Shown here piece by piece: positions 1 through 64,000 of a stretch of DNA of 64,000 nucleotides (positions within the stretch are counted from its first letter, which is position 1; every line of letters begins with the position of its first letter). Origin of the DNA: a virus (taxonomy: Duplodnaviria > Heunggongvirae > Uroviricota > Caudoviricetes); the IMG/VR virus record IMGVR_UViG_3300029641_000003; one strand, 5' to 3'. The translations under genes and the position numbers were made by a program. The notes under the pieces were generated by a model. The model saw nothing but the letters and a program-made list of their open reading frames with translations, searched no databases and had not been told where the DNA came from.

Positions 1-1049
1 TGCAATGCTGCCAGTTCGAGTCCGTGTTCACGGCTCAGGTCAGATGCAGCCATAACCGTATGTTCGGATGCGATCACGTACTCCGACGGGCGCAGGGCGT
101 AATTGCGCATGGACTGGTTAATGACAGGTATCAGGTTCGGATTGCGTTCAATGTTGATTTCAACCTGAACAGCGATTTCTGTGCCTTCTGCTGGTGCTTC
201 ATTAAAGGTGATATCGATAACGCCGGTATCGTATCGAACCTTTGCCGTCACAGAGAAAGAGTTGCCGTTGACGTCTTTGTCGTTGAAATACAGGTTGCCG
301 TCACCATCATCTACTTTGGACGGTTTGCGGTTAATCAGCAGTTTGTTGTAGCCCTGGCGCAGTGGGCAGGCCTGGCCTTCGAAGTTCTGGATATCAAACT
401 GGAAGGTGGTTTTGCTGCCATCGCCTTTTTCGGTCAGGATGTACAGGCGTTTCATCTGCGAATACACTCCAGCAGACTGCATGTTCAGTTCCTCGCCCTG
501 CTCGAATGTACCGAATTTTGTACCAGCAACGTTGGTCAGCTCGTAAATATTGGTTTCATCACGATCACAAGGGATAAACGTACATGCGTCGCTGGTGGCT
601 GCGCCGAGAGAAGCAGGCAGGATCAGTGCGGCATATTGTGCAACCTTCATTACACCATCGGAGGTGCGCATGTCCTTGGCTACTGATTCAAACATGGCTT
701 TGCCAGCGCCTTCATGCGTCTCTTTAGCGGACTCCATCATCAGGCGCTCAAGTGCTACATGGGCGTTGGCTAATACATCGCTTGCCGGATAATGCCCATA
801 CTGGCGTTTGTATTCATGAATAGACATGGCCCAGCTACCAATGATCTGGCGAGCTGCTTCTGGTTCAACGCCTTCAAACATAGGCTCTTTCTGGATAGCT
901 TTTTCCAGGTTAGCCATCATCACTTCGTTGTCGGCAATCATGTTACCGGCAGCATCAGTGGTTGGATCGACGGTCATAGCCATGACGCTTGCCGCCCGAT
1001 TCATAATCTCGCGCTCGCGCTTACGAGCTGGCTCAATGTTCTTGTTCAC
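1..1049 (-). CDS. hypothetical protein, 3' end lies beyond window start (possible virion or early protein)
   Basis: Continuous minus-strand frame with no stop from GTG at 1049 (AGGG 9 nt upstream) to position 1, normal amino-acid composition; absent from ORF track because it runs off the window; the plus-strand ORFs here are antisense to it. Confidence 0.5.
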   Translation of the reverse strand, partial: MNKNIEPARKREREIMNRAASVMAMTVDPTTDAAGNMIADNEVMMANLEKAIQKEPMFEGVEPEAARQIIGSWAMSIHEYKRQYGHYPASDVLANAHVALERLMMESAKETHEGAGKAMFESVAKDMRTSDGVMKVAQYAALILPASLGAATSDACTFIPCDRDETNIYELTNVAGTKFGTFEQGEELNMQSAGVYSQMKRLYILTEKGDGSKTTFQFDIQNFEGQACPLRQGYNKLLINRKPSKVDDGDGNLYFNDKDVNGNSFSVTAKVRYDTGVIDITFNEAPAEGTEIAVQVEINIERNPNLIPVINQSMRNYALRPSEYVIASEHTVMAASDLSREHGLELAAL

Positions 1050-1129
1050 GGTTAAACCCTAAATTCGGGCGCGGCGTGAAGATTCTTTTGACGAGGTGAC
1101 AATACTCACTTTGTTATTTAGTCAATAGC

Positions 1130-1193
1130 ATTAGAAAAATAATTTTCTTTAACAAAATCGTCATGTTGTGTTTTAATCTTAATTTTCTAACAC
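1130..1193. promoter_or_regulatory. operator-like half-sites ATTAGAAAAAT and ATTTTCTAACAC in divergent intergenic region
   Basis: Members of the TGTTAGAAAAT motif family, in inverted orientation, in AT-rich spacer between two divergent genes. Confidence 0.4.
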
Positions 1194-1208
1194 ATAACAT
1201 TAGAACAA

Positions 1209-1601
1209 ATGGCGTACAAGATCTTCGTTTCATACAAAAATGGTGCTAAAAGCCATTCTCTGAACACAAGCAGCAGATGCCTTGTAGAAGCTCAACTGTC
1301 ATCAATTCTTACCGAAAGAGATATTCTTTCCCTGGCTGAACGAATCGTGATTCTGCATTCAGGAAAGGCTATTCTTGATGTTCCCGCGCTTACCTCGCCT
1401 TCTGACGTTTTGGCATCTGTTAAGTGGCCTCAAATGGGCACACCTGTAAGAGTGGAAGATCCTGTAACGACCACTCTTTATATGCCGAAGTCAGTAAGGG
1501 ATTGGCTTGCTGCGGTTGGTAATGGGAAGGTCAGCGCGGGGCTTCGGAAGCTGGTTGAAATGGCTGATATTCCGGAGCTGAAAAATGCATGGAGACAGTG
1601 A
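1209..1601 (+). CDS. hypothetical protein (130 aa)
   Basis: ATG-initiated ORF downstream of operator-like sites; no recognised domain. Confidence 0.4.
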   Translation: MAYKIFVSYKNGAKSHSLNTSSRCLVEAQLSSILTERDILSLAERIVILHSGKAILDVPALTSPSDVLASVKWPQMGTPVRVEDPVTTTLYMPKSVRDWLAAVGNGKVSAGLRKLVEMADIPELKNAWRQ

Positions 1602-1659
1602 GTATAGGAAACATGAGTAACGCGAACCCATCGAAAACACAATATCGTTTAATGCTGGC

Positions 1660-3050
1660 TATCCCTCTATCGTTGATGATTGTTTTCAGCAAACAACCGC
1701 CTTTCCTCCGCGCCCAATGCGGGCTGGAAGGAAAGGCGGAAAAGCCCACAAGGCTTTAAAAAAATCATTACGGTGTTAGCATAAAAAACCTGTATCAATG
1801 AGCCGTGACTATGTTAAGAGCAACAAAAGTACGCATCTATCCAACCACTGAACAGGCTGAGTATCTCAATGCTCAGTTCGGTGCAGTGCGTTTTGCGTAC
1901 AACAAAGCTCTTCACATCAAAAAACACGCTTACCAGCGACACGGAGTGAATTTAAGTCCGCGTAAAGATTTAAAGCCGTTGTTGTCTGTGGCGAAGAAGT
2001 CCCGCAGATATGCCTGGCTTAAAGAATTTGATTCAATGGCATTGCAACAGGCGGTAATCAATCTTGATGTGGCGTTTTCCAACTTTTTTAATCCGAAGCT
2101 GAAAGCGCGGTTCCCGACGTTTAAACGTAAACATGGGAAGCAATCGAGCTACCATTGTGTCGGGATTAAAGTACTGGAGAATGCCATCAAAATTCCTAAG
2201 CTGGCACCGATAGAAGCGCGTATACACCGTGTAATGACGGGAAAAGTGACGAGCATAACAATCACTCGCAGTGCCACCGGGAAATACTACGCATCCATCC
2301 TTTGTGAAGACGGTATTCCCACACCAGCGAAACCTGCGTATCTGGAGGAAGAAAAGATTACTGGTGTGGATATGGGACTTGAGCACTATGCCATCACTTC
2401 TGATGCTGTAAAAGTTCCGAATCCTCGCCATCTCATCAATGCCAGCCGTAATCTGCGACGCAAACAAAAAACGCTATCCCGCAAACAAAAGGGAAGCGCG
2501 AACCGTAAAAAGGCCAGAATCCGTCTTGCGGCCTTACACGAACGGGTGGCGAATGCCCGTGCTGATTTTCAACACAAGCTCTCTCGTACAATTGTTGACG
2601 AAAACCAAGCGGTAATTGTGGAGACGCTGAAAACAGCCAACATGATGAAAAGCCACAATCTGGCAAGAGCGATAGGTGATGCTGGCTGGCACAGCTTCAT
2701 CACAAAGCTGGAGTACAAGGCAGCGACAAAAGGCGTTCACCTGGTAAAACTCGACCAGTGGTTTGCCAGTTCGAAAACGTGCCATTGTTGTGGTTACAAA
2801 ATGCCGGAAATGCCACTTCATAAACGCATCTGGCGATGCCCTGAGTGTGGAGCAGAGCACGACCGCGATATCAATGCGGCACTCAACATCCGGCAAAAAG
2901 GAATACTGGAACTAAAGGCGGCGGGACTCGTCGTCTCTGCCCATGGAGGCCAGCGTAAATCCGTCGCACAGACGGTTGCGGCCTGAGAAGTGGGAATCCT
3001 CGTCCGACCGGGCGGGGAGCAGTCACGAGCCTTGATCCCCCTTCCCTTCC
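1660..3050 (+). mobile_element. IS200/IS605-family insertion element carrying tnpB only (IS1341-like); ends approximate
   Basis: Subterminal hairpin CCGCCTTTCCT...AGGAAAGGCGG at 1696-1738 upstream of tnpB; no tnpA seen; structured sequence after tnpB stop. Confidence 0.5.
1805..2986 (+). CDS. tnpB: TnpB (IS200/IS605 OrfB, RuvC-like nuclease with C-terminal zinc finger)
   Basis: 393 aa; N-terminal RIYPTTEQAEYLNAQFGAVRFAYNKAL typical of OrfB_IS605; C-terminal CHCCGYKMP...CPECGAEHDRDINAALNI zinc ribbon. Confidence 0.85.
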   Translation: MTMLRATKVRIYPTTEQAEYLNAQFGAVRFAYNKALHIKKHAYQRHGVNLSPRKDLKPLLSVAKKSRRYAWLKEFDSMALQQAVINLDVAFSNFFNPKLKARFPTFKRKHGKQSSYHCVGIKVLENAIKIPKLAPIEARIHRVMTGKVTSITITRSATGKYYASILCEDGIPTPAKPAYLEEEKITGVDMGLEHYAITSDAVKVPNPRHLINASRNLRRKQKTLSRKQKGSANRKKARIRLAALHERVANARADFQHKLSRTIVDENQAVIVETLKTANMMKSHNLARAIGDAGWHSFITKLEYKAATKGVHLVKLDQWFASSKTCHCCGYKMPEMPLHKRIWRCPECGAEHDRDINAALNIRQKGILELKAAGLVVSAHGGQRKSVAQTVAA

Positions 3051-3322
3051 CAAATCTCCCTGTTTCTTTGGTTATTCAGTGCGTTTCTTTGGTTGCATTC
3101 ATCGATAGTGCTGAATAACTGTTCAGTGTATGCCGGATACTTGTTTAACAGCACAGGCGTGTCCTCTGGCACTATGCAAGGGGTATAATCAATCAGATTT
3201 CCCTGCGGTTTGCTGGTGGCTTCTACGGTAATTTGCATTGGCACGCTGATTGATTTCTTTTGCCCGTTCCCGCTGCATCCTGATAACGTCATCAGGCACA
3301 CGCACATCATTAACCCCGGCAT
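3023..3322 (-). CDS. o-spanin (Rz1-like lipoprotein) embedded out of frame in i-spanin gene
   Basis: Internal start gives MPGLMMCVCLMTLSGC with lipobox LSGC; lies inside 3189-3647 in another frame, the classic Rz/Rz1 arrangement. Confidence 0.55.
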   Translation of the reverse strand: MPGLMMCVCLMTLSGCSGNGQKKSISVPMQITVEATSKPQGNLIDYTPCIVPEDTPVLLNKYPAYTEQLFSTIDECNQRNALNNQRNREIWEGKGDQGS

Positions 3323-3647
3323 TGCGTAACGCAGTTTCAAGACGATTGATTTCATTCTGGCTTTCCTCCCGTTGTTTGATCAGGCTGGTATTCAGTTCTG
3401 CTGTTTTGCGCTGGTACTCCTTCTCCAGTGTTTTAATTCTTTCGTTTTCAGCCATCATGGCAGATCGCGATTTTTCACTTAACTGCAATGCGGTAGAAAG
3501 CGTGTTGTTCTCGCTTTCAAGTTGTGATTTTGAGTCTTCCAGGGAACGGATATACCTGATGTGATCGATAACTGCCGCCGTAGTACGGTAAATTCCATAA
3601 ATGGCTAAAAGCGCAACTACTATCAAAATTATCTTTTTCAAAACCAT
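3189..3647 (-). CDS. i-spanin (Rz-like): N-terminal transmembrane helix plus coiled coil
   Basis: Start taken at MVLKKIILIVVALLAIYGIY (TM helix) followed by charged coiled-coil region; overlaps o-spanin ORF. Confidence 0.55.
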   Translation of the reverse strand: MVLKKIILIVVALLAIYGIYRTTAAVIDHIRYIRSLEDSKSQLESENNTLSTALQLSEKSRSAMMAENERIKTLEKEYQRKTAELNTSLIKQREESQNEINRLETALRNAGVNDVRVPDDVIRMQRERAKEINQRANANYRRSHQQTAGKSD

Positions 3648-3718
3648 CCTCTTCAGATTTTTTTGTTGGTGTGATATGTGTACCAATTTGTAACCATTTA
3701 TGGGCTTAAATGGTGTGG

Positions 3719-4513
3719 TTATGGTTCCTTTTTAGTGTTGCTTTGGAGCGCATCGATTACACCTTGTGGCATGATCAAACTGATTGCGGGACTCATTACT
3801 TCATCGCCCAGTAGAGAACCGGTTAACGTAATAGCTACAGCATTCTCCAGTCCCTGTTTGGCTTTTCCGGTAGAGTCCTTAACTTGCTGTGCAAGTGTTG
3901 AGAGACTACTGCTCGTGTTGTTTATTGCATTTATTTGTTCTGTTGCTGCTTCCACAGCGTCTTTTAGTGCTTTGATCTCTTCTTCTGTTAGTGCTGGTTG
4001 CTGTGTTGTTCCGGTGGAACTTCCGTTGCCTGAAGCCTCCCCGCTTGACGCCTGAACTTTTGCATTTATAGCGGTCATGGCTGAAGTGATTGGCTCCAGT
4101 TCAAATGCTGCCAACGCGTCAATAAGCGATTGCGGATGCAGGGTATCTCCCATAACTGTTACGAGAGCAAATTCTGGCGCAGGAGATAACTCATTACCTT
4201 TGACGTAACATTCCCAGCCAATTTTCATCTGAAGTAATTCAGTTGGCGAAGCATACGGAGACAGCGAGTCGGCTAAATTGGTTGCTTCTGCACTGACAGT
4301 TTTCAGTTGTTCTGAAAAGACAGAAAGCTGATTGACCCATGAAACCACCGACGCCGGGTATGCTTTATCCTTCAGGATAAGAGCCTGGATATTCTCTTCC
4401 AGAGAACTGGCATTGGATGACGCTGTTTTACTTAGCGTGATAGATGCAGGCGTAGTTGTACCTGATGCATTTAGAATTTTGAATGCGTTAACTTCAGCGA
4501 TTGAATCAAGCAT
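3719..4513 (-). CDS. hypothetical Ala/Ser/Thr-rich protein (264 aa)
   Basis: Start overlaps stop of upstream PAAR gene (ATGA), so co-transcribed; no recognised motif. Confidence 0.45.
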   Translation of the reverse strand: MLDSIAEVNAFKILNASGTTTPASITLSKTASSNASSLEENIQALILKDKAYPASVVSWVNQLSVFSEQLKTVSAEATNLADSLSPYASPTELLQMKIGWECYVKGNELSPAPEFALVTVMGDTLHPQSLIDALAAFELEPITSAMTAINAKVQASSGEASGNGSSTGTTQQPALTEEEIKALKDAVEAATEQINAINNTSSSLSTLAQQVKDSTGKAKQGLENAVAITLTGSLLGDEVMSPAISLIMPQGVIDALQSNTKKEP

Positions 4514-4797
4514 TATGACACCTGAAAAATTGCCTCACCATTGGCGATGACTGAGCCACAAGAAAGGGGATCTCCCACACAAACAACTCCTTTCCCGCCT
4601 ATTGCAAACCATGAGCGCGTCGATACGGCTGATCCGGGGTGCGCGCTATTTCCGTCTGTATGGCTGGGGAACGCTCCCCCATCTACAACTACTGGCTTTC
4701 CATTTACGGTAAACCAGGAAACTGTTTCTGCTACAGGTCGCGGAGGGAATCCTCCATGACCAGAACAAACTGTGTCACTGGTCGCTATTGCACTCAT
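4513..4797 (-). CDS. PAAR-domain spike-tip protein
   Basis: 94 aa with PAAR-like repeats: DTVCSGHGG, VNGKPVVVDGG, AIGGKGVVCVGDPLSCGS. Confidence 0.6.
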   Translation of the reverse strand: MSAIATSDTVCSGHGGFPPRPVAETVSWFTVNGKPVVVDGGAFPSHTDGNSAHPGSAVSTRSWFAIGGKGVVCVGDPLSCGSVIANGEAIFQVS

Positions 4798-4859
4798 CTA
4801 ACACCTCCTTTTTCTTAAATCTTCTCCACTTTGTGATTTTCACTCTTCAGATTTCTTAC

Positions 4860-4965
4860 TTCTCATATTTGTCTCTGATTTGTCTCAAAAGGGTATCATG
4901 GGTACATCATGTATCATCTAAGTCTCTTTTGTGTCTCTTTTACGTCTCTAGTTTGATGCTTTTTA
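4860..4965. repeat. parC-like centromere iterons upstream of parM
   Basis: TGTCTC-containing units at about 11-bp spacing (TTGTCTCTGATTTGTCTCA; AAGTCTCTTTTGTGTCTCTTTTACGTCTCT), resembling R1 parC organisation. Confidence 0.45.
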
Positions 4966-5046
4966 CGCTATCTAACTTCTGGTCTTATTTTGTTTTCTCA
5001 TATAAAATTCAATTCTTTCTCAAATGTGTCTCAGAAGTGGAGCAAT

Positions 5047-6006
5047 ATGATGCGCATTTTTATCGACGATGGTTCTACCAATATCAAAATGCTGTGGGAA
5101 CAAGACGGGGAAACTCGAACCCATATCTGTCCGAACAGTTTTAAACGTGGATGGTCCGCCACATTTGGCGCAGGAAAGCCGTTTAACTACATCATTGATG
5201 ACGAAAAATATTCATATGACTTGATTTCGCCGGATGTGCTGCCGACGAATAATGTGGAATGGCAATACAGCCCGCTTAATGTGCTTGCTGTTCATCATGC
5301 CCTGCTTACAAGTGGCATTGAGCCTCAAGAAGTGGAAATAGTTGTCACGTTGCCACTGGCAGAGTTTTATGACGACGACGCACAATACAACATGAAAAAT
5401 ATTGAGCGGAAAAAGGCCAGCCTGATGCGACCAGTCACCCTTAACAAAGGTCAGGTTTTTACTATCAAAAAAGTGACTGTGCGCCCGGAGTCAATACCCG
5501 CAGGGATCGGTCTGTGCGACAGCCTTGTGCCAGCGCATTCTGTGCTTATTGTTGATCTTGGTGGGACTACTCTGGATGTGTCGATGGTCGCCGGGCAAAT
5601 GACCGCCGTTTCTCGCGTATTTGGCGATTCTAATCTCGGCGTTTCGCTGGTAACTAAAGAGGTCAGACAGGCACTTGCAAAAGCGAATACCGAAACCTCT
5701 AATTATAATGTCGATCAATTAATCATTAATCGTGATGATGAGGATTATTTGACCGACAATATTAACGATCCGTCTGCTATTGATGATGTTAAGAAAGCCA
5801 TTTCGTCAAGCATAGAACGACTCCGTACACGCGTACTGGATGTGATCAGTGATTTCAAAGGATACACGCATGTTATGGTCATTGGTGGCGGCGCGCCGCT
5901 TGTTGCTGATGCTATCCGTGAGCAGGTAAACATTCGTGACGATAGGTTTTTTGTTGCTGATGATCCACAACTTGCTCTTGTCTATGGTCTAAAATCTATC
6001 GGTTGA
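5047..6006 (+). CDS. parM: ParM/StbA actin-like plasmid segregation ATPase
   Basis: Start MMRIFIDDGSTNIK with GGAG upstream; recalled R1 ParM similarity along the length (SPNSFKR, WQYSPLNVLAVHHALLTSG, NIERKKA, GYTHVMVIGGGA). Confidence 0.85.
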   Translation: MMRIFIDDGSTNIKMLWEQDGETRTHICPNSFKRGWSATFGAGKPFNYIIDDEKYSYDLISPDVLPTNNVEWQYSPLNVLAVHHALLTSGIEPQEVEIVVTLPLAEFYDDDAQYNMKNIERKKASLMRPVTLNKGQVFTIKKVTVRPESIPAGIGLCDSLVPAHSVLIVDLGGTTLDVSMVAGQMTAVSRVFGDSNLGVSLVTKEVRQALAKANTETSNYNVDQLIINRDDEDYLTDNINDPSAIDDVKKAISSSIERLRTRVLDVISDFKGYTHVMVIGGGAPLVADAIREQVNIRDDRFFVADDPQLALVYGLKSIG

Positions 6007-6016
6007 TGAGGTTGCC

Positions 6017-6382
6017 ATGTCTCAGGAACGTCGAAAAGTATTGTTTTATCTTCGTCCTGGTCTTAACGCCAGTGAGCAATATGCTGATGCAAAACTTGAG
6101 GGCCATCCATTAAGAGATCGCAATGATATGGCGCGCACAGCGATGCTTGCAGGTATCGCTCTTGGCGAGGTTGATAGCAGATTACCTCCCATGTTGGCAT
6201 CGCTTTTATCCGGTGATAATAGCCCTGAAGTGATCAGAAAAATGCTGGTTTCATTTCTTGAAATTTCGCCTGAAGTTCGGGAAAACCCTGAAGGAAACCC
6301 CTCTGCCTCAGCGGATGTTAAAAAACCTGGCGTTTCGAAAAGCCGCTCTGCACAGAATTTGGCAAACTCACTCCCTGATTAA
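6017..6382 (+). CDS. parR: ParR/StbB-like centromere-binding adaptor
   Basis: 121-aa ORF immediately after parM; N-terminal RKVLFYLRPGLNASEQ...RTAMLAGIALG resembles R1 ParR. Confidence 0.6.
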   Translation: MSQERRKVLFYLRPGLNASEQYADAKLEGHPLRDRNDMARTAMLAGIALGEVDSRLPPMLASLLSGDNSPEVIRKMLVSFLEISPEVRENPEGNPSASADVKKPGVSKSRSAQNLANSLPD

Positions 6383-6399
6383 CAAATCTACATCTTCAA

Positions 6400-6424
6400 A
6401 GGCTGCAATTTGCAGCCTTTTTTA
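6400..6424 (+). terminator. intrinsic terminator after parR
   Basis: AGGCTGCA-ATT-TGCAGCCT hairpin followed by TTTTT. Confidence 0.6.
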
Positions 6425-6439
6425 TACTGTTATGGTTCT

Positions 6440-6660
6440 AATTTGGTGCTCTTTTAGTACCAAAATGGTGTTGTTGTGGTGCTGTTTTGTGTCTGGTTCC
6501 ACTTTGAGGCTGATTTCGTGTTAAACAGGATGCAACAGAGGGCAAATTTCGAGTGTTTAGTGTTATACTTTTGCAAAGCATAGTGACTCCACTATAGAGC
6601 CAAAACCGCATCAATAAGGCTTCTGTTTGGAACCATTTTGATACCAAAATAACACCGAGG
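6440..6660. repeat. centromere-like repeat cluster upstream of parA
   Basis: TTTTAGTACCAAAATGGTGTTGTT and GGTTCCA...TTTGAGGCT motifs, repeated again downstream of parG at 7595-7665. Confidence 0.4.
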
Positions 6661-6667
6661 GACGGAT

Positions 6668-7309
6668 ATGATTATATTGGTAGCCAGCCAAAAAGGTGGC
6701 TGTGGCAAATCAACCACCAGCGTAAACATTTGTGCGGAGCTTGCCCGCGCAAATAAGGACGTAGTTCTACTTGATGCAGATAAGCAAGGAACATCTGCCC
6801 GTTGGGCATCGGACCGTAATGCGGCAGAGGTTTCTCCAGTAATTCATTGCGTCCAGAAGTTTGGGAATATTCGTGAAACACTTCTTGATCTGGACAAGCG
6901 TTATGAATTTGTGGTTGTTGATACCGCTGGTCGTGATAGCAAAGAGATGCGCACCGGTATTACTGCGGCGGATGTTTTGCTTGTTCCATTCAGGCCATCT
7001 CAGCCAGATTTAGACACGCTGGCGCATTTTGTTGAAGTCTTTGAAGAGGCTTTGGATCTGATGCCTAATCCTAGCATTAAGGCGTGCGCAGTTTTAACAA
7101 TGGCCCCATCCAATCCGGTTGTGAATGAAGCCAATGAGGCCAAAGAGTACCTGGCTGAATATCCGCAACTGAAGTTGCTGAAAACCATCATTCGCGATCG
7201 CAAGGTTTACCGCGATTGTATGGCTGAAGGGAAGGGCGTTGTTGAGATGGACAACGGGAAAGCTAAAGGTGAAATCCAGATGTTGGTTAAGGAGTTATTA
7301 AGTGATTAA
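6668..7309 (+). CDS. parA: ParA/ParF-type small Walker ATPase (type Ib partition)
   Basis: 213 aa; deviant Walker A SQKGGCGKST at N-terminus, VVVDTAGR Walker B region. Confidence 0.85.
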   Translation: MIILVASQKGGCGKSTTSVNICAELARANKDVVLLDADKQGTSARWASDRNAAEVSPVIHCVQKFGNIRETLLDLDKRYEFVVVDTAGRDSKEMRTGITAADVLLVPFRPSQPDLDTLAHFVEVFEEALDLMPNPSIKACAVLTMAPSNPVVNEANEAKEYLAEYPQLKLLKTIIRDRKVYRDCMAEGKGVVEMDNGKAKGEIQMLVKELLSD

Positions 7310-7589
7310 GCCTCGTAAATCGGTAAAAGCCCCCGAAGTAAAAGACCTCGATCTTGAACGCCGAATTGAGGCTTTTGCCAGCAAAGCTGATTTGGTGCCG
7401 GGTGAGCAACCAGAAGACAACAAAGTGCTCGATAAGGACGCCCCACGTGATTTTAAATCCATTCGTGTTGGCTTCAATGAATACGAGTACCAGGTACTTG
7501 ATGCGTTAAGCAAAAAGCATAATCGCAGCAAATTGAATATGATCCGCCATGCTATCCTCATGCTTGCAGAGTCTGAGGATACAAAATGA
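7302..7589 (+). CDS. ParG-like ribbon-helix-helix centromere-binding protein
   Basis: 95-aa ORF with GTG start overlapping parA stop; C-terminal RHH-like segment IRVGFNEYEYQVLDALSKK...MIRHAILMLAE. Confidence 0.5.
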   Translation: MIKPRKSVKAPEVKDLDLERRIEAFASKADLVPGEQPEDNKVLDKDAPRDFKSIRVGFNEYEYQVLDALSKKHNRSKLNMIRHAILMLAESEDTK

Positions 7590-7594
7590 CGCTG

Positions 7595-7665
7595 GAATGA
7601 CACCGTTTTGGTTCCATGTGTTATTTTGAGGCTACTTTGATTCCTTTTTAGTACCAGAATGGTGT
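7595..7665. repeat. second copy of centromere-like repeats flanking parA-parG
   Basis: GGTTCCATGTGTTATTTTGAGGCT and TTTTAGTACCAGAATGGTGTTGTT match motifs at 6440-6660. Confidence 0.4.
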
Positions 7666-7700
7666 TGTTAGTGTACCGTAACGGTGCTTGTTTGATGTTA

Positions 7701-7724
7701 TAAAAGCCCCATATGGGGCTTTTC
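7701..7724. terminator. bidirectional intrinsic terminator between convergent par and methyltransferase operons
   Basis: AAAA-AGCCCC-ATAT-GGGGCT-TTTT palindrome flanked by A-run and T-run. Confidence 0.55.
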
Positions 7725-8759
7725 TTAATTAAGTGTGGCTATAATGTCGTTAGCTATCATTCGCGTTGATGCTTTACAGGATACAGAGCGACGGGATGGC
7801 ATAGGATACACCTTGAAGCCATTGCCAACGTAAAGTTCGCGAATGTTAGGCGCACCACTGTTTGTTATCACAATTTTCGCTCCGCGTCTGTGGGCATCCA
7901 CCAGCAGTGACACCAGCCGTTGTTGATCTTCAAACCTAAAGCTATGCCCTGAGTAATTTGTAAATCCGGTAGTGTCGGGCAATGGTTCATAGGGGGGATC
8001 GCAGAAAATCACATCATCATTCCCGGCAGCCTCAATTACACCAGCAAAATCGCCGGACACAAATTCCGAATACTTTGAAATATCGTCAGCCAGGAACGCC
8101 TCCATTTCCGCGAGAGGGAAGTGGGGTGATTTCTGCTTTCCATATCCGACGTTGAACTCTCCTTTACGGTTATAGCGAGTGACGCCATTAAAACAATGAC
8201 GATTGAGATACAGGAACGCCGCTGCATGGTGAAGGGAATCATAAGCACCATTGTTGAATGCATTGCGAACATTCAAAAATGCATCAGCAGAGTTGTAATC
8301 CTGAAAAAAACGATATGCCAGTGTGATAAGAGAATGCCCTTCACGCTGCAATGTCTGATAGAAGTTAATCAGGTCATTATTGATATCGTTCAGCAGGTTG
8401 CTTTTAAATCCGGCATTAGTGAAAACAGCGCCACCTCCAACGAAAGGTTCTATCAACCGTTTTCCGTGGGGCAGGTGTTCGAAGATAATGGGCAGTGCAG
8501 AAAATTTGCCGCCGACCCACTTAAAGACTGGGCGATCAAATTCGTCCTCCGAGCGAATACGTCGCATATGGCTGATAGTGGCTTCCGCCGCAGGACGATG
8601 ATTGTCGCTATAAGAAATAAATTTAGCACCAATATCAGCCACGGATTCCCTCCTTATTTGCTTCAAATACAGCTCTTGCAAAACCGTAAGGTGTCGCGCT
8701 ACGAAAATTCGCTCTTTCAGGCCCTGGCGGTGCCTTGTGTATTCGGTTATCTGGATCAC
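7725..8759 (-). CDS. Dam-like N6-adenine DNA methyltransferase (start uncertain, possibly ATG at 8567)
   Basis: KWVGGKF, FVGGGAV (SAM motif), NRHCFNGVTRYN, DPPY catalytic motif; recalled E. coli Dam similarity begins at about residue 75 of the ORF. Confidence 0.8.
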   Translation of the reverse strand: MIQITEYTRHRQGLKERIFVARHLTVLQELYLKQIRRESVADIGAKFISYSDNHRPAAEATISHMRRIRSEDEFDRPVFKWVGGKFSALPIIFEHLPHGKRLIEPFVGGGAVFTNAGFKSNLLNDINNDLINFYQTLQREGHSLITLAYRFFQDYNSADAFLNVRNAFNNGAYDSLHHAAAFLYLNRHCFNGVTRYNRKGEFNVGYGKQKSPHFPLAEMEAFLADDISKYSEFVSGDFAGVIEAAGNDDVIFCDPPYEPLPDTTGFTNYSGHSFRFEDQQRLVSLLVDAHRRGAKIVITNSGAPNIRELYVGNGFKVYPMPSRRSVSCKASTRMIANDIIATLN

Positions 8760-9441
8760 CTAACGACTTGTCGATTCGCGGAGTTGGCATGATGAATCCT
8801 TGCCCGCTCCACAGGCATGTTTTTTTGGTGTAATTGTCTTCCTTGCAATATGCAGTGAAGTGATAAGGATGGAATATGTGATCAGGTTTACGCCAGAATG
8901 TCGATATTTGGCTGACCGGGTTTTCAATCATGTACGGGCAACCAATCATCTTTGCAATGTCGTAACACTGCCAGACAACCTGCATTGCTTTGAACTGGAA
9001 AACCGGATCTTTTTTTGCTTTATCTGCGAACCAGCGTGCGCCAGATACAGCCAGGTCAGTACATGGAGGGAAACCGGCTAAAAATACAACTCTGTGCAAA
9101 TTTTTCCGAAGGAAATTGTAGACCTCATCACTGTCAATAATTGCGCTGATACGTGTGAGTACAGCACCTGACTCCATCAATTGGCTGCCGGACTCCTGGT
9201 GTTGCGGATCGACAATGACTGCATCAATGCCGTGTTCCAGCCAGGGGGAAACCATATTCCCTGTATAATCACAAAGACTCACCGCCAGCGGTCGGTTATT
9301 AATGCTCTGCTTCACCGCCAATGGCCTCCACCAGCGAGCTAAACATCGCGGATAATTCGCTTGTGAACAGAATGAAGTCAGCATCAAATCGCTGGGCAAC
9401 ATCTTCACGGTCGATGTCATCGTTCTGGTCATAGAGATCAT
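8635..9441 (-). CDS. divergent C5-cytosine methyltransferase-like protein
   Basis: Motif IV-like GFPPCTDLAVSG and motif VI-like ENP; motif I degenerate (LCDYTGNM); overlaps the Dam-like ORF by 125 nt and rdgC by 143 nt in other frames. Confidence 0.4.
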   Translation of the reverse strand: MISMTRTMTSTVKMLPSDLMLTSFCSQANYPRCLARWWRPLAVKQSINNRPLAVSLCDYTGNMVSPWLEHGIDAVIVDPQHQESGSQLMESGAVLTRISAIIDSDEVYNFLRKNLHRVVFLAGFPPCTDLAVSGARWFADKAKKDPVFQFKAMQVVWQCYDIAKMIGCPYMIENPVSQISTFWRKPDHIFHPYHFTAYCKEDNYTKKTCLWSGQGFIMPTPRIDKSLGDPDNRIHKAPPGPERANFRSATPYGFARAVFEANKEGIRG

Positions 9442-10213
9442 CGCAAAACGTCAGTGCTTTGATGCTCATGTCATCGTTTAACCTGAAGGTCGCGCGGTCC
9501 TGCCAGTTGATTGCAACCGTTGTTGCAACTTTTCCGGCTTCAATATGAGTCATTATTTCCTCTGACTGTAGGTCTACTTTCTTGCAACGAACTGCGCCGC
9601 CGTCATCGAACAGAGATTTCAATATGGCTTCTTCGCCTGCTTTAAAGCCTTGAGGAAATGTTGACTTGAACCATTCGGTCATAGTCATTTCGAGCGGTTC
9701 TATCGGCGTGAATGGAATCACTGGCAGGCTGCCAAGTGATTTACGTAAGAGCGCCAGCATTTCTTCTGCTTTTCTGGCGCTGGAAGCTTCTACGAAGACC
9801 AGATAGTTGTCGCGATCAATAAGGATTCGCGACAATGATTTGCGAGTGAATGCGCGAGGCAACAAAGAGTGGAGAACTTCATCCTTCAGGGTGTTTTTTT
9901 CCGACTTCTTCAGCTTACGAGATTGCTCATTTTCGAGCTTTTCCACTTTTTTCTGCACTTCCTCCTTAATGACATGAGAGGGCAGGAGCTTAATTTCTCG
10001 CTGTTGCTGGAGAAGTAGAAAACCGTGGTATTCATGGATCAGGTTGTCAGCCAGCACCGGCACCCATCCGACTTTTGCCATTTCTTGTGATGCGCATGGA
10101 GTGAATGTGAATTGGCTTAAGGCATCACTAACGGTGGTTGAGTCCAGTTTTATTTCGCGGGCAAGGCGATAGACGTATATGTTTTTAAAGGCGACTAATC
10201 TCATGTTTCGCAA
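9299..10213 (-). CDS. rdgC: RdgC recombination-associated protein (ATG probably at 10204)
   Basis: FTPC, KDEVLHSLLPRAF, ALLRKSLGSLPV, DIDREDVAQRFDADFIL, GGEA match recalled E. coli RdgC along the full length. Confidence 0.85.
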   Translation of the reverse strand: MRNMRLVAFKNIYVYRLAREIKLDSTTVSDALSQFTFTPCASQEMAKVGWVPVLADNLIHEYHGFLLLQQQREIKLLPSHVIKEEVQKKVEKLENEQSRKLKKSEKNTLKDEVLHSLLPRAFTRKSLSRILIDRDNYLVFVEASSARKAEEMLALLRKSLGSLPVIPFTPIEPLEMTMTEWFKSTFPQGFKAGEEAILKSLFDDGGAVRCKKVDLQSEEIMTHIEAGKVATTVAINWQDRATFRLNDDMSIKALTFCDDLYDQNDDIDREDVAQRFDADFILFTSELSAMFSSLVEAIGGEAEH

Positions 10214-10216
10214 AAT

Positions 10217-10250
10217 TGTGTTAGAAAATAAAACTCAATTATCTAACACA
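10217..10250. promoter_or_regulatory. operator: inverted pair TGTGTTAGA(N16)TCTAACACA
   Basis: 9-bp perfect inverted repeat of the dispersed TGTGTTAGAAAAT motif, just upstream of the rdgC start. Confidence 0.5.
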
Positions 10251-10263
10251 GTTTTGCATTTTG

Positions 10264-10941
10264 CTATCCCTTCACAAAGGAGAAATTGCTCGCTGTTGCT
10301 TTTAGCGCGCCACCAGCTTTCAGGGCTATATCACCATCAGCGGCGACGGTTACATTGCTGCCTTTTACATTAACGTCTCCATCTGAGGATACATTGGTTT
10401 TGCTGCTTGATTTGACGTTAACCTCACCTCCAGCATTAAGCACTATATTCGCCGGGCCGATTATGTAAATCTGGCCGGATTCGTTCATCCCTATCCTTGA
10501 TCCTGCGGCGGTGTTTGCTATTTCATAGCCACCGCCAGCCGTTCTGACCTCAAGGATATTGTTTCGGTGAATAACAAAATCTTCAGTCGCCGAAAACTGG
10601 GGGCGGGCAGGAGCACCATCAACTTCTTCTGGTGACCATCCACTTCCTTGTCCGGAGGCTTCCGGAGGCACATTTGGTACGCCTCCTGGGGCATCCTGCG
10701 CCGCGCCAACGATTAAAGGTCGGCGCGTGTCTATCCTGCCTTTAGCATCCAGATAAGGAAATTCGACCCAGACTAAATCGCCGCTGACTGTAGGTGTAAA
10801 GGCGTTACCGATAGGCATTTGATACTCTGCCCATGGGAGGTCTTCATCCGGTACACCGTTCCAGTCAGGCAGTATGCGGACCTGCGCTCGCATAAGTCCG
10901 GCAGGGTGTTTGGTCCCTACGATTTGCGCTCTGCGTTTCAC
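10264..10941 (-). CDS. baseplate central spike protein (gpV/gp5-like)
   Basis: 225 aa; N-terminal OB-like region then Gly-rich beta-helix-like repeats (NVKSSSKTNVSSDGDVNVKGSNVTVAADGDIALKAGG); first gene of a 4-gene overlapping cluster. Confidence 0.5.
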   Translation of the reverse strand: MKRRAQIVGTKHPAGLMRAQVRILPDWNGVPDEDLPWAEYQMPIGNAFTPTVSGDLVWVEFPYLDAKGRIDTRRPLIVGAAQDAPGGVPNVPPEASGQGSGWSPEEVDGAPARPQFSATEDFVIHRNNILEVRTAGGGYEIANTAAGSRIGMNESGQIYIIGPANIVLNAGGEVNVKSSSKTNVSSDGDVNVKGSNVTVAADGDIALKAGGALKATASNFSFVKG

Positions 10942-11918
10942 TGGTTGGGTACTCCTAATATTATTCGTGTTGTATAGCCGATCCGGTCCTCAAAATGGGC
11001 TACGTTTTTCACCAACAGCTTACGAGGCAACGATTCGTCCAGCTTATTTTCCTGGTCGTAACGATACACGAGGATCTCAATAACCATTCCCGGCGTGATG
11101 TCGGGATTACCCGCGACCTCAATATCCATTTTGGGTACGAGCGACAATTGCATATTGCGCAGAGTTTCCATATCCGGATCGGATATATAGCGTATTGGAA
11201 GTGAGCTATCGCCATATTCGACATAGCCTTCAGTCATTGAATAGCCGGTAAATCGATACTGAGTATTTGCCGTAACGGCATACTCTTGCTGTATAAGCCT
11301 CATTTTTGAAATCGTGTATTCCGCCCTGGGGTTGTTCCCTTCATAGGTGAATGATGGTTTAGCTTTCATAAGGTCAGCTAATGTATAAAAGTTAAACTGA
11401 CCACGGCAGGCCCAGCATAAAGCGCCTTTGTCGCGGGCCATTTCAGATAGCATTTTGGAGGGTTTTTCCCCGGCGGAAAGATGGTACGTACAGCTTCGTT
11501 TCAATGCGCTGGAGGCGATTTTCAGTGTACCGGTATACGTCTTGAAAATGGTATCAGGCGTTTTATTTGTATGCAGGTTAGCCCGTATAGCGGGGATCTT
11601 AAATATCCGAACGTCTTCACTGACTGCAATGACCGTGATGACATCACCAGCCAGCACCGCAGATGTTACGAAAAAAGTTGTTTTAAACGTGCCTGAATTG
11701 CCTTGTGGATCTCCCATCTCTGCAACCAGTGATGCGCCGTATTTTGTTTTCCATTCATCAATTATGGTGCCGGTAATATCGTGAATTTCCAGTTTCAGCA
11801 ATGGTGCACGCAGGTTTGCCTTTTCCACATATATGGCAGTGAATATCCACTCCCTGGGTACTTTGTTTTCGTTGATGGTAACGGACTGTAGAAAGTATTG
11901 CTGTAGCTCCTGGGACAT
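10938..11918 (-). CDS. baseplate structural protein (by context)
   Basis: 326-aa ORF translationally coupled within the baseplate cluster. Confidence 0.4.
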   Translation of the reverse strand: MSQELQQYFLQSVTINENKVPREWIFTAIYVEKANLRAPLLKLEIHDITGTIIDEWKTKYGASLVAEMGDPQGNSGTFKTTFFVTSAVLAGDVITVIAVSEDVRIFKIPAIRANLHTNKTPDTIFKTYTGTLKIASSALKRSCTYHLSAGEKPSKMLSEMARDKGALCWACRGQFNFYTLADLMKAKPSFTYEGNNPRAEYTISKMRLIQQEYAVTANTQYRFTGYSMTEGYVEYGDSSLPIRYISDPDMETLRNMQLSLVPKMDIEVAGNPDITPGMVIEILVYRYDQENKLDESLPRKLLVKNVAHFEDRIGYTTRIILGVPNQ

Positions 11919-11921
11919 GGC

Positions 11922-12689
11922 TTACCCCATTCTCAGAGAGGTTTCAGTGATAATTCGTTTCGCGTCCAGCTCCCAGGCCGTGATCACGTCTGCTATAACA
12001 CTAATTGCCGTTTGTGCAGCATAAATACGCTCTTCCCCAATTGGGGCTGAAACATCAGTAAAACTGATATCTTTAGCATCCTGAATCGCGCAAATTAGCG
12101 GAACGGGTACTCGTACCAGCGGGGTTGTTGCTTCAAACTGCGTTCCTGCCATCAAGCGAAGACGTGCTCCTAGCGAATTACACATCAGACTCATGGTCGC
12201 CTTATCCGTCGCCATTAACGTAACGTCATACGTCAGATTTGCTTGGGTGTATTCCAGGGCTACTAAAGGCATACCGCTGCCAGGTTCGCAGAAGTGATCA
12301 CAGCTTTTGCGGTCTATCTGCTGGTCATTGTTGATATAGCTGATATCCATTGAGCGCGAGATATTAATCAGAGGGAGCGCATCGCGATTAATGTTCGGAT
12401 TCTCTGGCTTTCTCCCTTGCCCGGCATTAGCACGGCGAACCGCTTTAAGGAACTCGACCGCGTTATCAAAACGGGCAACATAAACACGCTCCGCTGGTGG
12501 GCGACTCAGGAATGATGCAAAGCGCCTTTCTTCTTTTGCTGGTTCCACCAGCGTTACGTCAGAAAAAATGTCGCTGATTAGCGTAGCAAAAGCGTTATCC
12601 ACTCTTTCCAGACCAGTTGTCTGGAATTTTCCAGTACGCGTTGTCTGCCACTCGCCAATGCGGGACAGGAGAGTTTTGTTGGATGTCAT
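11922..12689 (-). CDS. baseplate/tail structural protein (by context)
   Basis: 255-aa ORF coupled to its neighbours. Confidence 0.4.
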   Translation of the reverse strand: MTSNKTLLSRIGEWQTTRTGKFQTTGLERVDNAFATLISDIFSDVTLVEPAKEERRFASFLSRPPAERVYVARFDNAVEFLKAVRRANAGQGRKPENPNINRDALPLINISRSMDISYINNDQQIDRKSCDHFCEPGSGMPLVALEYTQANLTYDVTLMATDKATMSLMCNSLGARLRLMAGTQFEATTPLVRVPVPLICAIQDAKDISFTDVSAPIGEERIYAAQTAISVIADVITAWELDAKRIITETSLRMG

Positions 12690-13558
12690 TCGATCACTCC
12701 GTTTTGAGTGGTATCAAAGTTCCTGGCCGGGATGCAGTAATAAAGGGAGCCGACGTGTTGTGTTCCGTAGCTGAAGATTCGGTGCACGTACCACCAGCGG
12801 CGGGCGAGGCCATTCGCCATTTCTTCGTTCCATTCCAGGATTGAACCAACAGGTACGTTGTTTGCAGCAATACGCAGGATTAGCACTTCATCAGCAAGAC
12901 CATCCTGTTCTCCATCGGCATCAATGGCATGAAACGAATCCCTTCCGTCCGGGTTGTCCAGGACGTATACGATTTCCGGTTCCAGATAGGTAAGCTCACG
13001 CTGGTTGTTGTCCAGTTGCGTGAAAGACTCTTCACCTGTTTCATCGTTTACGACGCCATAGGTGCCATCAGCCGGGCGATATAAAAGCGCCTCGAATGCG
13101 TCAGGGCTTGATTCAATAATGAGCATCCAATCGGCGCGGATCTGGTCGTTGAACGCTTTGTGTCCGTTATATCGGGTTTTAAGCTTCTGGTTTGGTTCTC
13201 TGTTAGCGAGCGATGCCGGTAGGGGGGCGATGTCAGGTTCAATCACTTCCGTAACAGAGTCACCAGCATTATCAGGCCAATTATCATGGCGGCTATCAGC
13301 TTCGGTGGCCGCGTGTTCTTCCAGAATACTGAATGGCCCTGTACTGACCTTCCCATTTTCCGTTGTGCTTCCTTCATTCGCTTCAACCGTCGTTGTCTCT
13401 TCTCTCTGCGTGCTGTCATGTTCTGTTCCCTTTCTCATCAGGCTTGCATCATCAGCAAACCATTCATCAAAACGGCCCATAAGCGTCCTCAAAGGTCGAT
13501 TTATCAGGTATCGAGGGGCATTGTCAGGAGATTGTGATTTCAATTCATATCCCAGCAT
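12686..13558 (-). CDS. acidic baseplate/tail protein (by context)
   Basis: 290-aa Asp/Glu-rich ORF, first of the coupled cluster. Confidence 0.4.
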   Translation of the reverse strand: MLGYELKSQSPDNAPRYLINRPLRTLMGRFDEWFADDASLMRKGTEHDSTQREETTTVEANEGSTTENGKVSTGPFSILEEHAATEADSRHDNWPDNAGDSVTEVIEPDIAPLPASLANREPNQKLKTRYNGHKAFNDQIRADWMLIIESSPDAFEALLYRPADGTYGVVNDETGEESFTQLDNNQRELTYLEPEIVYVLDNPDGRDSFHAIDADGEQDGLADEVLILRIAANNVPVGSILEWNEEMANGLARRWWYVHRIFSYGTQHVGSLYYCIPARNFDTTQNGVIE

Positions 13559-13624
13559 GGGACTAAAGTGCTTTACATTGTCCCATATTGGGACTACTAT
13601 ACTTTCAGAGAGAAGGAATCTGTG

Positions 13625-13927
13625 ATGAAAATAATTTCGGTAAAAACACTAAGGGATTTCTGGGCGAAGAATCCCGATGCAGAACAGCCATTAAAGGCAT
13701 GGGTTGATGAAGCAACAAAGGCTGACTGGAAAAATCCGGCTGAGATCAAAGAACAGTACCGGACAGCCAGCATCCTTAAAAACAGGCGCGTGGTGTTCAA
13801 TATTAAGGGAAATGATTACAGGTTAATTGTCGCAATTGCTTATCAGCGAGGATGGATGTTCGTTAAGTTTATTGGAACACATAAGGAATACGATGCCATT
13901 GACGCGGATACAATAGAACTGGAGTAA
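13625..13927 (+). CDS. higB: HigB-like mRNA interferase toxin (RelE/ParE superfamily)
   Basis: Start MKIISVK after AAGGAA; KGNDYRLIVAIAYQRGWMFVKFIGTHKEYD resembles HigB; followed by HTH antitoxin. Confidence 0.7.
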   Translation: MKIISVKTLRDFWAKNPDAEQPLKAWVDEATKADWKNPAEIKEQYRTASILKNRRVVFNIKGNDYRLIVAIAYQRGWMFVKFIGTHKEYDAIDADTIELE

Positions 13928-13930
13928 ATC

Positions 13931-14290
13931 ATGAACATTAAACCTATCCGTACAGAACAAGATTATGAGGCCGCACTGCGTGCGGTCGAACCGATGTTCG
14001 ATAACGAACCGGAAATGAACACCCCGGAAGGTGATTTCTTTGAGGTCATGTGTCTTCTCATTGAGGAGTACGAGAAAAAACATTACCCAATTGAGCCACC
14101 ATCACCTATTGAGGCCATTAAATTCCGTATGGAACAGCAAGGGCTGACCGTGAAGGATCTGGAACCGGCGATTGGTAAGTCAAATCGTGTTTACGAAGTG
14201 CTAAATGGAACACGAAATTTAACGTTACCTATGATTCGTCGTTTACATTCCCAGTTTGGCATTCCTCTTGAAAGCCTGGTTGGTGTATGA
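13931..14290 (+). CDS. higA: HigA-like antitoxin (XRE-family HTH)
   Basis: 119 aa directly after toxin; C-terminal HTH LTVKDLEPAIGKSNRVYEVLNGTRNLTLPMIRRL. Confidence 0.7.
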   Translation: MNIKPIRTEQDYEAALRAVEPMFDNEPEMNTPEGDFFEVMCLLIEEYEKKHYPIEPPSPIEAIKFRMEQQGLTVKDLEPAIGKSNRVYEVLNGTRNLTLPMIRRLHSQFGIPLESLVGV

Positions 14291-14324
14291 GTTCGGCGGT
14301 CTGTATGACCGCCTTTGTTGTCAA

Positions 14325-15521
14325 TCAAGAACCTTTCTTCACGTACTCCATAAACATTTTTTCAGCTTGCCCAGGTGACGTTCCTGCCATGACCAGCGCA
14401 TCAATGAACGCCTGCTTCTTCAGTGCGAACTGATCGGCAAGGCGTTGCTGAAGCTCCTTGTTTTTCTGTTTCTCACGTTGCAAGGCTGCTTCTTTTGCTG
14501 CTGCCCGTTTTTTCTGTGCATCGGACAACTTTCTGGCCCTGGTCAGCTGGTCACGTAGCTTGTCAATCTTGCCGTTGTCCTTTGCCAGTTTTGTGCTTAA
14601 AGCGGCCTGGCGTTTCTGATAGAGCTTCCATTCACGTTTAGCTGCCTCAACATTCGTTTTGCTGCTACGGTTTCGATTGAACGCCTTCTCGTCTTCTTTT
14701 GTGAAGTGTTTTGTCGTGCGGCGGCGATCGTCACCAAAGGCAACTTGCGTTGCAGCTTTTTGCAGGGCGCGAGCAATACTCATCTGCCAACTGGCAGACT
14801 GTAGTCGTGTCATTGAGTGGATCACATGTTTACAGGCGACGCCTTGCAGCTTAGGGTTGCGAACTTTTGGATAGGCGTATTCTTTTGGCGGGGCCAGGGC
14901 AAAGTTACCCGCAGTGGCGATGTAGCGATACCAGTATTGATGGCGACCGCAGTCACAGTCGAAAGACACTCGCCCGGCACACAGTGATTTTGTGACTTTC
15001 AGGGCTGATTTGTCGTCTTCTGCGATGTCATCGACCATCTGATCCCATTCTTCAAAACGTACCCGGACAATGTGGTGCTGGTGAACGGATATATCGGACG
15101 CTTCCACGCGGATATTAATCACATTGTGACGAAGAGATACGGGCGTAGCTCTTTTGATACCAGAACCGTCGTCTACGGCGTTATTTGCTCGCTTAATATC
15201 GATAGCCTGGCTGGACGCTACCAGTTGTGCGTATGTAATGCCAGCCGTCTTGCTGTCATATTTTTCGCGTGCTTTGCTTCGCAGCTTTTCGAAGCCTTTC
15301 AGATCGTCACGCGTAAAGAACGTGCCACCTTTCTTTTTCCCCAGCTTAAGAATGTCTTCGGCTGATTTATTCCTAAGCCTGCCCGGCGTGAGTGTCCTGT
15401 GCGCCTGGCGGCGTTTGCGGTTTTGCTCTTTCCTGATGAGTTCAAATACGCGTGTGAAATCCTTAGAGGACAGACCGTCAGTGATATATCGCCCGTCCTG
15501 ATTTTTCAGGAAGTCAGGCAT
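14325..15521 (-). CDS. SWIM zinc-finger protein with Lys/Ala/Gln-rich coiled-coil C-terminus
   Basis: CDCGRHQ...(38 aa)...CKHV fits SWIM CxCxnCxH; C-terminal 120 aa predicted coiled coil; overlaps upstream gene by 8 nt. Confidence 0.5.
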   Translation of the reverse strand: MPDFLKNQDGRYITDGLSSKDFTRVFELIRKEQNRKRRQAHRTLTPGRLRNKSAEDILKLGKKKGGTFFTRDDLKGFEKLRSKAREKYDSKTAGITYAQLVASSQAIDIKRANNAVDDGSGIKRATPVSLRHNVINIRVEASDISVHQHHIVRVRFEEWDQMVDDIAEDDKSALKVTKSLCAGRVSFDCDCGRHQYWYRYIATAGNFALAPPKEYAYPKVRNPKLQGVACKHVIHSMTRLQSASWQMSIARALQKAATQVAFGDDRRRTTKHFTKEDEKAFNRNRSSKTNVEAAKREWKLYQKRQAALSTKLAKDNGKIDKLRDQLTRARKLSDAQKKRAAAKEAALQREKQKNKELQQRLADQFALKKQAFIDALVMAGTSPGQAEKMFMEYVKKGS

Positions 15522-15843
15522 TTTCTATCTCCGGTGCCGAGCCAGCGTAATCGCGAATCTTGTTTCTTAGCCATGCTGCGTCAGGAAGAGTTAACGTTGT
15601 CCCTACCGGCATTTCTTCCATTTCTGACTCATGGCCCACCAGCACGCGAAATACCCAGCGCAAATCAGCGTTGCCATAGGCGCGATAGGCCGCCAGGTCT
15701 GAGCGATAAACCTCATCAATTTTTATCGTGTACTGGAAATTATCGGAGTGATACTCCGATACCCGCTTGATCATCTCCTGATGGAATAGTGCGCGTAGCA
15801 CATCGTCTTCAATGCATCGATCGTCGAGTCTGCTGTAACTCAT
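15514..15843 (-). CDS. hypothetical protein (109 aa), first gene of the SWIM operon
   Basis: ATG ORF coupled to 14325-15521. Confidence 0.4.
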   Translation of the reverse strand: MSYSRLDDRCIEDDVLRALFHQEMIKRVSEYHSDNFQYTIKIDEVYRSDLAAYRAYGNADLRWVFRVLVGHESEMEEMPVGTTLTLPDAAWLRNKIRDYAGSAPEIENA

Positions 15844-15892
15844 AACAGTTCCTCACAGTCATAACCTGGGGGGAACTGTATGCAGGGTGTGA

Positions 15893-15930
15893 AATGCGAG
15901 AAAGCAGCGTCACCTTGCCTGGTGACGCTG
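15893..15930 (-). terminator. intrinsic terminator after toxin-antitoxin triple cassette
   Basis: CAGCGTCACC-TTGCCT-GGTGACGCTG hairpin followed on minus strand by CTTTCTC. Confidence 0.4.
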
Positions 15931-15935
15931 TGAAA

Positions 15936-16217
15936 TTATGCGTGTGAAAATAATGGACGGATGTTTGGGCGAGCGGTTTGCGAAGCAACCCAAAGCTCAT
16001 ACTGGGATTGCATACCGGTCCACATTTCGGCACTGGTTCCAAGAGCGGACTCCAGACGAAGTGCCATATCAGCGGAAATACCTGTTTTTTCGTTCAAAAT
16101 TCGGGAAAGTGCCGTGCGAGTAATGGCTAATGCAGCGGCGGTGTCTGTGACTGATATGTCTCCCAAATATTCACGAAGAACCGCGCCTGGATGCGGGGGA
16201 TTATGCATACGACTCAT
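15936..16217 (-). CDS. HigA/VapI-like HTH antidote protein
   Basis: [18 protein letters not shown]...[19 protein letters not shown] typical of HigA antidote proteins. Confidence 0.65.
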
Positions 16218-16513
16218 ATGTGGAAAGCAACCCGTTTACCGGTTGGCAATTCAACGTCCAGACTCAACTTTCCACCCATAGCCTCAACGTAACGTTTAAG
16301 CGTTGCTACTTTCAAGTCATTGCCTCGTTGTTCTAGTTTTGTGATGGCTGGTTGACTAATTCCCATCGCATCGGCAACTGTTTTTTGTGATAACTGAAGC
16401 TCCTCTCTCAACATCTGCAATCCGACTTCCAGAATCATTTCATCAGCCTGCTCTTTGATACGAGCTTGGCTTTCAGGGGATTGCGCAGCAATAACTTCTC
16501 TTAGAGTTCTCAT
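16214..16513 (-). CDS. XRE-family HTH antitoxin
   Basis: [22 protein letters not shown] helix-turn-helix; overlaps toxin stop by 1 nt and next gene by 4 nt. Confidence 0.6.
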
Positions 16514-16860
16514 TATTTTTTCTCAAGTTCTGCAAGATGGTTGGAAAATTCGTCGTCTGCAATCCGTATCATTCTTTCGTAGAACTTTTTATCGTTACTT
16601 TTATCTCCGGCGCACAGGATTATGGCTTGCCTTACCGGATCAAATGCGAAGAATGCTCTGATAGGGCGACCAGCGTACTGAATCCGTAACTCCTTCATGT
16701 TTTTATGGCGTGAGCCTTTAACTGTGTCGGCATATGGCCTTGATAATGAAGGGCCATATGTTTCCAGATTGATCAGGTCAACCAGGATTTTTTCTTTTAA
16801 TGCAGGTTCCTGTTCCTGGAACCATTCATCAAAAATTTTTCCAAAATAAATTTGCCACAT
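16513..16860 (-). CDS. RelE/ParE-superfamily toxin (phage Gp49-like)
   Basis: 115 aa; KELRIQYAGRPIRAFFAFDPVRQAIILCAGDKSNDKKFYE resembles Gp49/RelE toxins. Confidence 0.65.
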   Translation of the reverse strand: MWQIYFGKIFDEWFQEQEPALKEKILVDLINLETYGPSLSRPYADTVKGSRHKNMKELRIQYAGRPIRAFFAFDPVRQAIILCAGDKSNDKKFYERMIRIADDEFSNHLAELEKK

Positions 16861-16897
16861 AGTTATTCAAAATCCTTTTTAATAAACTACATGTTAT

Positions 16898-16930
16898 AAA
16901 CTACAGGTTATAGCATATAACCTGTAGTTT
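16898..16930. promoter_or_regulatory. 15-bp perfect inverted repeat (candidate toxin-antitoxin operator)
   Basis: AAACTACAGGTTATA-GCA-TATAACCTGTAGTTT located 38 bp upstream of toxin start. Confidence 0.5.
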
Positions 16931-16965
16931 ATATTTTCAAGACCGTTTTTTATTCGATTTAGCAT

Positions 16966-17619
16966 TTAAAGTATCACGGTATCCTCATCAACTTCTGTCC
17001 CTGCCAGTGACTTTGGCTGGGAGGCGGCTGCTTTAACCTTCTCATGCCCAATAATGGACAGGAACGAGGCCATTATCCCTGCTTTGTTTTCTTTCTCTAC
17101 CGCTCCTGTCATTTGTTTCAGGTAATCCGCGCTGGCAACATTGTGGTATACCGTTGCATAGCAGCACAGAATCATCAGGATGTGCTCTGGTCGGATATCT
17201 TGCCAGTTAACTCGATAAACCTCTTCACCGTTGCCGTTGTATTCGGTATCGACGATAGAGTCGGGGATCTCGAATGCCCCTTTGTTCTTGTCAGGCAGGG
17301 ATAGCAGTCTTTGTAGTTTCAGCTCTCGGTATCTCTCCATGCCGACAATGATCGCCGCTCTGCCGTCGGCGTGCCGTGTTTTTAATGTTACCTGGCTGGC
17401 ACCTGTACCGGCTGAAATGGTTGGCGTGATTTCGTCAACCAGCACCTTAAATTCGCTTTTACGCAGCTCGGCAATTGCTGGTGGAATTTTTCGTTTTTGT
17501 TCAATAGCAGATGCTGGGAGGGGCTTTACTTTGTCAATTACAAGCGCACCGTCTTTCAGGACTGCCGTAGCCATCAGCGGCTTGTTAGTCGAAAGGCTGA
17601 ATATTGCGATCTTTTGCAT
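16966..17619 (-). CDS. hypothetical protein (217 aa)
   Basis: ATG ORF with strong intrinsic terminator just upstream of its start. Confidence 0.45.
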   Translation of the reverse strand: MQKIAIFSLSTNKPLMATAVLKDGALVIDKVKPLPASAIEQKRKIPPAIAELRKSEFKVLVDEITPTISAGTGASQVTLKTRHADGRAAIIVGMERYRELKLQRLLSLPDKNKGAFEIPDSIVDTEYNGNGEEVYRVNWQDIRPEHILMILCCYATVYHNVASADYLKQMTGAVEKENKAGIMASFLSIIGHEKVKAAASQPKSLAGTEVDEDTVIL

Positions 17620-17643
17620 GGCTTTTGCTCCACGATAGCAGGC

Positions 17644-17670
17644 ACAAAAAAAGGCCGCACATGGCGGCCT
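17644..17670 (-). terminator. intrinsic terminator (minus-strand sense)
   Basis: GGCCGC-ACATG-GCGGCC hairpin followed on minus strand by a run of 7 T. Confidence 0.55.
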
Positions 17671-17884
17671 GCTTTGGCGTTATGACTCCCTACCGCGCAT
17701 CGGCTGAAAGTTAGTCGTCAAAAGAACCTTCAACGGGAGCCGTTTGCGCAATGGATTTTGTCCAGATTGTGATTTCCAGAATAGTGTCAACAATTTTTTT
17801 GAATTTTTTATTCGCGCTGAATTTGGCCTAAGTCATTTTGGCGTAGATGTTTGCTTTTGTAACATAAAACTTCAGTTTGTTTAC

Positions 17885-18505
17885 ATGAAGGATGGTTTTG
17901 TGAAGTTAAGGGTTTTGGGAGCAGTGCTCGCGGTTATATTGGGGGGAGTTTCTCTTAATGCTGCCTATGCAGGCGCGTTACCTGCAAAGTATGAGGCTGG
18001 ACTGAAGGTATTGCGGAACTATAAAACCGATAGACCTGATGAATTTATAGACTTTTGCGAAAAAGAAAATATCACGCTGCAACCGGTTGAACCGGGGTTT
18101 ACAGGGAAGGGCGATTTCTGTTTGTTTGCGTATTCAGCAGACCGATTAGACAAGGCTATACGCAAGGCTGGCTATTCCACCAAAGACACTATGACAGCGT
18201 TAAGTAAAAGCTGGATGCAGTTTCAAGTTTATAGCCGGGAAGGTATGGGGGAGCTGTTGCAGCCGTTGTATGCTCTAGCATTGGTGCCGGAAGGTCAGCA
18301 GTTTCTGATCAAGAAAGGGTTCATGAGGGAGGAAGATGTAGCTGGTTTCGATGCCATCGTTGCCTATGAAAAACAACTCAAGGAACAGCGCAATAAAAAA
18401 CCATCTGCCTCATGCGTGCAAAGCAAAACAGCAGAATACAGCGCAGTGGCTGGGCCTTTAGCCCCACAAATGGCAGAGCAATGGTGTAAACAATACGGGC
18501 AATAA
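17885..18505 (+). CDS. secreted hypothetical protein
   Basis: Start taken at MKDGFVKLRVLGAVLAVILGGVSLNAAYA (signal peptide). Confidence 0.5.
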   Translation: MKDGFVKLRVLGAVLAVILGGVSLNAAYAGALPAKYEAGLKVLRNYKTDRPDEFIDFCEKENITLQPVEPGFTGKGDFCLFAYSADRLDKAIRKAGYSTKDTMTALSKSWMQFQVYSREGMGELLQPLYALALVPEGQQFLIKKGFMREEDVAGFDAIVAYEKQLKEQRNKKPSASCVQSKTAEYSAVAGPLAPQMAEQWCKQYGQ

Positions 18506-18525
18506 GTTACACAGCGGAGGCAGAA

Positions 18526-18918
18526 TTGAAAAGATTAGCTATTGCTTTATTGGCAGCTTTCCCTTTGATCGCTCACGCCGGGAATTTACAAGTGAAGTGC
18601 GGTAGGTTTGATATAAAAATCTATCCGAACGCCATATTTCTGAATGGGAATAAGGTCGATAACGCGCACCGGAAAACTGAATCTGACGTAATGAGCTATG
18701 TGTTCCAGGAGTATGCCGAGATGGGGGGAACTTACACGTTGTACTCGCTGGATGTTCCTTCTCGCGGTGATATGACGTTATCTCATCAATGGCAGAACGC
18801 CGATGGCGAAGCTCTGCGCGAGGTTAAAACAGAAAAATGTGGCACTTTCCATTCTTTTAAAGGGAAAGCGCCCAATGTTAAATCTACGCTTGAAAAACAG
18901 CGTGCTGGTGAGCTTTAA
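18526..18918 (+). CDS. secreted hypothetical protein
   Basis: MKRLAIALLAAFPLIAHA signal peptide; 130 aa. Confidence 0.5.
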   Translation: MKRLAIALLAAFPLIAHAGNLQVKCGRFDIKIYPNAIFLNGNKVDNAHRKTESDVMSYVFQEYAEMGGTYTLYSLDVPSRGDMTLSHQWQNADGEALREVKTEKCGTFHSFKGKAPNVKSTLEKQRAGEL

Positions 18919-19253
18919 GCCCCTTTAATCACGGAGATTTCGTTTCCCGCACGATAGCGGCGGGGAACGGAACTCTCCATCAGGTCACGAATTACTCCCG
19001 CTTCACGCAGTTTCTCTGTCTCCCAGTATCTGTTTGTCACCAGGTCAAGGCTGGCAATGACTTTATGCCGGTCATTCGGCATTGCTTCTTTTTCAGCCAT
19101 TATCATCAGTGAGAACTCTTCATCCAGTAGAATTTGATACCAGACTTTTGACAGTTCCAACTCTCTAATGAGGGTGAAGCGCCGCTCAATTGTGGCGGAA
19201 GAATAAGTGAAATCAATTTTTTTCGTGGCATACATTTTGCTGTGTCCGGTCAC
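18915..19253 (-). CDS. hypothetical protein (112 aa)
   Basis: ATG ORF convergent with secreted-protein genes. Confidence 0.4.
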   Translation of the reverse strand: MTGHSKMYATKKIDFTYSSATIERRFTLIRELELSKVWYQILLDEEFSLMIMAEKEAMPNDRHKVIASLDLVTNRYWETEKLREAGVIRDLMESSVPRRYRAGNEISVIKGA

Positions 19254-19291
19254 TTAGTAGTTAAAGCCCCGGCATGACCGGGGCAAATCTA

Positions 19292-20233
19292 TTAACTAAC
19301 AATCCAGTCAGTCGCTGCTACATCTTCTGGCTGTAAATCAATCGCACAGATCTTGCCGTCGCGAATGGTGCGCCAGTTTTTCCGTGAGCCTCTTTCGGGC
19401 CATACCCAGACACTTTCAGGCCAGGATGCTCGACGGCATACGGTTGCATACCCTGTTTTAATCTTCTCTCTGGCGGTATGCAACGACAGGTTTGCCTTTG
19501 GACTTTCAGGCACAGGATGGTGAATGGCCTGAAATAGCCCCATCCTGGGATGATACCAGCGTTTGTTGCGTGGTTCAGCCTCCGACATAACCTGCTTAAA
19601 GGCTTTCCGGAAGGGGGCCAGGGCCACAATGGAACGTCGCGCAAGCAAACCATCGGGAGTTAAAAACTCATGCGTATCAGTGGGTATCCGGTAAGCGTTG
19701 ACCAGGTTACGGCATTTGGCTTCAGTCAGGCCGCATTTTGCCGCCAACTGGCGGTAGCCAATGTAGCCTTCCGGAATATTGCCTTTCTTTATTTGCTCGA
19801 CGGTTTCAGCGACTTTGGACACTTGTGCCGATACTTCGGCTACCTGGGCATTAACGGCGTTGATCCGGCGTTCATGCTCAAGATGCATTTGCGCCATTTC
19901 GGCCAGGATTTCGGCTTTTGATTTTAACGGTCCCCTGGCATTCTCCAGTTCGCGCCAGCGGTCCACCAGCCGGGCGGTGAATTCCGGAGAGAGCTGCGCG
20001 ACGACAATGATGCTGTCTCGTTTTCCTTGTTCTCCTTCAAAGATGTAAGCCTTGGAAAATCGACGAGGGCCAACTGATTGTTTATTTTCAATTTCCTCAA
20101 TTTGAGGAAATTGAATGACACCACCTTTAGTTAATACTTCAATGGTTCGCTTCACATTATCATGACGCTTACCTACCAGTTCCGCGATCTCAATGCTGGT
20201 CATTGTCGCTTTTTGAGAGATGGACAGATTCAT
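19292..20233 (-). CDS. antirepressor-like protein (Rha/Ant family), immI-like copy 1
   Basis: N-terminal TMTSIEIAELVGKRHDNVKRTIEVL Rha-type domain; start overlaps stop of upstream small gene (ATGA); paralog at 55936-56643. Confidence 0.6.
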   Translation of the reverse strand: MNLSISQKATMTSIEIAELVGKRHDNVKRTIEVLTKGGVIQFPQIEEIENKQSVGPRRFSKAYIFEGEQGKRDSIIVVAQLSPEFTARLVDRWRELENARGPLKSKAEILAEMAQMHLEHERRINAVNAQVAEVSAQVSKVAETVEQIKKGNIPEGYIGYRQLAAKCGLTEAKCRNLVNAYRIPTDTHEFLTPDGLLARRSIVALAPFRKAFKQVMSEAEPRNKRWYHPRMGLFQAIHHPVPESPKANLSLHTAREKIKTGYATVCRRASWPESVWVWPERGSRKNWRTIRDGKICAIDLQPEDVAATDWIVS

Positions 20234-20448
20234 CAGTGCACCTCCACGCAGTTCATTGGCAGATTCCAGTAATTGAGGATCTCCATCGCATCAAGAGTGA
20301 AGCGTGCGGCAAAAATGCAGGGGTCTTCGGGAAGGTATGAGCGCGCCTCTGCTTCGGTAGCAGCCATTACGCAGATATAGAGGTGTTTTTGGCAGGAATA
20401 GAAACGCCAGATAAATTCAGAATGAGTTGGGGTAGGGATAGTAGCCAT
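20233..20448 (-). CDS. Icd-like small protein, copy 1
   Basis: 71 aa with EFIWRF...AATEAEAR, motifs I recall from Icd-like proteins; AGGAGG RBS; paralog at 56643-56867. Confidence 0.5.
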   Translation of the reverse strand: MATIPTPTHSEFIWRFYSCQKHLYICVMAATEAEARSYLPEDPCIFAARFTLDAMEILNYWNLPMNCVEVH

Positions 20449-21249
20449 ATTGGCAGCCTCCTTTGACTAAGTTAAGGAGCTACCGCGTGAGGTTCCAATC
20501 TCAATGGCGGTAGCACTGACTGGGTTGGAACTACCGGCGTCAAAGGGAACCGGCCTGCCTTTCGGCAGCCCAGCCAGCACTACCATTGATCTCTGAGCTA
20601 AACGCTACGTATGGCTGTGCGATGGCATGACACAAAAAAAGACGCTTTCGGCGTCTGTGTCGCCTTTGACATTATCCGGGGTTCCAATCCCGGCACCCGT
20701 TTTTCTAAGGTGCCGTAGAAATATACCCCACGATAATGCCAGGGCGCAACAGTCAGTATTTTATGCTTTGGCAGATTTCTTTCGGGCTTGCTTGCAGGCG
20801 TAGGCCATTGCTTTAGCTTTCACTTCATCCAGCTTTCCGGTGATCACTTCTTTTCCGAGAGTGACAAACCAGTCATAGCAACCGCCAGTGATGTTCTGGA
20901 TTTGAAAGTTGAGATAGCGAACGGTCATTTTGACACCCCCAGCGCGAGTAAAGAATGCAGATTATCGCGTGAGTGGCGGACAACGAGTGATGGGAAAAGA
21001 CAGTAGCTGTTCATAGTGTAGTGACTCCTTGCTTTCGGAGCCGCCATCGACTGTTCCACGGTCTGGTGGCGGCGCAATAAAGGTTGGAACACCGTGAGTC
21101 AACGGGGGCTTTTCAGCCACCTATATTGCACCGCCATTGGTATGGCGGCGGCAATCATACGAAAAACCAAACGGTTTGTCTCAAAAAGTTGACCGGTGTA
21201 CCAATCGGTTGTGAATGTACAACGGCGAATTTCACAATTCAACTTAAAA
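20449..21249 (-). other. structured untranslated leader between operator and icd-like gene; candidate c4-like antisense RNA region
   Basis: About 800 bp with no credible ORF, several hairpins (GCTACCGC...GCGGTAGC; CTGCC-TTTC-GGCAG) and an internal intrinsic terminator (GACGCCGAAAGCGTC plus T7) at 20630-20665. Confidence 0.3.
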
Positions 21250-21260
21250 TGTTAGAAAAT
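21250..21260. promoter_or_regulatory. operator half-site TGTTAGAAAAT
   Basis: Exact core motif at the head of the immI-like leader. Confidence 0.4.
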
Positions 21261-21835
21261 TAATTTATTAATTCAGTCACCATCTGATACAACGTCATTT
21301 CATCAGCATTGTGCCGCCTGAAATCTGCTTTGCCGCCTATTTTTCCATCAGCATGAACAGGGACCAACCAAGGGTATTGCTCGCGGATCTCTGCTGGCGC
21401 TGCGTGTTGATGGTGCCATTTACACAAAGGGAGGACGTATTTATGCGCGTTCTCTGCTGTTCTCCCGAAGATGTGGTGCAGGGATACCACAGGGCTATGC
21501 TGTCCGTGCATATGGCAGGCAATGCAGGGGAGAGCACCGATGGCAGTTTGTATCCGGCGCTCATCTGCTGTGAGTGTTCTGCCTTTCAGGCCGCGTGACG
21601 CGCGAGTTTTTTTGACAGGAGCAGAAGCGGCCTTCTCTTTTCTTCGCTGTTCATATTGCTTCGCTTTTTCAATTTTCTTTTGCCGATATTCAGGCGATGC
21701 GGCTTTTTCTCGCGCACGCTGCTGCTGGCGTTGAGCTTGCTGAAGACGCTTTGCCCTTTGTTCCTCCCGCCATTTCGGATCAGCCAGTTTTTGCAGGGCT
21801 TTTTGTGTCTGTTTCTCCCAATAGCTTTGCTTCAT
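21260..21835 (-). CDS. ref: Ref-like HNH endonuclease (track ORF extends to TTG at 21877)
   Basis: LPCIACHMHGQHSPVVSLHHIFGRTAENAHKYVLPLCKWHHQ HNH motif; Lys/Arg/Gln-rich N-terminus; start taken at ATG 21835. Confidence 0.7.
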   Translation of the reverse strand: MKQSYWEKQTQKALQKLADPKWREEQRAKRLQQAQRQQQRAREKAASPEYRQKKIEKAKQYEQRRKEKAASAPVKKTRASRGLKGRTLTADERRIQTAIGALPCIACHMHGQHSPVVSLHHIFGRTAENAHKYVLPLCKWHHQHAAPAEIREQYPWLVPVHADGKIGGKADFRRHNADEMTLYQMVTELIN

Positions 21836-21879
21836 AGAAATACCCGGTTTGTCTACATCGCCGCTATGGTTGATCAAAA

Positions 21880-21913
21880 TGTGTTAGAAAATCAAAATTG
21901 ATTTTCTAACACA
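21880..21913. promoter_or_regulatory. 34-bp near-perfect palindromic operator TGTGTTAGAAAATCAA-AA-TTGATTTTCTAACACA
   Basis: 16-bp arms are exact reverse complements; sits between ref and a divergent plus-strand operon. Confidence 0.55.
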
Positions 21914-21952
21914 AAATGAAGATACTTTTTTCAGACGCTATATCAGGAGGTC

Positions 21953-22108
21953 ATGATGCTTGTCGCAATAAGTGCAATCCACCAGCAATCCGGTACAGAA
22001 ATTGGGTTGCTATATGCCCTGTTTTTCACTGTCCTGGCGTTGTTTGAGCTGGGCATTGAACTCTTTGCTCTCATCAACTTTTGCGTAACGTTCCTGGGGA
22101 AACTTTGA
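21953..22108 (+). CDS. small hydrophobic protein (51 aa)
   Basis: AGGAGG 6 nt upstream of ATG; stop overlaps next start (TGATG); below ORF-track length cutoff. Confidence 0.4.
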   Translation: MMLVAISAIHQQSGTEIGLLYALFFTVLALFELGIELFALINFCVTFLGKL

Positions 22109-22269
22109 TGTCAAAACGCATTATGAAAATTTACATCGCGGGTCCGATGACTGGTTATCCCGACTACAACCGCACAGCGTTTTTTTCGAAAGCAAAAGAG
22201 CTGATGGAGGAAGGGCATATTGTTCTGAATCCGGCGCTGTTACCTGCTGGCCTCTGCCAGAGCGAATAA
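22108..22269 (+). CDS. DUF4406-like protein, N-terminal half
   Basis: MSKRIMKIYIAGPMTGYPDYN Rossmann-like N-terminus; ends at TAA overlapping next ATG; domain appears to continue in next ORF. Confidence 0.45.
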   Translation: MSKRIMKIYIAGPMTGYPDYNRTAFFSKAKELMEEGHIVLNPALLPAGLCQSE

Positions 22270-22718
22270 TGGATATTTGCCTTGCAATGGTGCGTTCGGC
22301 TAATGCGGTCTATTTGCTCAAGGGGTGGGAGGAATCAGTTGGCGCTCGTGCAGAGCACGAGCTGGCTCAAAAGCTGGGGCTGAATGTAATTTATGAGTCA
22401 CCAACCAACATTGAATGCCAGGTTGCTCCGCATATTTACCGGGAACTGGTCAATGCACTGCGTGATATCGCTGCTGTATATCACGGCACAGAACAGCTTC
22501 GTGAGCGTTTAGCCCATACCATTTCCTATTACCTGTCTGCATCTCATGAGCACAAGCTCCGTCAGAAGGTAATGATCAAATTTATCATGAGGTTATCGAA
22601 ATCCCTGGCAAGCGCCGATCCAAAGAATCCATTACCGAAAGAGGCAATGAATTACCTGAAGTCCTGCAACGTTGTTTCTGAAGATGGCGTTCTTTTGGTT
22701 AGAAGGAGTTCTGCGTGA
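22269..22718 (+). CDS. DUF4406-like C-terminal half plus about 100-aa extension
   Basis: MDICLAMVRSANAVYLLKGWEESVGARAEHELAQKLGL matches the C-terminal part of the same domain family as I recall it, in a different frame from the previous ORF. Confidence 0.45.
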   Translation: MDICLAMVRSANAVYLLKGWEESVGARAEHELAQKLGLNVIYESPTNIECQVAPHIYRELVNALRDIAAVYHGTEQLRERLAHTISYYLSASHEHKLRQKVMIKFIMRLSKSLASADPKNPLPKEAMNYLKSCNVVSEDGVLLVRRSSA

Positions 22719-23032
22719 GCTGGCGGGGATGGGGAAGGGCAGAAATCATGATACTCCGCCAGTGCGCCGGGACTATGACAGTCGAGGGTATTGGGAGACT
22801 GATCGGGCGTACCGGTGGTGCTGTCAGGACTAAAGCGCGGCAACTGCGGATCAGCATGATTCTGAAAGGAGACTTTCACCAGTCAGCCAAATACCGGCAG
22901 AGCGATATAGAACTGGCGCGGCAGCTTCATCAGTGTGGTGTTCCCCGCCGTGAGATCGCAGAAAAACTCGAAATGCCCCTGGGAATGATTAATCAGTACG
23001 TTTATTTCGAAAGGAGAGTACATGAAGTCTGA
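22715..23032 (+). CDS. small DNA-binding protein with two HTH-like segments
   Basis: MTVEGIGRLIGRTGGAVRTKARQL and GVPRREIAEKLEMPLGMINQYV. Confidence 0.45.
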   Translation: MSWRGWGRAEIMILRQCAGTMTVEGIGRLIGRTGGAVRTKARQLRISMILKGDFHQSAKYRQSDIELARQLHQCGVPRREIAEKLEMPLGMINQYVYFERRVHEV

Positions 23033-23525
23033 AGGTTTAACGCCAGAGCAACTGGCGGAGCGTAACGCTGAGTATGTAACGGAAATTTCCCGACTTGAGA
23101 AAGAGCGCGCGGCGCTGGCGGCGGAGAATGCACTTGCTCGTAAAGCTGTTCAGGCATTCTGTGAGGTTGTTGGCGACAACACTGAGATTATCTCCGAGTT
23201 GGTTGGGCAAGATGACGTTCTGGTTATTTTGAAGGCCATGAAGGCAACAGGAAATATGTCAGCCACCGATGCTTTCCTGGCTGAAATACGTGCGGAGGCA
23301 CGCAACGAGGGGATTAACTACACCGCAAGCCGTCTTGCTGCTGCGTTCAATCACGGATTTATCAATAAGTCTTTGCGTGAAGTTTTCGACGTTACACGCA
23401 TGATTTTGTCAGCGAAAGAAGAGTTGGCTAATGAACCGCATCCGATTGATGGCCTGTCTGGTGAATATGCGGAGAAATCCCTTGAAGAATGGGCGGAACA
23501 GCTTCGTAAAGGAGTCATCCAGTGA
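23022..23525 (+). CDS. hypothetical protein (167 aa)
   Basis: Coupled ORF in long plus-strand accessory operon. Confidence 0.4.
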   Translation: MKSEGLTPEQLAERNAEYVTEISRLEKERAALAAENALARKAVQAFCEVVGDNTEIISELVGQDDVLVILKAMKATGNMSATDAFLAEIRAEARNEGINYTASRLAAAFNHGFINKSLREVFDVTRMILSAKEELANEPHPIDGLSGEYAEKSLEEWAEQLRKGVIQ

Positions 23526-24352
23526 GCAAGATTGACTATCAGGCACTGCGTGAGGCGGCAGAGCGTGCAATTCCGGCAATGGAACGCCTGTTAATGTTGC
23601 CAGTTGATGATGATCTGATAAGCGAGCAGGAACTTAAAGATAGCGGTGTTGATATTGATGCGCTCAACGCCTTCAAAATTCTGGCCGGACCAGAAACCGT
23701 GATGGCGCTACTGGATGAACGGGAAAGAAACCAGCAATACATCAAATCTCGCGACCAGGAGAACGAGGATATTGCGCTAACGGTAGGGAAGCTGTTAATC
23801 GAAAACGGTCAGCTTGTTGCCGATACGCTACGCCACTTAGCTGATAACGAAATCGACTCTGATTATTTTGCTATCACCTCAACTAATGAGAACGGTACTG
23901 AAATTGATCATGAGATGTCTATTACCGATTACGCACTGCAAGCTGCCGGAACTGTAGACGAATTGGTTGCGGCGCTGGAAGCCGCAAAATCAAAACTCAA
24001 CGAGCAGCGTGAGTATTACGAGGGCGTTATCTCGGATGGAAGTAAGCGCATTGCAGAACTGGAAGCACGGGAAATAAAACCAGCCAAAGGTGAAGTTCTG
24101 GTCGTTGTATCTGGTTTTACTGGTTGCGGAAAAAGCGCCATTGCCGGGGAAATAGAAATCGCGATGAAGGCTATTGGTGTACCGGTTCAGTGGACTAATG
24201 GCGATGCGGAAAAGCGCATGACAGGAGCTGACTGGCTGACAGCGATTGAGATGTACAAACCAACAGTGCGCATCGTGGAAGTTAATGTGCCACGCGCCCC
24301 TGGCATTCGCATCAAAGGAGACGCAGGAGAACAAAACGATGAAAAACCGTAA
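23522..24352 (+). CDS. hypothetical protein with C-terminal P-loop-like motif
   Basis: GFTGCGKS Walker-A-like motif near C-terminus; 276 aa. Confidence 0.45.
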   Translation: MSKIDYQALREAAERAIPAMERLLMLPVDDDLISEQELKDSGVDIDALNAFKILAGPETVMALLDERERNQQYIKSRDQENEDIALTVGKLLIENGQLVADTLRHLADNEIDSDYFAITSTNENGTEIDHEMSITDYALQAAGTVDELVAALEAAKSKLNEQREYYEGVISDGSKRIAELEAREIKPAKGEVLVVVSGFTGCGKSAIAGEIEIAMKAIGVPVQWTNGDAEKRMTGADWLTAIEMYKPTVRIVEVNVPRAPGIRIKGDAGEQNDEKP

Positions 24353-24578
24353 AGCAAAATTACTTCTTTTATCGCGTTCGACGGGGTACGAGAAGCTACC
24401 AATCAGCAATCACAAACGGGCGGTGATCGGCATGTTTGGTAGGGTGGTATTCGCATTTAACTATAAACCCACCGCGTCGCGGAACAGACGAGAGAAGGGG
24501 TACGCAGTGCGATGAAAAACCGTAAGGCAAAGATGCTGATAGCAAAGCCCGGGCAGCGTATCCGTATCTCAAATCGGC

Positions 24579-25160
24579 TTGTTATTTACTATAGATATCT
24601 GGGTTTTAGGGGGTGTTCCTCTATTCGTTTTTACGGTGTCTGGCGGAGCAGAAGCGCGGCGCAAAACCGCTGGAAAAACCACTTGCGCACTAAAGGAGAG
24701 TGAGGTGCCTACACTATTCAGGAAAAACTATCCGCGAAAGAGTAGAGCAATAGAATTGCTGTTTATCATTCTGTTTTTCGTGTTGCTGATACCAATAGCC
24801 TCAATATTAGTGACTGTTCTAATGGGGAGAGTATTTGAACCGTTAGTTGAACTGTATATCGATATAGTGTGGACCCCATTCAGGAAGCTACACAATAAAA
24901 TTAACCCACATAAGGAAACAGATATGGCAACTTTGACAAAAGAAGATCGTTTTACCAAAAAACAAATCGCCGAGGCAAAAATCCTCGATAACAACGGAAC
25001 CTACTTCATCAACGGCTCCATTCTTCCAGTTTATATCAATGAAGATGGAGACACTTACCTTATTGAAGAGTACGAAAAAGGCGAGCCGAGCGAACACCTC
25101 ATTAAAGATTTGTTCGCGGATGGCGTTATTGTTGCTGTTAATCCGATTGGCTACAACTAA
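24579..25160 (+). CDS. hypothetical protein (start uncertain: GTG about 24705 or ATG 24924)
   Basis: Frame contains a hydrophobic helix LLFIILFFVLLIPIASILVTVLM and C-terminal soluble domain. Confidence 0.35.
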   Translation: MLFTIDIWVLGGVPLFVFTVSGGAEARRKTAGKTTCALKESEVPTLFRKNYPRKSRAIELLFIILFFVLLIPIASILVTVLMGRVFEPLVELYIDIVWTPFRKLHNKINPHKETDMATLTKEDRFTKKQIAEAKILDNNGTYFINGSILPVYINEDGDTYLIEEYEKGEPSEHLIKDLFADGVIVAVNPIGYN

Positions 25161-25170
25161 AGCATAAATT

Positions 25171-25683
25171 ATGACCAGTATTACCAGAGAACAGGCCAAG
25201 AAAATTATTGAAGCTGCCGATGAGGTTATTAGTGCGCTTGCCGGAACTAACGAGGATGTTCACCCTGGTAGCGATAACATGCTACGTCTGTGGGATGACC
25301 TGAATGACCGTTACGCGCCGCCGGAAGTTGTGCGTGAGCTGGCGCGTATCGTGCTGGCATCGCTGGAAGCGGAGCCTGTAGCGTGGCGATATCGCTACGT
25401 GAAAAAAGGCGTTACGGACTCTCAGGGGGAGCCGTGGGTTGGTGACTGGAAATATGTACCGACAAAAGAGGATTGCAACGACAGGCCGAGCTATGAGATT
25501 CAGGCCTTATTCACTGCCCCGCCAGTCCCGGTGACATCAGAAGGACTGGTTAAAGCCGTGCGTTTCTATGAACAAGTTAAGCGTGAAAATCCGCCAGTCG
25601 AAACCGGAGCATGGAAAGACGCGGTTGACTGGGTGCTCAAAGAGGCCTGCCAGGTTGTAAACACTGGCATCAAAGGAGACTGA
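25171..25683 (+). CDS. hypothetical protein (170 aa)
   Basis: Shares ASLEAEPV motif with 25891-26856. Confidence 0.45.
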   Translation: MTSITREQAKKIIEAADEVISALAGTNEDVHPGSDNMLRLWDDLNDRYAPPEVVRELARIVLASLEAEPVAWRYRYVKKGVTDSQGEPWVGDWKYVPTKEDCNDRPSYEIQALFTAPPVPVTSEGLVKAVRFYEQVKRENPPVETGAWKDAVDWVLKEACQVVNTGIKGD

Positions 25684-25684
25684 T

Positions 25685-25894
25685 ATGGCTATTGCCGCAA
25701 GTTACACCATGCATCTCTATTGTGATTGCCTCCAGTGTACAGATGGCAAATATAAGTCGCCAGACTTCGGTGAGTATATCGGTACGTCATGGGCTGGCTG
25801 TGCAAAAGAGGCGCGCAAGGATGGCTGGCGAATAAGCAAAGACAAAACGCGTGCTTTTGCGCCCGGGCATAAAGTTTTGAGGATTAACAAATGA
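25685..25894 (+). CDS. small Cys-rich hypothetical protein
   Basis: 69 aa, CDCLQC...C motif, coupled to neighbours. Confidence 0.4.
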   Translation: MAIAASYTMHLYCDCLQCTDGKYKSPDFGEYIGTSWAGCAKEARKDGWRISKDKTRAFAPGHKVLRINK

Positions 25895-26856
25895 CCACTT
25901 TAACCGACAAAGAACTGATTAAAGAAATCAAAGAGCGCATAGGCAGTCTGGACGTGCGAGACAATATTGAGCGCCGTGCTTATGAAATTGCTCTGGCATC
26001 GCTGGAGGCAGAGCCTGTTCTGTATCAGTCCTGCACTCGCCCCACCTGGAATAGCGGTGTTCCGTGGACGGAATGGAAAGAACGAAGTCGTGAGTGCTAC
26101 GAAGACGATTTGCGCTTTACAGACACGCCTGACCATGCCGGTTGGATATACAAATGTCGAAAACTATATACCACTCCGCCAGCGCCGATAGCGTTAGAGG
26201 CCATTGAAAACGCAATTGAATACATCCGCAGTATCGCTTTTCACATCAATGAAGACGATTACCACGGCAAGCATATTGCGTATTTCATGCGACAAGCATT
26301 GGCCTGGCTGGAAGGGCATTCATGCAGCGACGACAGACTGGGTAAAGCCGAGAATCAAACAGTACACGGCAACCAGGCTGCCGAATCCAATCGCGGTAAT
26401 GAGTGGACCGGCAATCCTGATATTGATAACGCCATCATCATGCTCGATCGCATAGATACGCTGGAAAGTTGCGATGATGACCGTATTGAGGCGGTTAAGA
26501 CTGTTTTGCGTAGACTGGCAGGCAACTCTCCGGTAATTCCGGATGGTTTATCCACGGTATGCGCTGAGGCTTATCAGGTTGTAGGAGTTATGGCAGATGC
26601 GCTTGGTGTATTCGGTGATGCAGCAGTACAGAAAGTTCTGGATAACCTGTCACAGCAAAAACTTGTTCACAGAGATGTGCTGCCGTTCTCGCTTCCGGTA
26701 ACTCCGGATGGTTGGGTTATGGTTCCTAAACAGGTAACGCCGGAAATCAGCAACGCGATAAACGTTGTGGGTCAACGCTGTACATGCGGAAATTGCTCTC
26801 AGCGGTTGTGGGATTTATTACTCGACGCCACACAGCAAGGAGTTAACCGTGGCTAA
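25891..26856 (+). CDS. hypothetical protein (321 aa)
   Basis: Coupled ORF; shared N-terminal motif with 25171-25683. Confidence 0.45.
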   Translation: MTTLTDKELIKEIKERIGSLDVRDNIERRAYEIALASLEAEPVLYQSCTRPTWNSGVPWTEWKERSRECYEDDLRFTDTPDHAGWIYKCRKLYTTPPAPIALEAIENAIEYIRSIAFHINEDDYHGKHIAYFMRQALAWLEGHSCSDDRLGKAENQTVHGNQAAESNRGNEWTGNPDIDNAIIMLDRIDTLESCDDDRIEAVKTVLRRLAGNSPVIPDGLSTVCAEAYQVVGVMADALGVFGDAAVQKVLDNLSQQKLVHRDVLPFSLPVTPDGWVMVPKQVTPEISNAINVVGQRCTCGNCSQRLWDLLLDATQQGVNRG

Positions 26857-27032
26857 CCTGCAACTTATCCTCAAAGGTGAAAAGATTTGAGGATTCGCAT
26901 CATTAATAACACCGACAAACATCCGGATGATTATTTGGATTGCTCGTTAGCAGAGCGCGTGGAATTGATATAAGAGAATCTCCGCGCATCGGCAACACAC
27001 AGCTAAATATGTTCGCAATAAAGGGTAAATCA

Positions 27033-27434
27033 ATGGCTAAATTTCGGAGAACTATTATTTTTCTGGCAATGTTATCTGCCTGCCATTTATCACATGCATC
27101 GGTTATTGTTGCAACCGCCGCAACAACGGCAGCAATTAGCGCCTCAGCCGCAAGCGAGCAGGAGCAACGCACTGCAATCAATGCATCCGCAAATACTACC
27201 ACTGTAGCAGTCACGCAAGATAAGCCAAATATAGGCTTTGTTACTTGCGGAAAACGGTATGGAGAGACGGTCGGTTCTCTTGGTTGCGCAGTGTGGCATG
27301 ACGAACGAGCAGAAATTCCGTGGAAATCATGGCCTGGTTACATTCTTGGCGAAAAGATACCCACCAGCTATGAAGTAAATGCTATTTCGTTCGATCAATA
27401 TAACAGAGTCGCAACGGTCTACTTTTCTTATTAA
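27033..27434 (+). CDS. secreted hypothetical protein
   Basis: MAKFRRTIIFLAMLSACHLSHA signal peptide. Confidence 0.45.
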   Translation: MAKFRRTIIFLAMLSACHLSHASVIVATAATTAAISASAASEQEQRTAINASANTTTVAVTQDKPNIGFVTCGKRYGETVGSLGCAVWHDERAEIPWKSWPGYILGEKIPTSYEVNAISFDQYNRVATVYFSY

Positions 27435-27440
27435 CACGGA

Positions 27441-27740
27441 GTGATTATGTGGCGCGGTAATAATCATGGCAGAAGCCATATGATACTTACCGAATATAAG
27501 CTAGACCACAAAACCAATAAATCGCGCTCAGTATATTTGCTCCGGCACAATAGCCGCGTAAGGAATACCGTGCTGGAGCAAAATCTGACCGTTGAAATGG
27601 ATAATTTCGGGAATTTCAAGCCAACAATATCGCTTGATGATTTCCCTCGTGGTTTAAGCGAAAGAGAAGCAATGCTGAAGTTAGCAGAATGGCTACAAAG
27701 ATTGAGCATTGTTATTGAAGATAACTGGAGTCAACCATAA
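27441..27740 (+). CDS. hypothetical protein (99 aa)
   Basis: ATG ORF, stop overlaps next start (TAATG). Confidence 0.4.
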   Translation: MIMWRGNNHGRSHMILTEYKLDHKTNKSRSVYLLRHNSRVRNTVLEQNLTVEMDNFGNFKPTISLDDFPRGLSEREAMLKLAEWLQRLSIVIEDNWSQP

Positions 27741-27916
27741 TGAAAAACAGAAAGAAATTTTGGATTACTTTTTTGTTTGTATGCCTTTGCGGTTTATTTG
27801 TTTTATTAGCTGGTGGTGTTAAATGGGGTACGGTGGGGTGTGGTTTTTGGAGTGGGCTTACTCTTTTCGCAGCTTGGCTTATCGCCAACTTTGAGTCAGG
27901 CGGAGGGTATTGGTAA
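27740..27916 (+). CDS. small membrane protein (58 aa)
   Basis: MKNRKKFWITFLFVCLCGLFVLLAGG with two predicted transmembrane helices; below ORF-track cutoff. Confidence 0.3.
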   Translation: MKNRKKFWITFLFVCLCGLFVLLAGGVKWGTVGCGFWSGLTLFAAWLIANFESGGGYW

Positions 27917-27995
27917 GTGGTCTTATTCCCCACTTCATAACGGATATCACGCTCGTGATAACGGATATTCCAATTTTGATAACGGATAAGGCCAA

Positions 27996-28205
27996 ATGAA
28001 GCATTTTTTAAGGTTGGCATTTGTTCTGGCGCTATTTGCTCCTCAGGCTGCAATGGCTGGAGAACAGCAACATTGCACAAAAGAGAATGAACACCCTTTC
28101 ATCGTTATTCAATGTGATGACGGAACGGTGACAGTGGTTAATGTAAGAAATGACCGTGTAGCTGTATGCCGTAAAGGCGAACCATGCAAGGAAATAAAAC
28201 TATGA
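27996..28205 (+). CDS. small secreted Cys-containing protein
   Basis: MKHFLRLAFVLALFAPQAAMA signal peptide, four Cys in mature part. Confidence 0.45.
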   Translation: MKHFLRLAFVLALFAPQAAMAGEQQHCTKENEHPFIVIQCDDGTVTVVNVRNDRVAVCRKGEPCKEIKL

Positions 28206-28999
28206 CTAAAATCACTAAATTCCGCATATCAGAGATTATTGCACGCATCGAAATGTATGGACACGGCGCTGGATACACGGCAGATGAGGTATTGGAGCTT
28301 GCCCAAATAGCGTTAGCAACCTGCAAAGACGGTGAGAGTATAAAGCTGATTGACTTGTTGGTGCAGGAGCTGCCAAAGCGTGGAGGGTGGCCTGATGATA
28401 TGCTCGATTGTCGCATGGTTAGAGAGGACTGCTGTGAACCATCATATGGTTTCTTTGCTTTTGGCTCTGATCCAGCGAAAAGCCCGTGTGGGCGCAATTT
28501 TTGCCTTGAGGTCAGGCTTCCGATAAGTAACCTTTATCGCGAGGAATACACGGAAATAATTTCGCGCAAACAATACGAAGAGGCTCTTGAAGCATCCAAT
28601 AAGTTAAATTTTGAGCAATGGCTGGGGCAACAACACGAAAAAATCGACCTGGACTGCGGTTGTGTGTCTACTGAAACATTCATGCACTGGCTGCGGGTAG
28701 CCTATGAATCTGGCAACCGTCTGGATACTCATCCACAAGAGGTGCCGAAGCCAAGAGTAAGCACAACTCTGGAAAGGAGCTATCTTGAAACTGCATTAAA
28801 GATTAAGGCAGGCCATACGCTAGGCGTCATTGATGCCATGTTGGTTCATGAAATGGCGAAGGCTTTACTACCAGAAATTCCCGCGAATACGCCTACGCAA
28901 GTATTGGCGCTAATGAACAAACACAATCTGCCCAGGGAAGCATTCTGGTGCTTTGATCATGAACAGTGGAGATACTCATGCTATGAATGCCGGTATTAA
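28202..28999 (+). CDS. hypothetical protein
   Basis: Start MTKITKF overlaps previous stop (ATGA); last gene of the plus-strand accessory operon. Confidence 0.45.
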   Translation: MTKITKFRISEIIARIEMYGHGAGYTADEVLELAQIALATCKDGESIKLIDLLVQELPKRGGWPDDMLDCRMVREDCCEPSYGFFAFGSDPAKSPCGRNFCLEVRLPISNLYREEYTEIISRKQYEEALEASNKLNFEQWLGQQHEKIDLDCGCVSTETFMHWLRVAYESGNRLDTHPQEVPKPRVSTTLERSYLETALKIKAGHTLGVIDAMLVHEMAKALLPEIPANTPTQVLALMNKHNLPREAFWCFDHEQWRYSCYECRY

Positions 29000-29055
29000 T
29001 GATGACTGGTGATCTTGTAGTTCTGGCTACCCGCAGTACCCCTGGTTACTACAAA

Positions 29056-29406
29056 TCATTGTAGTGGGTGGCATTTAACGAAATCGATCACCCTATTCTG
29101 AACTTCGGAAAGAAGGTCTTTTTCACGCGCCAGGACGTCAGGATATTGACGTTCTGGCCTTACCAGATGCCGGAGCTTCCCATTAAGCAGAATGGCCTCA
29201 GAAAACACTTTTACGCTGTGCTTTATCCCCTCTGTTTCACTTTTCAGCGTCAAAATAAAGCGCAATTGCTTATTAGCCTGATTCAGATTCAATACACGAA
29301 TTTGCAGTTCGTCTATGCTGTTTCGCAATGGGATTGATGCCACCACACTGGTGCAGTCTCTGATTGTCTGAATTGAACGGCTAACATTGAGAACGTTATT
29401 GTGCAT
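29056..29406 (-). CDS. hypothetical protein, paralog of lxr-like gene
   Basis: Shares N..RS.QTIR...VV.S.P and F.VTxKS pattern with 29715-30065. Confidence 0.4.
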   Translation of the reverse strand: MHNNVLNVSRSIQTIRDCTSVVASIPLRNSIDELQIRVLNLNQANKQLRFILTLKSETEGIKHSVKVFSEAILLNGKLRHLVRPERQYPDVLAREKDLLSEVQNRVIDFVKCHPLQ

Positions 29407-29438
29407 GTGCCTGATCCACTAACTCCGGGAGGTTTCTT

Positions 29439-29690
29439 GTGTCAGATCGAAATATAGCAGCTAAAAGCCAGGAAGAGCGAGACAATGTGAACGTAGACCT
29501 TGCCGCCAGCGGCGTTGCTTACAAAGAACGGCTGAATATACCTGTGATTGCAGAGCAGGTGGCCCGTGAGCAACCGGAAAACCTGCGCGCCTATTTCATG
29601 GAACGGCTACGGCACTACCGGCAGTTAAGTCTCCAGTTGCCAAAAGGGAGCGATCCGGTGTATCAGAACGAGGATGCGCAAAAAAAATAA
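29439..29690 (+). CDS. hot: Hot, homolog of DNA polymerase III theta subunit
   Basis: [41 protein letters not shown] closely matches recalled HolE; GTG start after GGAGG. Confidence 0.75.
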
Positions 29691-29714
29691 CGGCAAGATG
29701 GGGGAGACTTAAAC

Positions 29715-30065
29715 ATGCTTAACTATCACGACAACACGCGTTCTATGCAGACAATCCGCACCAATACAGCGGTGGTCGATAGCTTTCCTGTACATACTCA
29801 AGGCCGTGAAGATACCGTGGAAGTGCGACGCATGTTGTGTCGCCGGTCACCAGGCCACCAGCACTTCATCGTAACGTTTAAAAGCGATGTAGAGCGCGCC
29901 GAGAAAATCTCTAACTCCACATCTCTGGTTAAGCCATTGGCGGAGGTTATTGTGCGCAACAATAAGGCGCGCTTTGTCCTTGAGGAGCATCATTCTGATT
30001 TTAATGAAAAAATCGAGTCAAGCATTTTGCAATATATGAATGGCAAGTTCACGCCACCAATGTGA
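29715..30065 (+). CDS. Lxr-like protein (by position between hot and humD)
   Basis: 116 aa, positional equivalent of P1 lxr; paralog on opposite strand at 29056-29406. Confidence 0.4.
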   Translation: MLNYHDNTRSMQTIRTNTAVVDSFPVHTQGREDTVEVRRMLCRRSPGHQHFIVTFKSDVERAEKISNSTSLVKPLAEVIVRNNKARFVLEEHHSDFNEKIESSILQYMNGKFTPPM

Positions 30066-30126
30066 TTAGCCCCCAGCGTGGCGCGCGTACAAACCCCGCT
30101 TTCACAAACTATGCCTTTTCAATGTA

Positions 30127-30146
30127 TACTGTATAAATAAACAGCA
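30127..30146. promoter_or_regulatory. LexA box upstream of humD
   Basis: TACTGTATAAATAAACAGCA fits CTGT-N8-ACAG SOS box consensus, 19 bp before humD start. Confidence 0.7.
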
Positions 30147-30164
30147 TCATTGAGGTAAAACGCT

Positions 30165-30554
30165 ATGGGCTTCCCTTCTCCTGCGGCGGATTATGCAGAG
30201 AGCCGTATTTCTCTTGATCAGCAACTAATCAGACATCCTTCTGCGACCTACTTCATGCGAGCGGCAGACAGTCATCACCGTGAGGGAATATTGCAAGGTG
30301 CTTTGCTGGTGGTTGATTCCTCACTTACTCCGGTTGATGGTTCACTGCTTATATGCGCTATGGAGGGTGAATATCGCATAAAGAGATACAGGAAGTATCC
30401 GCGCCAGCACCTGGAGGATTTAAGCACCGGGAAGAAAGAGGCGCTACCAGTGGATGACGATGGATACACGGGCAGTAATGCTGTTTTTGGTGTGATCACT
30501 CATGTCATCAATGATGCCCGAAGTGGGGAGTTTGATGATTGTCCGGTCATTTAA
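30165..30554 (+). CDS. humD: HumD, UmuD'-like protein
   Basis: FPSPAADYAESRISLDQQLIRHPSATYFMRA and downstream segments match recalled UmuD. Confidence 0.8.
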   Translation: MGFPSPAADYAESRISLDQQLIRHPSATYFMRAADSHHREGILQGALLVVDSSLTPVDGSLLICAMEGEYRIKRYRKYPRQHLEDLSTGKKEALPVDDDGYTGSNAVFGVITHVINDARSGEFDDCPVI

Positions 30555-30588
30555 GCTGCAAAGTGCTGGTGCTTTATGCCTGTGAAGT

Positions 30589-30617
30589 TTATAATTGTGT
30601 ACACATAACGAGTACAC
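30589..30617. promoter_or_regulatory. phd-doc promoter with palindromic Phd operator sites
   Basis: TATAAT at 30589-30594 followed by TGTGTACACA and GAGTACAC palindromes immediately upstream of phd. Confidence 0.55.
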
Positions 30618-30626
30618 GAGGTGTTT

Positions 30627-30848
30627 ATGCAATCCATTAACTTCCGTACCGCGCGTGGCAACCTTTCTGAAGTGCTCAACAATGTTGAAGCCGGGGAAGA
30701 GGTTGAAATCACCCGCAGAGGCCGTGAGCCAGCAGTAATTGTCAGCAAGGCTACTTTCGAAGCCTACAAAAAAGCGGCGCTGGATGCTGAATTTGCATCC
30801 CTGTTTGACACCCTGGACTCCACCAACAAGGAACTGGTTAACCGATAA
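30627..30848 (+). CDS. phd: Phd antitoxin
   Basis: [73 protein letters not shown] matches P1 Phd as recalled. Confidence 0.9.
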
Positions 30849-31228
30849 TGAGGCATATATCACCGGAAGAACTTATTGCGCTTCATGATGCGAATATAAA
30901 CCGCTACGGCGGCCTGCCGGGAATGTCTGATCCGGGCAGGGCAGAGGCCATTATCGGGAGAGTCCAGGCCAGAGTTGTGTACGAAGAGATCACCGACCTT
31001 TTCGAAGTCTCCGCCACCTACCTGGTGGCAACGGCGAGAGGGCATATATTCAATGATGCCAATAAGCGTACCGCGCTAAACAGTGCGCTGCTATTTCTAC
31101 GCCGTAACGGTATACAGGTATATGATTCTCCCGTGCTGGTGGAACTTGCGGTGGGGGCTGCAACTGGTGAAATCCCCGTATCTTCAGTAGCGGAAAAACT
31201 ACGTGAACTATATGGTTCCAATATTTGA
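30848..31228 (+). CDS. doc: Doc toxin (Fic-fold kinase)
   Basis: 126 aa, start overlaps phd stop; [19 protein letters not shown]ic-like motif. Confidence 0.9.
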
Positions 31229-31257
31229 AAAGAAGCCCGCTCAACCAGGCGGGCTTC
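31227..31257. terminator. hairpin terminator between convergent doc and terminase-paralog operon
   Basis: GAAGCCCGC-TCAACCAG-GCGGGCTTC, A-run on plus side gives U-run for minus-strand transcripts. Confidence 0.45.
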
Positions 31258-31263
31258 CTACTA

Positions 31264-32370
31264 TCACTCAATGATTTTTTCTGCTGTCAGCCAGCTAATT
31301 TCTTGCCTGTCTTTCGGCGGTTTTAGCATGTGGGCGTATTCAGCGACATTCTCCCACGGAATTGTTTTTGCCCACTCAACGATAGCATTGTGATCTGCAG
31401 TGAAGAGTGGAATGGTGTGCGATTTCAACCACTCTAATGTTGTAACGCCATGTTTTTTGGCGTGGTGCTGTGCATGATGCCGGGCTATCACTAGTAATGG
31501 CATTGTCCATTCACTACCATCATGCATCGTAAAGCGCATTGTTTTCGGCATATCTGATTCAAGAACAGCCTCCCGAATACCCGGGAACTCACCAAGAACC
31601 ATGCGACGGTAATCATCGCCGCTTTTACCACCATACATTTCTGCGATCCCATCAAGATAATCTTGAGTAAGCAGAGGTGATTCTTCTGCGTTCAGCTTGA
31701 TGGCAGTATAAATACCACATGGATTTTCTTCAGTTTTTGCACGACCATGATGGGAATCGTAAAAGTGTCCATGTTCCTCCTCTGGAGGAGCAGACGTCAA
31801 AAGTATACGTGAGTCGCCACTAACTAAAGATGCTCTTAACATCCCGAATAGCCGATAGCTTACCAGAGCCGCGTCCATAACAATGATCAAAAGATGTTCA
31901 GCATAATATCCGGCTACATCTTCCTCATAATTTAGGCGATATGGTTTAATTTCGCAGCCCCAAGATTTTTGGTAACGATGATTGAGGCCATTTTGGTCGA
32001 TTTGAAAATACTCTCCCAGTAATGGCGCTTTTGTATTAGCTTTCTCCCAATACATATTCATGAGTGAGAGAGTTACCATTCCATTACGCTCAAAGTCTGG
32101 AGCGACCATGACCGTTTTAGACTCAGGCATCAGGATCGTATAAAGGATACAAATGATAGCCATAGCAGACTTATGCCCTATCCCAGTCGGTGTGGTAACG
32201 CTGACTGCTGAACCTTTTTGTTGAATCGCCTCAACAATTAATTTTTGCTGGTGGGTTAACTTAACCCCCATCAACTCTTCTGCTGCTAATGCCCAGTCAT
32301 GGCTATATTTGCTTACCAGCTCTCTCCACTCTGGTAATTCGGTGATGTTTTTAGGCGTCAGCATCAGCAT
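31264..32370 (-). CDS. terminase large-subunit ATPase-domain paralog lacking nuclease domain
   Basis: Aligns by eye with N-terminal half of PacB (37719-39227): SVTTPTGIGHKS vs TVTSGHGTGKSS, LLTSAPPEEEHGHFYDSHHGRAKTEENP vs [27 protein letters not shown]; only 368 aa. Confidence 0.5.
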   Translation of the reverse strand: MLMLTPKNITELPEWRELVSKYSHDWALAAEELMGVKLTHQQKLIVEAIQQKGSAVSVTTPTGIGHKSAMAIICILYTILMPESKTVMVAPDFERNGMVTLSLMNMYWEKANTKAPLLGEYFQIDQNGLNHRYQKSWGCEIKPYRLNYEEDVAGYYAEHLLIIVMDAALVSYRLFGMLRASLVSGDSRILLTSAPPEEEHGHFYDSHHGRAKTEENPCGIYTAIKLNAEESPLLTQDYLDGIAEMYGGKSGDDYRRMVLGEFPGIREAVLESDMPKTMRFTMHDGSEWTMPLLVIARHHAQHHAKKHGVTTLEWLKSHTIPLFTADHNAIVEWAKTIPWENVAEYAHMLKPPKDRQEISWLTAEKIIE

Positions 32371-33157
32371 CCTCCGCTACCTCTGCTTCCACATCTGCCG
32401 CGACTTCATCGGACTGTTCTTCTTTGGCCTGTTCTGCAATCGCCGCACGGCATTTCGCCCTGGCTGTAGCGATAGCCTCAACTTTCACGTCATTAGGAAT
32501 ACTTGAGGTGACATACATATCCAGTTCTTCAGCACGGAATACTGTTTTGCCCAGGAATTCATCAAGCATCCAGGTTAAGGAAAAGTCGCAGGAAATCAGG
32601 TCTACTTCGCCTTCCGCGCCGTTTGGGAAATGGATAAATATCTGTTTGCCCAGGCCAAGCACGCGACAAGCAGCCATCATTACTGCAAGTTCCAGGTCTT
32701 TGTTTTCACCTGCTACTGGTTGATCCACACCAGTAATAGTGCCGTTCAAATGGATATTATATGGCTGATATTTAGAGATACGTTCTACACGCCATGTGCC
32801 GGTTAAGGTTCCCTGGCGGAAGATTATTGGCGTGACCGAAAGCGACAGCTCTCGAATGAGTTGTTGCGCTATGGCTGGGTCATACAGCGGATCTAACGCG
32901 ATGCATCCATAAGACTGCGCCAGTTCAAACAATTCTTCCTGTGTGCACTGAATGCCTCTTGCCGTAATAAAACGTCTGACTCCCGTTTTCCCATCACGCC
33001 AGATAGCAATGCCATTCTCACTATCTAACTCTTCGTCTAAGCCCAGGTATGTAAGGATGGTTCGCTCAATGGTGGCAAAGGGCAGGGACATATCATCGTT
33101 TACATCCACCAGCAGGCCATTACGCAGGCGATATTGAATGTTTTTGGTATTTTCCAC
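32351..33157 (-). CDS. hypothetical protein with acidic C-terminal tail
   Basis: 268 aa; overlaps next gene by 20 nt. Confidence 0.4.
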   Translation of the reverse strand: MENTKNIQYRLRNGLLVDVNDDMSLPFATIERTILTYLGLDEELDSENGIAIWRDGKTGVRRFITARGIQCTQEELFELAQSYGCIALDPLYDPAIAQQLIRELSLSVTPIIFRQGTLTGTWRVERISKYQPYNIHLNGTITGVDQPVAGENKDLELAVMMAACRVLGLGKQIFIHFPNGAEGEVDLISCDFSLTWMLDEFLGKTVFRAEELDMYVTSSIPNDVKVEAIATARAKCRAAIAEQAKEEQSDEVAADVEAEVAEDADADA

Positions 33158-33163
33158 GTTAAA

Positions 33164-33826
33164 TCACTCCACAACAAACCAGTCACAGGCCAGCAGGTCG
33201 CCAACTGAAGGCACCCACGGAACAACTACACCTTGTGCATTTTTTAAGGCGAAATAAGCACCATACGGAACGAGGTCGCCGGGGAAATATCCCTTAATGG
33301 CTTCCATTCGTGCCGGGTACTGTCCTTCAGGAACCAGCCAGCAGAATTGGTTTTCGCCGTTCCACCCACGTCGGGCAACTTTCTTGCCATCCTTCAGCCA
33401 CATCAGCGCGTCAGAAAAGTCGGCTGCTTCAAGGTCGATTTCTTCTTGTAGAGTAACGATACCGCCAGCAGAAATAGTTACGTCCCTGGCTGTAATGAAT
33501 GTCACCCCATTGTGACCTTCAATGCTGAGCGATACCCCATTTTCGGAGGCGTCGTTAACCCGGCTATAGCATTTTTCAAATGCTTTCTCTGGCACATAGA
33601 CCAGATAGCCATTTTCAGCAGTGACGAGATATCCTCCTATTTGCGGTCGGAATTTTTCCAAGAACACACCATCAACACGAAGCGTCATTCCTTTTGGCTC
33701 AACGACTTCGATACTGCCAAAAATGGGCGCATAAGCTTCGCCGACAATAACAATATCTTTGATTTTCGATGCCCGAATGATGCTGTGGCATTTGTATTTG
33801 GGGAACACCTGAAAAGTGCTGACCAT
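33164..33826 (-). CDS. two-domain protein with C-terminal DUF2829 (Tad2-like) domain
   Basis: C-terminal ALMWLKDGKKVARRGWNGENQF...VPWVPSVGDLLACDWFVV fits DUF2829 signature as recalled; N-terminal 130 aa unassigned. Confidence 0.5.
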   Translation of the reverse strand: MVSTFQVFPKYKCHSIIRASKIKDIVIVGEAYAPIFGSIEVVEPKGMTLRVDGVFLEKFRPQIGGYLVTAENGYLVYVPEKAFEKCYSRVNDASENGVSLSIEGHNGVTFITARDVTISAGGIVTLQEEIDLEAADFSDALMWLKDGKKVARRGWNGENQFCWLVPEGQYPARMEAIKGYFPGDLVPYGAYFALKNAQGVVVPWVPSVGDLLACDWFVVE

Positions 33827-33840
33827 AATCCTTCCTCTAC

Positions 33841-34335
33841 TTAAAACTTTGCGTACTGAAGCGGTGTACGCTTGATTTCAACGCGGCCTTCCGATGTGCT
33901 ACCAAAGCCACCAGCACCTCGCTCTGTTTCATCGAGTTCATCAACTTCTACCAGCGATACCGGTTCAACACGCTCAAAAATGCCTTGCATGACCGCCATT
34001 CCTGGCTTAAGGCAAACGCCTTCACCACCGGGATCTGTAATCAGTTTTGCCATGATTTCACCGCGATAATCGGAGTCGATAATTCCTACGCAGTTAGCCA
34101 GGCGCGTATGCTTTTTGCAGCCCAATCCGGAACGAGGATAAAGTTTCAGACACCAGCCAGGAGGGATCGCCATAGCGAGGCCGGTATGCACCCACCAGCT
34201 TGAGGAAATAGCGCCGTTGCTATCGATACCCGGCGTTATTTCAACAGCAACAAAATCCATCGCCGCCGATCCGGCGGTGGCGTAAACGGGGAGTTTTGCC
34301 GCCGGATGAAGGCGTTTCACTTTCACGTTAATCAT
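33841..34335 (-). CDS. dut: dUTPase
   Basis: AGSAAMDF, PRSGLG, GIIDSDYRGEI, GGFGSTS motifs of trimeric dUTPase. Confidence 0.85.
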   Translation of the reverse strand: MINVKVKRLHPAAKLPVYATAGSAAMDFVAVEITPGIDSNGAISSSWWVHTGLAMAIPPGWCLKLYPRSGLGCKKHTRLANCVGIIDSDYRGEIMAKLITDPGGEGVCLKPGMAVMQGIFERVEPVSLVEVDELDETERGAGGFGSTSEGRVEIKRTPLQYAKF

Positions 34336-34820
34336 TGCTTTTTAGCTCTCCGGGTAAATGTATAAATCCGGCGTTTGATATGCGGAGCGGTCGGAACGGA
34401 GACGCAGGTATTCTCGATAACACCTTGTTCCTCCAGCGATCGCACAGCACGCAAGAACTGTGATGCATCACCACCGCCAGACAGCCAGAATTTGCGGGCA
34501 TAGACGCTGCCATTACGGATAATTTCTGCGATCACCCGCGCTTGCGTCTGGCTTTCTCGATAGCCAAAGAGTTCTCTTGCCTCTCCTTGTGGGATAGCCA
34601 ACTGATAGCCTTTCCCGCTACGGTGACGAACAAAACCGTGAGCAATGAGGTTCTTCAGCTCATTTCTGGTGCGGATACACCCGTACTCAGGGAACTGTAT
34701 GTTGATATCACCAGGCTTATGCCATTCATCAGGACTATCAGCCAGGAGGGACAGAAGTTTCCCTGACAGCTCAGGATTAGTGGTTGGATAACAGTTCAGG
34801 GATGGGTAGTAAGTTTTCAT
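34332..34820 (-). CDS. hypothetical protein (162 aa)
   Basis: Coupled ORF in operon downstream of cre. Confidence 0.4.
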   Translation of the reverse strand: MKTYYPSLNCYPTTNPELSGKLLSLLADSPDEWHKPGDINIQFPEYGCIRTRNELKNLIAHGFVRHRSGKGYQLAIPQGEARELFGYRESQTQARVIAEIIRNGSVYARKFWLSGGGDASQFLRAVRSLEEQGVIENTCVSVPTAPHIKRRIYTFTRRAKKQ

Positions 34821-35161
34821 TTGCGCCCCCTTGCCGGATAGCGCCCGGCATTCGCATCAGGGGCAATGAAGCCGCTGGTGGGGCGAGTGAAAACATGGTT
34901 AATTTTCTCGGTCATAGCGCGATAATTTTCCTGATAGTGGGCCAGGAGTTTTTCAGCAGCAATGACGGTTACTTTCCGGACGTAGCGTTCAGCTTCCTCC
35001 AGATTTCGCCAGTTTTTTTCGAGGGTAAATACGGGAACGGCATCAAGTCCGGTCATAACACCGAACACCACGACCGCCTGGTCGCGCTTAACGCCCGCAG
35101 TGAAGGTTATGGTGTAACCGTCAACAGTGAAGCGTTTTGATTCCGTAATACGATTGTGCAA
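34817..35161 (-). CDS. hypothetical protein (114 aa)
   Basis: First gene of operon, behind operator half-site at 35219. Confidence 0.4.
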   Translation of the reverse strand: MHNRITESKRFTVDGYTITFTAGVKRDQAVVVFGVMTGLDAVPVFTLEKNWRNLEEAERYVRKVTVIAAEKLLAHYQENYRAMTEKINHVFTRPTSGFIAPDANAGRYPARGRK

Positions 35162-35218
35162 AGTACCCTCCGCAATAGGCGAGGGTACTTTACATTAAAA
35201 TGCACTGTCTAAAAAGAT

Positions 35219-35229
35219 TGTTAGAAAAT
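35219..35229. promoter_or_regulatory. operator half-site TGTTAGAAAAT
   Basis: Exact core motif between cre stop and start of downstream operon. Confidence 0.4.
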
Positions 35230-35233
35230 TAAT

Positions 35234-36262
35234 TTATGAATCCATCAGGCGACTATTTGCACCAACGGATGCCCCGCTACGGCGCAAATATCGCATAAGT
35301 GTTTCGGGCTTTTTCCATGTGCCTTCCTGCATGATCTCGACCATTGACACCTGTTTCTCAGCCATATCAATTGCCGCACCAACACGCGCACTATGGCCTG
35401 TCCACGTCCGGTATCTTCCTTTGTTCGGCGTGGCATCTCGTTTGTTCAGCAACCCCCAGGCATCGCTGAATATTTTCTCCATTGCAGGTGCAGTAAGGGG
35501 CGTTGTCGTGATTCTGGCCTTATTACTGCGGTGTATTGGCGGGAATAGCACCGCGTCCGGATGTTCTCGAAGTCCGGACACCTCCAGCCAGTCGTTCAGT
35601 ACGGCGGTAGTGTAACGAGAAAGCACCTTATCAAGTCCGGCGGCGGTCGTGATGGTCTTCGTGTGTGAAATATGCAGCGTTACAGTGTCACCTGTTTGGT
35701 CCAGATCTCCGACGCGGATGCGCGAGATTTCTGACATACGCATCAGGGTATTGTATGCCACGAAGAGAAACGCCCGATTGCGCAGGTCCACCAGCCGCTC
35801 GGAACGGGACAGCAACACGTCGAGCAATTTCAGATCATCCCACCGCAACGGTATAGCCTGGCCTGTTCGCTCGCCTTTTTCCGTTGCCGCTTCGCGCCGG
35901 ATGCGCCGCATGGCCAGAGACACACTTTTATCGTCCGACAGCGGCGGGAGGCCACATTGCGAAAGCAGCATGTTAAGCATGGCATAGTGCTTATCAATGG
36001 TGGTCGAAGCCAGATCGGCCTCATGCAACTGGAGAAGATACTCGCGGGCCATTTCCGGCGTAATCGGGAACCAGGGGCGCTGGCGCGAGTTACACCACCG
36101 CGCCCAGGAATGAAACACCAGACGGAGATCACGAAGTGTATTTGGGGCATAAGCTCCCTGGTCGTTCATGAACTGCATAAAGTTTTTTGCAGCTTCCTGG
36201 TATTCGGTGCCAATATCGCGCAGAAAACCACCAGAACCGCCGGAGATAACTAGTTCACCCAT
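35234..36262 (-). CDS. cre: Cre-like tyrosine site-specific recombinase
   Basis: 342 aa; aligns by eye with recalled P1 Cre along the length (WFPITPE, NTLMRMSEISRIRVGDL, HSARVGAAIDMA, MQEGTWKKPETLMRYLR) at roughly 40 percent identity. Confidence 0.85.
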   Translation of the reverse strand: MGELVISGGSGGFLRDIGTEYQEAAKNFMQFMNDQGAYAPNTLRDLRLVFHSWARWCNSRQRPWFPITPEMAREYLLQLHEADLASTTIDKHYAMLNMLLSQCGLPPLSDDKSVSLAMRRIRREAATEKGERTGQAIPLRWDDLKLLDVLLSRSERLVDLRNRAFLFVAYNTLMRMSEISRIRVGDLDQTGDTVTLHISHTKTITTAAGLDKVLSRYTTAVLNDWLEVSGLREHPDAVLFPPIHRSNKARITTTPLTAPAMEKIFSDAWGLLNKRDATPNKGRYRTWTGHSARVGAAIDMAEKQVSMVEIMQEGTWKKPETLMRYLRRSGASVGANSRLMDS

Positions 36263-36413
36263 GAAACTATTAAACCTCTATATACAGATAACGCTACGTG
36301 AAAAATAGAAAACTGACAGGGTAGTTATAAGTTAATTTTCAAAATTCAAGCCTTTGATTCGAGGCATGATTTTTCATCCTTGTCAATACTGCCTGTTTAC
36401 TGGTGATTATAGC

Positions 36414-36447
36414 CTAACTTTAAATAATGCCAATTATTTAAAGTTAG
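36414..36447. other. lox-like recombination site (34 bp)
   Basis: CTAACTTTAAATA-ATGCCAAT-TATTTAAAGTTAG: perfect 13-bp inverted arms, 8-bp asymmetric spacer, 150 bp upstream of cre; 9 of 13 arm positions equal to loxP. Confidence 0.65.
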
Positions 36448-36530
36448 AAATCGGGGCTTTTTTCCCAAAAAAAACACCGACCAGATCACTTCGCAAATCC
36501 GTCAGCCATGCGGTAGCCGCTCCTGGTTAC

Positions 36531-36626
36531 ATTTTCTAATAGGAACAATCAAAAAAAAGCGGTTTTATCCTTTACTCACCTTGTTATTCAGCATAAATTT
36601 GTCACAGGACTTTTATGTTAGAAAAC
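36531..36626. promoter_or_regulatory. operator pair flanking promoter of the c1-position gene
   Basis: ATTTTCTAATA (36531-36541) and TGTTAGAAAAC (36616-36626) in inverted orientation. Confidence 0.45.
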
Positions 36627-36643
36627 TAAATCGAGTAGGAATA

Positions 36644-37681
36644 ATGAGTAAGAAGTCGATCGAGAATGAGTACAAACGGTTCCTGCAAACCGCTGAACGG
36701 TGGAAAGAGCTGGTGGTCGCAAACTCTGTTTTCCATGATACCAGTTATGTTGGCGAGGAATTTCGCCATGTTGCATTAACACATGATCCGGCTGTATTAG
36801 AAGAAGCTGAAAAATGCATAGCCGAATGGAAAGCCTTTGTTGATCTGTGTCGCAAGGATGATGACAAAGCCTCAAACATTGTTGAGTCGGTTTATTTACC
36901 GATCCCATTCATTGTTGAGGATACTAATCAGAGTACGCATATCGTTATGCAAAGCGCAACCACAACGAGAACATTTACGCGCGAAGACCTGTTGAAAAAA
37001 TACGATAAAACTATAAAGAAAAGCATGAAAAACAGGATATTTTCACAGGTTGTCGGTGCGCTTGAAGAAGAACGCAGATTCTTCGCCGCTGAACGTGAGG
37101 GCGAGGTATACCGCGCAAGAAAAGAAGGTTATACCGATGTGGTGATTACCACCAATATCGAGGGCAACAATGGACTTTCACGCTTCAGAGTGGGTACGCA
37201 CGGTGCGCTGATCTTTGCCAGAAAAGCAAACACAGAGATTCCCGTTGTTAACAACGTTGGTGAGCGCCGCACCCTTACCATTTACACTGGCATTAAACCG
37301 CTTCCGTGCGGACTTCTCGGCGAATTTGACCTTTATCGGGTTCGTGATCTGGAAAAGCAGCAGCCAAGCTATGTCGTGAAGTCATATATCCTGAGAAACA
37401 TTGATATCCGCAATCAGAGTTTAAAAAACAAATCAGATAAAATGCTGGCCGAAGCCGATCCAGCCATACACCAGATCGTTAGCCGGAAAATTCAAGAGGC
37501 TAAAGATGCAATGGCAAGGCTGGATAAAATGGACCTGGAACTACTGGAAGTTATGATTGCCTCCGGCGATGACCTGACAGGCATCCGCCTTACTGAAGCC
37601 AGGAAAAAATACGGTAAAAGCGTTGAAGAACGCTATGGGTACACATTCACACAAACGATGTACGCGGCAAAACTCTGGTAA
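36644..37681 (+). CDS. candidate primary repressor (occupies the c1 position between lox and pacB)
   Basis: 345 aa, AGGA RBS; convergent with pacB and divergent from cre as c1 is in P1; homology to C1 not verified. Confidence 0.35.
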   Translation: MSKKSIENEYKRFLQTAERWKELVVANSVFHDTSYVGEEFRHVALTHDPAVLEEAEKCIAEWKAFVDLCRKDDDKASNIVESVYLPIPFIVEDTNQSTHIVMQSATTTRTFTREDLLKKYDKTIKKSMKNRIFSQVVGALEEERRFFAAEREGEVYRARKEGYTDVVITTNIEGNNGLSRFRVGTHGALIFARKANTEIPVVNNVGERRTLTIYTGIKPLPCGLLGEFDLYRVRDLEKQQPSYVVKSYILRNIDIRNQSLKNKSDKMLAEADPAIHQIVSRKIQEAKDAMARLDKMDLELLEVMIASGDDLTGIRLTEARKKYGKSVEERYGYTFTQTMYAAKLW

Positions 37682-37697
37682 TCGCAAACCACCCACA

Positions 37698-37721
37698 AGC
37701 CCCGAATCGCCGGGGCTTTTA
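37698..37721 (+). terminator. intrinsic terminator after c1-position gene
   Basis: AGCCCCG-AATCGC-CGGGGCT followed by TTTT. Confidence 0.55.
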
Positions 37722-39227
37722 AATGTCAATATCAGGAATATCCACTTCTGCCAACACCTGATCGCGGAATGTTGCGAGTTCTGCGCCAATGTCTTCATTA
37801 GCAGGCACGTAATCCACCAGCATAGTGAAGCAGTAGGTATCCCATCTGTCCGGCGACTTGATGTTTAACTTCTGCCGCATGTGCTCCTTGCGCATCATCG
37901 CTACCTTCCCTTCTTCGTTAAGCATATACGGGATTTTTGATGCCTGATCTGCGGTTTTGGGGTCACTATCGATACGCATACGCCCGGATTTAATGGCATC
38001 CCCTGCCATAATATTGGCGTAAGCACGCTGATTGACAAAGCGTTCTCTGTCTCTTAGCGCAAACATAGGCTTACCCCAACGGATGCGAACGGGATTAGCA
38101 CCACGGCGGACAAGCTGCGCACACGTATCTGAACCAAAGCCATCAGCATCCACAGCAATGGTGATGTTCGGGTATTTATCAGGAGTGCATTCGTTATAGA
38201 TAAAGTCGGCAAAAGCCAACGGGTCCATAGTGCCTGGCATCTCCAGTATCTTAAAGTTCACAACGCGTCGTTTCTCACGATAACCGGATACTTTGCATAT
38301 ATTGAGCACCGATTTGTCGCGACCATTACCGACGTCAGCGGTCGCTACCCAGCCCCAATCTTTCTCCAGCAACACTTTACGCCGTGCGGCGCGGTCGCAC
38401 TCATCACGACCAAGCAAATACCCGTTAATTGCACGCGGGAACTGGCCCAGCACCTTAACCATGTACTCCAGCGAATCCCTGCCGCCGTACTCAAGCAATT
38501 TCTCACGAATAAAGCTCGGTTCAACGAATGGTGATTCTTCAGAGTTAAGGACTATTGCCGTCCAGACACCTTCCGGATTGCCTTCTGCCTTTGCCCTTGA
38601 ATGGTGAGATTCATAAAAGTAACCGCTTGGACGCGTAGGCTGGGAAAGCATGAGCATACGGTTATCTTTCTGCGTTAACGCCCCCGTCATGACGTTAATC
38701 GCCTTATCGGATATGCCCGATGCTTCATCAAGGATTAGCAGTAAATGCTCCGCGTGCTCCCCCGCCAGTGCCTCTTCGTTACCGAGTCGATAACCTTTAC
38801 AGAGCACTTCCCATATCCCTTTACGGGAACGCTCATAAAACATGGTGTCAGACAGGACAAAATAGGTCTGTAACCAGCCGTGGCGCTTAACAGCATTCGC
38901 CCAAAACTGTTTCACGTATTTGAATACGCCTGTTTTTACCTGGCCTATTTTGTTCGCAACAATAATGACGCGGGCGTCGGGGAACAGGATCATAAAAATT
39001 AGTAGCAACATCGCGGTAAGGGACGACTTACCCGTTCCGTGTCCGGACGTAACGGTCGTCCTGCTCCCCGTCTCCTGCACTGACTGAATGATCTGCTGCT
39101 GCTGGTGGGAGGGGAACATCCCAAAAATATCGACAACCGCCTGGGTAAAGTTGTATCGATACCTGATAACCATATCGCGCCAACGTGGATCACTGGTGAC
39201 GCACTTAATCTTACGACCACCAGCCAT
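37719..39227 (-). CDS. pacB: PacB terminase large subunit
   Basis: 502 aa; Walker A GHGTGKSS, LLLILDEASGI Walker B, C-terminal nuclease-like region with acidic residues. Confidence 0.85.
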   Translation of the reverse strand: MAGGRKIKCVTSDPRWRDMVIRYRYNFTQAVVDIFGMFPSHQQQQIIQSVQETGSRTTVTSGHGTGKSSLTAMLLLIFMILFPDARVIIVANKIGQVKTGVFKYVKQFWANAVKRHGWLQTYFVLSDTMFYERSRKGIWEVLCKGYRLGNEEALAGEHAEHLLLILDEASGISDKAINVMTGALTQKDNRMLMLSQPTRPSGYFYESHHSRAKAEGNPEGVWTAIVLNSEESPFVEPSFIREKLLEYGGRDSLEYMVKVLGQFPRAINGYLLGRDECDRAARRKVLLEKDWGWVATADVGNGRDKSVLNICKVSGYREKRRVVNFKILEMPGTMDPLAFADFIYNECTPDKYPNITIAVDADGFGSDTCAQLVRRGANPVRIRWGKPMFALRDRERFVNQRAYANIMAGDAIKSGRMRIDSDPKTADQASKIPYMLNEEGKVAMMRKEHMRQKLNIKSPDRWDTYCFTMLVDYVPANEDIGAELATFRDQVLAEVDIPDIDI

Positions 39228-40591
39228 TAGTCATCCTCCGGCTGGTCTATCGCAATCTCGTCATCTACAGCATCAAAACCGGTATCCCCCGCGTCATAAT
39301 CACCGTAGATATCAGCCGTGGCGGAAGGGTCTATATTCAGGTCTTCATCATTGGCCTCAAATTCACCGGCTTTACGTTCTCCGTTCCGGTCGTAATCCCC
39401 CATCCCAAGCCTATCAACGATTTTCGCTACTTCAGCCCGGCGTTGTGCAAGCCATTGTGGGAGTCCAGCTTGTTGCTCGGCAAACTGCTTCGCCTCTTTA
39501 TCCAGTTGCTCATCATCAACATCGTTAACGTCAGAAACCGGAGGCTCCAGAAGTGAGATCGCTTTTGCCGCTCGTGCCGCCAGGATAGCCGGGACACTGA
39601 CGCCCTGCCGCTCGATATATTCAGCAACACCTATATCATCCAGCTCCTCGCGCTCACGCATACGTATAGCGGCGGCGATAACTCTGGCGGCGCGTGCGTC
39701 AGCGCCAATGCGATACTCAATCTCCTTGCCACGCTGCTCGGCTTGTAGGCGGGCAATCGCCAGTTTTTCTCTGGCCTCAGCCTCCCTGAATGCCTGCTGA
39801 CGCGCGCCCTGCGCAAGTTTTTCATCCCCCTGGCGTAGCTTCTGCTCGTTCTGATAGATGGCTGCCAGCCTGGTGATAAAGTCATTCATGTAGTAGGCAG
39901 CATCGCTGATCAGTCCGAGAAGACGTTGCCCTGGATGCATCCCCTCTGGCTGTGTATCACCGAGGGCATCAATCTCTTCCTGTAGTCGCTCCGCTTCCTG
40001 GTCAACGATAGCCTGATACTGAATTGCTCGTTCCTGCGCCATCTGTATCGCAAGTCGTAAATGTTCAGTCGCGCCGTTCTTCATCATCTCGCGGGCGACG
40101 TTGGTGGCAGGCAAAGTGGCGCTTTGAGCTGATGAATCAGGGATCATTTGCAATGATCCCTTGTTTCGTTGGGCTTTTTCGCTGCTTTTAGGGATCATTT
40201 CTCCCATTTCATCACAAAATGATCCCTTTACATCCTTGTGTATCTTGTTGTTATTATTTGGCTTTTCTTTGTGATCCGCATTTTGTTTTTGCGGCATGGC
40301 GCGGAACCGTCCACCAGCTAACGGTTTGTCAGTTTTTGTAAATTCTGTGCTTTTATCAGCCTTTTTTTGCTCTTTTTTTGAGCCGGTGGCGCTGCTTTTT
40401 GCGCGCTGTTTTGTACTTTTCCCGGCAGCCTTAGCTTTCGCCTTAACCTCATTTTTTTTCATATTGAGATGCTTTCTGGCGGTGTTAAAGCTGAGGTCAT
40501 GCTGCTCGCAATATTCTTTTATGGTGATCCCGGTTTCTTCTCTTAACTCCAGGAACTTAGCTCGATGCGCTTCCCAGTTAATTAACGTCAT
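39227..40591 (-). CDS. pacA: PacA terminase small subunit
   Basis: N-terminal HTH (ITIKEYCEQHDLSFNTARKHL), start overlaps lpa-like stop, stop overlaps pacB start; pac-like GATC cluster inside 5' third. Confidence 0.7.
   Translation of the reverse strand: MTLINWEAHRAKFLELREETGITIKEYCEQHDLSFNTARKHLNMKKNEVKAKAKAAGKSTKQRAKSSATGSKKEQKKADKSTEFTKTDKPLAGGRFRAMPQKQNADHKEKPNNNNKIHKDVKGSFCDEMGEMIPKSSEKAQRNKGSLQMIPDSSAQSATLPATNVAREMMKNGATEHLRLAIQMAQERAIQYQAIVDQEAERLQEEIDALGDTQPEGMHPGQRLLGLISDAAYYMNDFITRLAAIYQNEQKLRQGDEKLAQGARQQAFREAEAREKLAIARLQAEQRGKEIEYRIGADARAARVIAAAIRMREREELDDIGVAEYIERQGVSVPAILAARAAKAISLLEPPVSDVNDVDDEQLDKEAKQFAEQQAGLPQWLAQRRAEVAKIVDRLGMGDYDRNGERKAGEFEANDEDLNIDPSATADIYGDYDAGDTGFDAVDDEIAIDQPEDD
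40139..40226. other. candidate pac packaging site with four GATC heptamers
   Basis: GGGATCATT-TGC-AATGATCCC palindrome (40140-40160) and GGGATCATTT...AAATGATCCC (40190-40227), two pairs flanking a 30-bp core inside pacA. Confidence 0.5.
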
Positions 40592-40980
40592 AGGGAAGCC
40601 TCACGTTTTTTCACAGCGGCGTTCCATAGCTGGTTAGTCATCGCCACCAACTGACGCTGCTCCTTTCGTAATTGAGCTTCTATCTTTCGGTTGGTGTTTT
40701 TCACCAACAGCCGACCGAATTCAGGAGTGCGCCCGCGCACCTTGAACTGGTATCCATTCAGGCCATGTAACCAATATTTCCGGGGGTATACGCGGTCGTC
40801 TATTTCGCAAATGGCACGACTGGAACGAACAAAAAAACGTATGATGTTATTTACGTTTACGCGCGACACATGAAGGTGAGGATATTGTGCTTTTGCACGG
40901 CTGGTGATTTCGGTGACCGTCAGATAGCAGTCAGCCCTGATCATGATATCCGCTATTTCGGCGCTACTGATTTGCTCCAT
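40588..40980 (-). CDS. Lpa-like late promoter activator (by position upstream of pacA)
   Basis: 130-aa ORF overlapping pacA start; operator pair 70 bp upstream. Confidence 0.4.
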   Translation of the reverse strand: MEQISSAEIADIMIRADCYLTVTEITSRAKAQYPHLHVSRVNVNNIIRFFVRSSRAICEIDDRVYPRKYWLHGLNGYQFKVRGRTPEFGRLLVKNTNRKIEAQLRKEQRQLVAMTNQLWNAAVKKREASL

Positions 40981-41047
40981 TTATCCCCCGGATAGAAAAA
41001 GACCGAGGGGATGATAATCAGCTTGTTAATACTGAGAAGACTGTCAA

Positions 41048-41078
41048 AAACATGATGTATTAGAAAATTAATATTAAT
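41048..41078. promoter_or_regulatory. operator pair TATTAGAAAAT ... AATTTACTAACAC
   Basis: Inverted motif-family half-sites upstream of lpa-like gene. Confidence 0.45.
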
Positions 41079-41087
41079 TTACTAACA

Positions 41088-41471
41088 CTACCAGCGGGAT
41101 AAACGAACAACATGCTTAACTTTTGCCTCCCACTTCCCTTTATGTTTGTTGATCACCGCCTGGGCCATCTTCAGACTGGCTTCAAAATCGGCTTTTCGAC
41201 CACTATTACCCACCAGCAACGCTCCGTCTATTTCAGGTAAGCATAAGTAATCCTGCTCGACGGTAAGCGGCATTGATGATGTAACCTGGCAGGCTTTCCA
41301 TCTGAAGCGTATGCGCACACTCCTGACTGACATCACGACATAACCTGATATTGTGCTCTTGTGTCCGGCGTCTGTGCGTGTAGCCTTGCATGATGTTATC
41401 TTGCAGGTGATAATGTCCCAACCAATGTGCATCGCATCCTCAATGCGTAATTTAGTAGCCTCGTACATCAA
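41088..41471 (-). CDS. hypothetical protein (127 aa)
   Basis: ATG ORF overlapping next gene by 4 nt. Confidence 0.4.
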   Translation of the reverse strand: MMYEATKLRIEDAMHIGWDIITCKITSCKATRTDAGHKSTISGYVVMSVRSVRIRFRWKACQVTSSMPLTVEQDYLCLPEIDGALLVGNSGRKADFEASLKMAQAVINKHKGKWEAKVKHVVRLSRW

Positions 41472-42043
41472 AAAACCTCCCAGTCAGTAGCGATAATATC
41501 AACACCAGTTGCAAACCAGTCTGTCTGTGCCTGTAAATCCCCATTCATCATTACCAGGCGAGGCATAACCATCACATCACAACCTTCAACAATATCGAAT
41601 GCCTCTTCCGGCAGGAATTCGACGAGCTTTTCTTTGCTGCCAACACTGCCACGGAGCATCGATATATAGCTCCCTTTAGGCCATGATGTTCGCCGGGCAT
41701 CAAGCCCCTTCATCATCCAGTAAAAGGCCGATGAGAACGGGATGTTCTTTTTGGCGATGAGCACGTTATTCGCTTCTGTGTACTTCAGGAACTTAATTAA
41801 CCTTACCATTGACTCGGATAACGCAATGTACGGCTCATGATTGATTGCTGACACGCTTACGCCGTGCAGTCCAACACTTACCACAGTCATATCACCGTTC
41901 TGTGCGGTTTCGATGTTGACGCCTTTACGAACTAACGCTGCATAAAGCTCCTCGCGCTTTTGCGTCCAGCATTCTCGTCGCCCTATAAAGTCACTCAAAA
42001 CGAGATCATCTTCTGAATACGCGTTATCGTTCGCCGTTAACAT
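41468..42043 (-). CDS. hypothetical protein (191 aa)
   Basis: ATG ORF; no recognised motif. Confidence 0.4.
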   Translation of the reverse strand: MLTANDNAYSEDDLVLSDFIGRRECWTQKREELYAALVRKGVNIETAQNGDMTVVSVGLHGVSVSAINHEPYIALSESMVRLIKFLKYTEANNVLIAKKNIPFSSAFYWMMKGLDARRTSWPKGSYISMLRGSVGSKEKLVEFLPEEAFDIVEGCDVMVMPRLVMMNGDLQAQTDWFATGVDIIATDWEVF

Positions 42044-42497
42044 AACGTCTCCTTTTTTACACGCGCGACTATCCCCCGGCTGAACCGGTAGTGACGTCGT
42101 AACTTCGTATTAATTAAGGGTTACAGCCTGAGCGGCTATATGATGAATTGAAAGGAGTTGTGGCGGTGGTGCCTCCACCTGCCAGGTTAGCCACGCCCGG
42201 CGACGACACTTATCAGAACGTAGTGAATGAAAATGGCTTCGTCACGAGCGCATAGCCGCAATTACCACAACGGAGAAGGCGCTCGTATTAATTAAACACC
42301 TTTTCCTGTTGTACGCCGTGCTATTCCGGCTGTCACACCGAATCGCCAGGATGGTGAGTCCCTGAGTCCGCTATCCCTCCAACGGTGACTTGCACATTCC
42401 GGCTACCTGGTGTGCCCATGCAGTGTTAGTAAGGCACCTAACAGCTACACCAGACCGCTAACGACGCATGTGCCATACGCCGTGTTACAACCAAATG

Positions 42498-42573
42498 TGG
42501 TGGCCCCTACCGGACTTGAACCGGTGACCGTGCGATTATGAGTCGCCCGCTCTAACCACTGAGCTAAAGGGCC
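42498..42573 (-). tRNA. tRNA-Ile (anticodon CAU, ileX-like)
   Basis: 76 nt GGCCCTTTAGCTCAGTGGTTAGAGCGGGCGACTCATAATCGC...GGTTCAAGTCCGGTAGGGGCCACCA; cloverleaf with CAU anticodon and encoded CCA; near-identical to E. coli ileX as recalled. Confidence 0.8.
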
Positions 42574-42710
42574 AGATTACTGTTAATTACGCTTACGCTT
42601 TTTGCCAGAACCGCGTAAGGCTTTTGCCGCTTGCTCTACCCCGTATGCAACCACCAGCAGAAACAATAATGTCCACTCCGGGTTTTTATCGGCAAACGCC
42701 CAAAAATTCA

Positions 42711-42944
42711 TCACTTACAGCCACCTTGCATTTCCTCGGATAATTCATTGACTTTAGTGCTCAATAAGTAATCAAAGTAAAGATAAAACACAAAAGTAAC
42801 GATAGTGCTTAAAGTGTCTGAAATTGCGTATTTCAGCTCAGGAAGCATGACAAAGCAGACAAATAGCGGAAGAAATAACTGCACTATGCACAGACTCTCC
42901 TTCCACAACCATCTATATCTGAAGTCTGACAACAAAAACTCCAT
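42711..42944 (-). CDS. small membrane protein (77 aa)
   Basis: Hydrophobic segments; stop overlaps start (TGATG) of a further 41-aa hydrophobic ORF at 42583-42711. Confidence 0.35.
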   Translation of the reverse strand: MEFLLSDFRYRWLWKESLCIVQLFLPLFVCFVMLPELKYAISDTLSTIVTFVFYLYFDYLLSTKVNELSEEMQGGCK

Positions 42945-43194
42945 TGCTTGAAACTTTATTAGATTGCGGTGCCTGGTGCCTCCAGGTGACGTTAACCAGT
43001 TAACAATTAACGCCGGGATGTTTGACTTAACTATTAAGGAAAATTGTTTTAACTGTTCCGCGTGCGCTTAGCCGCATTCACCGCAATGGTAAGAGCATTT
43101 GGCTGGCTGGGCGGCGATGACGCCTGTACGCATTTGGTGATCCGGTTCTGCTTCCGGCATTCGCTTAATTAGCCAAATACTCTTAACGTTGCGC

Positions 43195-43281
43195 TGGCGG
43201 AGAGTAATGGAATCGAACCATCATCGCTTGCGCAATGGGACGGTTTTCAAGACCGCTTGAGCACCATGCTCCCTACTCTCC
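43195..43281 (-). tRNA. tRNA-like gene, type II (long variable arm), possible tRNA-Ser(UGA)
   Basis: GGAGAGT/ACTCTCC 7-bp acceptor stem, discriminator G plus CCA, T-arm GATGG-TTCGATT-CCATT, anticodon loop CTTGAAA; D-arm atypical. Confidence 0.4.
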
Positions 43282-43529
43282 AGTGATTGTGGTGGTCGGT
43301 ACTGATCTCCGACTGCGCCTCTTTTTTTCATAGCCCATAAGGCCGGTCAGTGCGCTTGATGACTGAGGCATCGATATTTACTACGCCGCCTCGTTGCCAT
43401 AGGGCGGACTTGCGCGCCAGCAACGCGCATTCACCACAACGGAAAGAGCATTTATGGCTCGCATCGCGGGAAGCGGGAAAAAACCCACGGTAGAGAGTCG
43501 AACTCTACAAATGCTCTTACCTGTTGTGT

Positions 43530-43605
43530 TGGTGCCGGTTAACGGACTCGAACCGCTGACATCCTGCTTACAAGGCAGGCGCTCTACCAACTGAGCTAAA
43601 CCGGC
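43530..43605 (-). tRNA. tRNA-Thr (anticodon UGU)
   Basis: GCCGGTTTAGCTCAGTTGGTAGAGC...CTTGTAA...GGTTCGAGTCCGTTAACCGGCACCA canonical cloverleaf. Confidence 0.85.
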
Positions 43606-43607
43606 AT

Positions 43608-43682
43608 TGGCGATGGTGGATGGATTCGAACCACCGACCAGTTGGTTAACAGCCAACTGCTCTACCACTGAGCTACACCATC
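43608..43682 (-). tRNA. tRNA-Asn (anticodon GUU)
   Basis: GATGGTGTAGCTCAGTGGTAGAGC...CTGTTAA...GGTTCGAATCCATCCACCATCGCCA; 2 nt from tRNA-Thr. Confidence 0.85.
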
Positions 43683-44995
43683 ACTTGCCGGGTACGTCTC
43701 CGGCGAGGGCTTCCACCTCCGTATGCTTTTCGGCGCACCGCGCCCTGGCTGCAATTCGGTAACAGGGGATGCACAACCCTGGCTTCCAGCGTGATTAGCG
43801 CCTTCAGCATGACGGGATATACCCGTTACAAGACATTATTCCAGAAAGCCATTAACCAATGGCTGTTACGCGGAAAGGACGTAACAGGTAAGGGCGCTGA
43901 CCAGAAAGACCTGACCCTTCTCATTCATCTGGTTAATCACACCAGCGCCCTTGCCTGTTATGCCTCCCCGTTCCCTAATACACAGACGGGGACACTCTGC
44001 GGTCGATTTTTTGACGGGGGACGACTCATACCCCGTGGTGTCAGGCTTCTTAGGCCGCTACCATCATCAGATCATCGTTTGCATTTACTTTAATGGTCGG
44101 GTTCTAAACCGCCGCAAAGTCGCTAACCATGACGAAAACACTGAAAAAACACCCACCCGAAGGTGGGCAAATATCCCACTCGCGGTATTGCCACTTAGGC
44201 GTATGGTCAACCTGGCAACTCGGTGTCCTCAACGGGGAAGGAATAACCCCGCCATACTTACCGCCGCGCCTGTCGCGGTTATCGCTACGTATCAACATAA
44301 AAGCCGACTGCCTGAGCAAGATTCACTTTCAAAGGCCCGCAGAAAGGAATCCATAGTCGGCTTTTATCTTGAAGCGGCTCTCTCTCCGCCCGTCACCGCT
44401 CTGTCTCGGTTGTCACGTTTGCCACGCCAGCCGTAACGAGGTTTAAAGTCTTTGCACGTTTCCATCACTCGACTGCCGTCTGTGGCTGTTCGTTGCAGCG
44501 GGGGTGCCTCCCCCTGGGGATATCCCCGGCCTTACCCCATTCTTTCAAGACACAATGCAAGGCCACATCCGCATAGGTGCATTACCGCAACGTTAAGGAG
44601 ACTCAGAGTCAGCAAAATAAGAGGAAAACCCAACTCTGCGCCTCCTTAACGTTGAGGATGTGCACTGATGATGACCCGATGCAGCCTGGCCCACTTAACA
44701 TACTCACTGCCAGATCATCATCAATGAACACCATAAAAAGACCTTCCGTGGCTCAAGTCACTGTCGTTTACTCCGTAAAATGCTCTCGCTGAAACCACTT
44801 TACGCACTAAACCTGCCGGGCATGTATTTGCACGGTGCCGGAGCTTTCCCTTACCTTAAAATTTACTTTCTAACACTTAAATTTGTTTGATGCTGGTGGG
44901 GAAAGACAATGAAGTGACTATCAAACCCGCAAGCGACATGGGAAGCTCCCCACCAGCACGAAAAATTCTATGTTAAGTTAACCCCATAATCAATA

Positions 44996-45027
44996 TGTTA
45001 GAAAAACAATTTTAATTTTCTAACATA
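44996..45027. promoter_or_regulatory. operator: inverted pair ATGTTAGAAAA(N10)TTTTCTAACAT
   Basis: 11-bp perfect inverted repeat; another half-site TTTCTAACAC at 44867-44876. Confidence 0.5.
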
Positions 45028-46236
45028 TTATTTCCCGTAAAGATTTTCAACTCCACCGTTCTTCTTATCCCACTCGTTCGCCCATACCCGGCAAGCATCA
45101 ATTATTTCCTGACGGCGATCGCCCTGCATGAACGGAATGCTTTCATGAAAGCTGCTTGGAATGCAGGCCACACTGAACACTGTATCAAACTCAGTCTGCT
45201 TGATTGCCTCCAACGTCTCTGGACGCATTTTCAATTCGTCGATCGGTGCATCCTTAGAGTCCATAATCCGGCGATGCAAGCGTGGAAAATCCGTTTCAAG
45301 GTACGCCATAATTTTATCTGCCAGGCATTCGTCTATGTCGGTATTCCAGTCAGTTTCGAAGCCAGGAATTCGGTAGTAAAGCGGCGTTCCCCATACTGAC
45401 GGGATCACATCCATCGTCAGCAGGCGGCTGGTTCTGATTTGCTGATGGTAATTTGCCGTCAGCAACGCTTCGCCACGTTGCCCAGTCTCCGCGACCAGAC
45501 CATGCGGAAACTCATGGATATAGGCAATAGCTTCTCTTCCGTCATACATTAGCGGGAATGTCTCTGGCCTTTGCCCCATGCCACAGGCGCGATTCAGATC
45601 ATGACCAAGCTCTGAGCACTCTCGTTTCAATGTTTCAATAATGCTCTGCGCCGCTGCTAACTTTTTACGCAGTGTGACGAGTTCGCCTTGATACTCAACG
45701 CATTGCTGATTTAGCTTGGTTAAACGCTCTTTTAGTTCCCGACGCTCTCTTTTCAGCGTGCGGTTATCTTTCTCCGCAACATCCAGTCGTTTTGTCAGGC
45801 TTGGCGGATAGTCTTTTTTGTAACGACTCAAATCGACTTCAGCAGATTTGCGCAGTGTATTTGCCTGCTCAAGACGCGCCTCCAGATTGCCGATCTCATT
45901 ACGCATATTCGCGGCAAATTGATTAACTGCATCCCCCAGGCTTTCAACTGTCGCTGATACACCAGTGACTTGAGAAAAACGGATCAAGCCATCATTAACG
46001 GCTTGCTGATATTCCTCAAACTGATCCACCAGCTTATTGTAATCAACTGCCCCATCATCAAGGAGCTGGTTGATTTCCGCCACCAGGTTATCTGTAGTGG
46101 CAATGACGCTCTCATGCAGTCGCTTTGACAGGTCATCGCCCGGATTTCGTTTCTGTATAAGCGCGATTTGTGTCCGCAGCGTTTCAATTGCGGTTGAGAT
46201 GATCTCCAGGCTTGATGATTCTACTTGCTGACTCAT
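45028..46236 (-). CDS. hypothetical protein, N-terminal coiled coil plus C-terminal globular domain (402 aa)
   Basis: Single gene bracketed by operator sites and an intrinsic terminator upstream. Confidence 0.5.
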   Translation of the reverse strand: MSQQVESSSLEIISTAIETLRTQIALIQKRNPGDDLSKRLHESVIATTDNLVAEINQLLDDGAVDYNKLVDQFEEYQQAVNDGLIRFSQVTGVSATVESLGDAVNQFAANMRNEIGNLEARLEQANTLRKSAEVDLSRYKKDYPPSLTKRLDVAEKDNRTLKRERRELKERLTKLNQQCVEYQGELVTLRKKLAAAQSIIETLKRECSELGHDLNRACGMGQRPETFPLMYDGREAIAYIHEFPHGLVAETGQRGEALLTANYHQQIRTSRLLTMDVIPSVWGTPLYYRIPGFETDWNTDIDECLADKIMAYLETDFPRLHRRIMDSKDAPIDELKMRPETLEAIKQTEFDTVFSVACIPSSFHESIPFMQGDRRQEIIDACRVWANEWDKKNGGVENLYGK

Positions 46237-46260
46237 GTTTGTTCCCTTTCTTGAAATTAG

Positions 46261-46270
46261 TTTTCTAACA
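46261..46270. promoter_or_regulatory. operator half-site TTTTCTAACA
   Basis: 25 bp upstream of start of 45028-46236. Confidence 0.4.
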
Positions 46271-46311
46271 TATTTTATTAGTATGCAATTTCAATAAAAA
46301 GACTCAGGCAA

Positions 46312-46335
46312 CAAAAAACCCGCCAACTGGCGGGT
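46312..46335 (-). terminator. intrinsic terminator ending the darB operon
   Basis: CCCGCC-AACT-GGCGGG hairpin followed on minus strand by a run of 6 T. Confidence 0.55.
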
Positions 46336-46345
46336 TTATGACCGT

Positions 46346-46672
46346 TTAGACGTGTTGGAGTAGCATGTATGCCATATAAATCAAAGCTATCAGTACGACA
46401 ACTACCTCTGAAATTCTAAACGCGCGCTTTACTATCTGCCGCTCACCGTGGGGTATACCATCCGAGTATTCCTGATCCGTCATTTTCCCCAGCCAGCTTA
46501 CCGATAACAGAGCTGCATTCTCACTCATATCAAGTTCACTTACGGCCTCTCGTATAAGTGGAGCGGTTACTTTCCTGGAAGCAACTTTCATGGTTATGCT
46601 TCTGGTTCTTCCGGCGTCATCAGCAAACGTCAGATTTACGTGGTGTTTTCTGCTCAATGAACAAACTCCCAA
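46346..46672 (-). CDS. hypothetical protein with C-terminal membrane anchor
   Basis: 108 aa ending VVVVLIALIYMAYMLL. Confidence 0.4.
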   Translation of the reverse strand: MGVCSLSRKHHVNLTFADDAGRTRSITMKVASRKVTAPLIREAVSELDMSENAALLSVSWLGKMTDQEYSDGIPHGERQIVKRAFRISEVVVVLIALIYMAYMLLQHV

Positions 46673-46854
46673 TCATTGGCTTTCGCGCTTTCCGGGGTAA
46701 TGCATACCTTGTCGCCGGTAACTATGTTTCGGGCTTCTAATGCCCCATCATCCATCTTTTTAAGCTCTATACAGAAAGAATGAGGCCATGAGCAGCGACG
46801 AGCAACAACGTTAGCACCGGCAGGGATAAGTTCAGCCACGTTAAGTAAACGCAA
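46654..46854 (-). CDS. small hypothetical protein (66 aa)
   Basis: ATG ORF overlapping neighbour by 19 nt. Confidence 0.3.
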   Translation of the reverse strand: MRLLNVAELIPAGANVVARRCSWPHSFCIELKKMDDGALEARNIVTGDKVCITPESAKANDWEFVH

Positions 46855-46868
46855 AACGATTTCTCCGT

Positions 46869-47315
46869 TTAATCAAGATTTACATATTCCGTGATAGCTT
46901 TTATGGCTTCATCGGCACTGCGCGCCTCAAAGCAGTAATAGCCTGCTTCCGTGAGGCGAGTCATCCAGACGAGCTGTTCGGGAGTCAGACGGTTTCTCCC
47001 GTGCTTCATCTCAATGCGCATTCCGTGATACCCACCACGAGCAAGGTCAATAGAAAGGTCCGGATAGCCCTTCTTCTGACCTTCTGCCACCATCTTAATG
47101 GCTGTCCTTTTGCCTCTCAGGCCGCCGTTCGGTGTTGAGTGTGTGTGCTCATACACGTATCGCATGTTGCGATACAGCCAATCCAGAACGCGAACCTGTT
47201 CGTAATGTTCGTAATTCCGTTTTAATAAGTCAGGTTTTCTTTCTAACTCTCTCAGTGCAGCAGCGTGCGGGGATATTTCAGAATACGCACTATGATGCCT
47301 GCGTCTTCGCATCAA
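46869..47315 (-). CDS. VRR-NUC domain nuclease (start uncertain)
   Basis: GYPDLSIDL...RIEMKHG fits PD-(D/E)xK core of VRR-NUC. Confidence 0.55.
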   Translation of the reverse strand: MMRRRRHHSAYSEISPHAAALRELERKPDLLKRNYEHYEQVRVLDWLYRNMRYVYEHTHSTPNGGLRGKRTAIKMVAEGQKKGYPDLSIDLARGGYHGMRIEMKHGRNRLTPEQLVWMTRLTEAGYYCFEARSADEAIKAITEYVNLD

Positions 47316-47316
47316 A

Positions 47317-47327
47317 TTTCTAACACA
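47317..47327. promoter_or_regulatory. operator half-site TTTCTAACACA
   Basis: Motif-family member abutting the VRR-NUC ORF start. Confidence 0.4.
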
Positions 47328-47501
47328 AACCTCCTTAATTCATAATCACGATAATAACAAGAGCGTTAGTTTTATCAAAACCGGGGGGAATACTACTAAA
47401 GAGATAGGTGGATGCAACAGGTCGGATTTGTTTTTAGAGCAAATGGTGATAAGGGTCAACAAGCCGGGTAAATTGTATGTCATTTACCCAACTTGTTATT
47501 T

Positions 47502-47762
47502 TTAATGGTTTATTTTATCCGGTTCGTTAATTTCCGTAACCGCCTTGTCGATAGCGATCATCCATCCTTCATAGGATAAATCATCAACAAGCCCCACCAG
47601 CTTATCGTCAGTGTGCGGAAAATAAATCCATCCCCATTTCGAAGGGTTTTCTATATGCCGCAGGGTAAATACCCGCTTATAACGGTGGTATTCAAGGGCG
47701 TATCCCTTCCCTTGTGAGTACGCTTTTAAGTCGTCGATCGTAAACCTACGATTCTTTCGCAT
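47502..47762 (-). CDS. hypothetical protein (86 aa)
   Basis: ATG ORF in darB operon. Confidence 0.4.
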   Translation of the reverse strand: MRKNRRFTIDDLKAYSQGKGYALEYHRYKRVFTLRHIENPSKWGWIYFPHTDDKLVGLVDDLSYEGWMIAIDKAVTEINEPDKINH

Positions 47763-47764
47763 GG

Positions 47765-48199
47765 CTACCCCACGATTCGATATTTCTCTATAGACTCGTC
47801 GTAACTTGTGTATACGTATGGCTCTGTATCATCAGCATAAGGCGCGACTTCCAGAGCATGAACGGGATTGTATACCGCGTCATTTTCCAGGCGATCGCTC
47901 GAATACAGATGCCCGGCTAAAACCGTAAGCGCCGGGCGACTCATTTTGTAGATCTCTGCCACATCACTATCTACAACTTGTCCAAATGATATGTCGCCGC
48001 GCTCCAGCAATAACGTTTTAAGCGCAGGCCACCACGGCCCATAAAGGTGATAAAGCTGTGGATCTCTTTTCAGCCTTTCCACCATGCCATCCAGATATGC
48101 ATCCAGAAACGCCTCTTCACTCCTGCCATTGAGCGCCTGCGGCAAAATGTCCTCAAGGTAGGATTCCGTCGGTTTTACAGTGTCAATTAATGTCGTCAT
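47765..48199 (-). CDS. hypothetical protein (144 aa)
   Basis: ATG ORF immediately downstream of darB. Confidence 0.4.
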   Translation of the reverse strand: MTTLIDTVKPTESYLEDILPQALNGRSEEAFLDAYLDGMVERLKRDPQLYHLYGPWWPALKTLLLERGDISFGQVVDSDVAEIYKMSRPALTVLAGHLYSSDRLENDAVYNPVHALEVAPYADDTEPYVYTSYDESIEKYRIVG

Positions 48200-48235
48200 T
48201 CAAATTCGGCCCCGGATGGGGCCGCTCCTTATCTG

Positions 48236-51200
48236 TTAGGCCGCATCGGCGATTATTTTACGCAGTTCATCTACCGAGTAACGCGTAGATACCATCCATG
48301 CCGGACGGTCAAAGTTCACATCAGCAACCGGGTTTGCTTCAAAATTCCAGAAACGCCCGCCAATCTTCTTAATCGCGTCTTTGGCGTTTCGTATTGTCGA
48401 GGAACCAGGTTGGTCGGCAATGAGATAAACCGCGCCAACGTCCTCGCTGACGCTCCACCAGCGCCCGCGAACACGCGCCTTAGCGCGAATCGGCTTATCA
48501 TTAACCACAATGATATAGTCATCATTCGCCGCTTCATCAGCTCTGGCTTCAGCCACTGCCGCCTGCTCTTCTCTTTTGCTTTCAGCCTGTTCAAGCCTTT
48601 CCGCGATCTCTGATTCGGTGGCCCCGCCGTTTTTCAGCGATACATAGTCTTGCCACGTAGCTGATTTGAGCGCATCCGGCAACTCATTCACATAGTCACC
48701 GTCTTTCAACTCACGGGCGCGGCGGGTAGCCATTTCTACCAGGCGATTAACAGAAACAGCATCAGCAAAATCGTCCTTACTAATTTTTTCATCAAATGCA
48801 TTGATGACAGCCCCCACCTTAATCCACTGTGCTGCCGGTGATTCCAGGGGGTTATCAGCCTGGACTATGGCGAGTTTCGCTCCATCTACCCCATTATTCG
48901 CCAGCTGTTCCAGTGCCGCCCATCCATCTGCATCACTGAGTGATTTATATTGCTCAAACAATGCATCGCGCCAGGCCACCAGCGCAGAACGTGTTTTTTC
49001 GATCTTCGTCTTAATTTTCGCGATCTTGACCTGATTAAACATCCGTTCAATATCATCGATATTGCTAAAGGCTTTCATCCTGCCCTGGAATAAACGGTAT
49101 GCCAGCACGGTCCTCCAGAATGATTCCAGACCTTCTCCGGACGGTTTGCGGAACAAGCTAAGAATATCTTCAGAAGTGACTTTATTAAGCGAACGACCTG
49201 ACAGACCACGCCCAGCCATCCAGTTTTCGAACTCCTGGGCAACATCATCCATCGTTGCCTGTGCGCCCCATGCCTGCATTCCCTGGATGTAATCATACCC
49301 ATACAATGCCTGGAGGAATCCCTCACCGTCCACGATATTCAGCGGGTTATCACTGGCTTGTATTTTTGCCACTTCACGCTTCAGCGCCTCATCGTTGCCA
49401 TCTGGATATATCCATCGTTCAGGTGCTATATCCGATGCTCGCCCGATTTTTTGGCCTATCACGCCATCATAGGCCGATGACAGCGCGATCTGACCATCAT
49501 CTGTGCGATATGCCCAGTATTTAATAGCTGACCCACCGCCCCATGCATTACCAGGTTTACCAGCAATAACATTCATTACCCCATTGCGAATAGCATCATA
49601 GAACTGATCGCGAGTAAGTATTGTTGATAGCTGGTGGCACTGAACACCACGCGCAGCCGTTGCGCGCGATTCAGCTACCCCCTCTTCAAAAGTTACCGCT
49701 TCAATCACAGAGTCAAACGGCAATGTAACGATTGACCCCGGTGATCGAGCGTAACGACTTGCTCTATCCAGCCAGGCGATACGGCAGAGGTATTGTGCTT
49801 TTTCACCGTCAATTTTTTCCACCCGGACAATCGCTGTTGTTTCGCGATCATCAATGACTGCACGGTAATAACTACCTTTATGCAACAGGATATTCTTGTC
49901 AGTGCGCATATATTCCTGTGGGTTCTGAATAACATCGATACTGATATCCAGCACACCAGACTTAATAGCGCGCTCCACATCACCACGAGAGCGTTTCATT
50001 ATGGTATCCGCGTCTTTTGCCCTGGTGATCGCAAACCGCAGCACCCGCGCACGTTTTCTGTAGCTACTCAACTGCTCAAGCGCGAATTTTTGCCCATTCC
50101 TGTTCGTACCCGCTTTTATCAGGTCGTCAAGATTTCGCTGGTAATACTCTATCTGTTCCATCGCGCTTTTCAGTTCTGTCTCCATCATGCCGATATCTTT
50201 TCCAGCGGCGTTTGCCGCTTTCAGGTAGATATCGAGAGCATTGTTGGCCTCGCGCTGTGCTTTCAGTTTCAGACGTTCTTCACGCTCTTGCGCCTGGCGA
50301 GCCATGATTGCGCGGCGTTCTTCCGGGTTTGCCGCCAGCATAATGGCGCGTTCATCAGCATCATCCGCATCACCATTGGCGATCTCTGACATGTCGGAGG
50401 TCATCACCATCTTGATCCAGTCTTTCTTACGTTTCAGCGTATCCAGACGGAAGTCGTCGAATGTGCCTTTGCCACAATAGTAGTGAACATTGACCTTCTC
50501 TTGCGGTGAACCTACGCGCGCACCGCGCCCATTTCGTTGGTCGATACTGGCTGGTGTCCAGGGTAGTGTCAGGTGGTGGATATCGGTTGTCCCGATATGC
50601 AGGTTAATACCTACTTCAGCCTTCTTGTTACAGATAATGATGCGCGTGCGCCCTTCGTTATAGTCGGCGGCAATGCCTTCCATACCCTCAAGGCCAGCAT
50701 CATTTTTAGCTGAGAGATAATCCTCATATTGGGCAAGTTTGCTGTAGTAGGTTTCCCATGCCCCTTCTTTGTATTCACCGTTTTTATTCGGAGTAGGTTC
50801 AGTCGGCTTATTCACCTTCTTCAGCTTGATGCCGCCAGCCTGGCTAACGGTCGTCGCATTGATAATGCCTATCTCCTGCTCCGGCATTTGCAGTGCACTG
50901 GCGATAATACGGCGCAGCTTCTGGTGCTGGGCTTTTTCATCAATGAAGACAATTTGTTTACCGTTCTTCAGACCTTCACGAAGGTTTTCGATCAGCGCGG
51001 CATACTTCGGCGGGATGGGGTGTGATACCTGCTGCAGATCAATCCCGGCGGCAGCAATGGCCTTCAGTATTTCAGCTTCCAGTTCAATGCTGGCGCGTAT
51101 TTCAACATGCACCGGATGTTCACTAAAGGTGGTCTTCACTACCTTGCTGGTACGTGTATTGACCAGTCCACCAGCGCCGTCTTCTTCGACCTCGTCTGCA

Positions 51201-54200
51201 TCATCTGCCACTTTACCGCCAGCTACTTTTGGCAGGGCATCAGCAATAGCTTTTACCTTGTCTGCAAGCTCAACGGGGAACTGGAATGTAATCGCACTGG
51301 CATACAGATCCGGATCTATAGCAACCTTATCCATGTCGCGGATGATGGAGAAGATGAAATCATCCGGTTTTTCGTTTGTGATATGCCCGTTTTCATCAAC
51401 CGTCAGCGCATCTTTACTACTTAACTCCTGTGCACGCTTACGAAGTTCTTCATAAGCAGCCTCCTGCTCCCCTGTCATCGGGATCTGCAAGGTATTCTCG
51501 ACAATATCAGGGATTTTAACCGTCGCCCCGACGTCCGCAGCAGTCTTCAGAGTAGTCCAGCGATGGAAAATACCACGCAGGCCATCAAGGTTCTGGAAGC
51601 CAACCAGCCCCTGCTTCTCTTCCACTTCCCCGGAAATTTTCTGGACCTGAACTGTGGCTGTTTTACCAAACACACGAACGAAATCATCAGGCGTAATGAT
51701 GCCCATGCGCATCCACTCTTCCTGCGGAATGACAGTAGACAGCATGTTGAAGGCATCAATCGGACTGTTCACCAGCGGTGTTGCCGTCAGCATGACTACA
51801 CCACGCCCGTTGTTGCGTTTCATCATGTACGCAGCTTTTACAGCCATGTCGCGGGCCATCTTGGATACTGCCGGGTTAGGCAAATATGCCAGTTGTCCCG
51901 CTTCACGCCCGGCATTAAAGGAGTTGCGGTAGTTATGCCCCTCGTCGGCAATCACGCTATCGAAGTTCATATCCTCAAAGTACGGGATATTCTGCTTCTT
52001 CGTTGTACCGGTATTCGCGGCCTGATCCTTAATCTTGTTCTTCTTCTGCGCATCACGGTGTTTACCAGACGCCAGGTCAAGACGCCCCATTTCCACAGCA
52101 TTAAAGACAGCTTGCTGTGAGTTCTCCTCGATGGTTTTTTCTCGTAGCGGGATAGACGCGAATTGTTCTTTTGTCATGATGACCGTTCGCCAATTTGACG
52201 ACGGGATCATGTTCATGCGCTGAACGATAACGGCGCTGGCGGACTCTTTCACAACATTTCTGGTAAGAGGCTGCCCGTTACTGTCGAGGCGGGGTTCGCC
52301 ATTTTCATCAAGCACCGGCGCGGTCAGAATATTGCCGTCTTCATCACGAACCTCATCCAGACCGATAAACATCATATTGGCGAAGGCATCAGCACTGTAG
52401 AAGCTCTGTGCCTCGTGATACCAGTTCTGATAAACCGCCTTCGGAACAACAATACACGTGCGTTTAGTGCGACCTGTTTCGAAGTTATACGCCTCAAGCG
52501 CAAGCGCAGTCGTGGTTTTACCCAGCCCGGTACCAAATCCCATGATGCCGCGCCCATCTTCTGACAAGCGACGAACTTCTTCATTCTGATAAGTCAGAGG
52601 AATGCGCTTTCCACTAATCCCTTCCAGGCCAAGCGGTGCGTTAGAGTGCGTAAACGGAATGAAGCCATTGAATGCGTCGTTATAGTCACGGGCTATCTGA
52701 TCCGCCTGCGGGTGGGTGCGTAACCAGTCGTTAAAACTAACTTCCAGTTGAGCAATTTTATCCAGGTACTCGTTAGCGTTCTGCCCACGCGGTTTAACAC
52801 CGTTCAGGTAGTTTTCTAACTGGTTCAGGAAGCCGTCTTTATTGTTGGCCTTCTTGAACTCATTCCCGTTTTTGCCGTTTACGGTTCGTAGTTGATAGCC
52901 GGTAAATACCCCGTCCTTACCTTCGTAATCGTCCGGAGATACCAGAATGCCATCGACGACCTTCAGATCAGGTTCAGTGTACTTAAACTCGTCATAGCCC
53001 TGCTCTGCCAGGAACTCTTTTATCAAGCGGCGATCCAGCCAGCGGGCGTTCAGATTAACGGTGACTTTATTTAGTGGCGTGAAAATGCGTTTCTCTTCGA
53101 TTTTCGCCAACTGACGCTCAAAGTTCGCTTTCTGCTCACCTGTTGACGCATCACGCCAACCCACCAGCAATGTTGTTTTGGTTGCAATATCGCCGCTGGT
53201 GGCGCGGTCCATCGGCAGCAGGCAGCCATACCCATCAATAGCGATATCATCAAATTTCGCCAGGTATTCAAGGGCCGCGTCGTCGTCCTCTGGCAGTTCA
53301 CCAGCAAACGCCTCACGAAAGTCGCCCAGCGTTATAGGATTAAGGGCTACATCACTGAAAAGATGTGCTATCACTTGTTCAGGACGTGTAAAGTCAATAC
53401 CGGCAGCACCATCCGTTACATCAAGTCGCCCTGCCAGAAGGTCAGAAGTGGAACCATCCTGTTTCACATTGCCAGTGAACGTCATCCAGTTTTTAGCGCC
53501 AGCTTCTGCAAGCCCATTCAGCTTAATCGCGTGCGGTGGTCCATACTTCGCAACTTCTGCTGCCGCCAGGCGGGATGCATCTGCCAGTTTGTCATCAACG
53601 TTCACCCCCAGGTTACGCAAATCAAGTGCCTTGTTGATCAACTGCCCTATCAACGCACCGCGCATAACGCGCTCCCTGTCTTTTTCTCGCTGTTTGCCAG
53701 CAAAGCGAATCATTGCTGCCACTTCATCACTGACAACCGATGGATAGTCGGACGCGATCGCCGATATCTGGTCCCATGACAAAGCCAGAATCCCGTTTGT
53801 TGACTGGAACGCGATCTGCAGATCGCCAAACGTCGAAACACCATATCGACTTACATCAAGCGCGGAGGATTTGGTTGTCGTGTCCTTAACCCATTTCAGA
53901 CCATCAAACTCATGCCAGATACCGCCTACAAGGCGTTTATCGCCCACTTTCGCGCCCTGCCATGCCTGAGTAGTTACGCCGAGCAAATCCCAATTGATGC
54001 GACTATCAAAGCGACGAGATAGCGCGGTTTTCATCGACTCATTGGATACACGACCGTCTTTTTTCACCACCAGGGTATTGCGGAAGCTGGTGCGTTCCAT
54101 GTCGCCGTAAACAAATCGCTTCCCTTCGGTTGTAAACCATTTCCCTTTGAGGAAGGTATCCCAAAGGACGTTTGCCGATTTGAGCGTTGCATCATCCGTG

Positions 54201-55084
54201 TCGGGGATCATCTCCAGGAAGGTTTCCGGGTGTTTACGCAATACCCATACGTCCACCACCGTATCTGTACCGGATTCGCTGAACGTACCAGAAGGCATAC
54301 GATGCGCGCCCAAAAATTCCGCTTTACGGCTGACTTTATCGCGCAATTTTTTGTATTTCGTACCATCGGTCATGCCATTCGGCACCACCAATACAATTAG
54401 TCCACCAGGCTTAACCTTGTCGATTGTGCGCAGCACAAAGTAATTGCCAACGTTCTTCTCGTTTGCATATGCCGGATCAAGCCCGGCGACACCGGAACGC
54501 CCTTCACCAAACGGTACGTTACCAACAGCGTGATCATACATTGCGTCTTTCGCCGCCAGCGCCTCAAACGCCCCGATATTCACATCGTCTTCCGGGTGCA
54601 AAAGCTGGTTTATTCGACCGGAAATCGGAGACAGTTCGGCGCTGGTCATTATCATGCCCTGCCGTTTTGTCTCCTGGAAAATACCTGTGCCCGCTGATGG
54701 TTCCAGTACGTGCCCGCCATCAATACCGTAGTCAGCAAACAGATCCCATATACCTTCAGCCATAAACTGTGGCGTGTAGTATTCGTATTGGCTGCCCTCA
54801 CCATCTGTCAGGCCGCCTTCACCGGTATACCCGGCAAGAATCTGACGTTGTTCGTCAGTTAATTTCGCCCCATCGAAGCCGGGCGGAAGGGAATTAAGAA
54901 GATTTACTGCGGCGTTGTTTGCTGCCCGGCGTGTTTTCTGAATACTGACGCCATCGACTTTCTTAACGCCAAAGGTCACTACAGCTCGCGGTTTATGCAA
55001 CCGACTAACAATTTCAATCAGCGCCCCAATGCTGGTGGCCTGGCTAATTGAATCAATTATTTTGTCCAAAGGAAGCCCCCTCAA
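48236..55084 (-). CDS. darB: DarB-like antirestriction protein (N6-adenine methyltransferase plus SF2 helicase, 2282 aa)
   Basis: Single 6.8-kb frame; SAM motif VLEPSAGTG in N-terminal region; helicase Walker A GFGTGLGKTT and DEGH box (SVIADEGHNYRNS); size matches P1 DarB. Confidence 0.85.
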   Translation of the reverse strand: MRGLPLDKIIDSISQATSIGALIEIVSRLHKPRAVVTFGVKKVDGVSIQKTRRAANNAAVNLLNSLPPGFDGAKLTDEQRQILAGYTGEGGLTDGEGSQYEYYTPQFMAEGIWDLFADYGIDGGHVLEPSAGTGIFQETKRQGMIMTSAELSPISGRINQLLHPEDDVNIGAFEALAAKDAMYDHAVGNVPFGEGRSGVAGLDPAYANEKNVGNYFVLRTIDKVKPGGLIVLVVPNGMTDGTKYKKLRDKVSRKAEFLGAHRMPSGTFSESGTDTVVDVWVLRKHPETFLEMIPDTDDATLKSANVLWDTFLKGKWFTTEGKRFVYGDMERTSFRNTLVVKKDGRVSNESMKTALSRRFDSRINWDLLGVTTQAWQGAKVGDKRLVGGIWHEFDGLKWVKDTTTKSSALDVSRYGVSTFGDLQIAFQSTNGILALSWDQISAIASDYPSVVSDEVAAMIRFAGKQREKDRERVMRGALIGQLINKALDLRNLGVNVDDKLADASRLAAAEVAKYGPPHAIKLNGLAEAGAKNWMTFTGNVKQDGSTSDLLAGRLDVTDGAAGIDFTRPEQVIAHLFSDVALNPITLGDFREAFAGELPEDDDAALEYLAKFDDIAIDGYGCLLPMDRATSGDIATKTTLLVGWRDASTGEQKANFERQLAKIEEKRIFTPLNKVTVNLNARWLDRRLIKEFLAEQGYDEFKYTEPDLKVVDGILVSPDDYEGKDGVFTGYQLRTVNGKNGNEFKKANNKDGFLNQLENYLNGVKPRGQNANEYLDKIAQLEVSFNDWLRTHPQADQIARDYNDAFNGFIPFTHSNAPLGLEGISGKRIPLTYQNEEVRRLSEDGRGIMGFGTGLGKTTTALALEAYNFETGRTKRTCIVVPKAVYQNWYHEAQSFYSADAFANMMFIGLDEVRDEDGNILTAPVLDENGEPRLDSNGQPLTRNVVKESASAVIVQRMNMIPSSNWRTVIMTKEQFASIPLREKTIEENSQQAVFNAVEMGRLDLASGKHRDAQKKNKIKDQAANTGTTKKQNIPYFEDMNFDSVIADEGHNYRNSFNAGREAGQLAYLPNPAVSKMARDMAVKAAYMMKRNNGRGVVMLTATPLVNSPIDAFNMLSTVIPQEEWMRMGIITPDDFVRVFGKTATVQVQKISGEVEEKQGLVGFQNLDGLRGIFHRWTTLKTAADVGATVKIPDIVENTLQIPMTGEQEAAYEELRKRAQELSSKDALTVDENGHITNEKPDDFIFSIIRDMDKVAIDPDLYASAITFQFPVELADKVKAIADALPKVAGGKVADDADEVEEDGAGGLVNTRTSKVVKTTFSEHPVHVEIRASIELEAEILKAIAAAGIDLQQVSHPIPPKYAALIENLREGLKNGKQIVFIDEKAQHQKLRRIIASALQMPEQEIGIINATTVSQAGGIKLKKVNKPTEPTPNKNGEYKEGAWETYYSKLAQYEDYLSAKNDAGLEGMEGIAADYNEGRTRIIICNKKAEVGINLHIGTTDIHHLTLPWTPASIDQRNGRGARVGSPQEKVNVHYYCGKGTFDDFRLDTLKRKKDWIKMVMTSDMSEIANGDADDADERAIMLAANPEERRAIMARQAQEREERLKLKAQREANNALDIYLKAANAAGKDIGMMETELKSAMEQIEYYQRNLDDLIKAGTNRNGQKFALEQLSSYRKRARVLRFAITRAKDADTIMKRSRGDVERAIKSGVLDISIDVIQNPQEYMRTDKNILLHKGSYYRAVIDDRETTAIVRVEKIDGEKAQYLCRIAWLDRASRYARSPGSIVTLPFDSVIEAVTFEEGVAESRATAARGVQCHQLSTILTRDQFYDAIRNGVMNVIAGKPGNAWGGGSAIKYWAYRTDDGQIALSSAYDGVIGQKIGRASDIAPERWIYPDGNDEALKREVAKIQASDNPLNIVDGEGFLQALYGYDYIQGMQAWGAQATMDDVAQEFENWMAGRGLSGRSLNKVTSEDILSLFRKPSGEGLESFWRTVLAYRLFQGRMKAFSNIDDIERMFNQVKIAKIKTKIEKTRSALVAWRDALFEQYKSLSDADGWAALEQLANNGVDGAKLAIVQADNPLESPAAQWIKVGAVINAFDEKISKDDFADAVSVNRLVEMATRRARELKDGDYVNELPDALKSATWQDYVSLKNGGATESEIAERLEQAESKREEQAAVAEARADEAANDDYIIVVNDKPIRAKARVRGRWWSVSEDVGAVYLIADQPGSSTIRNAKDAIKKIGGRFWNFEANPVADVNFDRPAWMVSTRYSVDELRKIIADAA

Positions 55085-55221
55085 AACCGTTAAATCCGCC
55101 TTAAGCGGTTCGGTTTGAGAGGGTATGGAGAATGTTATTTTCAGGGATGAACGACACTACCGTCAAAATCACATACTCACCATAGTTTGCCTACTTATTA
55201 ACCCATGAGCGGGAGAAATAT

Positions 55222-55707
55222 ATGGCAAACATTGAACCTCGCTGGCTTATTGAGGCCCGTAAAAATATTGGAGTCACCGAAATAAAAGGAGCGAAACACA
55301 ATCCAGAGATCGTTCAGTTCTGGCGGGATATTAAGCGCAGCGGAATTAAAGACGACGAAACGCCGTGGTGCGCTGCATTTGTTGGTGCAATGCTGGAACG
55401 TGTAGGTATCCGCTCAACAAGATTTGAGTCGGCAAAATCCTATCTGGATTGGGGCGAGAAATTAGATACACCGGCATACGGATGTATCGTTGTATTTACC
55501 CGCGTAGGCGGTGGGCACGTAGGCTTCGTTGTCGGACACCGCGCCAATGGCGATCTGCTTGTCTTGGGTGGGAACCAGGGGGATGCTGTTAATATTCGCG
55601 CATTCCCAACATCAAGAGTGTCTGGCTATCGCTGGCCTGCTGGCGAACCACGCAATACAGCTCTGTTACCAGTCGGAGACGCAGCAACCTCAACTAATGA
55701 GGCATAA
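55222..55707 (+). CDS. CHAP/NlpC-P60-like cysteine peptidase domain protein
   Basis: Candidate catalytic Cys in ETPWCAAFVG and His in GGGHVGFVVGH. Confidence 0.5.
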   Translation: MANIEPRWLIEARKNIGVTEIKGAKHNPEIVQFWRDIKRSGIKDDETPWCAAFVGAMLERVGIRSTRFESAKSYLDWGEKLDTPAYGCIVVFTRVGGGHVGFVVGHRANGDLLVLGGNQGDAVNIRAFPTSRVSGYRWPAGEPRNTALLPVGDAATSTNEA

Positions 55708-55731
55708 AAAAGCCCCGGCCAAGCCGGGGCA
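55704..55731 (-). terminator. intrinsic terminator after immI-like copy 2
   Basis: GCCCCGGC-CAA-GCCGGGGC hairpin followed on minus strand by a run of 6 T. Confidence 0.5.
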
Positions 55732-55738
55732 TCACACT

Positions 55739-55951
55739 TCAAGTTACGATCCAATCATTACCGACTGCATCCGCCGTCGATAAATCGACTTCCCGGATCT
55801 GGTATCCATTAATACAAAACCATCCAGTAGTAGAGCTATTATCAGGCCAGACCCATACACCAACACTCCATGCTTTACGGCGGCACACTTCAGCCTGTCC
55901 TTCCCTGATTTTTTTTACCGCCTGCATGATGTCCATCACTCGCCTCCCCAA
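55739..55951 (-). pseudogene. C-terminal segment of Ant-like protein in shifted frame
   Basis: Product aligns with the C-terminal tail of the copy-1 Ant (CRRKAWSVGVWVWPD vs CRRASWPESVWVWPE; DWIVT vs DWIVS) but is in another frame from 55936-56643. Confidence 0.4.
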
Positions 55952-56643
55952 CCGATTACCTGGAATTGCCCCATCCTTGGGTGATACCAGCGTTTTCCTC
56001 GGTGTTCAGCCTCCGACATCATCAGGGTAAAGGCATTCATGAAGGGAGATAAGGCCACAATAGTACGACGCGACAATACCCCCTCTGGCGTCAAAAACTC
56101 ATGCGTATCTGTGGGGATCCGGTAAGCGTTGACCAGGTTACGGCATTTGGCTTCAGTCAGGCCGCATTTCGCCGCCAGTTGGCGGTAGCCAATGTAGCCT
56201 TCTGGTATGTTGCCTTTCTTGATCTGCTCGACGGTTTCAGCGACCTGGCTAACCTTTGACTCAACAGCATGAAGCCGCTTTTGCTGCTGAACTGCATTCG
56301 CAGCCATTGCAGCGATCATCTCTATTTCGGTCAACGGCTGGCGTACTTGTTCTTCCAGTTCGCGCCAGCGGTCCACCAGCCGGGCGGTGAATTCGGGAGA
56401 GAGCTGCGCAACGACAATAATGCTGTCTCGTTTGCCTTGCTCGCCTTCGAAGACGTAAGCCTCAACGCCACGACGCAATCCTAAGTTATTGATTTTTTCG
56501 AAAACAGCCATTGGCGGTTTTCGGATAATGCTTCGAGCAACCATACGCTCAATACTACGTTTAACGTCAGAGTGTTGACTTCCCACCAGCTCCGCAATCT
56601 CAATGCTGGTCATTGATAGTTTTTCGAGAATGCAGATATCCAT
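55936..56643 (-). CDS. antirepressor-like protein (Rha/Ant family), immI-like copy 2, C-terminally truncated by frameshift
   Basis: Paralog of 19292-20233 with identical central block (VFEGEQGKRDSIIVVAQLSPEFTARLVDRWRELE); ends early at GWGGE. Confidence 0.6.
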   Translation of the reverse strand: MDICILEKLSMTSIEIAELVGSQHSDVKRSIERMVARSIIRKPPMAVFEKINNLGLRRGVEAYVFEGEQGKRDSIIVVAQLSPEFTARLVDRWRELEEQVRQPLTEIEMIAAMAANAVQQQKRLHAVESKVSQVAETVEQIKKGNIPEGYIGYRQLAAKCGLTEAKCRNLVNAYRIPTDTHEFLTPEGVLSRRTIVALSPFMNAFTLMMSEAEHRGKRWYHPRMGQFQVIGWGGE

Positions 56644-56867
56644 CAGTGAGCCTCCGCAATGCCGGGATTGGTAATATTGCGATACCAGGGATTAGTGTTT
56701 GGTTGTGGGGAAGTAGAGAAACGACCAGTGAGAACGCCATACTGATCAGGGATCAGAGAACGGGCTTCTTTTTCAGTTGCGGCAATTGCGAAGTGATCAC
56801 AATGTTTTTGCAGGGAGTGGAAACGCCAGATGAATTCTGGGCGTGAGCAATGATTGGCATTAACCAT
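56643..56867 (-). CDS. Icd-like small protein, copy 2
   Basis: EFIWRFHSLQKH...AATEKEARS, paralog of 20233-20448; start of ant overlaps its stop. Confidence 0.5.
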   Translation of the reverse strand: MVNANHCSRPEFIWRFHSLQKHCDHFAIAATEKEARSLIPDQYGVLTGRFSTSPQPNTNPWYRNITNPGIAEAH

Positions 56868-57196
56868 AGTTACGGCCTCGTAAGTTGATAAACAACCTGC
56901 GACCCGCTGTCAAACAGGTGGCAGGACGTGACAGGGTTGACAGACTGGCACTTACGAAACCAGCAGGCCGAAGCCTCCCCATCACGCCCCACCATAATTC
57001 GGGCGTAACGTGGTTTTACGGACACAAAAATACCGCAATATCGGAAATGTGCGGTTGTCCGCGTAAGTATTCAGGCTGTCAAACCTGGTCGCAGAATTTG
57101 CTACGACGGCATGAATATAAGCCTGAACATTAGAAAGATCAACAGAATTTTTATCAAATGCTGTTTTTTAGTGACAATGTAAATCATACATTCTTG
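56868..57196 (-). other. structured untranslated leader, copy 2 (candidate c4-like RNA region)
   Basis: No ORF; hairpin CCGCA...TGCGG followed by U-run ending TTTTTGTGTC, the same tail as in copy 1. Confidence 0.3.
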
Positions 57197-57226
57197 ATTA
57201 GAAACATCAATTTAATTTTCTAACAT
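57197..57226. promoter_or_regulatory. operator pair ATTAGAAACAT ... TTTTCTAACAT
   Basis: Inverted motif-family half-sites at head of immI-like copy 2. Confidence 0.45.
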
Positions 57227-57282
57227 AGATTTTCGAGCGATGAAATTCCCGCCGCACGGTTATTGTACAGTCAATCGCAACA

Positions 57283-58242
57283 TCATCCCCGAAAGCCCTC
57301 CGGAATTGACCAGTCTTCCCGGTCAAATTCAGACCGATAGCCACGCTGTATCATCAGGTCAAATGCTTCATTGATGGTTGCACATCCCTGGGAACCAGAA
57401 TAATCCATAGAGAAATCCAGGGCGCTGGATCGTTTGGGCTTATTCACTGTGGTAGCACTACGTAACCATGCAAATTTTTTTGCCAGTTTTTCAGCGGTAC
57501 GATACAGAGCCTGCCGTTTTGCGTACCCCTCGTCTGAACGACGCTTTGCAGCTCTCGCTTTTGCTGCCGCCAGGCAGTGGTTGGTATGTTCTTCCCTGAT
57601 TACTGTTTTTTTATCCAGCAAGCCATTATCCGCTTGAGAACTATCTGCTGGTGAAGCCTTTGGCTGAACCGCGCATGATCTTTCTCTTCTTTTGGCTATA
57701 GAGTGACTCTTATTTTCTATTGGCTGTTCATTTTGAACATGGGGGGGCTTGTTCAATTTGAACAGGGGGTTCCCAGTTTCAAAAAAATAACGAACCTTTG
57801 AAATCAACTGCTTAACCAGTTTTGTGGCGTTGGCAAATTTGATGCCCTGCTTACTCCCTATCTCCATTGCTACATGAATGAAGTGGAGAAATTGTGTTGT
57901 AAACCGGTACACGTTACACACCTGAGCATTGTTATTCGCTACCTGATGCTGCTTAACAAGCATTCCGCACTTCGTCGCTTCGGCAAATGCCCGGCGCACA
58001 GTAGAAATACTGCGTCCTGTAATCTCGGACATATCCGCATATGAGCGACGGATCATGTATTCATCGGTAGCTCCTGCCAGGTTGGCGAACTCGGCAATAA
58101 TGGCGCTATGTGAAGGGGAAAGAAAACCGCTATGACGAGCAAAAAAACTCAACTGATGACCTTTGATTTTTTTGTGGTATTCAGTGTTGTTTTTATACTC
58201 AGAAGTGTTGAAAGTAACTGAAACTGAATTTAAAATACTCAC
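57283..58242 (-). CDS. putative replication/regulatory protein with HTH (RepL-like by position)
   Basis: 319 aa; HTH MSEITGRSISTVRRAFAEATKCGML; operator 170 bp upstream; adjacent to immI-like module as kilA-repL is in P1. Confidence 0.3.
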   Translation of the reverse strand: MSILNSVSVTFNTSEYKNNTEYHKKIKGHQLSFFARHSGFLSPSHSAIIAEFANLAGATDEYMIRRSYADMSEITGRSISTVRRAFAEATKCGMLVKQHQVANNNAQVCNVYRFTTQFLHFIHVAMEIGSKQGIKFANATKLVKQLISKVRYFFETGNPLFKLNKPPHVQNEQPIENKSHSIAKRRERSCAVQPKASPADSSQADNGLLDKKTVIREEHTNHCLAAAKARAAKRRSDEGYAKRQALYRTAEKLAKKFAWLRSATTVNKPKRSSALDFSMDYSGSQGCATINEAFDLMIQRGYRSEFDREDWSIPEGFRG

Positions 58243-58412
58243 CAGATAGTTCCGTGAAAAATCTATCTACCGTATAAATCTATGCCAGTGGATTTATACA
58301 CCCAAAAGCCGCTACTCAGCGGCTTTTGCTTTTTTTGGCAGTCGCTACCGGAGCAGTGACCGCGATCCTACTCGATCACGTGCCGTCGGATCAACAGTGT
58401 ATAAAAACACAC

Positions 58413-58425
58413 TGTGTTAGAAAAT
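58413..58425. promoter_or_regulatory. operator half-site TGTGTTAGAAAAT
   Basis: Exact 13-bp motif between pro-like stop and RepL-like start. Confidence 0.45.
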
Positions 58426-58441
58426 TAAGCTATCTTTTAGC

Positions 58442-59440
58442 TCACATCCTCTTAGACACAAAGATCAGCGGAGTCACCGTCTTGTTCTCTTTCACCGGTA
58501 TTTCTTGTTGTTTATTGGCTGATATTGGCAGACCATAAGTGGCATTAGCCCCCAGGGATTCAAGCATCGCTGCAACAATGCGTGCATCATCCTCTGACTG
58601 CATACGGCAGAGCGCCCGGCGCTGTTCTGTGCTGATAAAAACAGGCATTTCCTGGATAGCATCACGCAAAATACGGCGGCATTTCTTCGCGTTCTCCCCC
58701 TGGCTTTCCATCATCGCGGCCTGGTCGCGTAGTTTGTCGCGAAGCTGCATATTTTCCACTTCAAGATGTATCAGTTCCGACTCCAGAACTTCACGTTGTG
58801 CTGATTCGAGTATGGCTTGCTGACTCTTCATTGCTGAAAAGTGGTGAACCAGATCCGTAGCAGCATTATCGGTAAAACCTTGTTCGATAAGTGCCGCATG
58901 AATCGCCGCGTCGCGTTCTTCTGCTGATTCAAGCATCAGGCTTTTCTTGTCGAGGCTGATATAGTTAGGCACAGTTACGTAATCAAAACCGTGAAAAGAC
59001 TTTACCAGGGATACAGAGTAATCTGGACCAGATGTAGCCCATGACCAACCACCTGCGCCAGAATTAATCATACCCTGAACAATACGTCCGGTGTCCGTAT
59101 CCAGTATTTCCTGTGTATGGGTAACAATGCCGTTGTCGTCAATTGAAATGTCGATAGTCCTGTTTGACGGCACGTTCTCCAATACAACAGGCTTCCCATC
59201 TACCATCACAACAGAGACTTCCGGCAAGTCCAGGCTTTTCGTTTTGTTATAGTGCATCGCCCGGCGACCATGACCGTAATAACCATACATCTCACCCAGT
59301 GCGATACGCTCTTTTGTTTCTGGCGAGTTGAATGTGTCTCGTACCGACTGGATAACGTAATTGCGATTGTTCTGAGGTGTGTGTTTGCGGATTTTCTCTA
59401 CCAGGGAGAAGCGATCCGTAACGGTATTCAGTGATTGCAT
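58442..59440 (-). CDS. hypothetical morphogenesis protein (possible prohead protease/scaffold by position)
   Basis: 332-aa ORF directly downstream of portal-like gene. Confidence 0.35.
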   Translation of the reverse strand: MQSLNTVTDRFSLVEKIRKHTPQNNRNYVIQSVRDTFNSPETKERIALGEMYGYYGHGRRAMHYNKTKSLDLPEVSVVMVDGKPVVLENVPSNRTIDISIDDNGIVTHTQEILDTDTGRIVQGMINSGAGGWSWATSGPDYSVSLVKSFHGFDYVTVPNYISLDKKSLMLESAEERDAAIHAALIEQGFTDNAATDLVHHFSAMKSQQAILESAQREVLESELIHLEVENMQLRDKLRDQAAMMESQGENAKKCRRILRDAIQEMPVFISTEQRRALCRMQSEDDARIVAAMLESLGANATYGLPISANKQQEIPVKENKTVTPLIFVSKRM

Positions 59441-59453
59441 TATTTCCCTCCGG

Positions 59454-61139
59454 TTAATTATTGCTCATCACAAATTTTGCAAAGTTGATTAATTGTTCTT
59501 GCGTCCAGTTTTCCGGATCGTCACCGGACGACAACGGCGCGGATTCGTACATACCATGCTCGTTGTTTTGCTCTGATTCATTCGCCTTAAACTCTTTGAT
59601 CATTACGTTGAGAGTGTCATCGTCGATACGAAGCTGTTCGGTGAACAGATAACGCATAAACGCGTCGCTACCCGCCAGTTTCGGGTTGTTCTGGATCTGG
59701 TCCATTATTTGCGAGATGACAGCTACGAAGTTGGCGCGCGCATCCAGCTCTCGGTTTTCCTCTTCCTGGATAGCTGTATTCATTGAGTTGAATTGCACGT
59801 CATAAGGACGGTTTTTTTCGGTGTAAACCTTCCCGTATTTATAAGCGAGGTGAATGTCATGAAGCCGATAAATAGTCCGCTGGGCGGCCTGTCTGATCCA
59901 GTTCGCGCGTAATGCGGCCTGGATAGCTGTTTGCTGCCAACCGCCTTCTCCAAGTCCACCACTCATCTGATCAGCCCAGCCAAGCATTGTTGCGTCAATA
60001 CCGAGGCTTGCCGCGAGCTGTCGGAGATGAAACATAACGTCTTCGATACCACTGATATCTGCGGGTATAGATTGCGTATCAATGGTGATCCCGTTCTTCC
60101 CATCCCCCATGACGGGTATCAGATGGTTAAGTACAGATGGGAGAGCATTAGAATTAATCGACCGTTGCGCTACGAGGTCGCTATGACGCTTCAGTGCCTG
60201 GCTGACCCCGCGCGTATAATTCGCCGCGTTTACCGGATCTATCGTGTTCGTTGTGAGTGCAATCAGGCGATCAATTTTTGCAGCGTTGTTTCGCGTTGCT
60301 TTCAGCGCAGCAAGCGCGGCACATAAATTCAGGTAGGGTTCATAACTGTATTCAAGAAACGACGTACCGTAGTTCTGCGTCTCCATTAACGGCTTGTCCT
60401 GCTGTTCACTAAGCAAGGAATAGCCTTTAGTGCCGTAAGTTACTGGCATTACTTTATGCTGAGGCGTCCAGTACGGGTTTTTCATGGAAACCAGATTCCA
60501 CGGTTCGGTTATAACTCTGCGCAAAGTATGCGTATCCAGAATGTAATCACCGCTGAATCCGACAAGTTGGCTACCGCGATAAAACTCCTGAACGAAATGA
60601 GGGAGCGTGTAATAGCTCGACTCAATTCCAGTTATCCCCTTCCCTTGCTCTGCATATGGACGGATATACGACACACCGAAAATAGCCATGATCATGGCCC
60701 ACGATGGAAGGCCATCATTAATCATTGAGCTTAAATCAGCGGTCAATTCCTCACATCGACTTACAGCCTCCTTATCCGCCCCATTTTTCGGCGCGAGAAT
60801 AAATGCGAGGCCTGTTTTTTTTGATGGAGCCAGAGAATGCGCAATGTGAATGTTTAATGCTGTGGAGATAGTCGGACTTTTCGCCATCGTCTCCAGTATG
60901 TTGTATTTTTGCAGGCGGTCACTCGGTAATTCTGCCGATATAGATACTGTATCCGCCGCGCTTGTCATGCCATCGCTATTGCTCCCCAGGATGCCAGGAC
61001 GCAAGGCGGACAGGCCAGAACGAGCAACGACGCTATGCCCGCTCGCAAATACGACCGGATCGGCAGGCGTAACATCACCACCGCTGAAGGCTTTCTTCAA
61101 TGCCGACAGAAAGCCCTTGTTTTTGTCTTTCGTTGCCAT
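59454..61139 (-). CDS. portal-like protein
   Basis: 561 aa, size and position typical of a portal (prt) gene; no motif verification possible. Confidence 0.4.
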   Translation of the reverse strand: MATKDKNKGFLSALKKAFSGGDVTPADPVVFASGHSVVARSGLSALRPGILGSNSDGMTSAADTVSISAELPSDRLQKYNILETMAKSPTISTALNIHIAHSLAPSKKTGLAFILAPKNGADKEAVSRCEELTADLSSMINDGLPSWAMIMAIFGVSYIRPYAEQGKGITGIESSYYTLPHFVQEFYRGSQLVGFSGDYILDTHTLRRVITEPWNLVSMKNPYWTPQHKVMPVTYGTKGYSLLSEQQDKPLMETQNYGTSFLEYSYEPYLNLCAALAALKATRNNAAKIDRLIALTTNTIDPVNAANYTRGVSQALKRHSDLVAQRSINSNALPSVLNHLIPVMGDGKNGITIDTQSIPADISGIEDVMFHLRQLAASLGIDATMLGWADQMSGGLGEGGWQQTAIQAALRANWIRQAAQRTIYRLHDIHLAYKYGKVYTEKNRPYDVQFNSMNTAIQEEENRELDARANFVAVISQIMDQIQNNPKLAGSDAFMRYLFTEQLRIDDDTLNVMIKEFKANESEQNNEHGMYESAPLSSGDDPENWTQEQLINFAKFVMSNN

Positions 61140-61371
61140 GATTCACCGCAAAAGGTTTCCGATTTCGTGGCAGCTTATCCAGTGTGTGATTTCATCAGTA
61201 ATTTTTCGTTGTTTTCACTATTTGCTGATGTTTTTTCATATGCGGAAATGCTTTTCCAAAAACGCAACCACTAAACAAAGAAGTTATGTTTATAAACATT
61301 TTTGTTGTGTTTTATATCTTTTGTGTTATTATCCTTGTCGCCCATGATGGATAAATTGCATAAGGAAACTT

Positions 61372-61554
61372 GTGAAGTATTCAGAGTTCAAACGCTGGTT
61401 AATCCAGCAAGGGGCAGAGTTCAGGAAAGCGCCAGGTGGCGGCAGTCATCAGAAAGTGAACCTGAACGGAAAGCGGTCGGTTTTCCCGGACCACGGTTCA
61501 AAGGAAATGCCTGAACCGCTACGCAAGAAAATAATGAAGGACCTGGGGCTTTAA
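61372..61554 (+). CDS. hicA: HicA mRNA interferase toxin
   Basis: 60 aa, GTG start after AAGGAA; FRKAPGGGSHQK...FPDHGSKEMPEPLRKKIMKDLGL fits HicA. Confidence 0.7.
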   Translation: MKYSEFKRWLIQQGAEFRKAPGGGSHQKVNLNGKRSVFPDHGSKEMPEPLRKKIMKDLGL

Positions 61555-61584
61555 GCCCCAGCCTTTTTCACTAGGAGCTTCTCT

Positions 61585-62016
61585 ATGTTTAACTATCCGG
61601 TAAAACTGGAGCGCGACGACAAAACCGGCGCGTATGTCGTATCATGCCGCGACCTACCATTGTTTAATTCCGTGGGTGACTCAGTTGAAGAAGCGTTGCT
61701 TGAGGCTGGTTATGGATTGGTCGCAGCGGTTGCGATTGAGATTGAAGAACGCCGACCTGTTCCCACTGGTAGCGAGCCAAAAGAAGGTGAGTACGTTGTC
61801 TCTTTGCCAGTGCTACCAGCAATGAAGGCTGCACTCCACAACGCGATGATAGAAACCGGCACACGCAAAGCAGAGTTGGCGCGCAAACTCGGCAAAAATG
61901 GAACACAGATTGATCGGCTTCTCGACGTCGAACATTCATCGAAAGTTGAAACTGTCGAGCTGGCACTGCATCAACTGAATAAAAATATCGCCGTATCTGT
62001 CACACCAATGCGGTGA
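61585..62016 (+). CDS. hicB: HicB antitoxin
   Basis: 143 aa; N-terminal MFNYPVKLERDDKTGAYVVSCRDLP HicB fold, C-terminal HTH-like TRKAELARKLGKNGTQIDRLL. Confidence 0.7.
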   Translation: MFNYPVKLERDDKTGAYVVSCRDLPLFNSVGDSVEEALLEAGYGLVAAVAIEIEERRPVPTGSEPKEGEYVVSLPVLPAMKAALHNAMIETGTRKAELARKLGKNGTQIDRLLDVEHSSKVETVELALHQLNKNIAVSVTPMR

Positions 62017-62128
62017 CTGCTCCCCGCCCTGGCTGGGCGAGGATTTACGGGGTATTTGTTAAAAACGCTCTATTCAAAGAAGAAATACCGAATCCCCCGG
62101 AGGTTATCCGGGGTGTCCGGTCGCCAGG

Positions 62129-63514
62129 TCAGGTTTCCAGCCCAAAATCGCTTTGTTCTGTTTTGGCTTCGAACATCGTGAAGTTAAGCCCTTTCCCCTC
62201 TCCATGTTCCAGTTCAATCTCATTAGAAACAGCGGTCAAAATACTACGTAGATCAACATCTCCACCGCCGAACATATCGCCCAACGCCTGCTGTTTATGA
62301 ATCAGTTCGTCGTTGATTTTTTGTGCCATTTTTTTGAATGCAGCCCCCATGCGCTTCGCGCTTCGATTATTTGCCACGATGAATAGCGCCAACGCCTCAG
62401 CTTCCGGCGTGCTATCACCGAAGAGTCCGCGCTGGGCTATCACCTCTTCCACTGCCTGACCGTTGTCTTTGGCTTCACGAACAAGGTTAATCGCGTCCTG
62501 GAGTGCTGCTATAGCCTGTTTATCCAGACCGTTCACCTGCTCTATACCATCAACCAGACCAGTTACAGCATCATGATGTGCATCGCCAGAAATCGACTGC
62601 ATTTGCGCAAAGTCACTGGCTGCTGTATTAAGCGCGGTCAGGATATTGCGCATTTCCGGATCCGGTTCTTCCGCCACAAGCCGAACAAGTCGCTCATCCT
62701 TATAGGCTTTGGCAAAAATCGCATTCTGAATGCGATCGATAAGCTGTTTCGTTGGACGTCCATCGGCTGTAAGCAAACCTGCCGTCGCGGTATCGCCTAT
62801 TTCGTGCAAAAACGCACGAATAAACGCATCATTGGACCGCGCCAGTAGATTTCCATCATCTGAAGGATTAAATAGCGCCATGACGCTCTCAGTGAGAAAT
62901 TGCGCATCCGCATACGCTTTCTCACTTGCAGCCATCTCTTGCAGATCGCTGATGTTTGAGTCGCGTGCAAATTGAGCACGATCAACGTCAGTGAGGCGCT
63001 CGCGAACCAGTACAGGCATCACCATTGCCCTGACGTCTTCGGGATTAAGGCCAAACTCTTTAGCGTGATCGATAAGATATTGTCGGTAATCTTCAGCCTG
63101 CCCTTGTTCATAAGCACGCCAGATTCCCATGCTTCGACCATTACCAGACTCAACGACATTATCCGGACCAACAATCGGGGAACCATGACTACTCATACCC
63201 GAATCAGTGAGTTGTGCCGGGCGTAAATTGGCGGCGATACGGTTAACCTGGAGCTTGCTTGACAGTCGGGTGCGATCGCGAGGCTGGAGTTCCTCCGGAA
63301 ATGACGGATTTATACTTCCGTCCAGGTTGTTAGAAATGATGAGCTTTTTGGCATCAATAACCTTGAACGCTGTTTTAACTTCGTCGCCTTTGCTGGTGAC
63401 GACATAGCTGCTACGCCCCAACTTCGTCTCTTGCTTTTCAAGAGATGACACCACAGCGATAACCCCCTCAATGTTCGCTGCGGCCAAAAGTGCTGATGTT
63501 ACGTTTTGAGTCAC
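62129..63514 (-). CDS. hypothetical protein (461 aa), possibly virion-associated
   Basis: Long ATG ORF convergent with hicAB; acidic, helix-rich. Confidence 0.45.
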   Translation of the reverse strand: MTQNVTSALLAAANIEGVIAVVSSLEKQETKLGRSSYVVTSKGDEVKTAFKVIDAKKLIISNNLDGSINPSFPEELQPRDRTRLSSKLQVNRIAANLRPAQLTDSGMSSHGSPIVGPDNVVESGNGRSMGIWRAYEQGQAEDYRQYLIDHAKEFGLNPEDVRAMVMPVLVRERLTDVDRAQFARDSNISDLQEMAASEKAYADAQFLTESVMALFNPSDDGNLLARSNDAFIRAFLHEIGDTATAGLLTADGRPTKQLIDRIQNAIFAKAYKDERLVRLVAEEPDPEMRNILTALNTAASDFAQMQSISGDAHHDAVTGLVDGIEQVNGLDKQAIAALQDAINLVREAKDNGQAVEEVIAQRGLFGDSTPEAEALALFIVANNRSAKRMGAAFKKMAQKINDELIHKQQALGDMFGGGDVDLRSILTAVSNEIELEHGEGKGLNFTMFEAKTEQSDFGLET

Positions 63515-63605
63515 AATTAACCACCTTTCTGTAAAAAAGGCAGTGTAAAAAGTGTGTTATTTCGGTGACTATTTTAAGAAGAAAGGGGCATTCTGCCCCT
63601 TTCTT

Positions 63606-63977
63606 TCACGCTGCATACCCGTTAGCTGAAACCCAGTTTACGGTCTGTTCTTTGGCCTGGTCGAGTGTCAAAAATTCACCAATATATTGAGATATGCCTC
63701 TCAAAGCATCGATGAACTCCATTTGTGATGATTTAGTAAATGCACCACTAAGGAAGTCAGCAACAATTTTAGGCGTTTCTTGTGCCGCCGGTTGCACTTC
63801 CTCTTCTTGCTGTTGTGCTGGATTATTCGATGAACCAAGCCCCAGCTTCATCATCACTTCAACTATCCGCACGCCAATAGTGACACGTTGTACCGCAGTC
63901 GCGCTTTTTTGCGCTGACATCAGCTCAGACAGTTCTTTGCCTAAGCTAAGGCGCTCCGTTACTGATATTTTCACCAC
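63606..63977 (-). CDS. hypothetical protein (123 aa)
   Basis: ATG ORF followed by hairpin AAAGGGGCA-TTC-TGCCCCTTT at 63582-63602. Confidence 0.4.
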   Translation of the reverse strand: MVKISVTERLSLGKELSELMSAQKSATAVQRVTIGVRIVEVMMKLGLGSSNNPAQQQEEEVQPAAQETPKIVADFLSGAFTKSSQMEFIDALRGISQYIGEFLTLDQAKEQTVNWVSANGYAA

Positions 63978-64000
63978 ACGCCCCCTTGTTGTATCTCTGC

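What the first reader, a model, noticed from the sequence alone, without database searches (positions are those of the whole stretch)
35234..36447. Cre-like recombinase with a divergent lox site
The 342-aa tyrosine recombinase aligns with P1 Cre along its whole length at only about 40 percent identity by eye. 150 bp upstream lies a 34-bp site with loxP architecture but different sequence: arms CTAACTTTAAATA / TATTTAAAGTTAG (9 of 13 positions equal to loxP arms) and spacer ATGCCAAT (loxP ATGTATGC). The asymmetric GCCA core gives the site directionality. This looks like a natural orthologous Cre/lox pair, possibly orthogonal to Cre/loxP.
Basis: partly seen in the sequence, partly recalled or inferred. 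Interest (0 to 1): 0.75.

Follow-up and report, generated by a model that had tools for sequence, protein, structure and literature searches.

The report
Known Dre recombinase and rox site
This is the already well-characterised Dre/rox recombination system of phage D6 (a Cre/loxP relative widely used in mouse genetics), here as a 94%-identical natural allele with the exact published rox site on a D6-like phage-plasmid of E. coli, so it is real but not new.

Summary
A 342-aa tyrosine recombinase gene lies at 35234..36262 on the minus strand. It aligns with P1 Cre over residues 22-341 at about 43% identity. A unique perfect palindromic site lies at 36414..36447, 151-152 bp upstream.

The pair is not a new Cre/lox orthologue. 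The protein is 322/342 (94%) identical to Dre of phage D6. Window 36415..36446 is base-for-base the published wild-type rox site, TAACTTTAAATAATGCCAATTATTTAAAGTTA.

The gene order dut-orf3-orf2-dre-rox-c1-pacB-pacA matches the D6 immC region. The window is collinear with the D6 genome across the rox junction. All catalytic residues and the positions known to separate rox from loxP recognition are the same as in Dre. The exact protein already sits in RefSeq (WP_021551777.1) on ~90-kb E. coli plasmids.

The functional reading is right: a Cre-like pair, heterospecific to Cre/loxP. The implied novelty is not.

Side observations:
- Relatives carry natural rox core variants (ACTA, CCCC, GCTA) on conserved arms.
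- Homology between relatives breaks at the c1-side edge of rox.
- A conserved promoter-like element overlaps the rox core.

The parts
35234..36262 (-). dre allele: 342-aa Cre-type tyrosine recombinase, 94% identical to phage D6 Dre and identical to RefSeq WP_021551777.1
   Evidence: ORF. Cre structures at E 4e-72. 322/342 identical to AAV84949 Dre. 100% tblastn match to the NZ_CP085065 CDS. Pfam Phage_integrase plus Phage_int_SAM_1. Catalytic R175, K202, H290, R293, W316 and Y325 present.
36415..36446 (+). rox site: 32 bp, left arm 36415..36428, asymmetric core GCCA 36429..36432, right arm 36433..36446. Flanking C36414 and G36447 extend the palindrome to 15-4-15 in this allele.
   Evidence: Identical to the D6 misc_recomb 'rox' feature and to the published wild-type roxP oligo in PMC4777119. 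Unique in the window. 15-nt arms 100% complementary.
36406..36433 (-). Sigma-70-like promoter pointing into dre: -35 TTGGCA (36433..36428, overlapping the rox core), 16-nt spacer, -10 TATAAT (36411..36406). Putative only.
   Evidence: 11/12 consensus match, but the number of sites in the region is not above shuffles. The -10 TATAAT or TATGAT is kept at the same spacing in 31 of 32 related sequences counting the window, including the 70%-identity lineage; the one exception (L028) comes from the script's one-orientation match, and by my own unscripted reading it also keeps TATAAT there.
36644..37681 (+). c1-type prophage repressor gene, 345 aa, reading away from rox
   Evidence: 81% identical to D6 C1 AAV84948. 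PHROG 1678 at E 4e-159. Weak NCBIfam phage_rep_C1 match.
37719..39227 (-). pacB terminase large subunit (context)
   Evidence: 92% identical to D6 PacB.
39230..40591 (-). pacA terminase small subunit (context)
   Evidence: tblastn of D6 PacA gives 74% identity over 454 aa.
33841..35161 (-). orf2 (34817..35161), orf3 (34332..34820) and dut (33841..34335) downstream of dre, in the same order as in the D6 immC region
   Evidence: ORFs. D6 annotation lists dut, orf3, orf2, dre, rox, c1, pacB, pacA. Pfam dUTPase.

Best explanation
The locus is the Dre/rox site-specific recombination module of a D6-like phage-plasmid, the D6 counterpart of P1 Cre/loxP.

Inferred mechanism, from Cre/loxP structures and Dre/rox experiments in the literature:
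- Two Dre monomers bind the two inverted arms of each rox site.
- Two rox sites synapse in a tetramer.
- Tyr325, with Arg175, Lys202, His290, Arg293 and Trp316, cleaves and exchanges strands through a Holliday junction within the central region.
- The asymmetric GCCA core fixes the orientation of the site.

Inferred role in the element's life cycle, by analogy with P1: one rox per genome lets Dre circularise terminally redundant infecting DNA and resolve plasmid-prophage dimers, so the low-copy plasmid segregates stably.

Shown here: the identity of the site, the near-identity of the enzyme, the conserved catalytic and specificity residues, and the synteny. Not shown here: activity of this particular allele.
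For: - Protein is 94% identical to Dre over all 342 residues, with no gaps.
- The 32-bp site is identical to the annotated D6 rox and to the published wild-type roxP sequence (PMC4777119).
- The site lies 152 bp upstream of the start codon in the window and in all 21 related loci where this was measured, spanning three Dre alleles at 100%, about 94% and 88.6% identity.
- Catalytic residues and the Cre K43/R259/G263 equivalents (R44/P259/K263), which PMC4957104 identifies as rox-versus-loxP discriminators, are the same as in Dre.
- None of the 20 substitutions falls on those positions.
- Gene order matches the D6 immC region.
- The window is collinear with D6 from 53031 through 91159/1 to 28136, with 51.2 of 64 kb alignable.
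- Dre/rox recombination and its heterospecificity to Cre/loxP are experimentally established (PMC4777119, PMC4957104, PMC3553980, PMC8050033).
- A D6-like plasmid prophage study assigns multimer resolution to this recombinase and site (PMC6799933).
Against: - No experiment on this exact allele was found. It carries 20 substitutions relative to laboratory Dre, 15 of them in the first 102 residues.
- The cyclisation and dimer-resolution roles are extrapolated from P1.
- I did not locate a pac site, and the P1-type TGATCA/G hexamer cluster is absent.
- The original Sauer & McDermott 2004 paper and the D6 genome paper were not in the held library, so they are cited only through papers that cite them.
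Confidence: 0.95

Rival explanations
1. The window enzyme is a functionally diverged Dre relative whose 20 substitutions change target specificity or cross-reactivity, making it a new orthogonal pair.
For: There are 20 substitutions against Dre, clustered in the N-terminal domain. Related Cre-type enzymes with similar sites can have different cross-recombination profiles (PMC10250229).
Against: The cognate site next to the gene is identical to rox. The known specificity positions are unchanged. Alleles at 88-100% identity all sit beside the same arms. Even Panto, at 52% identity, recombines rox (PMC4957104).
Confidence: 0.04
2. The palindrome is only a transcription terminator or repressor operator that happens to sit beside a recombinase gene, not a recombination site.
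For: It is a perfect 15-bp inverted repeat in an intergenic region, and a promoter-like -35 overlaps it.
Against: It is AT-rich with no T-tract terminator signature, and the terminator scan did not call it. The identical 32 bp is the experimentally used Dre substrate. Arms are conserved while the 4-bp core varies among relatives, which is the pattern expected of a tyrosine-recombinase crossover site.
Confidence: 0.01
3. The recombinase acts mainly as an integrase that inserts the element into the host chromosome.
For: 5 of 158 matching places in complete E. coli genomes lie on chromosomes rather than plasmids (not followed up).
Against: 153 of 158 places are on plasmids of about 90 kb. The element carries plasmid replication, partition and addiction genes in D6. 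There is one symmetrical lox-type site rather than an attP with arm-type sites.
Confidence: 0.02

Closest known systems
Dre recombinase / rox site of Escherichia (Salmonella) phage D6 (GenBank AY753669, MF356679; Sauer & McDermott 2004)
   Same: The 32-bp site is identical. The protein has the same length, is 94% identical, and aligns without gaps. The spacing (152 bp) and orientation relative to the gene are the same. The flanking genes are the same (orf2, orf3, dut on one side; c1, pacB, pacA on the other). Catalytic and specificity residues are the same.
   Different: There are 20 amino-acid substitutions, 15 of them in residues 2-102. The flanking base pair makes the palindrome 15-4-15 instead of 14-4-14. 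About 100 bp on the c1 side of rox is unrelated to D6, and C1 is only 81% identical. Overall DNA identity of the locus to D6 is about 86%.
Cre / loxP of phage P1
   Same: Same fold family and full-length alignment (E 4e-72). Same catalytic residues. A 34-bp-class inverted-repeat site with an asymmetric centre. Same position between the recombinase gene and c1 in a plasmid prophage.
   Different: About 43% protein identity. The site shares 21/34 positions. Specificity residues K43/R259/G263 are R/P/K here. The asymmetric core is 4 bp, against 8 bp in loxP. In the P1-type plasmid, two small ORFs lie between the c1 side and cre, whereas here rox is 152 bp from the ATG.
Panto / pox (Pantoea sp. 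aB)
   Same: A Cre-type pair whose arms differ from rox by one nucleotide. Panto and Dre cross-recombine each other's sites (PMC4957104).
   Different: Panto is reported as 52% identical to Dre and has a different spacer. The window protein is a Dre allele, not a Panto relative. A 44-45% tblastn hit to Pantoea and Rahnella plasmids marks that more distant group.

Membership tests
Dre/rox system of phage D6 | Recombinase is near-identical to Dre (AAV84949) over its full length | tested here: met
   322/342 identical, 331/342 positives, 0 gaps.
Dre/rox system of phage D6 | Target site is the 32-bp rox sequence TAACTTTAAATAATGCCAATTATTTAAAGTTA | tested here: met
   Window 36415..36446 is identical to the D6 rox feature and to the published wild-type roxP (PMC4777119). 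Exact-match position confirmed.
Dre/rox system of phage D6 | Site lies between dre and c1 in a D6-type phage-plasmid backbone | tested here: met
   Gene order matches the D6 immC region. 152-bp spacing in every related locus measured. The window is collinear with the D6 genome.
Dre/rox system of phage D6 | Enzyme recombines rox and does not recombine loxP | not testable with these tools
   Established for Dre in the literature. Inferred here from the identical site and unchanged specificity residues.
Cre-type tyrosine site-specific recombinases | Catalytic Arg-Lys-His-Arg-Trp/His plus Tyr nucleophile | tested here: met
   R175, K202, H290, R293, W316 and Y325 align with Cre R173, K201, H289, R292, W315 and Y324. 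The Dre numbering agrees with PMC4777119.
Cre-type tyrosine site-specific recombinases | Two-domain architecture: SAM-like N-terminal domain plus Phage_integrase catalytic domain | tested here: met
   PF02899 at E 1.3e-5 (residues 26-97) and PF00589 at E 2.6e-17 (residues 157-328), both above gathering cut-offs. Alignment to Cre crystal-structure sequences covers 22-341.
Cre-type tyrosine site-specific recombinases | Simple 32-34 bp site with two inverted arms around an asymmetric centre and no accessory arm sites | tested here: met
   15-4-15 perfect palindrome. No second copy or half-site-rich region in the window at up to 3 mismatches.
P1 Cre/loxP itself | Site is loxP (ATAACTTCGTATA ATGTATGC TATACGAAGTTAT), with Cre-level protein identity | tested here: not met
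   21/34 site positions and about 43% protein identity.

The most novel reading that the evidence does not exclude
The rox site may double as a regulatory element. The -35 hexamer of a dre-directed promoter is built from the rox core (TTGGCA at 36433..36428), with a -10 TATAAT fixed 16 nt away and conserved across all lineages. Dre occupancy of rox would then autoregulate dre. The natural core variants seen in relatives (GCCA, ACTA, CCCC, GCTA) would then change two things at once: which phage-plasmids can recombine with each other, and how strongly dre is expressed.
Probability: 0.15. Interest if true: 0.3.

Novelty: already known. Interest (0 to 1): 0.1.

Why it matters
It matters little as a discovery. 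Dre/rox has been characterised since 2004 and is a standard partner to Cre/loxP in dual-recombinase genetics; one review counts over 70 Dre mouse lines (PMC8050033).

The residual value is practical:
- The window gives a natural 94% allele of a widely used tool enzyme.
- Its relatives show which positions of Dre and which rox core sequences nature tolerates. That could inform the engineering of heterotypic rox sites, which have so far been found by library screening (PMC4777119).
- It also shows that a sequence-only reader can correctly recognise a lox-type pair but cannot tell that it is already known.

Tried and rejected
- I looked for the primary papers (Sauer & McDermott 2004; Lobocka 2004 on the P1 genome; Gilcrease & Casjens 2018 on the D6 genome). 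None is in the held library, so I relied on papers that quote the rox sequence and Dre properties.
- I looked for a P1-type pac site (a cluster of TGATCA/G hexamers) near pacA to support the cyclisation argument. No 200-bp window has 5 or more hexamers, so I make no claim about pac location.
- The whole-window inverted-repeat scan did not list the rox palindrome, although the local scan did. I treat this as a tool-listing limit, not as evidence against the site.
- NCBIfam has no Cre- or Dre-specific model. Only sub-threshold XerC/XerD hits appeared.
- I considered whether the 88.6% allele class pairs with a different site. The sampled L023 has exact rox, while other members of that class (L028-L031) carry core variants. 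One identical protein (WP_039002937.1) is found with both ACTA and GCCA cores, so the core does not co-vary with the enzyme.
- The promoter scan count in the region is not above shuffles, so the promoter is reported only as a lead.

Full report
**Observation.** The window has a 342-aa ORF at 35234..36262 on the minus strand. At 36414..36447, 151 bp upstream of its ATG, lies the string CTAACTTTAAATAATGCCAATTATTTAAAGTTAG. The string occurs once in the window even at up to 3 mismatches, and none of 100 dinucleotide-preserving shuffles gave a match. A local repeat scan shows two 15-nt arms, 100% complementary, separated by 4 nt. The numerical comparisons with loxP are correct: 9/13 per arm, 3/8 in the spacer and 21/34 overall. 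The protein matches Cre crystal-structure sequences at E 4e-72 over residues 22-341, at 43% identity (136/317).

**Identification.** Megablast of 35100..36600 against phage records hits only phage D6, at about 86% DNA identity. The features under the match are 'dre: tyrosine recombinase' and 'region of crossover (rox) site for Dre recombinase'. The window protein is 322/342 (94%) identical to Dre (AAV84949) without gaps. The D6 rox feature reads TAACTTTAAATAATGCCAATTATTTAAAGTTA. The same 32-mer is given as the wild-type roxP site in PMC4777119, and it is identical to window 36415..36446. Only the flanking base differs: G in the window and T in D6. That difference makes the palindrome one base pair longer here.

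The literature describes rox as 14-bp inverted repeats around a 4-bp asymmetric spacer (PMC4777119). [quoted passage not shown] PMC4957104 also reports Dre/rox in two E. coli genomes.

**Enzyme details.** The catalytic residues align as follows:

| Window protein | Cre |
|---|---|
| R175 | R173 |
| K202 | K201 |
| H290 | H289 |
| R293 | R292 |
| W316 | W315 |
| Y325 | Y324 |

This agrees with the Dre numbering in PMC4777119. PMC4957104 identifies Cre K43, R259 and G263 as discriminating loxP from rox. The equivalent positions are R44, P259 and K263 in both Dre and the window protein.

The 20 substitutions against Dre are at positions 2, 5, 9, 16, 19, 26, 30, 58, 59, 62, 63, 68, 76, 81, 102, 217, 227, 270, 329 and 331. 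Fifteen lie in the first 102 residues, and none falls on the residues above. Pfam finds Phage_int_SAM_1 and Phage_integrase above their cut-offs. NCBIfam has no specific model for the protein.

**Context.** The gene order is a DUF2829/Tad2-like gene, dut, orf3, orf2, dre, rox, c1, pacB, pacA. This matches the D6 immC region. PacB is 92%, PacA 74% and C1 81% identical to the D6 proteins. Local blastn shows the window collinear with the D6 genome from coordinate 53031 through the rox-centred origin to 28136. In all, 51.2 of 64 kb aligns at 73-98% identity, interrupted by a dozen non-D6 segments. The same locus at 97% identity or more is on seven PLSDB plasmids of 90-94 kb and in 17 records from complete E. 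coli genomes. One of them, NZ_CP085065, encodes the identical protein WP_021551777.1, annotated only as 'tyrosine-type recombinase/integrase'. The window is thus a D6-like phage-plasmid, a group already described (PMC6799933).

**Mechanism.** By homology with Cre/loxP, and from published Dre/rox experiments, I infer the following. Dre dimers bind the two arms of each rox site. Two sites synapse. Tyr325 carries out sequential strand exchanges in the central region, and the GCCA core gives polarity. With one site per genome, the natural roles are most likely those known for P1 Cre, from my own knowledge of Sternberg's and Austin's work: circularisation of terminally redundant infecting DNA, and resolution of plasmid dimers. 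PMC6799933 assigns multimer resolution to this module in a D6-like prophage. These roles are inferred rather than shown here. I could not find a P1-type pac hexamer cluster.

**Relatives.** In PLSDB, tblastn finds three Dre allele classes:

| Identity to the window protein | Records |
|---|---|
| 99% or more | 7 |
| 90-95% | 100 |
| 80-90% | 85 |

P1 Cre appears at about 42% identity. In 21 related loci covering all three classes, exact rox lies 152 bp from the start codon. A less biased 44-bp blastn probe shows variation. Sampling the variant hits shows conserved arms with different 4-bp cores:
- ACTA in L029 and L030.
- CCCC in L028 and L033.
- GCTA in L032 and L034, where the recombinase is only about 70% identical.

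The identical protein WP_039002937.1 is paired with ACTA in one plasmid and with GCCA in another. In IMG/VR, 21 of 23 sites have GCCA. Invariant arms with a variable core is the pattern expected for a tyrosine-recombinase crossover site. It also shows that the window carries the canonical laboratory rox.

An alignment of 19 distinct sequences, the window included, shows that homology between lineages breaks at the c1-side edge of rox. There are at least three unrelated ~100-bp variants on that side. One locus (L016) combines a D6-type dre-side flank with a third-type c1-side flank. This is consistent with rox-mediated exchange between co-resident relatives, or with a hypervariable immunity region.

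**Verdict.** It is the known Dre/rox system, with an identical site and a 94% allele already in public databases. Novelty is 'already known', and interest is low. The only open questions are small ones: whether this allele behaves exactly like laboratory Dre, whether the natural core variants form recombination-incompatibility groups, and whether the promoter-like element overlapping rox is functional.

Noticed in passing
Loci L028-L034 (relatives); window 36429..36432 for comparison: Relatives carry natural rox core variants on conserved 14-bp arms: GCCA (canonical, as in the window), ACTA, CCCC and GCTA. The identical recombinase WP_039002937.1 is paired with ACTA in NZ_CP072804 and with GCCA in NZ_CP054995. 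L028 also has one arm mismatch (ATTATCTAAAGTTA)..
   Followed up: partly
window 36447..36550, compared with L001-L024: Homology between D6-like elements breaks at the c1-side edge of rox. The dre side aligns in all loci. The c1 side has at least three unrelated ~100-bp variants, and L016 joins a D6-type dre-side flank to a third-type c1-side flank. This suggests mosaic joints made at rox, or a hypervariable immunity region.
   Followed up: partly
window 36406..36433 (-): A sigma-70-like promoter points into dre. Its -35 TTGGCA is formed by the rox core, the spacer is 16 nt, and the -10 is TATAAT (11/12 match). The -10 (TATAAT or TATGAT) keeps its position in 31 of 32 sequences checked, including the 70%-identity lineage, while the -35 changes with the core variant. 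The scan count is not above shuffles.
   Followed up: partly
window 1179, 10220, 21251, 21883/21898, 35220, 36617, 41059/41074, 45012, 46257, 52808, 57212, 58416: The 13-bp motif GTTAGAAAAYTAA occurs 14 times at up to 1 mismatch, against 0.17 expected. Two pairs are arranged as palindromes. One copy lies 2 bp below the dre stop codon, and one lies 15 bp before the c1 ATG and is invariant in relatives. It looks like a set of scattered asymmetric repressor operators, like the C1 operators of P1.
   Followed up: no
window 33164..33826 (-): A 220-aa protein three genes downstream of dre has a Pfam Tad2-like (Thoeris anti-defence 2-like, DUF2829) domain at residues 136-219, E 1.6e-22. It is a possible anti-defence gene on the phage-plasmid.
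   Followed up: no
window 42498..43682 (-): There are four tRNA genes (Met-CAT, Ser-TGA, Thr-TGT, Asn-GTT). The D6 annotation lists three (Ser, Thr, Asn), so the tRNA-Met appears to be extra in this element.
   Followed up: no
window 26549..29055, 1664..3022, 15904..16967, 17937..19000, 31219..32393, 61196..62162: These segments have no blastn match to D6. ORFs at 25891..26856 and 28184..28999 have no Pfam hit. They are accessory cargo of this D6-like lineage with unknown function.
   Followed up: no
E. coli complete genomes: 5 of 158 places matching the dre-rox locus lie on chromosomes rather than plasmids. These could be integrated or mis-assembled D6-like elements.
   Followed up: no
window 36644..37681 (+): The C1 repressor is only 81% identical to D6 C1, while the neighbouring Dre (94%) and PacB (92%) are closer. 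This may mean a different immunity specificity from D6.
   Followed up: no

What the first reader, a model, noticed from the sequence alone, without database searches (positions are those of the whole stretch)
40139..40226. pac-like site with four GATC heptamers inside pacA, in a genome encoding its own Dam-like methylase
Two inverted pairs of GGGATCA/TGATCCC heptamers flank a 30-bp core within the 5' third of pacA. This matches the logic of the P1 pac site (methylation-sensitive GATC hexamers around the cleavage region) but with a different heptamer. The element also encodes a Dam-like methyltransferase (7725-8759), suggesting self-controlled, methylation-gated packaging.
Basis: partly seen in the sequence, partly recalled or inferred. 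Interest (0 to 1): 0.5.

Follow-up and report, generated by a model that had tools for sequence, protein, structure and literature searches.

The report
D6-type phage packaging (pac) site
This is very probably the DNA-packaging start signal of a D6-like plasmid prophage: a re-modelled version of the classic, methylation-sensitive phage P1 pac site, written into the part of the pacA gene that codes for a floppy protein linker. It is expected in kind, but its repeat sequence and layout differ from P1's.

Summary
The window is a D6-like, P1-related phage-plasmid, and the finding lies in pacA (39227-40591, minus strand). The four heptamers are really four exact copies of the 10-mer AGGGATCATT, in two inverted pairs, found nowhere else in 64 kb. 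GATC density alone is not significant.

Comparison with about 40 pacA homologs shows selection on the DNA, not the protein. In a hypervariable linker that is predicted to be disordered, the GATC cores are the conserved islands. They persist through amino-acid changes and one reading-frame change, and Ile is ATC in 16 of 16 cases. Every PacA lineage, including P1 with its mapped pac, has GATC-repeat clusters at this gene position.

D6-type lineages use RGGGATCATT; P1-type lineages use TGATCA. This tracks a Lys/Arg difference in PacA's N-terminal helix.

The claimed methylase is a true Dam-family enzyme, 69.5% identical to the Dam domain of P1 Dmt.

Differences from P1:
- The upstream repeat cluster is missing.
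- The gap between the pairs is 28 bp, not about 90.
- There is no IHF consensus.
- At least one more element (40272-40277) and a conserved block (40325-40345) belong to the region.

The cleavage point and methylation dependence remain untested. Verdict: supported; a new variant of a known kind; modest interest.

The parts
40190..40227 (.). Pair A: convergent AGGGATCATT(T) ... (A)AATGATCCCT, with GATC cores 28 bp apart (pacA sense nt 368 and 396). This is the most conserved part of the site.
   Evidence: Both GATC cores are present in all 11 D6-supergroup pacA genes at 44-100% aa identity, with 27-28 bp spacing. The motif is kept through aa changes KGSF/RRSL/AGSL/EGII and a reading-frame shift in L013.
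40139..40161 (.). Pair B: AGGGATCATT-TGC-AATGATCCCT, a 23-bp near-palindrome (sense nt 434 and 447).
   Evidence: The nt-447 element (window 40152-40161, the right arm on the + strand) is universal, 11 of 11, and its 9-nt window has the highest nucleotide identity in the linker, 0.98. The nt-434 element (window 40139-40148, the left arm on the + strand) occurs only in the E. coli D6 clade.
40162..40189 (.). The 28-bp spacer between the two pairs. It is a candidate cleavage region by analogy with P1, but unproven.
   Evidence: The sequence is not conserved (mean identity 0.52-0.59). The 55%-identity lineages carry a 12-nt insertion here. The role is inferred only from P1's layout.
40270..40279 (.). 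Fifth element: GTGATCCGC on the + strand, which reads GCGGATCAC on the pacA sense strand (nt 316).
   Evidence: It is present in every D6-clade haplotype and absent in the 55%-identity group.
40523..40533 (.). Possible sixth element: GGGGATCAC on the sense strand (nt 63), inside the HTH-coding part of pacA.
   Evidence: It is kept in all D6-clade haplotypes but is absent from most other lineages. Its membership in the site is uncertain.
40325..40345 (.). A second DNA-level conserved block in the linker: sense GAATTTACAAAAACTGACAAA (nt 247-267). It is a candidate accessory or cleavage element.
   Evidence: Wobble positions are invariant while the encoded aa vary (T/I/V/A/D). It lies between the two GATC clusters in the 55%-identity lineages and at the gene position of P1's IHF and cleavage site. 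It shares TTGTCAGT with the P1 cleavage sequence, but in the opposite orientation. This is a weak lead.
39227..40591 (-). pacA (454 aa), the recognition (small) subunit of the pacase. The pac elements lie in its linker-coding segment.
   Evidence: It is 74% aa identical to D6 PacA and 20% to P1 PacA over the full length. The AF2 model shows an HTH-like domain at residues 6-42, a disordered stretch at 49-159, and helical rods at 163-395.
37719..39227 (-). pacB (502 aa), the large terminase and nuclease subunit.
   Evidence: It is 92% identical to D6 PacB and 56% to P1 PacB.
7725..8759 (-). Dam-family N6-adenine DNA methyltransferase, orthologous to the Dam domain of P1 Dmt.
   Evidence: Pfam D12 class, E 2e-53. 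TIGR00571 dam scores 231 bits against a cut-off of 115. E. coli Dam structure E 1.6e-51, with the DPPY motif present. It is 69.5% identical to P1 Dmt and 71% to the D6 adenine methylase.
36415..36446 (.). rox recombination site, the D6 counterpart of P1 lox. It lies 3.7 kb from the repeats in the direction of pacA transcription.
   Evidence: It matches D6 rox at 32 of 32 positions. The layout matches P1's pac-pacB-c1-lox.

Best explanation
The cluster is the recognition part of the packaging-initiation (pac) site of this D6-like phage-plasmid.

Proposed mechanism, inferred by homology with P1:
- Late in infection, PacA binds the oriented decamers RGGGATCATT through its N-terminal helix-turn-helix-like domain. 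It probably binds as paired subunits on the two inverted pairs, plus the extra element at 40272-40277.
- PacB then cuts nearby.
- Headful packaging proceeds in the direction of pacA transcription, towards pacB, c1 and rox.
- Each element has a Dam site at its core. As in P1, the methylation state set by host Dam and by the phage's own Dmt-type Dam enzyme is expected to decide whether bound pacase cleaves. That would limit cutting to fully methylated concatemer DNA.

The elements are tolerated inside the gene because they fall in the segment that codes for a disordered, Lys-rich linker.

Shown here: the repeats, their DNA-level conservation, their position relative to P1 pac, the co-variation of motif and PacA clade, and the identity of the methylase.

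Inferred only: PacA binding, methylation dependence, the cleavage position and the packaging direction.
For: 1. The exact 10-mer occurs four times and is unique in 64 kb.
2. In an 11-genome codon alignment, the linker has 50 invariant columns out of 345. The three universal GATC cores are among them (hypergeometric P = 2e-6, even though one core is scored low because it is frame-shifted in L013).
3. GATC is kept when the amino acids change (KGSF / RRSL / AGSL / EGII; MIP / KIP / MIR / KIR / MIS). It is also kept when the frame changes (L013).
4. Ile is ATC in 16 of 16 cases against a 38% baseline (P about 2e-7). The preceding codon always ends in G. Synonymous identity between these lineages is only 0.42-0.57.
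5. Linker GATCs occupy all three frames (15/11/21). Their density is 47 in 3120 nt, against 20 in 7911 nt for the rest of pacA.
6. Twenty-six distinct IMG/VR haplotypes repeat the pattern.
7. P1, whose pac is mapped experimentally, has its 4+3 TGATCA/G hexamers at pacA nt 195-234 and 325-353. The Pantoea, Leclercia, Citrobacter, Klebsiella and Enterobacter lineages all have GATC-repeat clusters in the same stretch.
8. The motif type follows the PacA clade. All 10 GGGATCA-type PacAs have NTARK-like Lys and all 7 TGATCA-type have Arg in the third N-terminal helix.
9. The elements lie in the disordered-linker coding region.
10. The Dam ortholog of P1 Dmt is present.
11. P1 pac biology: hexamers with Dam sites, methylation-promoted cleavage, and dmt required in dam- hosts (PMC10028697; PMC12707154).
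12. pac-to-rox synteny is like P1's pac-to-lox.
Against: - There is no experimental mapping of termini for this element or, as far as I could find, for D6. Neither D6 GenBank record annotates a pac.
- The layout departs from P1. The upstream repeat cluster seen in P1 and in the 55%-identity D6-like lineages is absent here. The gap between the pairs is 28 bp rather than about 90.
- No IHF consensus (at most 1 mismatch) is found, although the same scan recovers P1's IHF site.
- The nt-434 element of pair B (window 40139-40148) is clade-specific.
- Two natural haplotypes each lack one element (L041, L045), so no single element is indispensable. Alternatively, those prophages may be defective.
- PacA is only 20% identical to P1 PacA.
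- The Lys/Arg correlation is confounded by phylogeny, because it rests on two clades.
Confidence: 0.72

Rival explanations
1. The repeats are a by-product of conserved short peptide motifs (GS[FL], MIP) in the PacA linker, for example docking motifs for PacB or the portal. On this reading the DNA has no function of its own.
For: The peptides G-S-F/L and M-I-P do appear as conserved islands in the protein alignment. Disordered linkers often carry short linear motifs (general knowledge).
Against: - GATC survives when the peptide changes (RRSL, EGII, KIP, MIR, KIR, MIS) and when the frame changes.
- Synonymous choice is fixed: 16 of 16 Ile codons are ATC, and the preceding codon always ends in G.
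- The two peptide types are encoded by exact reverse-complement 10-mers, which protein selection cannot explain.
- Other lineages place GATC in D-H codons in a third frame.
Confidence: 0.03
2. This is a Dam/SeqA-sensitive regulatory element that is not the pac site. It could be a methylation-dependent control of pacA/pacB expression or of replication timing, with the real pac elsewhere.
For: Clustered GATCs are classic SeqA and Dam regulatory targets (general knowledge). The D6 clade lacks the bipartite P1 layout and the IHF site.
Against: - No sigma-70-like promoter is found in 39800-40700 on either strand.
- The conserved flanks (RGG...ATT) go beyond what Dam or SeqA need, and they co-vary with the PacA clade.
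- The position is the same as P1's mapped pac.
- No other cluster of the motif exists in the 64-kb window. About 30 kb of the element lies outside the window and was not searched.
Confidence: 0.1
3. The inverted repeats act as RNA or DNA hairpins. Examples would be an mRNA structure that modulates pacA translation or stability, or an antisense-strand terminator at pair B.
For: The sense RNA folds better than shuffles, with z = -3.5 in both the window and D6. Pair B matches a terminator-like pattern on the + strand.
Against: - The predicted pairings differ between the window and D6.
- Arm mutations are not compensated. D6 pair B keeps only a 6-bp stem.
- The 55%-identity lineages have different element orientations and lack the nt-434 element of pair B.
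- The terminator-like count is at the chance level, 2 against 1.5 expected, and no + strand gene reads into it.
Confidence: 0.04
4. This is a decaying remnant. The D6 clade lost the upstream cluster, the remaining elements are only partly functional, and packaging is initiated mainly by other sequences, such as the conserved block at 40325-40345 or a site outside pacA.
For: The upstream cluster is lost. Haplotypes L041 and L045 each lack one element. A separate conserved block exists.
Against: - The D6 clade gained elements (nt 63, 316, 434) rather than only losing them.
- It keeps all six GATCs in 24 of the 26 haplotypes.
- In this window the four decamers are perfect copies, which is the opposite of decay.
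- D6 itself is a viable phage (record MF356679).
Confidence: 0.08

Closest known systems
Bacteriophage P1 pac site (161-162 bp inside pacA; HEX4 and HEX3 TGATCA/G hexamers, IHF site, central cleavage; cleavage regulated by Dam methylation)
   Same: - It lies inside the 5' third of pacA, in the linker-coding segment after the N-terminal DNA-binding domain.
- It is built of short repeats, each with a GATC core.
- The cognate PacA/PacB pacase is encoded at the site.
- The phage encodes a Dmt-type Dam methylase.
- The lpa-pacA-pacB-c1-lox/rox synteny is kept.
   Different: - The repeat unit is an asymmetric, oriented decamer RGGGATCATT, not the hexamer TGATCA/G.
- There are two inverted pairs plus one or two singles, not 4+3 arrays.
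- The gap is 28 bp, not about 90.
- There is no upstream cluster and no IHF consensus.
- PacA is only 20% identical.
- Cleavage and methylation dependence are not demonstrated.
pacA region of phage D6 (MF356679 / AY753669) and D6-like plasmid prophages of E. coli and Salmonella
   Same: GATC elements occupy the same six positions (pacA nt 63, 316, 368, 396, 434, 447), in the same orientations and the same gene context. The rox site is identical.
   Different: pacA is only 77% nt and 74% aa identical. In this window all four decamers are perfect copies, whereas D6's are degenerate (GAGATCATT, GGGATCTTC). No pac feature is annotated in either D6 record. I could not read the D6 genome paper to see whether the site is discussed there.
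D6-like phage-plasmids of Klebsiella, Enterobacter and Raoultella (PacA about 55% identical; L007, L012, L013, L017, L046)
   Same: They have the same decamer type, the same universal elements (window nt 368/396/447 equivalents) and the same conserved TTTACA...TGACA block.
   Different: They keep a P1-like bipartite layout. An upstream cluster (two GGGGATCATT plus one inverted element at nt 157-207) is separated by about 170 bp from the downstream cluster. They lack the nt-316 and nt-434 elements.

Membership tests
P1-type pac site | Located within the pacA coding sequence, 5' part | tested here: met
   The elements lie at pacA nt 316-453 of 1365. P1 pac lies at nt 195-353 of 1194.
P1-type pac site | Multiple short repeats, each containing a Dam site (GATC) | tested here: met
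   There are five to six elements with GATC cores. The cores are invariant across lineages.
P1-type pac site | Repeat unit is the hexamer TGATCA/G | tested here: not met
   The unit here is RGGGATCATT (as a hexamer, GGATCA / TGATCC). In 64 elements, position -1 is G in 59 and T in only 1.
P1-type pac site | Bipartite layout: 4 + 3 repeats flanking a core of about 90 bp that contains the cleavage site | tested here: not met
   The layout is two inverted pairs 28 bp apart plus a single element 52 bp upstream. The upstream cluster present in P1 and in the 55%-identity relatives is absent.
P1-type pac site | IHF binding site next to the cleavage point | tested here: not met
   A WATCAANNNNTTR scan at up to 1 mismatch recovers P1's annotated site but finds nothing in the first 560 nt of the window or D6 pacA. 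A consensus scan is a weak test.
P1-type pac site | Cognate two-subunit pacase (PacA + PacB) encoded at the site | tested here: met
   PacB is 56% identical to P1 PacB. PacA aligns to P1 PacA end to end at 20% identity, E 2e-8. lpa lies upstream.
P1-type pac site | Cleavage depends on adenine methylation, and the phage encodes its own Dam (Dmt) | tested here: inconclusive
   A Dmt Dam-domain ortholog is present: 69.5% identity, TIGR00571 above its cut-off, DPPY motif. Absolute conservation of GATC relative to its flanks fits a role for methylation. The dependence itself cannot be tested in silico.
P1-type pac site | Site is cut by pacase and starts a headful packaging series | not testable with these tools
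   This needs virion DNA end mapping or a cleavage assay.
Dam-family (D12 class) GATC methyltransferase (ORF 7725-8759, minus strand) | D12-class catalytic domain with DPPY motif, scoring above family cut-offs | tested here: met
   Pfam PF02086, E 2e-53. TIGR00571 scores 231 bits against a cut-off of 115, but the protein falls below the E. coli Dam equivalog cut-off (220 against 441). The best PDB matches are E. coli Dam and DpnII M1, both GATC enzymes.
Dam-family (D12 class) GATC methyltransferase (ORF 7725-8759, minus strand) | GATC target specificity | not testable with these tools
   Specificity is inferred from 69.5% identity to the P1 Dmt Dam domain and from the closest solved structures. 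It needs methylome (SMRT or nanopore) data or DpnI/MboI digestion.

The most novel reading that the evidence does not exclude
The E. coli D6 clade has rebuilt the P1-type pac into a compact site that does not need IHF. All recognition elements are oriented decamers in two inverted pairs, within about 140 bp. They are read by a PacA whose specificity has switched from TGATCA to RGGGATCATT (Arg to Lys in the recognition helix), while the Dam-methylation gate is kept. This would be a naturally orthogonal pac/pacase pair relative to P1. A sub-variant is that cutting occurs at the separately conserved TTTACA...TGACA block (40325-40345), which would make the site one-sided, unlike P1.
Probability: 0.35. 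Interest if true: 0.5.

Novelty: new variant of a known kind. Interest (0 to 1): 0.38.

Why it matters
P1 pac is the textbook case of a packaging signal gated by DNA methylation, and it underlies P1 phagemid and transduction tools. A second, diverged version has three uses.

- It gives a natural experiment on how PacA reads its site, through the motif and recognition-helix co-variation.
- It allows tests of which parts of the P1 architecture (bipartite arrays, the IHF bend) are dispensable.
- It could provide an orthogonal pac/pacase pair for phagemid delivery systems that would not cross-package with P1.

D6-like phage-plasmids are also common in clinical and livestock E. coli and Salmonella, so knowing their pac helps predict what DNA they transduce. 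It does not open a new field. The mechanism is expected from homology.

Tried and rejected
- GATC density as evidence: rejected. Four GATC in 79 bp is matched by 41% of random placements.
- GTDB species-representative genome scan for pacA relatives: 87 pattern matches, none confirmed. I used the plasmid, IMG/VR and contig look-ups instead.
- Literature:
  - The D6 genome paper (Gilcrease & Casjens 2018, PMC5800970), the P1 genome paper (Lobocka 2004) and Sternberg & Coulby 1990 (PMC54894) are not held.
  - Full-text searches for a D6 pac or GATC description found nothing relevant. I therefore cannot exclude that the D6 paper already describes these repeats.
- IHF consensus scan: negative here, positive for P1.
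- Pfam and NCBIfam have no model for PacA or PacB.
- Foldseek of the PacA model against the PDB: no significant hit. The best matches are non-significant hits to HTH domains of regulators.
- RNA-structure reading: the low free energy is explained by the repeats themselves, and the folds are not conserved.
- Terminator-like match at pair B on the antisense strand: at the chance level and not conserved.
- N-terminally truncated PacA clusters (P0011, 310 members) as possible evidence of DNA ends inside pacA: they start at an internal Met (MAKMIP...). They more likely reflect frameshifts or start calls in the poly-A-rich linker. I did not pursue this.
- Contig L044 starts exactly after the GATC at pacA nt 316-319: a single anecdote, given no weight.
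- Shared 8-mer TTGTCAGT between the conserved block and the P1 cleavage sequence: found post hoc and in the opposite orientation, so kept only as a lead.
Full report
**What the window is.** The region holding the finding is pacA (39227-40591, minus strand, 454 aa).
- pacB follows it (37719-39227, minus strand) and lpa precedes it (40588-40980, minus strand; Pfam BPP1_LPA, E 4e-50).
- pacA is 77% nt and 74% aa identical to pacA of the plasmid prophage D6. It is 97-99% identical to unnamed 90-94 kb plasmids of Escherichia marmotae and E. coli.
- PacB is 92% identical to D6 PacB and 56% to P1 PacB. PacA aligns with P1 PacA end to end, but at only 20% identity.
- An exact copy of the D6 rox site lies at 36415-36446.
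- The element is therefore a D6-like member of the P1 group of phage-plasmids, with the P1 order lpa-pacA-pacB-c1-lox/rox.

**The observation.**
- They are in fact four exact copies of a 10-mer, AGGGATCATT, at 40139, 40152 (complement), 40190 and 40218 (complement).
- They form two inverted pairs. Pair B has a 3-nt spacer. Pair A has 11-nt arms with GATC cores 28 bp apart. A 28-bp gap separates the pairs.
- GATC density by itself is not evidence: 41% of random placements give a cluster at least as tight.
- The shared flanks are the evidence. Four of the 12 heptamer copies fall within 87 bp, which happened in 0 of 200,000 random placements. The 10-mer has no other exact or 1-mismatch copy in 64 kb, and 2-mismatch copies are at the chance level.
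- Two more elements of the same type lie upstream in the gene: TGATCC at 40272-40277 and TGATCCC at 40525-40531.

**Is the DNA or the protein under selection?** I collected pacA loci from plasmids, IMG/VR and public assemblies, spanning 99% down to about 28% PacA identity.
- In the protein alignment the linker after the N-terminal domain is hypervariable. The exceptions are the islands GS[FL], MIP, QMIP and, in other lineages, (G)DH. All of these peptides are spelled by codons that contain GATC, in three different frames.
- In a codon alignment of 11 D6-supergroup genes, the linker has 345 columns, of which 50 are invariant. The GATC cores at pacA nt 368, 396 and 447 are present in all 11.
- The cores persist while the encoded residues change: KGSF, RRSL, AGSL, SGSS; MIP, KIP, MIR, KIR, MIS. 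In L013 the motif GGGATCATT sits in another frame and encodes EGII.
- Eight deep lineages have synonymous third-position identity of only 0.42-0.57. In them the Ile codon at the two universal elements is ATC in 16 of 16 cases, against a 38% baseline (P about 2e-7). The preceding codon always ends in G, either ATG or AAG.
- Linker GATCs are six times denser than in the rest of pacA: 47 in 3120 nt against 20 in 7911 nt.
- In this window the two peptide types are encoded by exact reverse-complement 10-mers. Protein selection cannot produce that.
- The constraint is on the DNA.

**Relation to P1 pac.**
- The P1 record places the IHF site at pacA nt 256-268 and the cleavage points at nt 276-285. 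They lie between four TGATCA hexamers (nt 195-234) and three TGATCA/G hexamers (nt 325-353).
- Every other lineage has GATC-repeat clusters in the same stretch:
  - Pantoea has six at an exact 12-nt period plus more downstream.
  - Leclercia and Citrobacter have 2-3 plus 1-2.
  - The 55%-identity Klebsiella and Enterobacter D6-like group has an upstream cluster (nt 157-207) and a downstream cluster (nt 380-471).
- In this window and the whole E. coli/Salmonella D6 clade, the upstream cluster is absent. The downstream cluster has gained elements at nt 316 and 434, plus one at nt 63.
- All six positions are kept in 24 of the 26 distinct IMG/VR haplotypes. Two haplotypes each lack one element.
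- The repeat unit differs by clade. It is R-G-G-GATC-A-T-T in 64 D6-supergroup elements and T-GATC-A in 26 P1-type elements.
- This tracks a residue in the third helix of PacA's N-terminal domain: NTARK-like Lys in all 10 GGGATCA-type proteins and Arg in all 7 TGATCA-type proteins. The correlation is confounded by phylogeny, but it gives a testable lead for specificity.

**Where the elements sit in the protein.** An AlphaFold2 model built on 15 homologs shows three parts:
- a confident three-helix N-terminal domain (residues 6-42);
- a low-confidence, unstructured stretch (residues 49-159);
- long helices (residues 163-395).

The elements fall at codons 106-151, inside the unstructured stretch. 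This explains how a gene can carry a dense DNA signal. Fold search gave only non-significant matches to HTH domains.

**The methylase.** ORF 7725-8759 is on the minus strand.
- It is a D12-class enzyme (Pfam E 2e-53). It passes the TIGR00571 dam cut-off and has the DPPY motif.
- It matches E. coli Dam (E 1.6e-51) and DpnII M1 best among solved structures.
- It is 69.5% identical to the Dam domain of P1 Dmt and 71% to the D6 adenine methylase.
- For P1, published summaries state three things. The hexamers carry Dam sites. Further methylation of bound pac promotes cleavage (PMC10028697). dmt is essential in dam- hosts because pac needs Dam methylation (PMC12707154).
- The same logic is therefore expected here by homology. 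It is not a new idea, and host Dam would also methylate these sites.

**What differs from P1, and what remains open.**
- No IHF consensus is found here, although the same scan recovers P1's site.
- The gap between the pairs is 28 bp and is not conserved in sequence. A bend may not be needed, but that is inference.
- A second DNA-level conserved block, GAATTTACAAAAACTGACAAA (window 40325-40345), has invariant wobble positions. It lies where P1 has its IHF and cleavage region. In the 55%-identity lineages it lies between the two clusters. It could be an accessory-factor or cleavage element.
- The cut site cannot be placed from sequence.

**Rivals.**
- Peptide-motif conservation is excluded by the synonymous-site and frame evidence.
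- A Dam/SeqA regulatory site is not excluded. However, no promoter-like site is present, and the conserved flanks co-vary with PacA.
- Hairpin readings fail on conservation.
- A decaying remnant is unlikely, given four perfect copies and clade-wide retention.

**Verdict.**
- This is the D6-lineage counterpart of P1 pac: a new variant of a known kind in repeat unit and architecture.
- No pac is annotated in the D6 records, and none is described in the literature I could reach. I could not read the D6 genome paper.
- Interest is modest.

Noticed in passing
window 40325-40345: A conserved DNA block (sense GAATTTACAAAAACTGACAAA) in the otherwise hypervariable pacA linker. Its wobble positions are invariant while the amino acids vary. 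It sits at the gene position of P1's IHF and cleavage region and shares TTGTCAGT with the P1 cleavage sequence, in the opposite orientation.
   Followed up: partly
window 20503-20713 and 56914-57120: Two separate C4 antisense RNA loci (Rfam RF01695, 77 and 70 bits). One has an adjacent isrK-like RNA and the other a c4-a1b1 target element. To my recollection, P1 has a single c4 immunity locus.
   Followed up: no
window 58364-58392: Three GATC sites within 29 bp in an apparently intergenic stretch. They lie just after a terminator-like hairpin (58307-58330) and just before an inverted repeat, CAGTGTATAAAAACACACTG. With 58463, this is the second-densest GATC spot in the window.
   Followed up: no
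window 42498-43682: Four tRNA genes on the minus strand: Met-CAT, Ser-TGA, Thr-TGT and Asn-GTT. This is the same set reported for D6-like plasmid pYU39_89 (PMC6799933).
   Followed up: partly
window 36415-36446: The rox site is 32/32 identical to that of D6, although pacA 3 kb away is only 77% identical. This suggests mosaicism or strong constraint on the Dre/rox module.
   Followed up: partly
L044 (IMGVR_UViG_2537562191_000021) position 1: A 23.6-kb contig from an isolate genome begins exactly after the GATC at pacA nt 316-319 of a D6-type pacA. It could be a library artefact, chance, or a physical DNA end.
   Followed up: partly
L041 and L045 (IMG/VR): Two D6-clade haplotypes each lack one of the six GATC elements (nt 368 and nt 396 respectively). 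They are either defective prophages or evidence of redundancy among the elements.
   Followed up: no
window 7725-8759 (minus), residues 1-58: The Dam-family methylase has an N-terminal extension of about 58-75 aa. D6 shares it, but the P1 Dmt alignment lacks it. The ORF starts at GTG, so the true start is uncertain.
   Followed up: no
window 40588-40591: The lpa stop overlaps the pacA start, so there is no intergenic space. P1 has a 85-bp gap there that holds the late promoter LPpac. The pacA promoter of D6-type elements must lie elsewhere.
   Followed up: no
pacA linker, e.g. window 40360-40460; protein clusters P0011 and P0024: The linker is rich in A-runs. Large clusters of N-terminally truncated or frameshifted PacA annotations exist in public data (P0011 has 310 members and starts at MAKMIP). 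These may be homopolymer sequencing errors or real frameshift variants.
   Followed up: partly
L011 (CP060164.1, labelled Acinetobacter venetianus): This Pantoea-type pacA has in-frame stops in its 5' part, and its host label is outside the Enterobacterales. It may be a pseudogene or a mislabelled plasmid.
   Followed up: no
window 9299-10213 (minus): An RdgC-family protein (Pfam E 1e-100) is encoded close to the methylase.
   Followed up: no

Follow-up and report, generated by a model that had tools for sequence, protein, structure and literature searches.

The window, that is, the whole stretch of 64,000 nucleotides of viral DNA analysed here, belongs to the plasmid prophages of the P1 family and is of the D6/P7 type. 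From about position 44990 to 42044, its minus strand carries the long leader, nearly all untranslated, of an operon matching the C1-repressed ban operon of P1 (Table 1). This leader of ~3 kb, in which translation is almost absent according to the open reading frames listed for the window, is a polycistronic array of non-coding RNAs. Judging from its position, the promoter candidate at the head of the leader would occupy the place of Pban, which the P1 record annotates as C1-controlled, together with Op72. The first sizeable protein gene past the RNA array encodes a 191-aa Tad2-like protein (counterpart of D6 orf6). Protein family searches gave no family match for the two small ORFs in the variable cargo slot, which in relatives holds tciA/tciB, an SPFH protein, or a type I toxin.

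Table 1 Features of the leader and its surroundings, listed in the direction of transcription.
Feature	Position	Strand	Basis and remarks
Sigma-70-like promoter candidate	44965..44993	-	TTGATT-17-TAGAAT; consensus scan only; head of the non-coding leader
Hairpin E	44588..44654	-	arm1 44633-44654, arm2 44588-44609; MFE -36.5 kcal/mol, z = -7.8
Body E, STnc100-like paralogue	44492..44591	-	closing helix GUUGCGGU/GCUGCAAC; 3' hairpin GGGGG-AGGCA-CCCCC at 44500-44514
Terminator-like hairpin in leader	44150..44169	-	motif scan; roughly at the place of the 'dicF-like region' annotated in P1
Hairpin D, upstream of tRNA-Asn	43882..43960	-	arm1 43943-43960, arm2 43882-43899; MFE -38.4 kcal/mol, z = -5.8
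tRNA-Asn(GUU)	43608..43682	-	ARAGORN; RF00005 75.5 bits
tRNA-Thr(UGU)	43530..43605	-	ARAGORN; RF00005 74.9 bits
Hairpin C	43432..43529	-	arm1 43509-43529, arm2 43432-43453; MFE -40.8 kcal/mol, z = -6.2; covariation
Body C	43286..43440	-	closed by GUUGUGGUG (43432-43440) and CACCACAAU (43286-43294); ends 4 nt before tRNA-Ser
Non-canonical tRNA-Ser(UGA)	43195..43281	-	87 nt, CCA encoded; ARAGORN; RF01852 44.6 bits; covariation; D6 and RefSeq annotation
Hairpin A	43079..43196	-	arm1 43171-43194, arm2 43082-43104; MFE -44.6 kcal/mol, z = -4.0
Body A, STnc100-like	42911..43106	-	RF02076 43.7 bits, cut-off 47, E = 1.2e-7
Variable cargo slot	42583..42944	-	two small ORFs: 77 aa (42711-42944), 43 aa (42583-42714)
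tRNA-Ile2(CAU)	42498..42573	-	ARAGORN as Met(cat); P1 homologue annotated trnI; reported by Rfam
Hairpin B	42265..42314	-	arm1 42295-42314, arm2 42265-42284; MFE -20.3 kcal/mol, z = -4.2
Body B, STnc100-like paralogue	42157..42271	-	closing helix GUUGUGGU/GCCACAAC; 3' hairpin GGUGG-AGGCA-CCACC at 42165-42179
191-aa protein, C-terminal Tad2-like (Thoeris anti-defence 2-like) domain	41468..42043	-	PF11195 40.2 bits, cut-off 25; phrog_7362

ARAGORN finds four tRNA genes in the window, every one on the minus strand; Rfam at its gathering thresholds reports only the three canonical ones. The record of P1 itself lists just trnA, trnT, and trnI, which bears out an earlier note, made from the sequence alone, in naming Ile(CAU), Thr(UGU), and Asn(GUU) as the P1 complement. 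Among relatives, the tRNA sets differ (Asn/Arg/Tyr/Thr/Ser/Ile). The codons AUA, ACA, and UCA are over-used by the phage relative to E. coli, their frequencies in the window ORFs being 2.8x, 2.1x, and 1.8x higher, respectively, than in E. coli K-12.

The earlier note had also described a repeated element downstream of the tRNAs at 42262, 43084, and 43431. As a degenerate 22-mer, AAATGCTCTTWCCRTTGYGGTG, it occurs exactly at 43079-43100(-) and 43432-43453(-) and, inverted and with 3 mismatches, at 43175-43196(+), giving 3 matches in the window against 0.01 expected; a genuine but diverged copy lies at ~42262 (79% identity between 42245-42273 and 43061-43089). The repeat starts 77 nt, 91 nt, and ~213 nt after the 3' ends of tRNA-Thr, tRNA-Ser, and tRNA-Ile, respectively. 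While the element is thus real and also conserved in relatives, its copies are not plain tRNA-flanking repeats but the 3' arms of covarying hairpins: every repeat has an inverted partner, so that long hairpins form, and the repeats at 43431, 43084, and 42262 are arm2 of hairpins C, A, and B. Altogether five hairpin copies (18-26 bp), all in tRNA sense, span the entire leader; the pairing and the two upstream copies (hairpins D and E), located far upstream of any tRNA, had been overlooked. Hairpin C begins 1 nt past the CCA of tRNA-Thr and hairpin A directly past that of tRNA-Ser, with arm1 beginning 1-2 nt past the CCA in both. A C1 operator was rejected as the identity of the repeat, 9 of 17 positions matching the consensus ATTGCTCTAATAAATTT (compared by eye).

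Evidence that the pairing is maintained comes from an alignment of 11 arms, taken from the window, P1/D6, P7, Ro157c2YLVW, CMS-2020a, Cyrano, Klebsiella plasmids, and lambda, in which 96.5% of the cells pair and 10 of the 18 pairs are compensatory; this level of pairing was reached by none of 500 shuffles, and slid controls gave at most 59%. Considered by itself, the window gives hairpins that fold similarly well on both strands (D and A slightly better on the plus strand), whereas the aligned arms contain 18 G·U cells versus 3 A·C cells, indicating that the helix has been selected on the tRNA-sense RNA. As in RNase III stems, about two turns of mostly Watson-Crick double-stranded RNA with a conserved structure are present. 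The hairpin loops are unrelated inserts of 9, 55, and 65 nt, some with tRNA-like debris. That of hairpin A is a 65-nt element (43105-43170) with 98.5% identity to lambda 44866-44930, and the 9-nt loop of hairpin B contains one of the two copies of a 13-bp direct repeat, TCGTATTAATTAA, which is indeed present at 42105 and 42283, as reported before. This repeat is probably a chance occurrence, because two matches are found also in 2 of 100 shuffles and D6 retains one copy only. What had been taken for a tRNA 3'-half-like fragment turned out to be merely a T-arm-like hairpin (GUAGAG-UUCGACU-CUCUAC, 43490-43508(-)) in the variable loop of hairpin C; it is no copy of the 3' half of a resident tRNA, since a repeat search found no such repeat. 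An integrase att remnant was likewise rejected, as this hairpin duplicates no resident tRNA 3' end and the loop content varies among relatives.

The 3' arms of the hairpins are fused to the 5' box of structured bodies, and the leader contains five paralogous modules, each consisting of a long imperfect hairpin followed by a helix-closed body; three of the bodies are STnc100/PasD-like. The bodies have a conserved 5' box, a covarying closing helix (AUUGCGGUG at 43079-43087 and CACCGCAAU at 42963-42971 in body A), and a covarying 3' hairpin with an AGGCA loop (CCUGG-AGGCA-CCAGG at 42972-42986 in body A). In comparison with the STnc100-type copy of the Shigella phage 75/02 Stx (itself below the cut-off, at 32.9 bits) and those of P1, P7, and D6, the STnc100 core, composed of the 5' box, closing helix, and 3' hairpin, was found in the window bodies, and its helices covary. 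The RF02076 scores all lie below the gathering cut-off of 47 bits: 43.7 in the window, 43.0 in P7, 39.6 in D6, and 33.4 in P1. Bodies B and E gave no Rfam match to STnc100 (E<=10 and E<=5, respectively); their 3' boxes were misaligned by MAFFT, and the helices were therefore assessed by explicit pairing. Body A has no terminator of its own and continues into the 77-aa ORF, the terminator part of RF02076 aligning poorly and overlapping the ATG of that ORF. The arrangement of hairpin, body, and tRNA-Ser in module C recurs in Klebsiella phage e270.2. No other Rfam family was obtained at E<=10, and no ribozyme, DicF, or Y-RNA; YrlA and tmRNA were rejected, their Rfam matches being weak and overlapping the tRNAs.

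The same modules occur, mostly without tRNAs, in the late leader of lambda (just downstream of tR'), SSU5-like plasmids, rV5-like phages, and siphoviruses. The arm motif is found on at least 120 IMG/VR contigs, but only 15 of 60 sampled IMG/VR loci with the hairpin motif hold a tRNA; as two thirds of the sampled hairpins elsewhere lack a nearby tRNA, they cannot in general serve to release tRNA 3' ends. The edges of the modules lie at mosaic breakpoints. The point at which P1-type genomes part from the window is precisely arm1 of hairpin B, and in Cyrano tRNA-Thr is joined straight to tRNA-Ser via ACACAAUU, in which the arm1 ACACAA box is fused to the end of body C. The tRNA-Ser and the 65-nt element are shared with rV5-like phages at ~83% identity, and in one relative (L012) tRNA-Ser has no hairpin behind it. 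P1-like and SSU5-like phage-plasmids are common in clinical Enterobacteriaceae.

The reading that we put forward, at about an even chance of being right, is that the array is a C1-controlled untranslated early leader in which the stems act as RNA processing or insulating sites and as recombination joints. We infer the participation of RNase III purely from the stem length and covariation; the hairpins would then serve as double-stranded processing and insulating stems, most likely cut by this enzyme, and the cuts would fall beside the CCA ends of the tRNAs and at the 5' boundary of each sRNA-like body. Once the stem has been cut, the GUUGYGG box that ends the hairpin on its 3' side could re-pair with the CACCRCAAC box located downstream, closing the released body. 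RNase III is known to process DicF from the dicB operon of Qin and to cleave species 1 RNA from the tRNA cluster of T4. Because their sequences are conserved, the boxes may also be joints for homologous recombination, through which tRNA, sRNA, and cargo cassettes would be swapped among P1-like, SSU5-like, lambdoid, and rV5-like phages. A much wider claim, which we consider improbable as a whole, is that the hairpin-body units constitute an undescribed family of RNA cassettes that spreads horizontally. In this view, helices of conserved box and anti-box would serve as RNase III-type release sites that free tRNAs and several STnc100/PasD-like regulatory RNAs from one repressor-controlled early transcript, and the boxes would also allow unrelated phages (P1-like, SSU5-like, lambdoid, rV5-like, and Deseoctovirus-like) to trade the cassettes; the Sec-shaped 8/4 tRNA-Ser would be retained in this anti-host early operon, which closes with a Tad2-like gene, because its unusual body evades a defence of the host that targets tRNAs or a need for modification.

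Three other explanations of the hairpins deserve consideration. According to the first, the hairpins are not cleaved but are 5' stabilizing stem-loops of independently transcribed, Hfq-dependent STnc100/PasD sRNAs that act in trans and merely share the slot with tRNAs. A consensus scan detected no promoter-like sites ahead of the modules in the window, bodies A and B run into ORFs without terminators, and the position of arm1 within 1-2 nt of the tRNA CCA fits co-transcription; this explanation is unlikely, even though PasD has RIL-seq targets and is reported to be structurally related to STnc100, both RNAs lie in lambdoid late regions near Q, stx, and lysis genes (bioRxiv 10.64898/2026.05.13.724894; PMC12370729), and hairpin copies elsewhere mostly have no tRNA nearby.

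Alternatively, the inverted repeats may act at the DNA level, as relics or boundaries of mobile or recombining cassettes (MITE-like, 'linker') without any RNA function. Such a role accords with the module edges falling on mosaic breakpoints between phage families, with the unrelated and partly tRNA-like contents of the loops, and with the wide distribution of the arm motif over IMG/VR contigs, but is rendered doubtful by the divergence of copies within the same genome that still pair through compensatory changes (10/18), which is unexpected for recently transposed repeats, and by the excess of G·U over A·C (18 to 3), which makes sense only for one-strand RNA. Moreover, no target-site duplications were seen, the sole candidate (the 13-bp direct repeat) being missing as a pair in D6, and no transposase is linked to the hairpin modules. 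Two specific identities of this kind were rejected: a MITE or transposon, whose copies would be near-identical rather than diverged and compensated and would be flanked by target duplications, and integron attC-like sites, as the arm ends ACACAAC/GTTGTGG misfit RYYYAAC/GTTRRRY (by eye only).

A further explanation, to which we assign a similarly low probability, regards the hairpin/box modules as transcription-elongation devices that keep Rho off the untranslated transcript of 3 kb. They would do so either through boxA-like NusB/NusE sites (UGCUCUUU/UGCUCUUA) with a GU-rich, boxC-like GUUGUGG behind them, the arrangement of rrn leaders, or simply because no unstructured RNA remains on which Rho could load. 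The lambda hairpin and hairpins C and A of the window each contain the exact boxA core in arm2, the long leader is hardly translated, and boxA and boxC adjoin the RNase III processing stem in rrn operons. Nevertheless, YGCTCTTW occurs 15 times in the window versus 9.1 expected, so that the motif is not specific; it persists in just 2 of the 5 window hairpins, its alteration in the others being compensated in the partner arm; and it lies within a stable helix, whereas NusB/E bind boxA as single-stranded RNA. Antitermination by boxA and Nus factors through UGCUCUUU, neither enriched nor conserved among copies, was thus rejected as the explanation and kept only as part of this low-probability reading.

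Turning to the fourth tRNA gene, it is a genuine and conserved tRNA: ARAGORN accepts the type II tRNA-like gene that had been noticed earlier, with an anticodon for UCA-type Ser codons, and calls it as tRNA-Ser in eight relatives as well. In a 9-sequence alignment, 97% of the cloverleaf cells are paired versus at most 63% in slid controls, and six compensatory pairs are found over the nine homologues (three in the acceptor stem, one in the D stem, and two in the V stem); by ARAGORN and this covariation, all four arms are evolutionarily maintained. In E. coli, the SerRS identity set comprises the long variable arm, G73, G1-C72, G2-C71, and A3-U70. All intact homologues have this set without variation, and E. 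coli serT has it too. The gene scores below the gathering threshold of RF00005, where the control, E. coli serT, reaches 57.5 bits. The phage tRNA-Ser is always best on the tRNA-Sec model RF01852 (41.5-46.6 bits in all lineages, anticodon UGA), in agreement with the atypical D-arm remarked on before. A tRNA-Sec identity was rejected, as the window gene stays below the cut-off of 47 bits (44.6), the anticodon is UGA rather than UCA, and the acceptor branch is 12 bp rather than the 13-bp (8/5) one.

In the D stem of tRNA-Ser, covariation backs 4 bp, some homologues having a fifth; the D-loop of 3-5 nt contains GG. The T stem has 4-5 bp and the T-loop reads UUCGAUU. A8 replaces U8, and the anticodon stem is limited to 5 bp because A25·C43 cannot pair. 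An 8/4 cloverleaf evaluates to -33.3 kcal/mol versus -29.9 kcal/mol for 7/5, and an A8-U pair can form in every intact homologue; as A8, U65, and G49 never vary, the 8/4 split of the acceptor and T stems is possible but beyond proof by covariation. Taken together, these features point to a functional, non-canonical tRNA with the tRNA-Sec-like shape of '(8/4) tRNA-Ser/allo-tRNA', and with its SerRS identity set it would supplement UCA decoding. That the gene is instead no decoder but a pseudogene, or a decoy or regulatory RNA, e.g., a bait for a host tRNA-targeting nuclease, is very unlikely, given arms preserved through compensatory changes, identity nucleotides, CCA, T-loop, and anticodon loop unchanged across P1-like, SSU5-like, and rV5-like lineages, over-use of its codon UCA by the phage, and the activity of the 8/4 tRNAs tested in E. 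coli translation (PMC5389517), although it misses the gathering score of the general tRNA model, is assigned no amino acid by tRNAscan-SE according to the D6 annotators, has a degenerate copy in pSa1423-90k, and belongs to an operon running on into a Tad2-like anti-defence gene. This tRNA-Ser is not a discovery, because it is already annotated in D6, in a paper on D6-like plasmids, and by RefSeq/PGAP. The gene is present in 331 of 5,426 complete E. coli genomes (6%).

Hence tRNA-Ser adds little that is new, and it is the hairpin modules that merit further work. In the literature searched, no description was found of the conserved hairpin modules in the ban leader of P1 and downstream of tR' in lambda, nor did literature on P1 ban-leader RNAs, P1 RNA-seq, and boxA in P1 describe these hairpins. 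Although few phages have been studied as thoroughly as P1, P7, and lambda, the modules and the tRNA-Ser of P7, which is not annotated in its record, went unremarked. If the stems are processing sites, they would offer a concrete route from one transcript to several tRNAs and STnc100/PasD-type sRNAs, a functional handle on STnc100, whose role is called unclear in the literature, and a molecular explanation of the combinatorial tRNA sets in P1-like and SSU5-like phage-plasmids. In addition, tRNA-Ser would be an easily tractable natural tRNA of the 8/4 type working in E. coli.

It is worth comparing the components of the array with known systems. Like members of the (8/4) tRNA-Ser/allo-tRNA class (Mukai et al. 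[quoted passage not shown] Allo-tRNAs are described as having a long D stem with a tetraloop and a longer anticodon stem, whereas the window tRNA-Ser has a D stem of 4 (perhaps 5) bp, a loop of 3-5 nt, and an anticodon stem of 5 bp; no mention of enterobacterial phages was found in the main text of that paper. In rRNA operons, the functional RNAs of a long untranslated transcript are each enclosed by long helices, resembling the window, and beside the stem the window also has a UGCUCUUU-like motif followed by a GU-rich box, as do the leaders with boxA and boxC. Unlike in rRNA leaders, the boxA-like motif of the window lies inside the helix and is neither conserved across the copies nor enriched. 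In the T4 tRNA cluster (species 1 and 2) and DicF, non-tRNA structured RNAs are co-transcribed and released endonucleolytically; they have no sequence kinship with the window modules, for which processing is predicted. The ban operon of P1 (NC_005856) has its tRNAs at the same position and in the same order and orientation, those for Asn, Thr, and Ile2 being orthologous to those of the window, and it also has the hairpin after tRNA-Thr and one STnc100-like body. Compared with P1, the window, D6, and P7 add tRNA-Ser and two further modules, the cargo between the Ser and Ile genes differs, and the operon ends in a Tad2-like gene, not ban. Finally, STnc100 (RF02076)/PasD and the window bodies have in common the 5' box, closing helix, and 3' hairpin with AGGCA loop, and both reside in non-coding slots of temperate phages beside tRNAs, stx, or Q. 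In contrast to STnc100/PasD, the copies in the window either stay under the cut-off or give no score, have no terminator of their own, and are tandem paralogues in one transcript, each following a long hairpin that lies outside the Rfam model.

The repeats of the tRNA array belong to a conserved modular RNA architecture. Everything that an earlier note, made from the sequence alone, had described is present in the DNA. For its repeated element, two 22-mer copies are exact (43079-43100 and 43432-43453), there is an inverted one at 43175-43196 (three observed against 0.01 expected by chance), and the copy near 42262 is recognisable though diverged. The 13-bp direct repeat also exists, but 2 of 100 shuffles give an equal count and D6 keeps one copy only. 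Every 22-mer repeat has an inverted partner (pairs I1 and I5 in the repeat search), with which it folds as a long imperfect hairpin on the tRNA-sense strand; the five hairpins, A to E, all lie on the minus strand within 42265-44654, with folding z-scores of -4.0 to -7.8. When 11 different hairpins are aligned by their arms (window C, A and B; P1/D6; P7; Ro157c2YLVW; CMS-2020a; Cyrano; two Klebsiella plasmids; lambda), 96.5% of cells are paired, a level reached by 0 of 500 shuffles (slid controls, at most 59%), and two-sided changes occur at 10 of 18 pairs. Judging by this alignment, which contains 18 G·U cells and only 3 A·C cells, the helix is selected in the tRNA-sense RNA.

Features of the RNA array and its leader (window coordinates)
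Feature	Coordinates	Strand	Remark
Promoter-like site	44965-44993	-	prediction; location matches the C1-controlled Pban of P1
Hairpin E	44588-44654	-	leader, far upstream
Hairpin D	43882-43960	-	upstream of tRNA-Asn
tRNA-Asn(gtt)	43608-43682	-	ARAGORN
tRNA-Thr(tgt)	43530-43605	-	ARAGORN
Hairpin C	43432-43529	-	begins 1 nt past the CCA of tRNA-Thr
tRNA-Ser(tga)	43195-43281	-	ARAGORN
Hairpin A	43079-43196	-	begins directly past the CCA of tRNA-Ser
tRNA-Met/Ile2(cat)	42498-42573	-	ARAGORN
Hairpin B	42265-42314	-	downstream of tRNA-Ile2

The loops vary freely, from 9 nt in B through 55 nt in C to 65 nt in A, and therefore the tRNA 3' half of the earlier note, present as a T-arm-like hairpin at 43490-43508, is loop content and not a conserved feature; the loop of the post-Thr hairpin in P1/D6 holds a good T-arm (AGGG-UUCGAAU-CCCU). 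In Salmonella phage ST1UNAM (extract L018, ~1560-1720), a tRNA-like fragment with D-arm and T-arm (GCGCGUAACUCAAUCGGUAGCGC ... GCAGGUUCGAUUCCUGU) and without an anticodon arm lies inside one module body. Decayed tRNAs seem to litter the hairpin modules.

Each 3' arm ends in 8-9 nt (GUUGYGGUG) that can alternatively pair with a downstream CACCRCAAC box, closing a structured body that makes up a module with its hairpin. Bodies A, B and E, named after the preceding hairpins, have in common a 5' box (UUGCGGURAUKGC), a covarying closing helix (C-G to U-A, G-C to C-G), and a 3' hairpin in which the AGGCA loop is invariant and the stem covaries freely (CCUGG/CCAGG, GGUGG/CCACC, GGGGG/CCCCC, CCGGG/CCCGG). 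Body A (42911-43106) is a match to Rfam STnc100 with 43.7 bits (cut-off 47; E = 1.2e-7), and the relatives' copies score 43.0 (P7), 39.6 (D6) and 33.4 bits (P1). The function of STnc100, a prophage sRNA, is unclear; it is reported as a structural relative of the Hfq-dependent sRNA PasD, and one copy sits 75 nt downstream of stx2 (bioRxiv 10.64898/2026.05.13.724894; PMC12370729).

The same modules occur in other phages. In lambda, a hairpin and body directly follow tR' (lambda 44787-44930), and the body, 65 nt long, is 98.5% identical to the loop of hairpin A; in rV5-like phages, this 65-nt element comes after tRNA-Ser, with a different helix closing it; Klebsiella phage e270.2 has the order hairpin, body, tRNA-Ser(GCU); and in Deseoctovirus C1 and ST1UNAM, an intergenic gap among tail genes contains one or two modules. 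A scan of IMG/VR with the exact motif gave at least 120 contigs, and among the first 60 loci, which were inspected, any tRNA was found at 15, a same-strand tRNA within 500 nt at 14, and a directly abutting tRNA-Thr at 7. On this distribution, modules and tRNAs occupy the same non-coding slots, and the modules are not tRNA appendages. Breakpoints between phage families coincide with module boundaries; the 5' arm of hairpin B is the exact point where P1-type genomes diverge from the window, and in Cyrano, Thr is joined to Ser via ACACAAUU, which would be the expected remnant of a deletion from the ACACAA box of the 5' arm to the CCACAAU end of body C.

The closest relative of window 41900-43800 in a similarity search is D6 (92% identity, 70% of the query), followed by P7 and then P1, and there are matches to hundreds of ~90-kb non-mobilisable plasmids from E. 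coli, Salmonella and Klebsiella; from these similarities, the window evidently belongs, as a D6/P7-type member, to the P1 plasmid-prophage family. The P1 record places the homologous region between Pban, a C1-controlled promoter, and the ban gene, and annotates there a 'dicF-like region', trnA, trnT, plp/upl, tciA-C and trnI. In the window, the ~1.3 kb upstream of tRNA-Asn (43683-44965, minus strand) has no convincing ORF and holds hairpins D and E and body E. A strong terminator-like hairpin (44150-44169, minus) lies roughly at the place of the 'dicF-like region'; Rfam DicF has no match within 43683-44965. A near-perfect 18-bp inverted repeat (AAUAUGUUAGAAAA...UUUUCUAACAUAUU; 44956-45037, minus), which lies at the end of a 402-aa ORF (45028-46236) and overlaps the promoter-like sites, could be a terminator or operator. 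The first sizeable ORF past the array (191 aa; 41468-42043, minus), a homologue of D6 orf6, carries a Tad2-like (Thoeris anti-defence 2-like, PF11195) domain at its C-terminal end (40.2 bits, cut-off 25), which suggests that the early operon carries counter-defence cargo at P1's ban position. Two separate sets of immI-type RNAs reach Rfam gathering scores (20503-20590, 20635-20713, 56914-56999 and 57068-57120, all minus), comprising two C4 antisense RNAs (77.1 and 69.6 bits), isrK (62.7) and a c4 a1/b1 target element (55.2), which gives the window two C4-type immunity loci.

Beyond the observed anatomy, covariation, strand bias and distribution of the modules, we propose that the ~3-kb leader would be a single transcript starting at the promoter-like site placed as Pban, and that the long stems may be double-strand-specific processing or insulating sites, a reading to which we give an even chance. 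RNase III would be the most plausible enzyme; that it specifically acts there is a more tentative proposal. The stems are of 18-26 bp with conserved internal irregularities, start 1-2 nt past the CCA of two tRNAs, and overlap the 5' strand of the following body's closing helix. DicF is processed by RNase III, T4 species 1 RNA of the T4 tRNA cluster is cleaved by it, and rRNA processing stems provide a further precedent. The modules might instead be sRNAs that are transcribed independently and stabilised by 5' hairpins, but no promoters are predicted for the window modules, and bodies A and B are without terminators. Anti-Rho or boxA-like elongation control is a further rival, against which the boxA-like octamer is neither enriched nor conserved, and is base-paired. 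Recombination or mobile repeats acting at the DNA level are opposed by both the compensatory changes and the G·U bias.

The extra tRNA-like gene with a UGA anticodon is called Ser(tga) by ARAGORN, as one of four minus-strand tRNA genes, and is accepted as such. At gathering thresholds, Rfam reports the canonical tRNAs only (Asn, Thr, Ile2), the best match of tRNA-Ser(UGA) being the tRNA-Sec model at 44.6 bits, just below the cut-off of 47. The phage tRNA-Ser goes to this model in every lineage (41.5-46.6 bits), while the control, E. coli serT, goes to the general tRNA model (57.5 bits). The gene is identical in P7 and phage-plasmid CMS-2020a, differs by one base in D6 and Cyrano, is ~85-87% identical in ~110-kb SSU5-like plasmids of Klebsiella and Salmonella, has a 91-nt version in virulent rV5-like phages, and is degenerate on one plasmid, pSa1423-90k. 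Among nine sequences, 97% of cloverleaf cells are paired (slid controls, at most 63%), and double-sided changes affect six pairs, of which three belong to the acceptor stem, one to the D stem and two to the variable stem; G1-C72, G2-C71, A3-U70, G73, the anticodon loop CUUGAAA, the T-loop and the encoded CCA are invariant. The acceptor nucleotides and G73 are the same as in E. coli serT, and we take them to be the serine identity set of SerRS. Position 8 is A instead of U, and the D stem has four covarying pairs with a loop of just 3-5 nt. Pairing of A8 with U65 is possible, which would make the acceptor 8 bp and the T stem 4 bp long, and energy evaluation gives -33.3 kcal/mol for this 8/4 fold versus -29.9 for the 7/5 fold, two folds that covariation cannot separate because the nucleotides involved never vary. 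The tRNA-Sec model was also the route by which Mukai et al. found 'allo-tRNAs' and '(8/4) tRNA-Ser', which they describe from bacteriophages and proteobacteria and as active in E. coli (PMC5389517); tRNA-Ser(UGA) is probably a member of this class.

AUA, ACA and UCA, exactly the codons for Ile2(CAU), Thr(UGU) and Ser(UGA), are 2.8, 2.1 and 1.8 times commoner in 52 window ORFs than in E. coli K-12, and this over-use of the codons read by its own tRNAs supports a likely decoding function. A tRNA-like decoy without such a role is countered by the cloverleaf covariation, the identity nucleotides and the codon usage. The gene is known and annotated, not new, and its non-canonical shape is under-appreciated: the D6 record enters it as tRNA-Ser, 'AA not called by tRNAscan-SE', a D6-like Salmonella plasmid is listed with Asn, Thr, Ser and Met tRNAs (PMC6799933), and RefSeq annotates it in 331 of 5,426 complete E. 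coli genomes (334 of 336 places on plasmids). The P7 copy (L003 2737-2823; NC_050152.1, ~72257-72343) lies in a record that annotates Ile, Thr and Asn only.

Among relatives, the tRNA set is Asn-Thr, Asn-Tyr-Thr, Arg-Thr or Arg-Tyr-Thr, with Ser present or absent, and the cargo ahead of Ile varies (tciA/B, SPFH or a type I toxin; a 77-aa ORF in the window). The D6 record (NC_050154.1; L001 3160-3865) puts its three tRNA features on the other strand from that of the ARAGORN and Rfam calls, and leaves out the tRNA-Met/Ile2(cat) called by ARAGORN at L001 2099-2174. In plasmid pAR-0407-3 (Salmonella Concord; L012 ~1560-1662), the tRNA-Thr after tRNA-Asn seems to have a ~100-nt insertion in the anticodon region, flanked by normal 5' and 3' tRNA halves, which could be an intron or a disruption. 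The rV5-like phage phita32 has a 99-nt tRNA-like gene (L005 1885-1983; 4-nt 'anticodon' per ARAGORN, 35.5 bits with Rfam tRNA) between the 65-nt element and tRNA-Thr in its tRNA cluster. The P1 plp ORF (L002 2850-3227) overlaps trnT and the conserved post-Thr hairpin (3177-3273) on the opposite strand, which raises doubt about its annotation.

A description of this hairpin-module RNA architecture was not found in the searchable literature; the known kin of the array are the phage polycistronic tRNA/sRNA arrays and the STnc100/PasD family.
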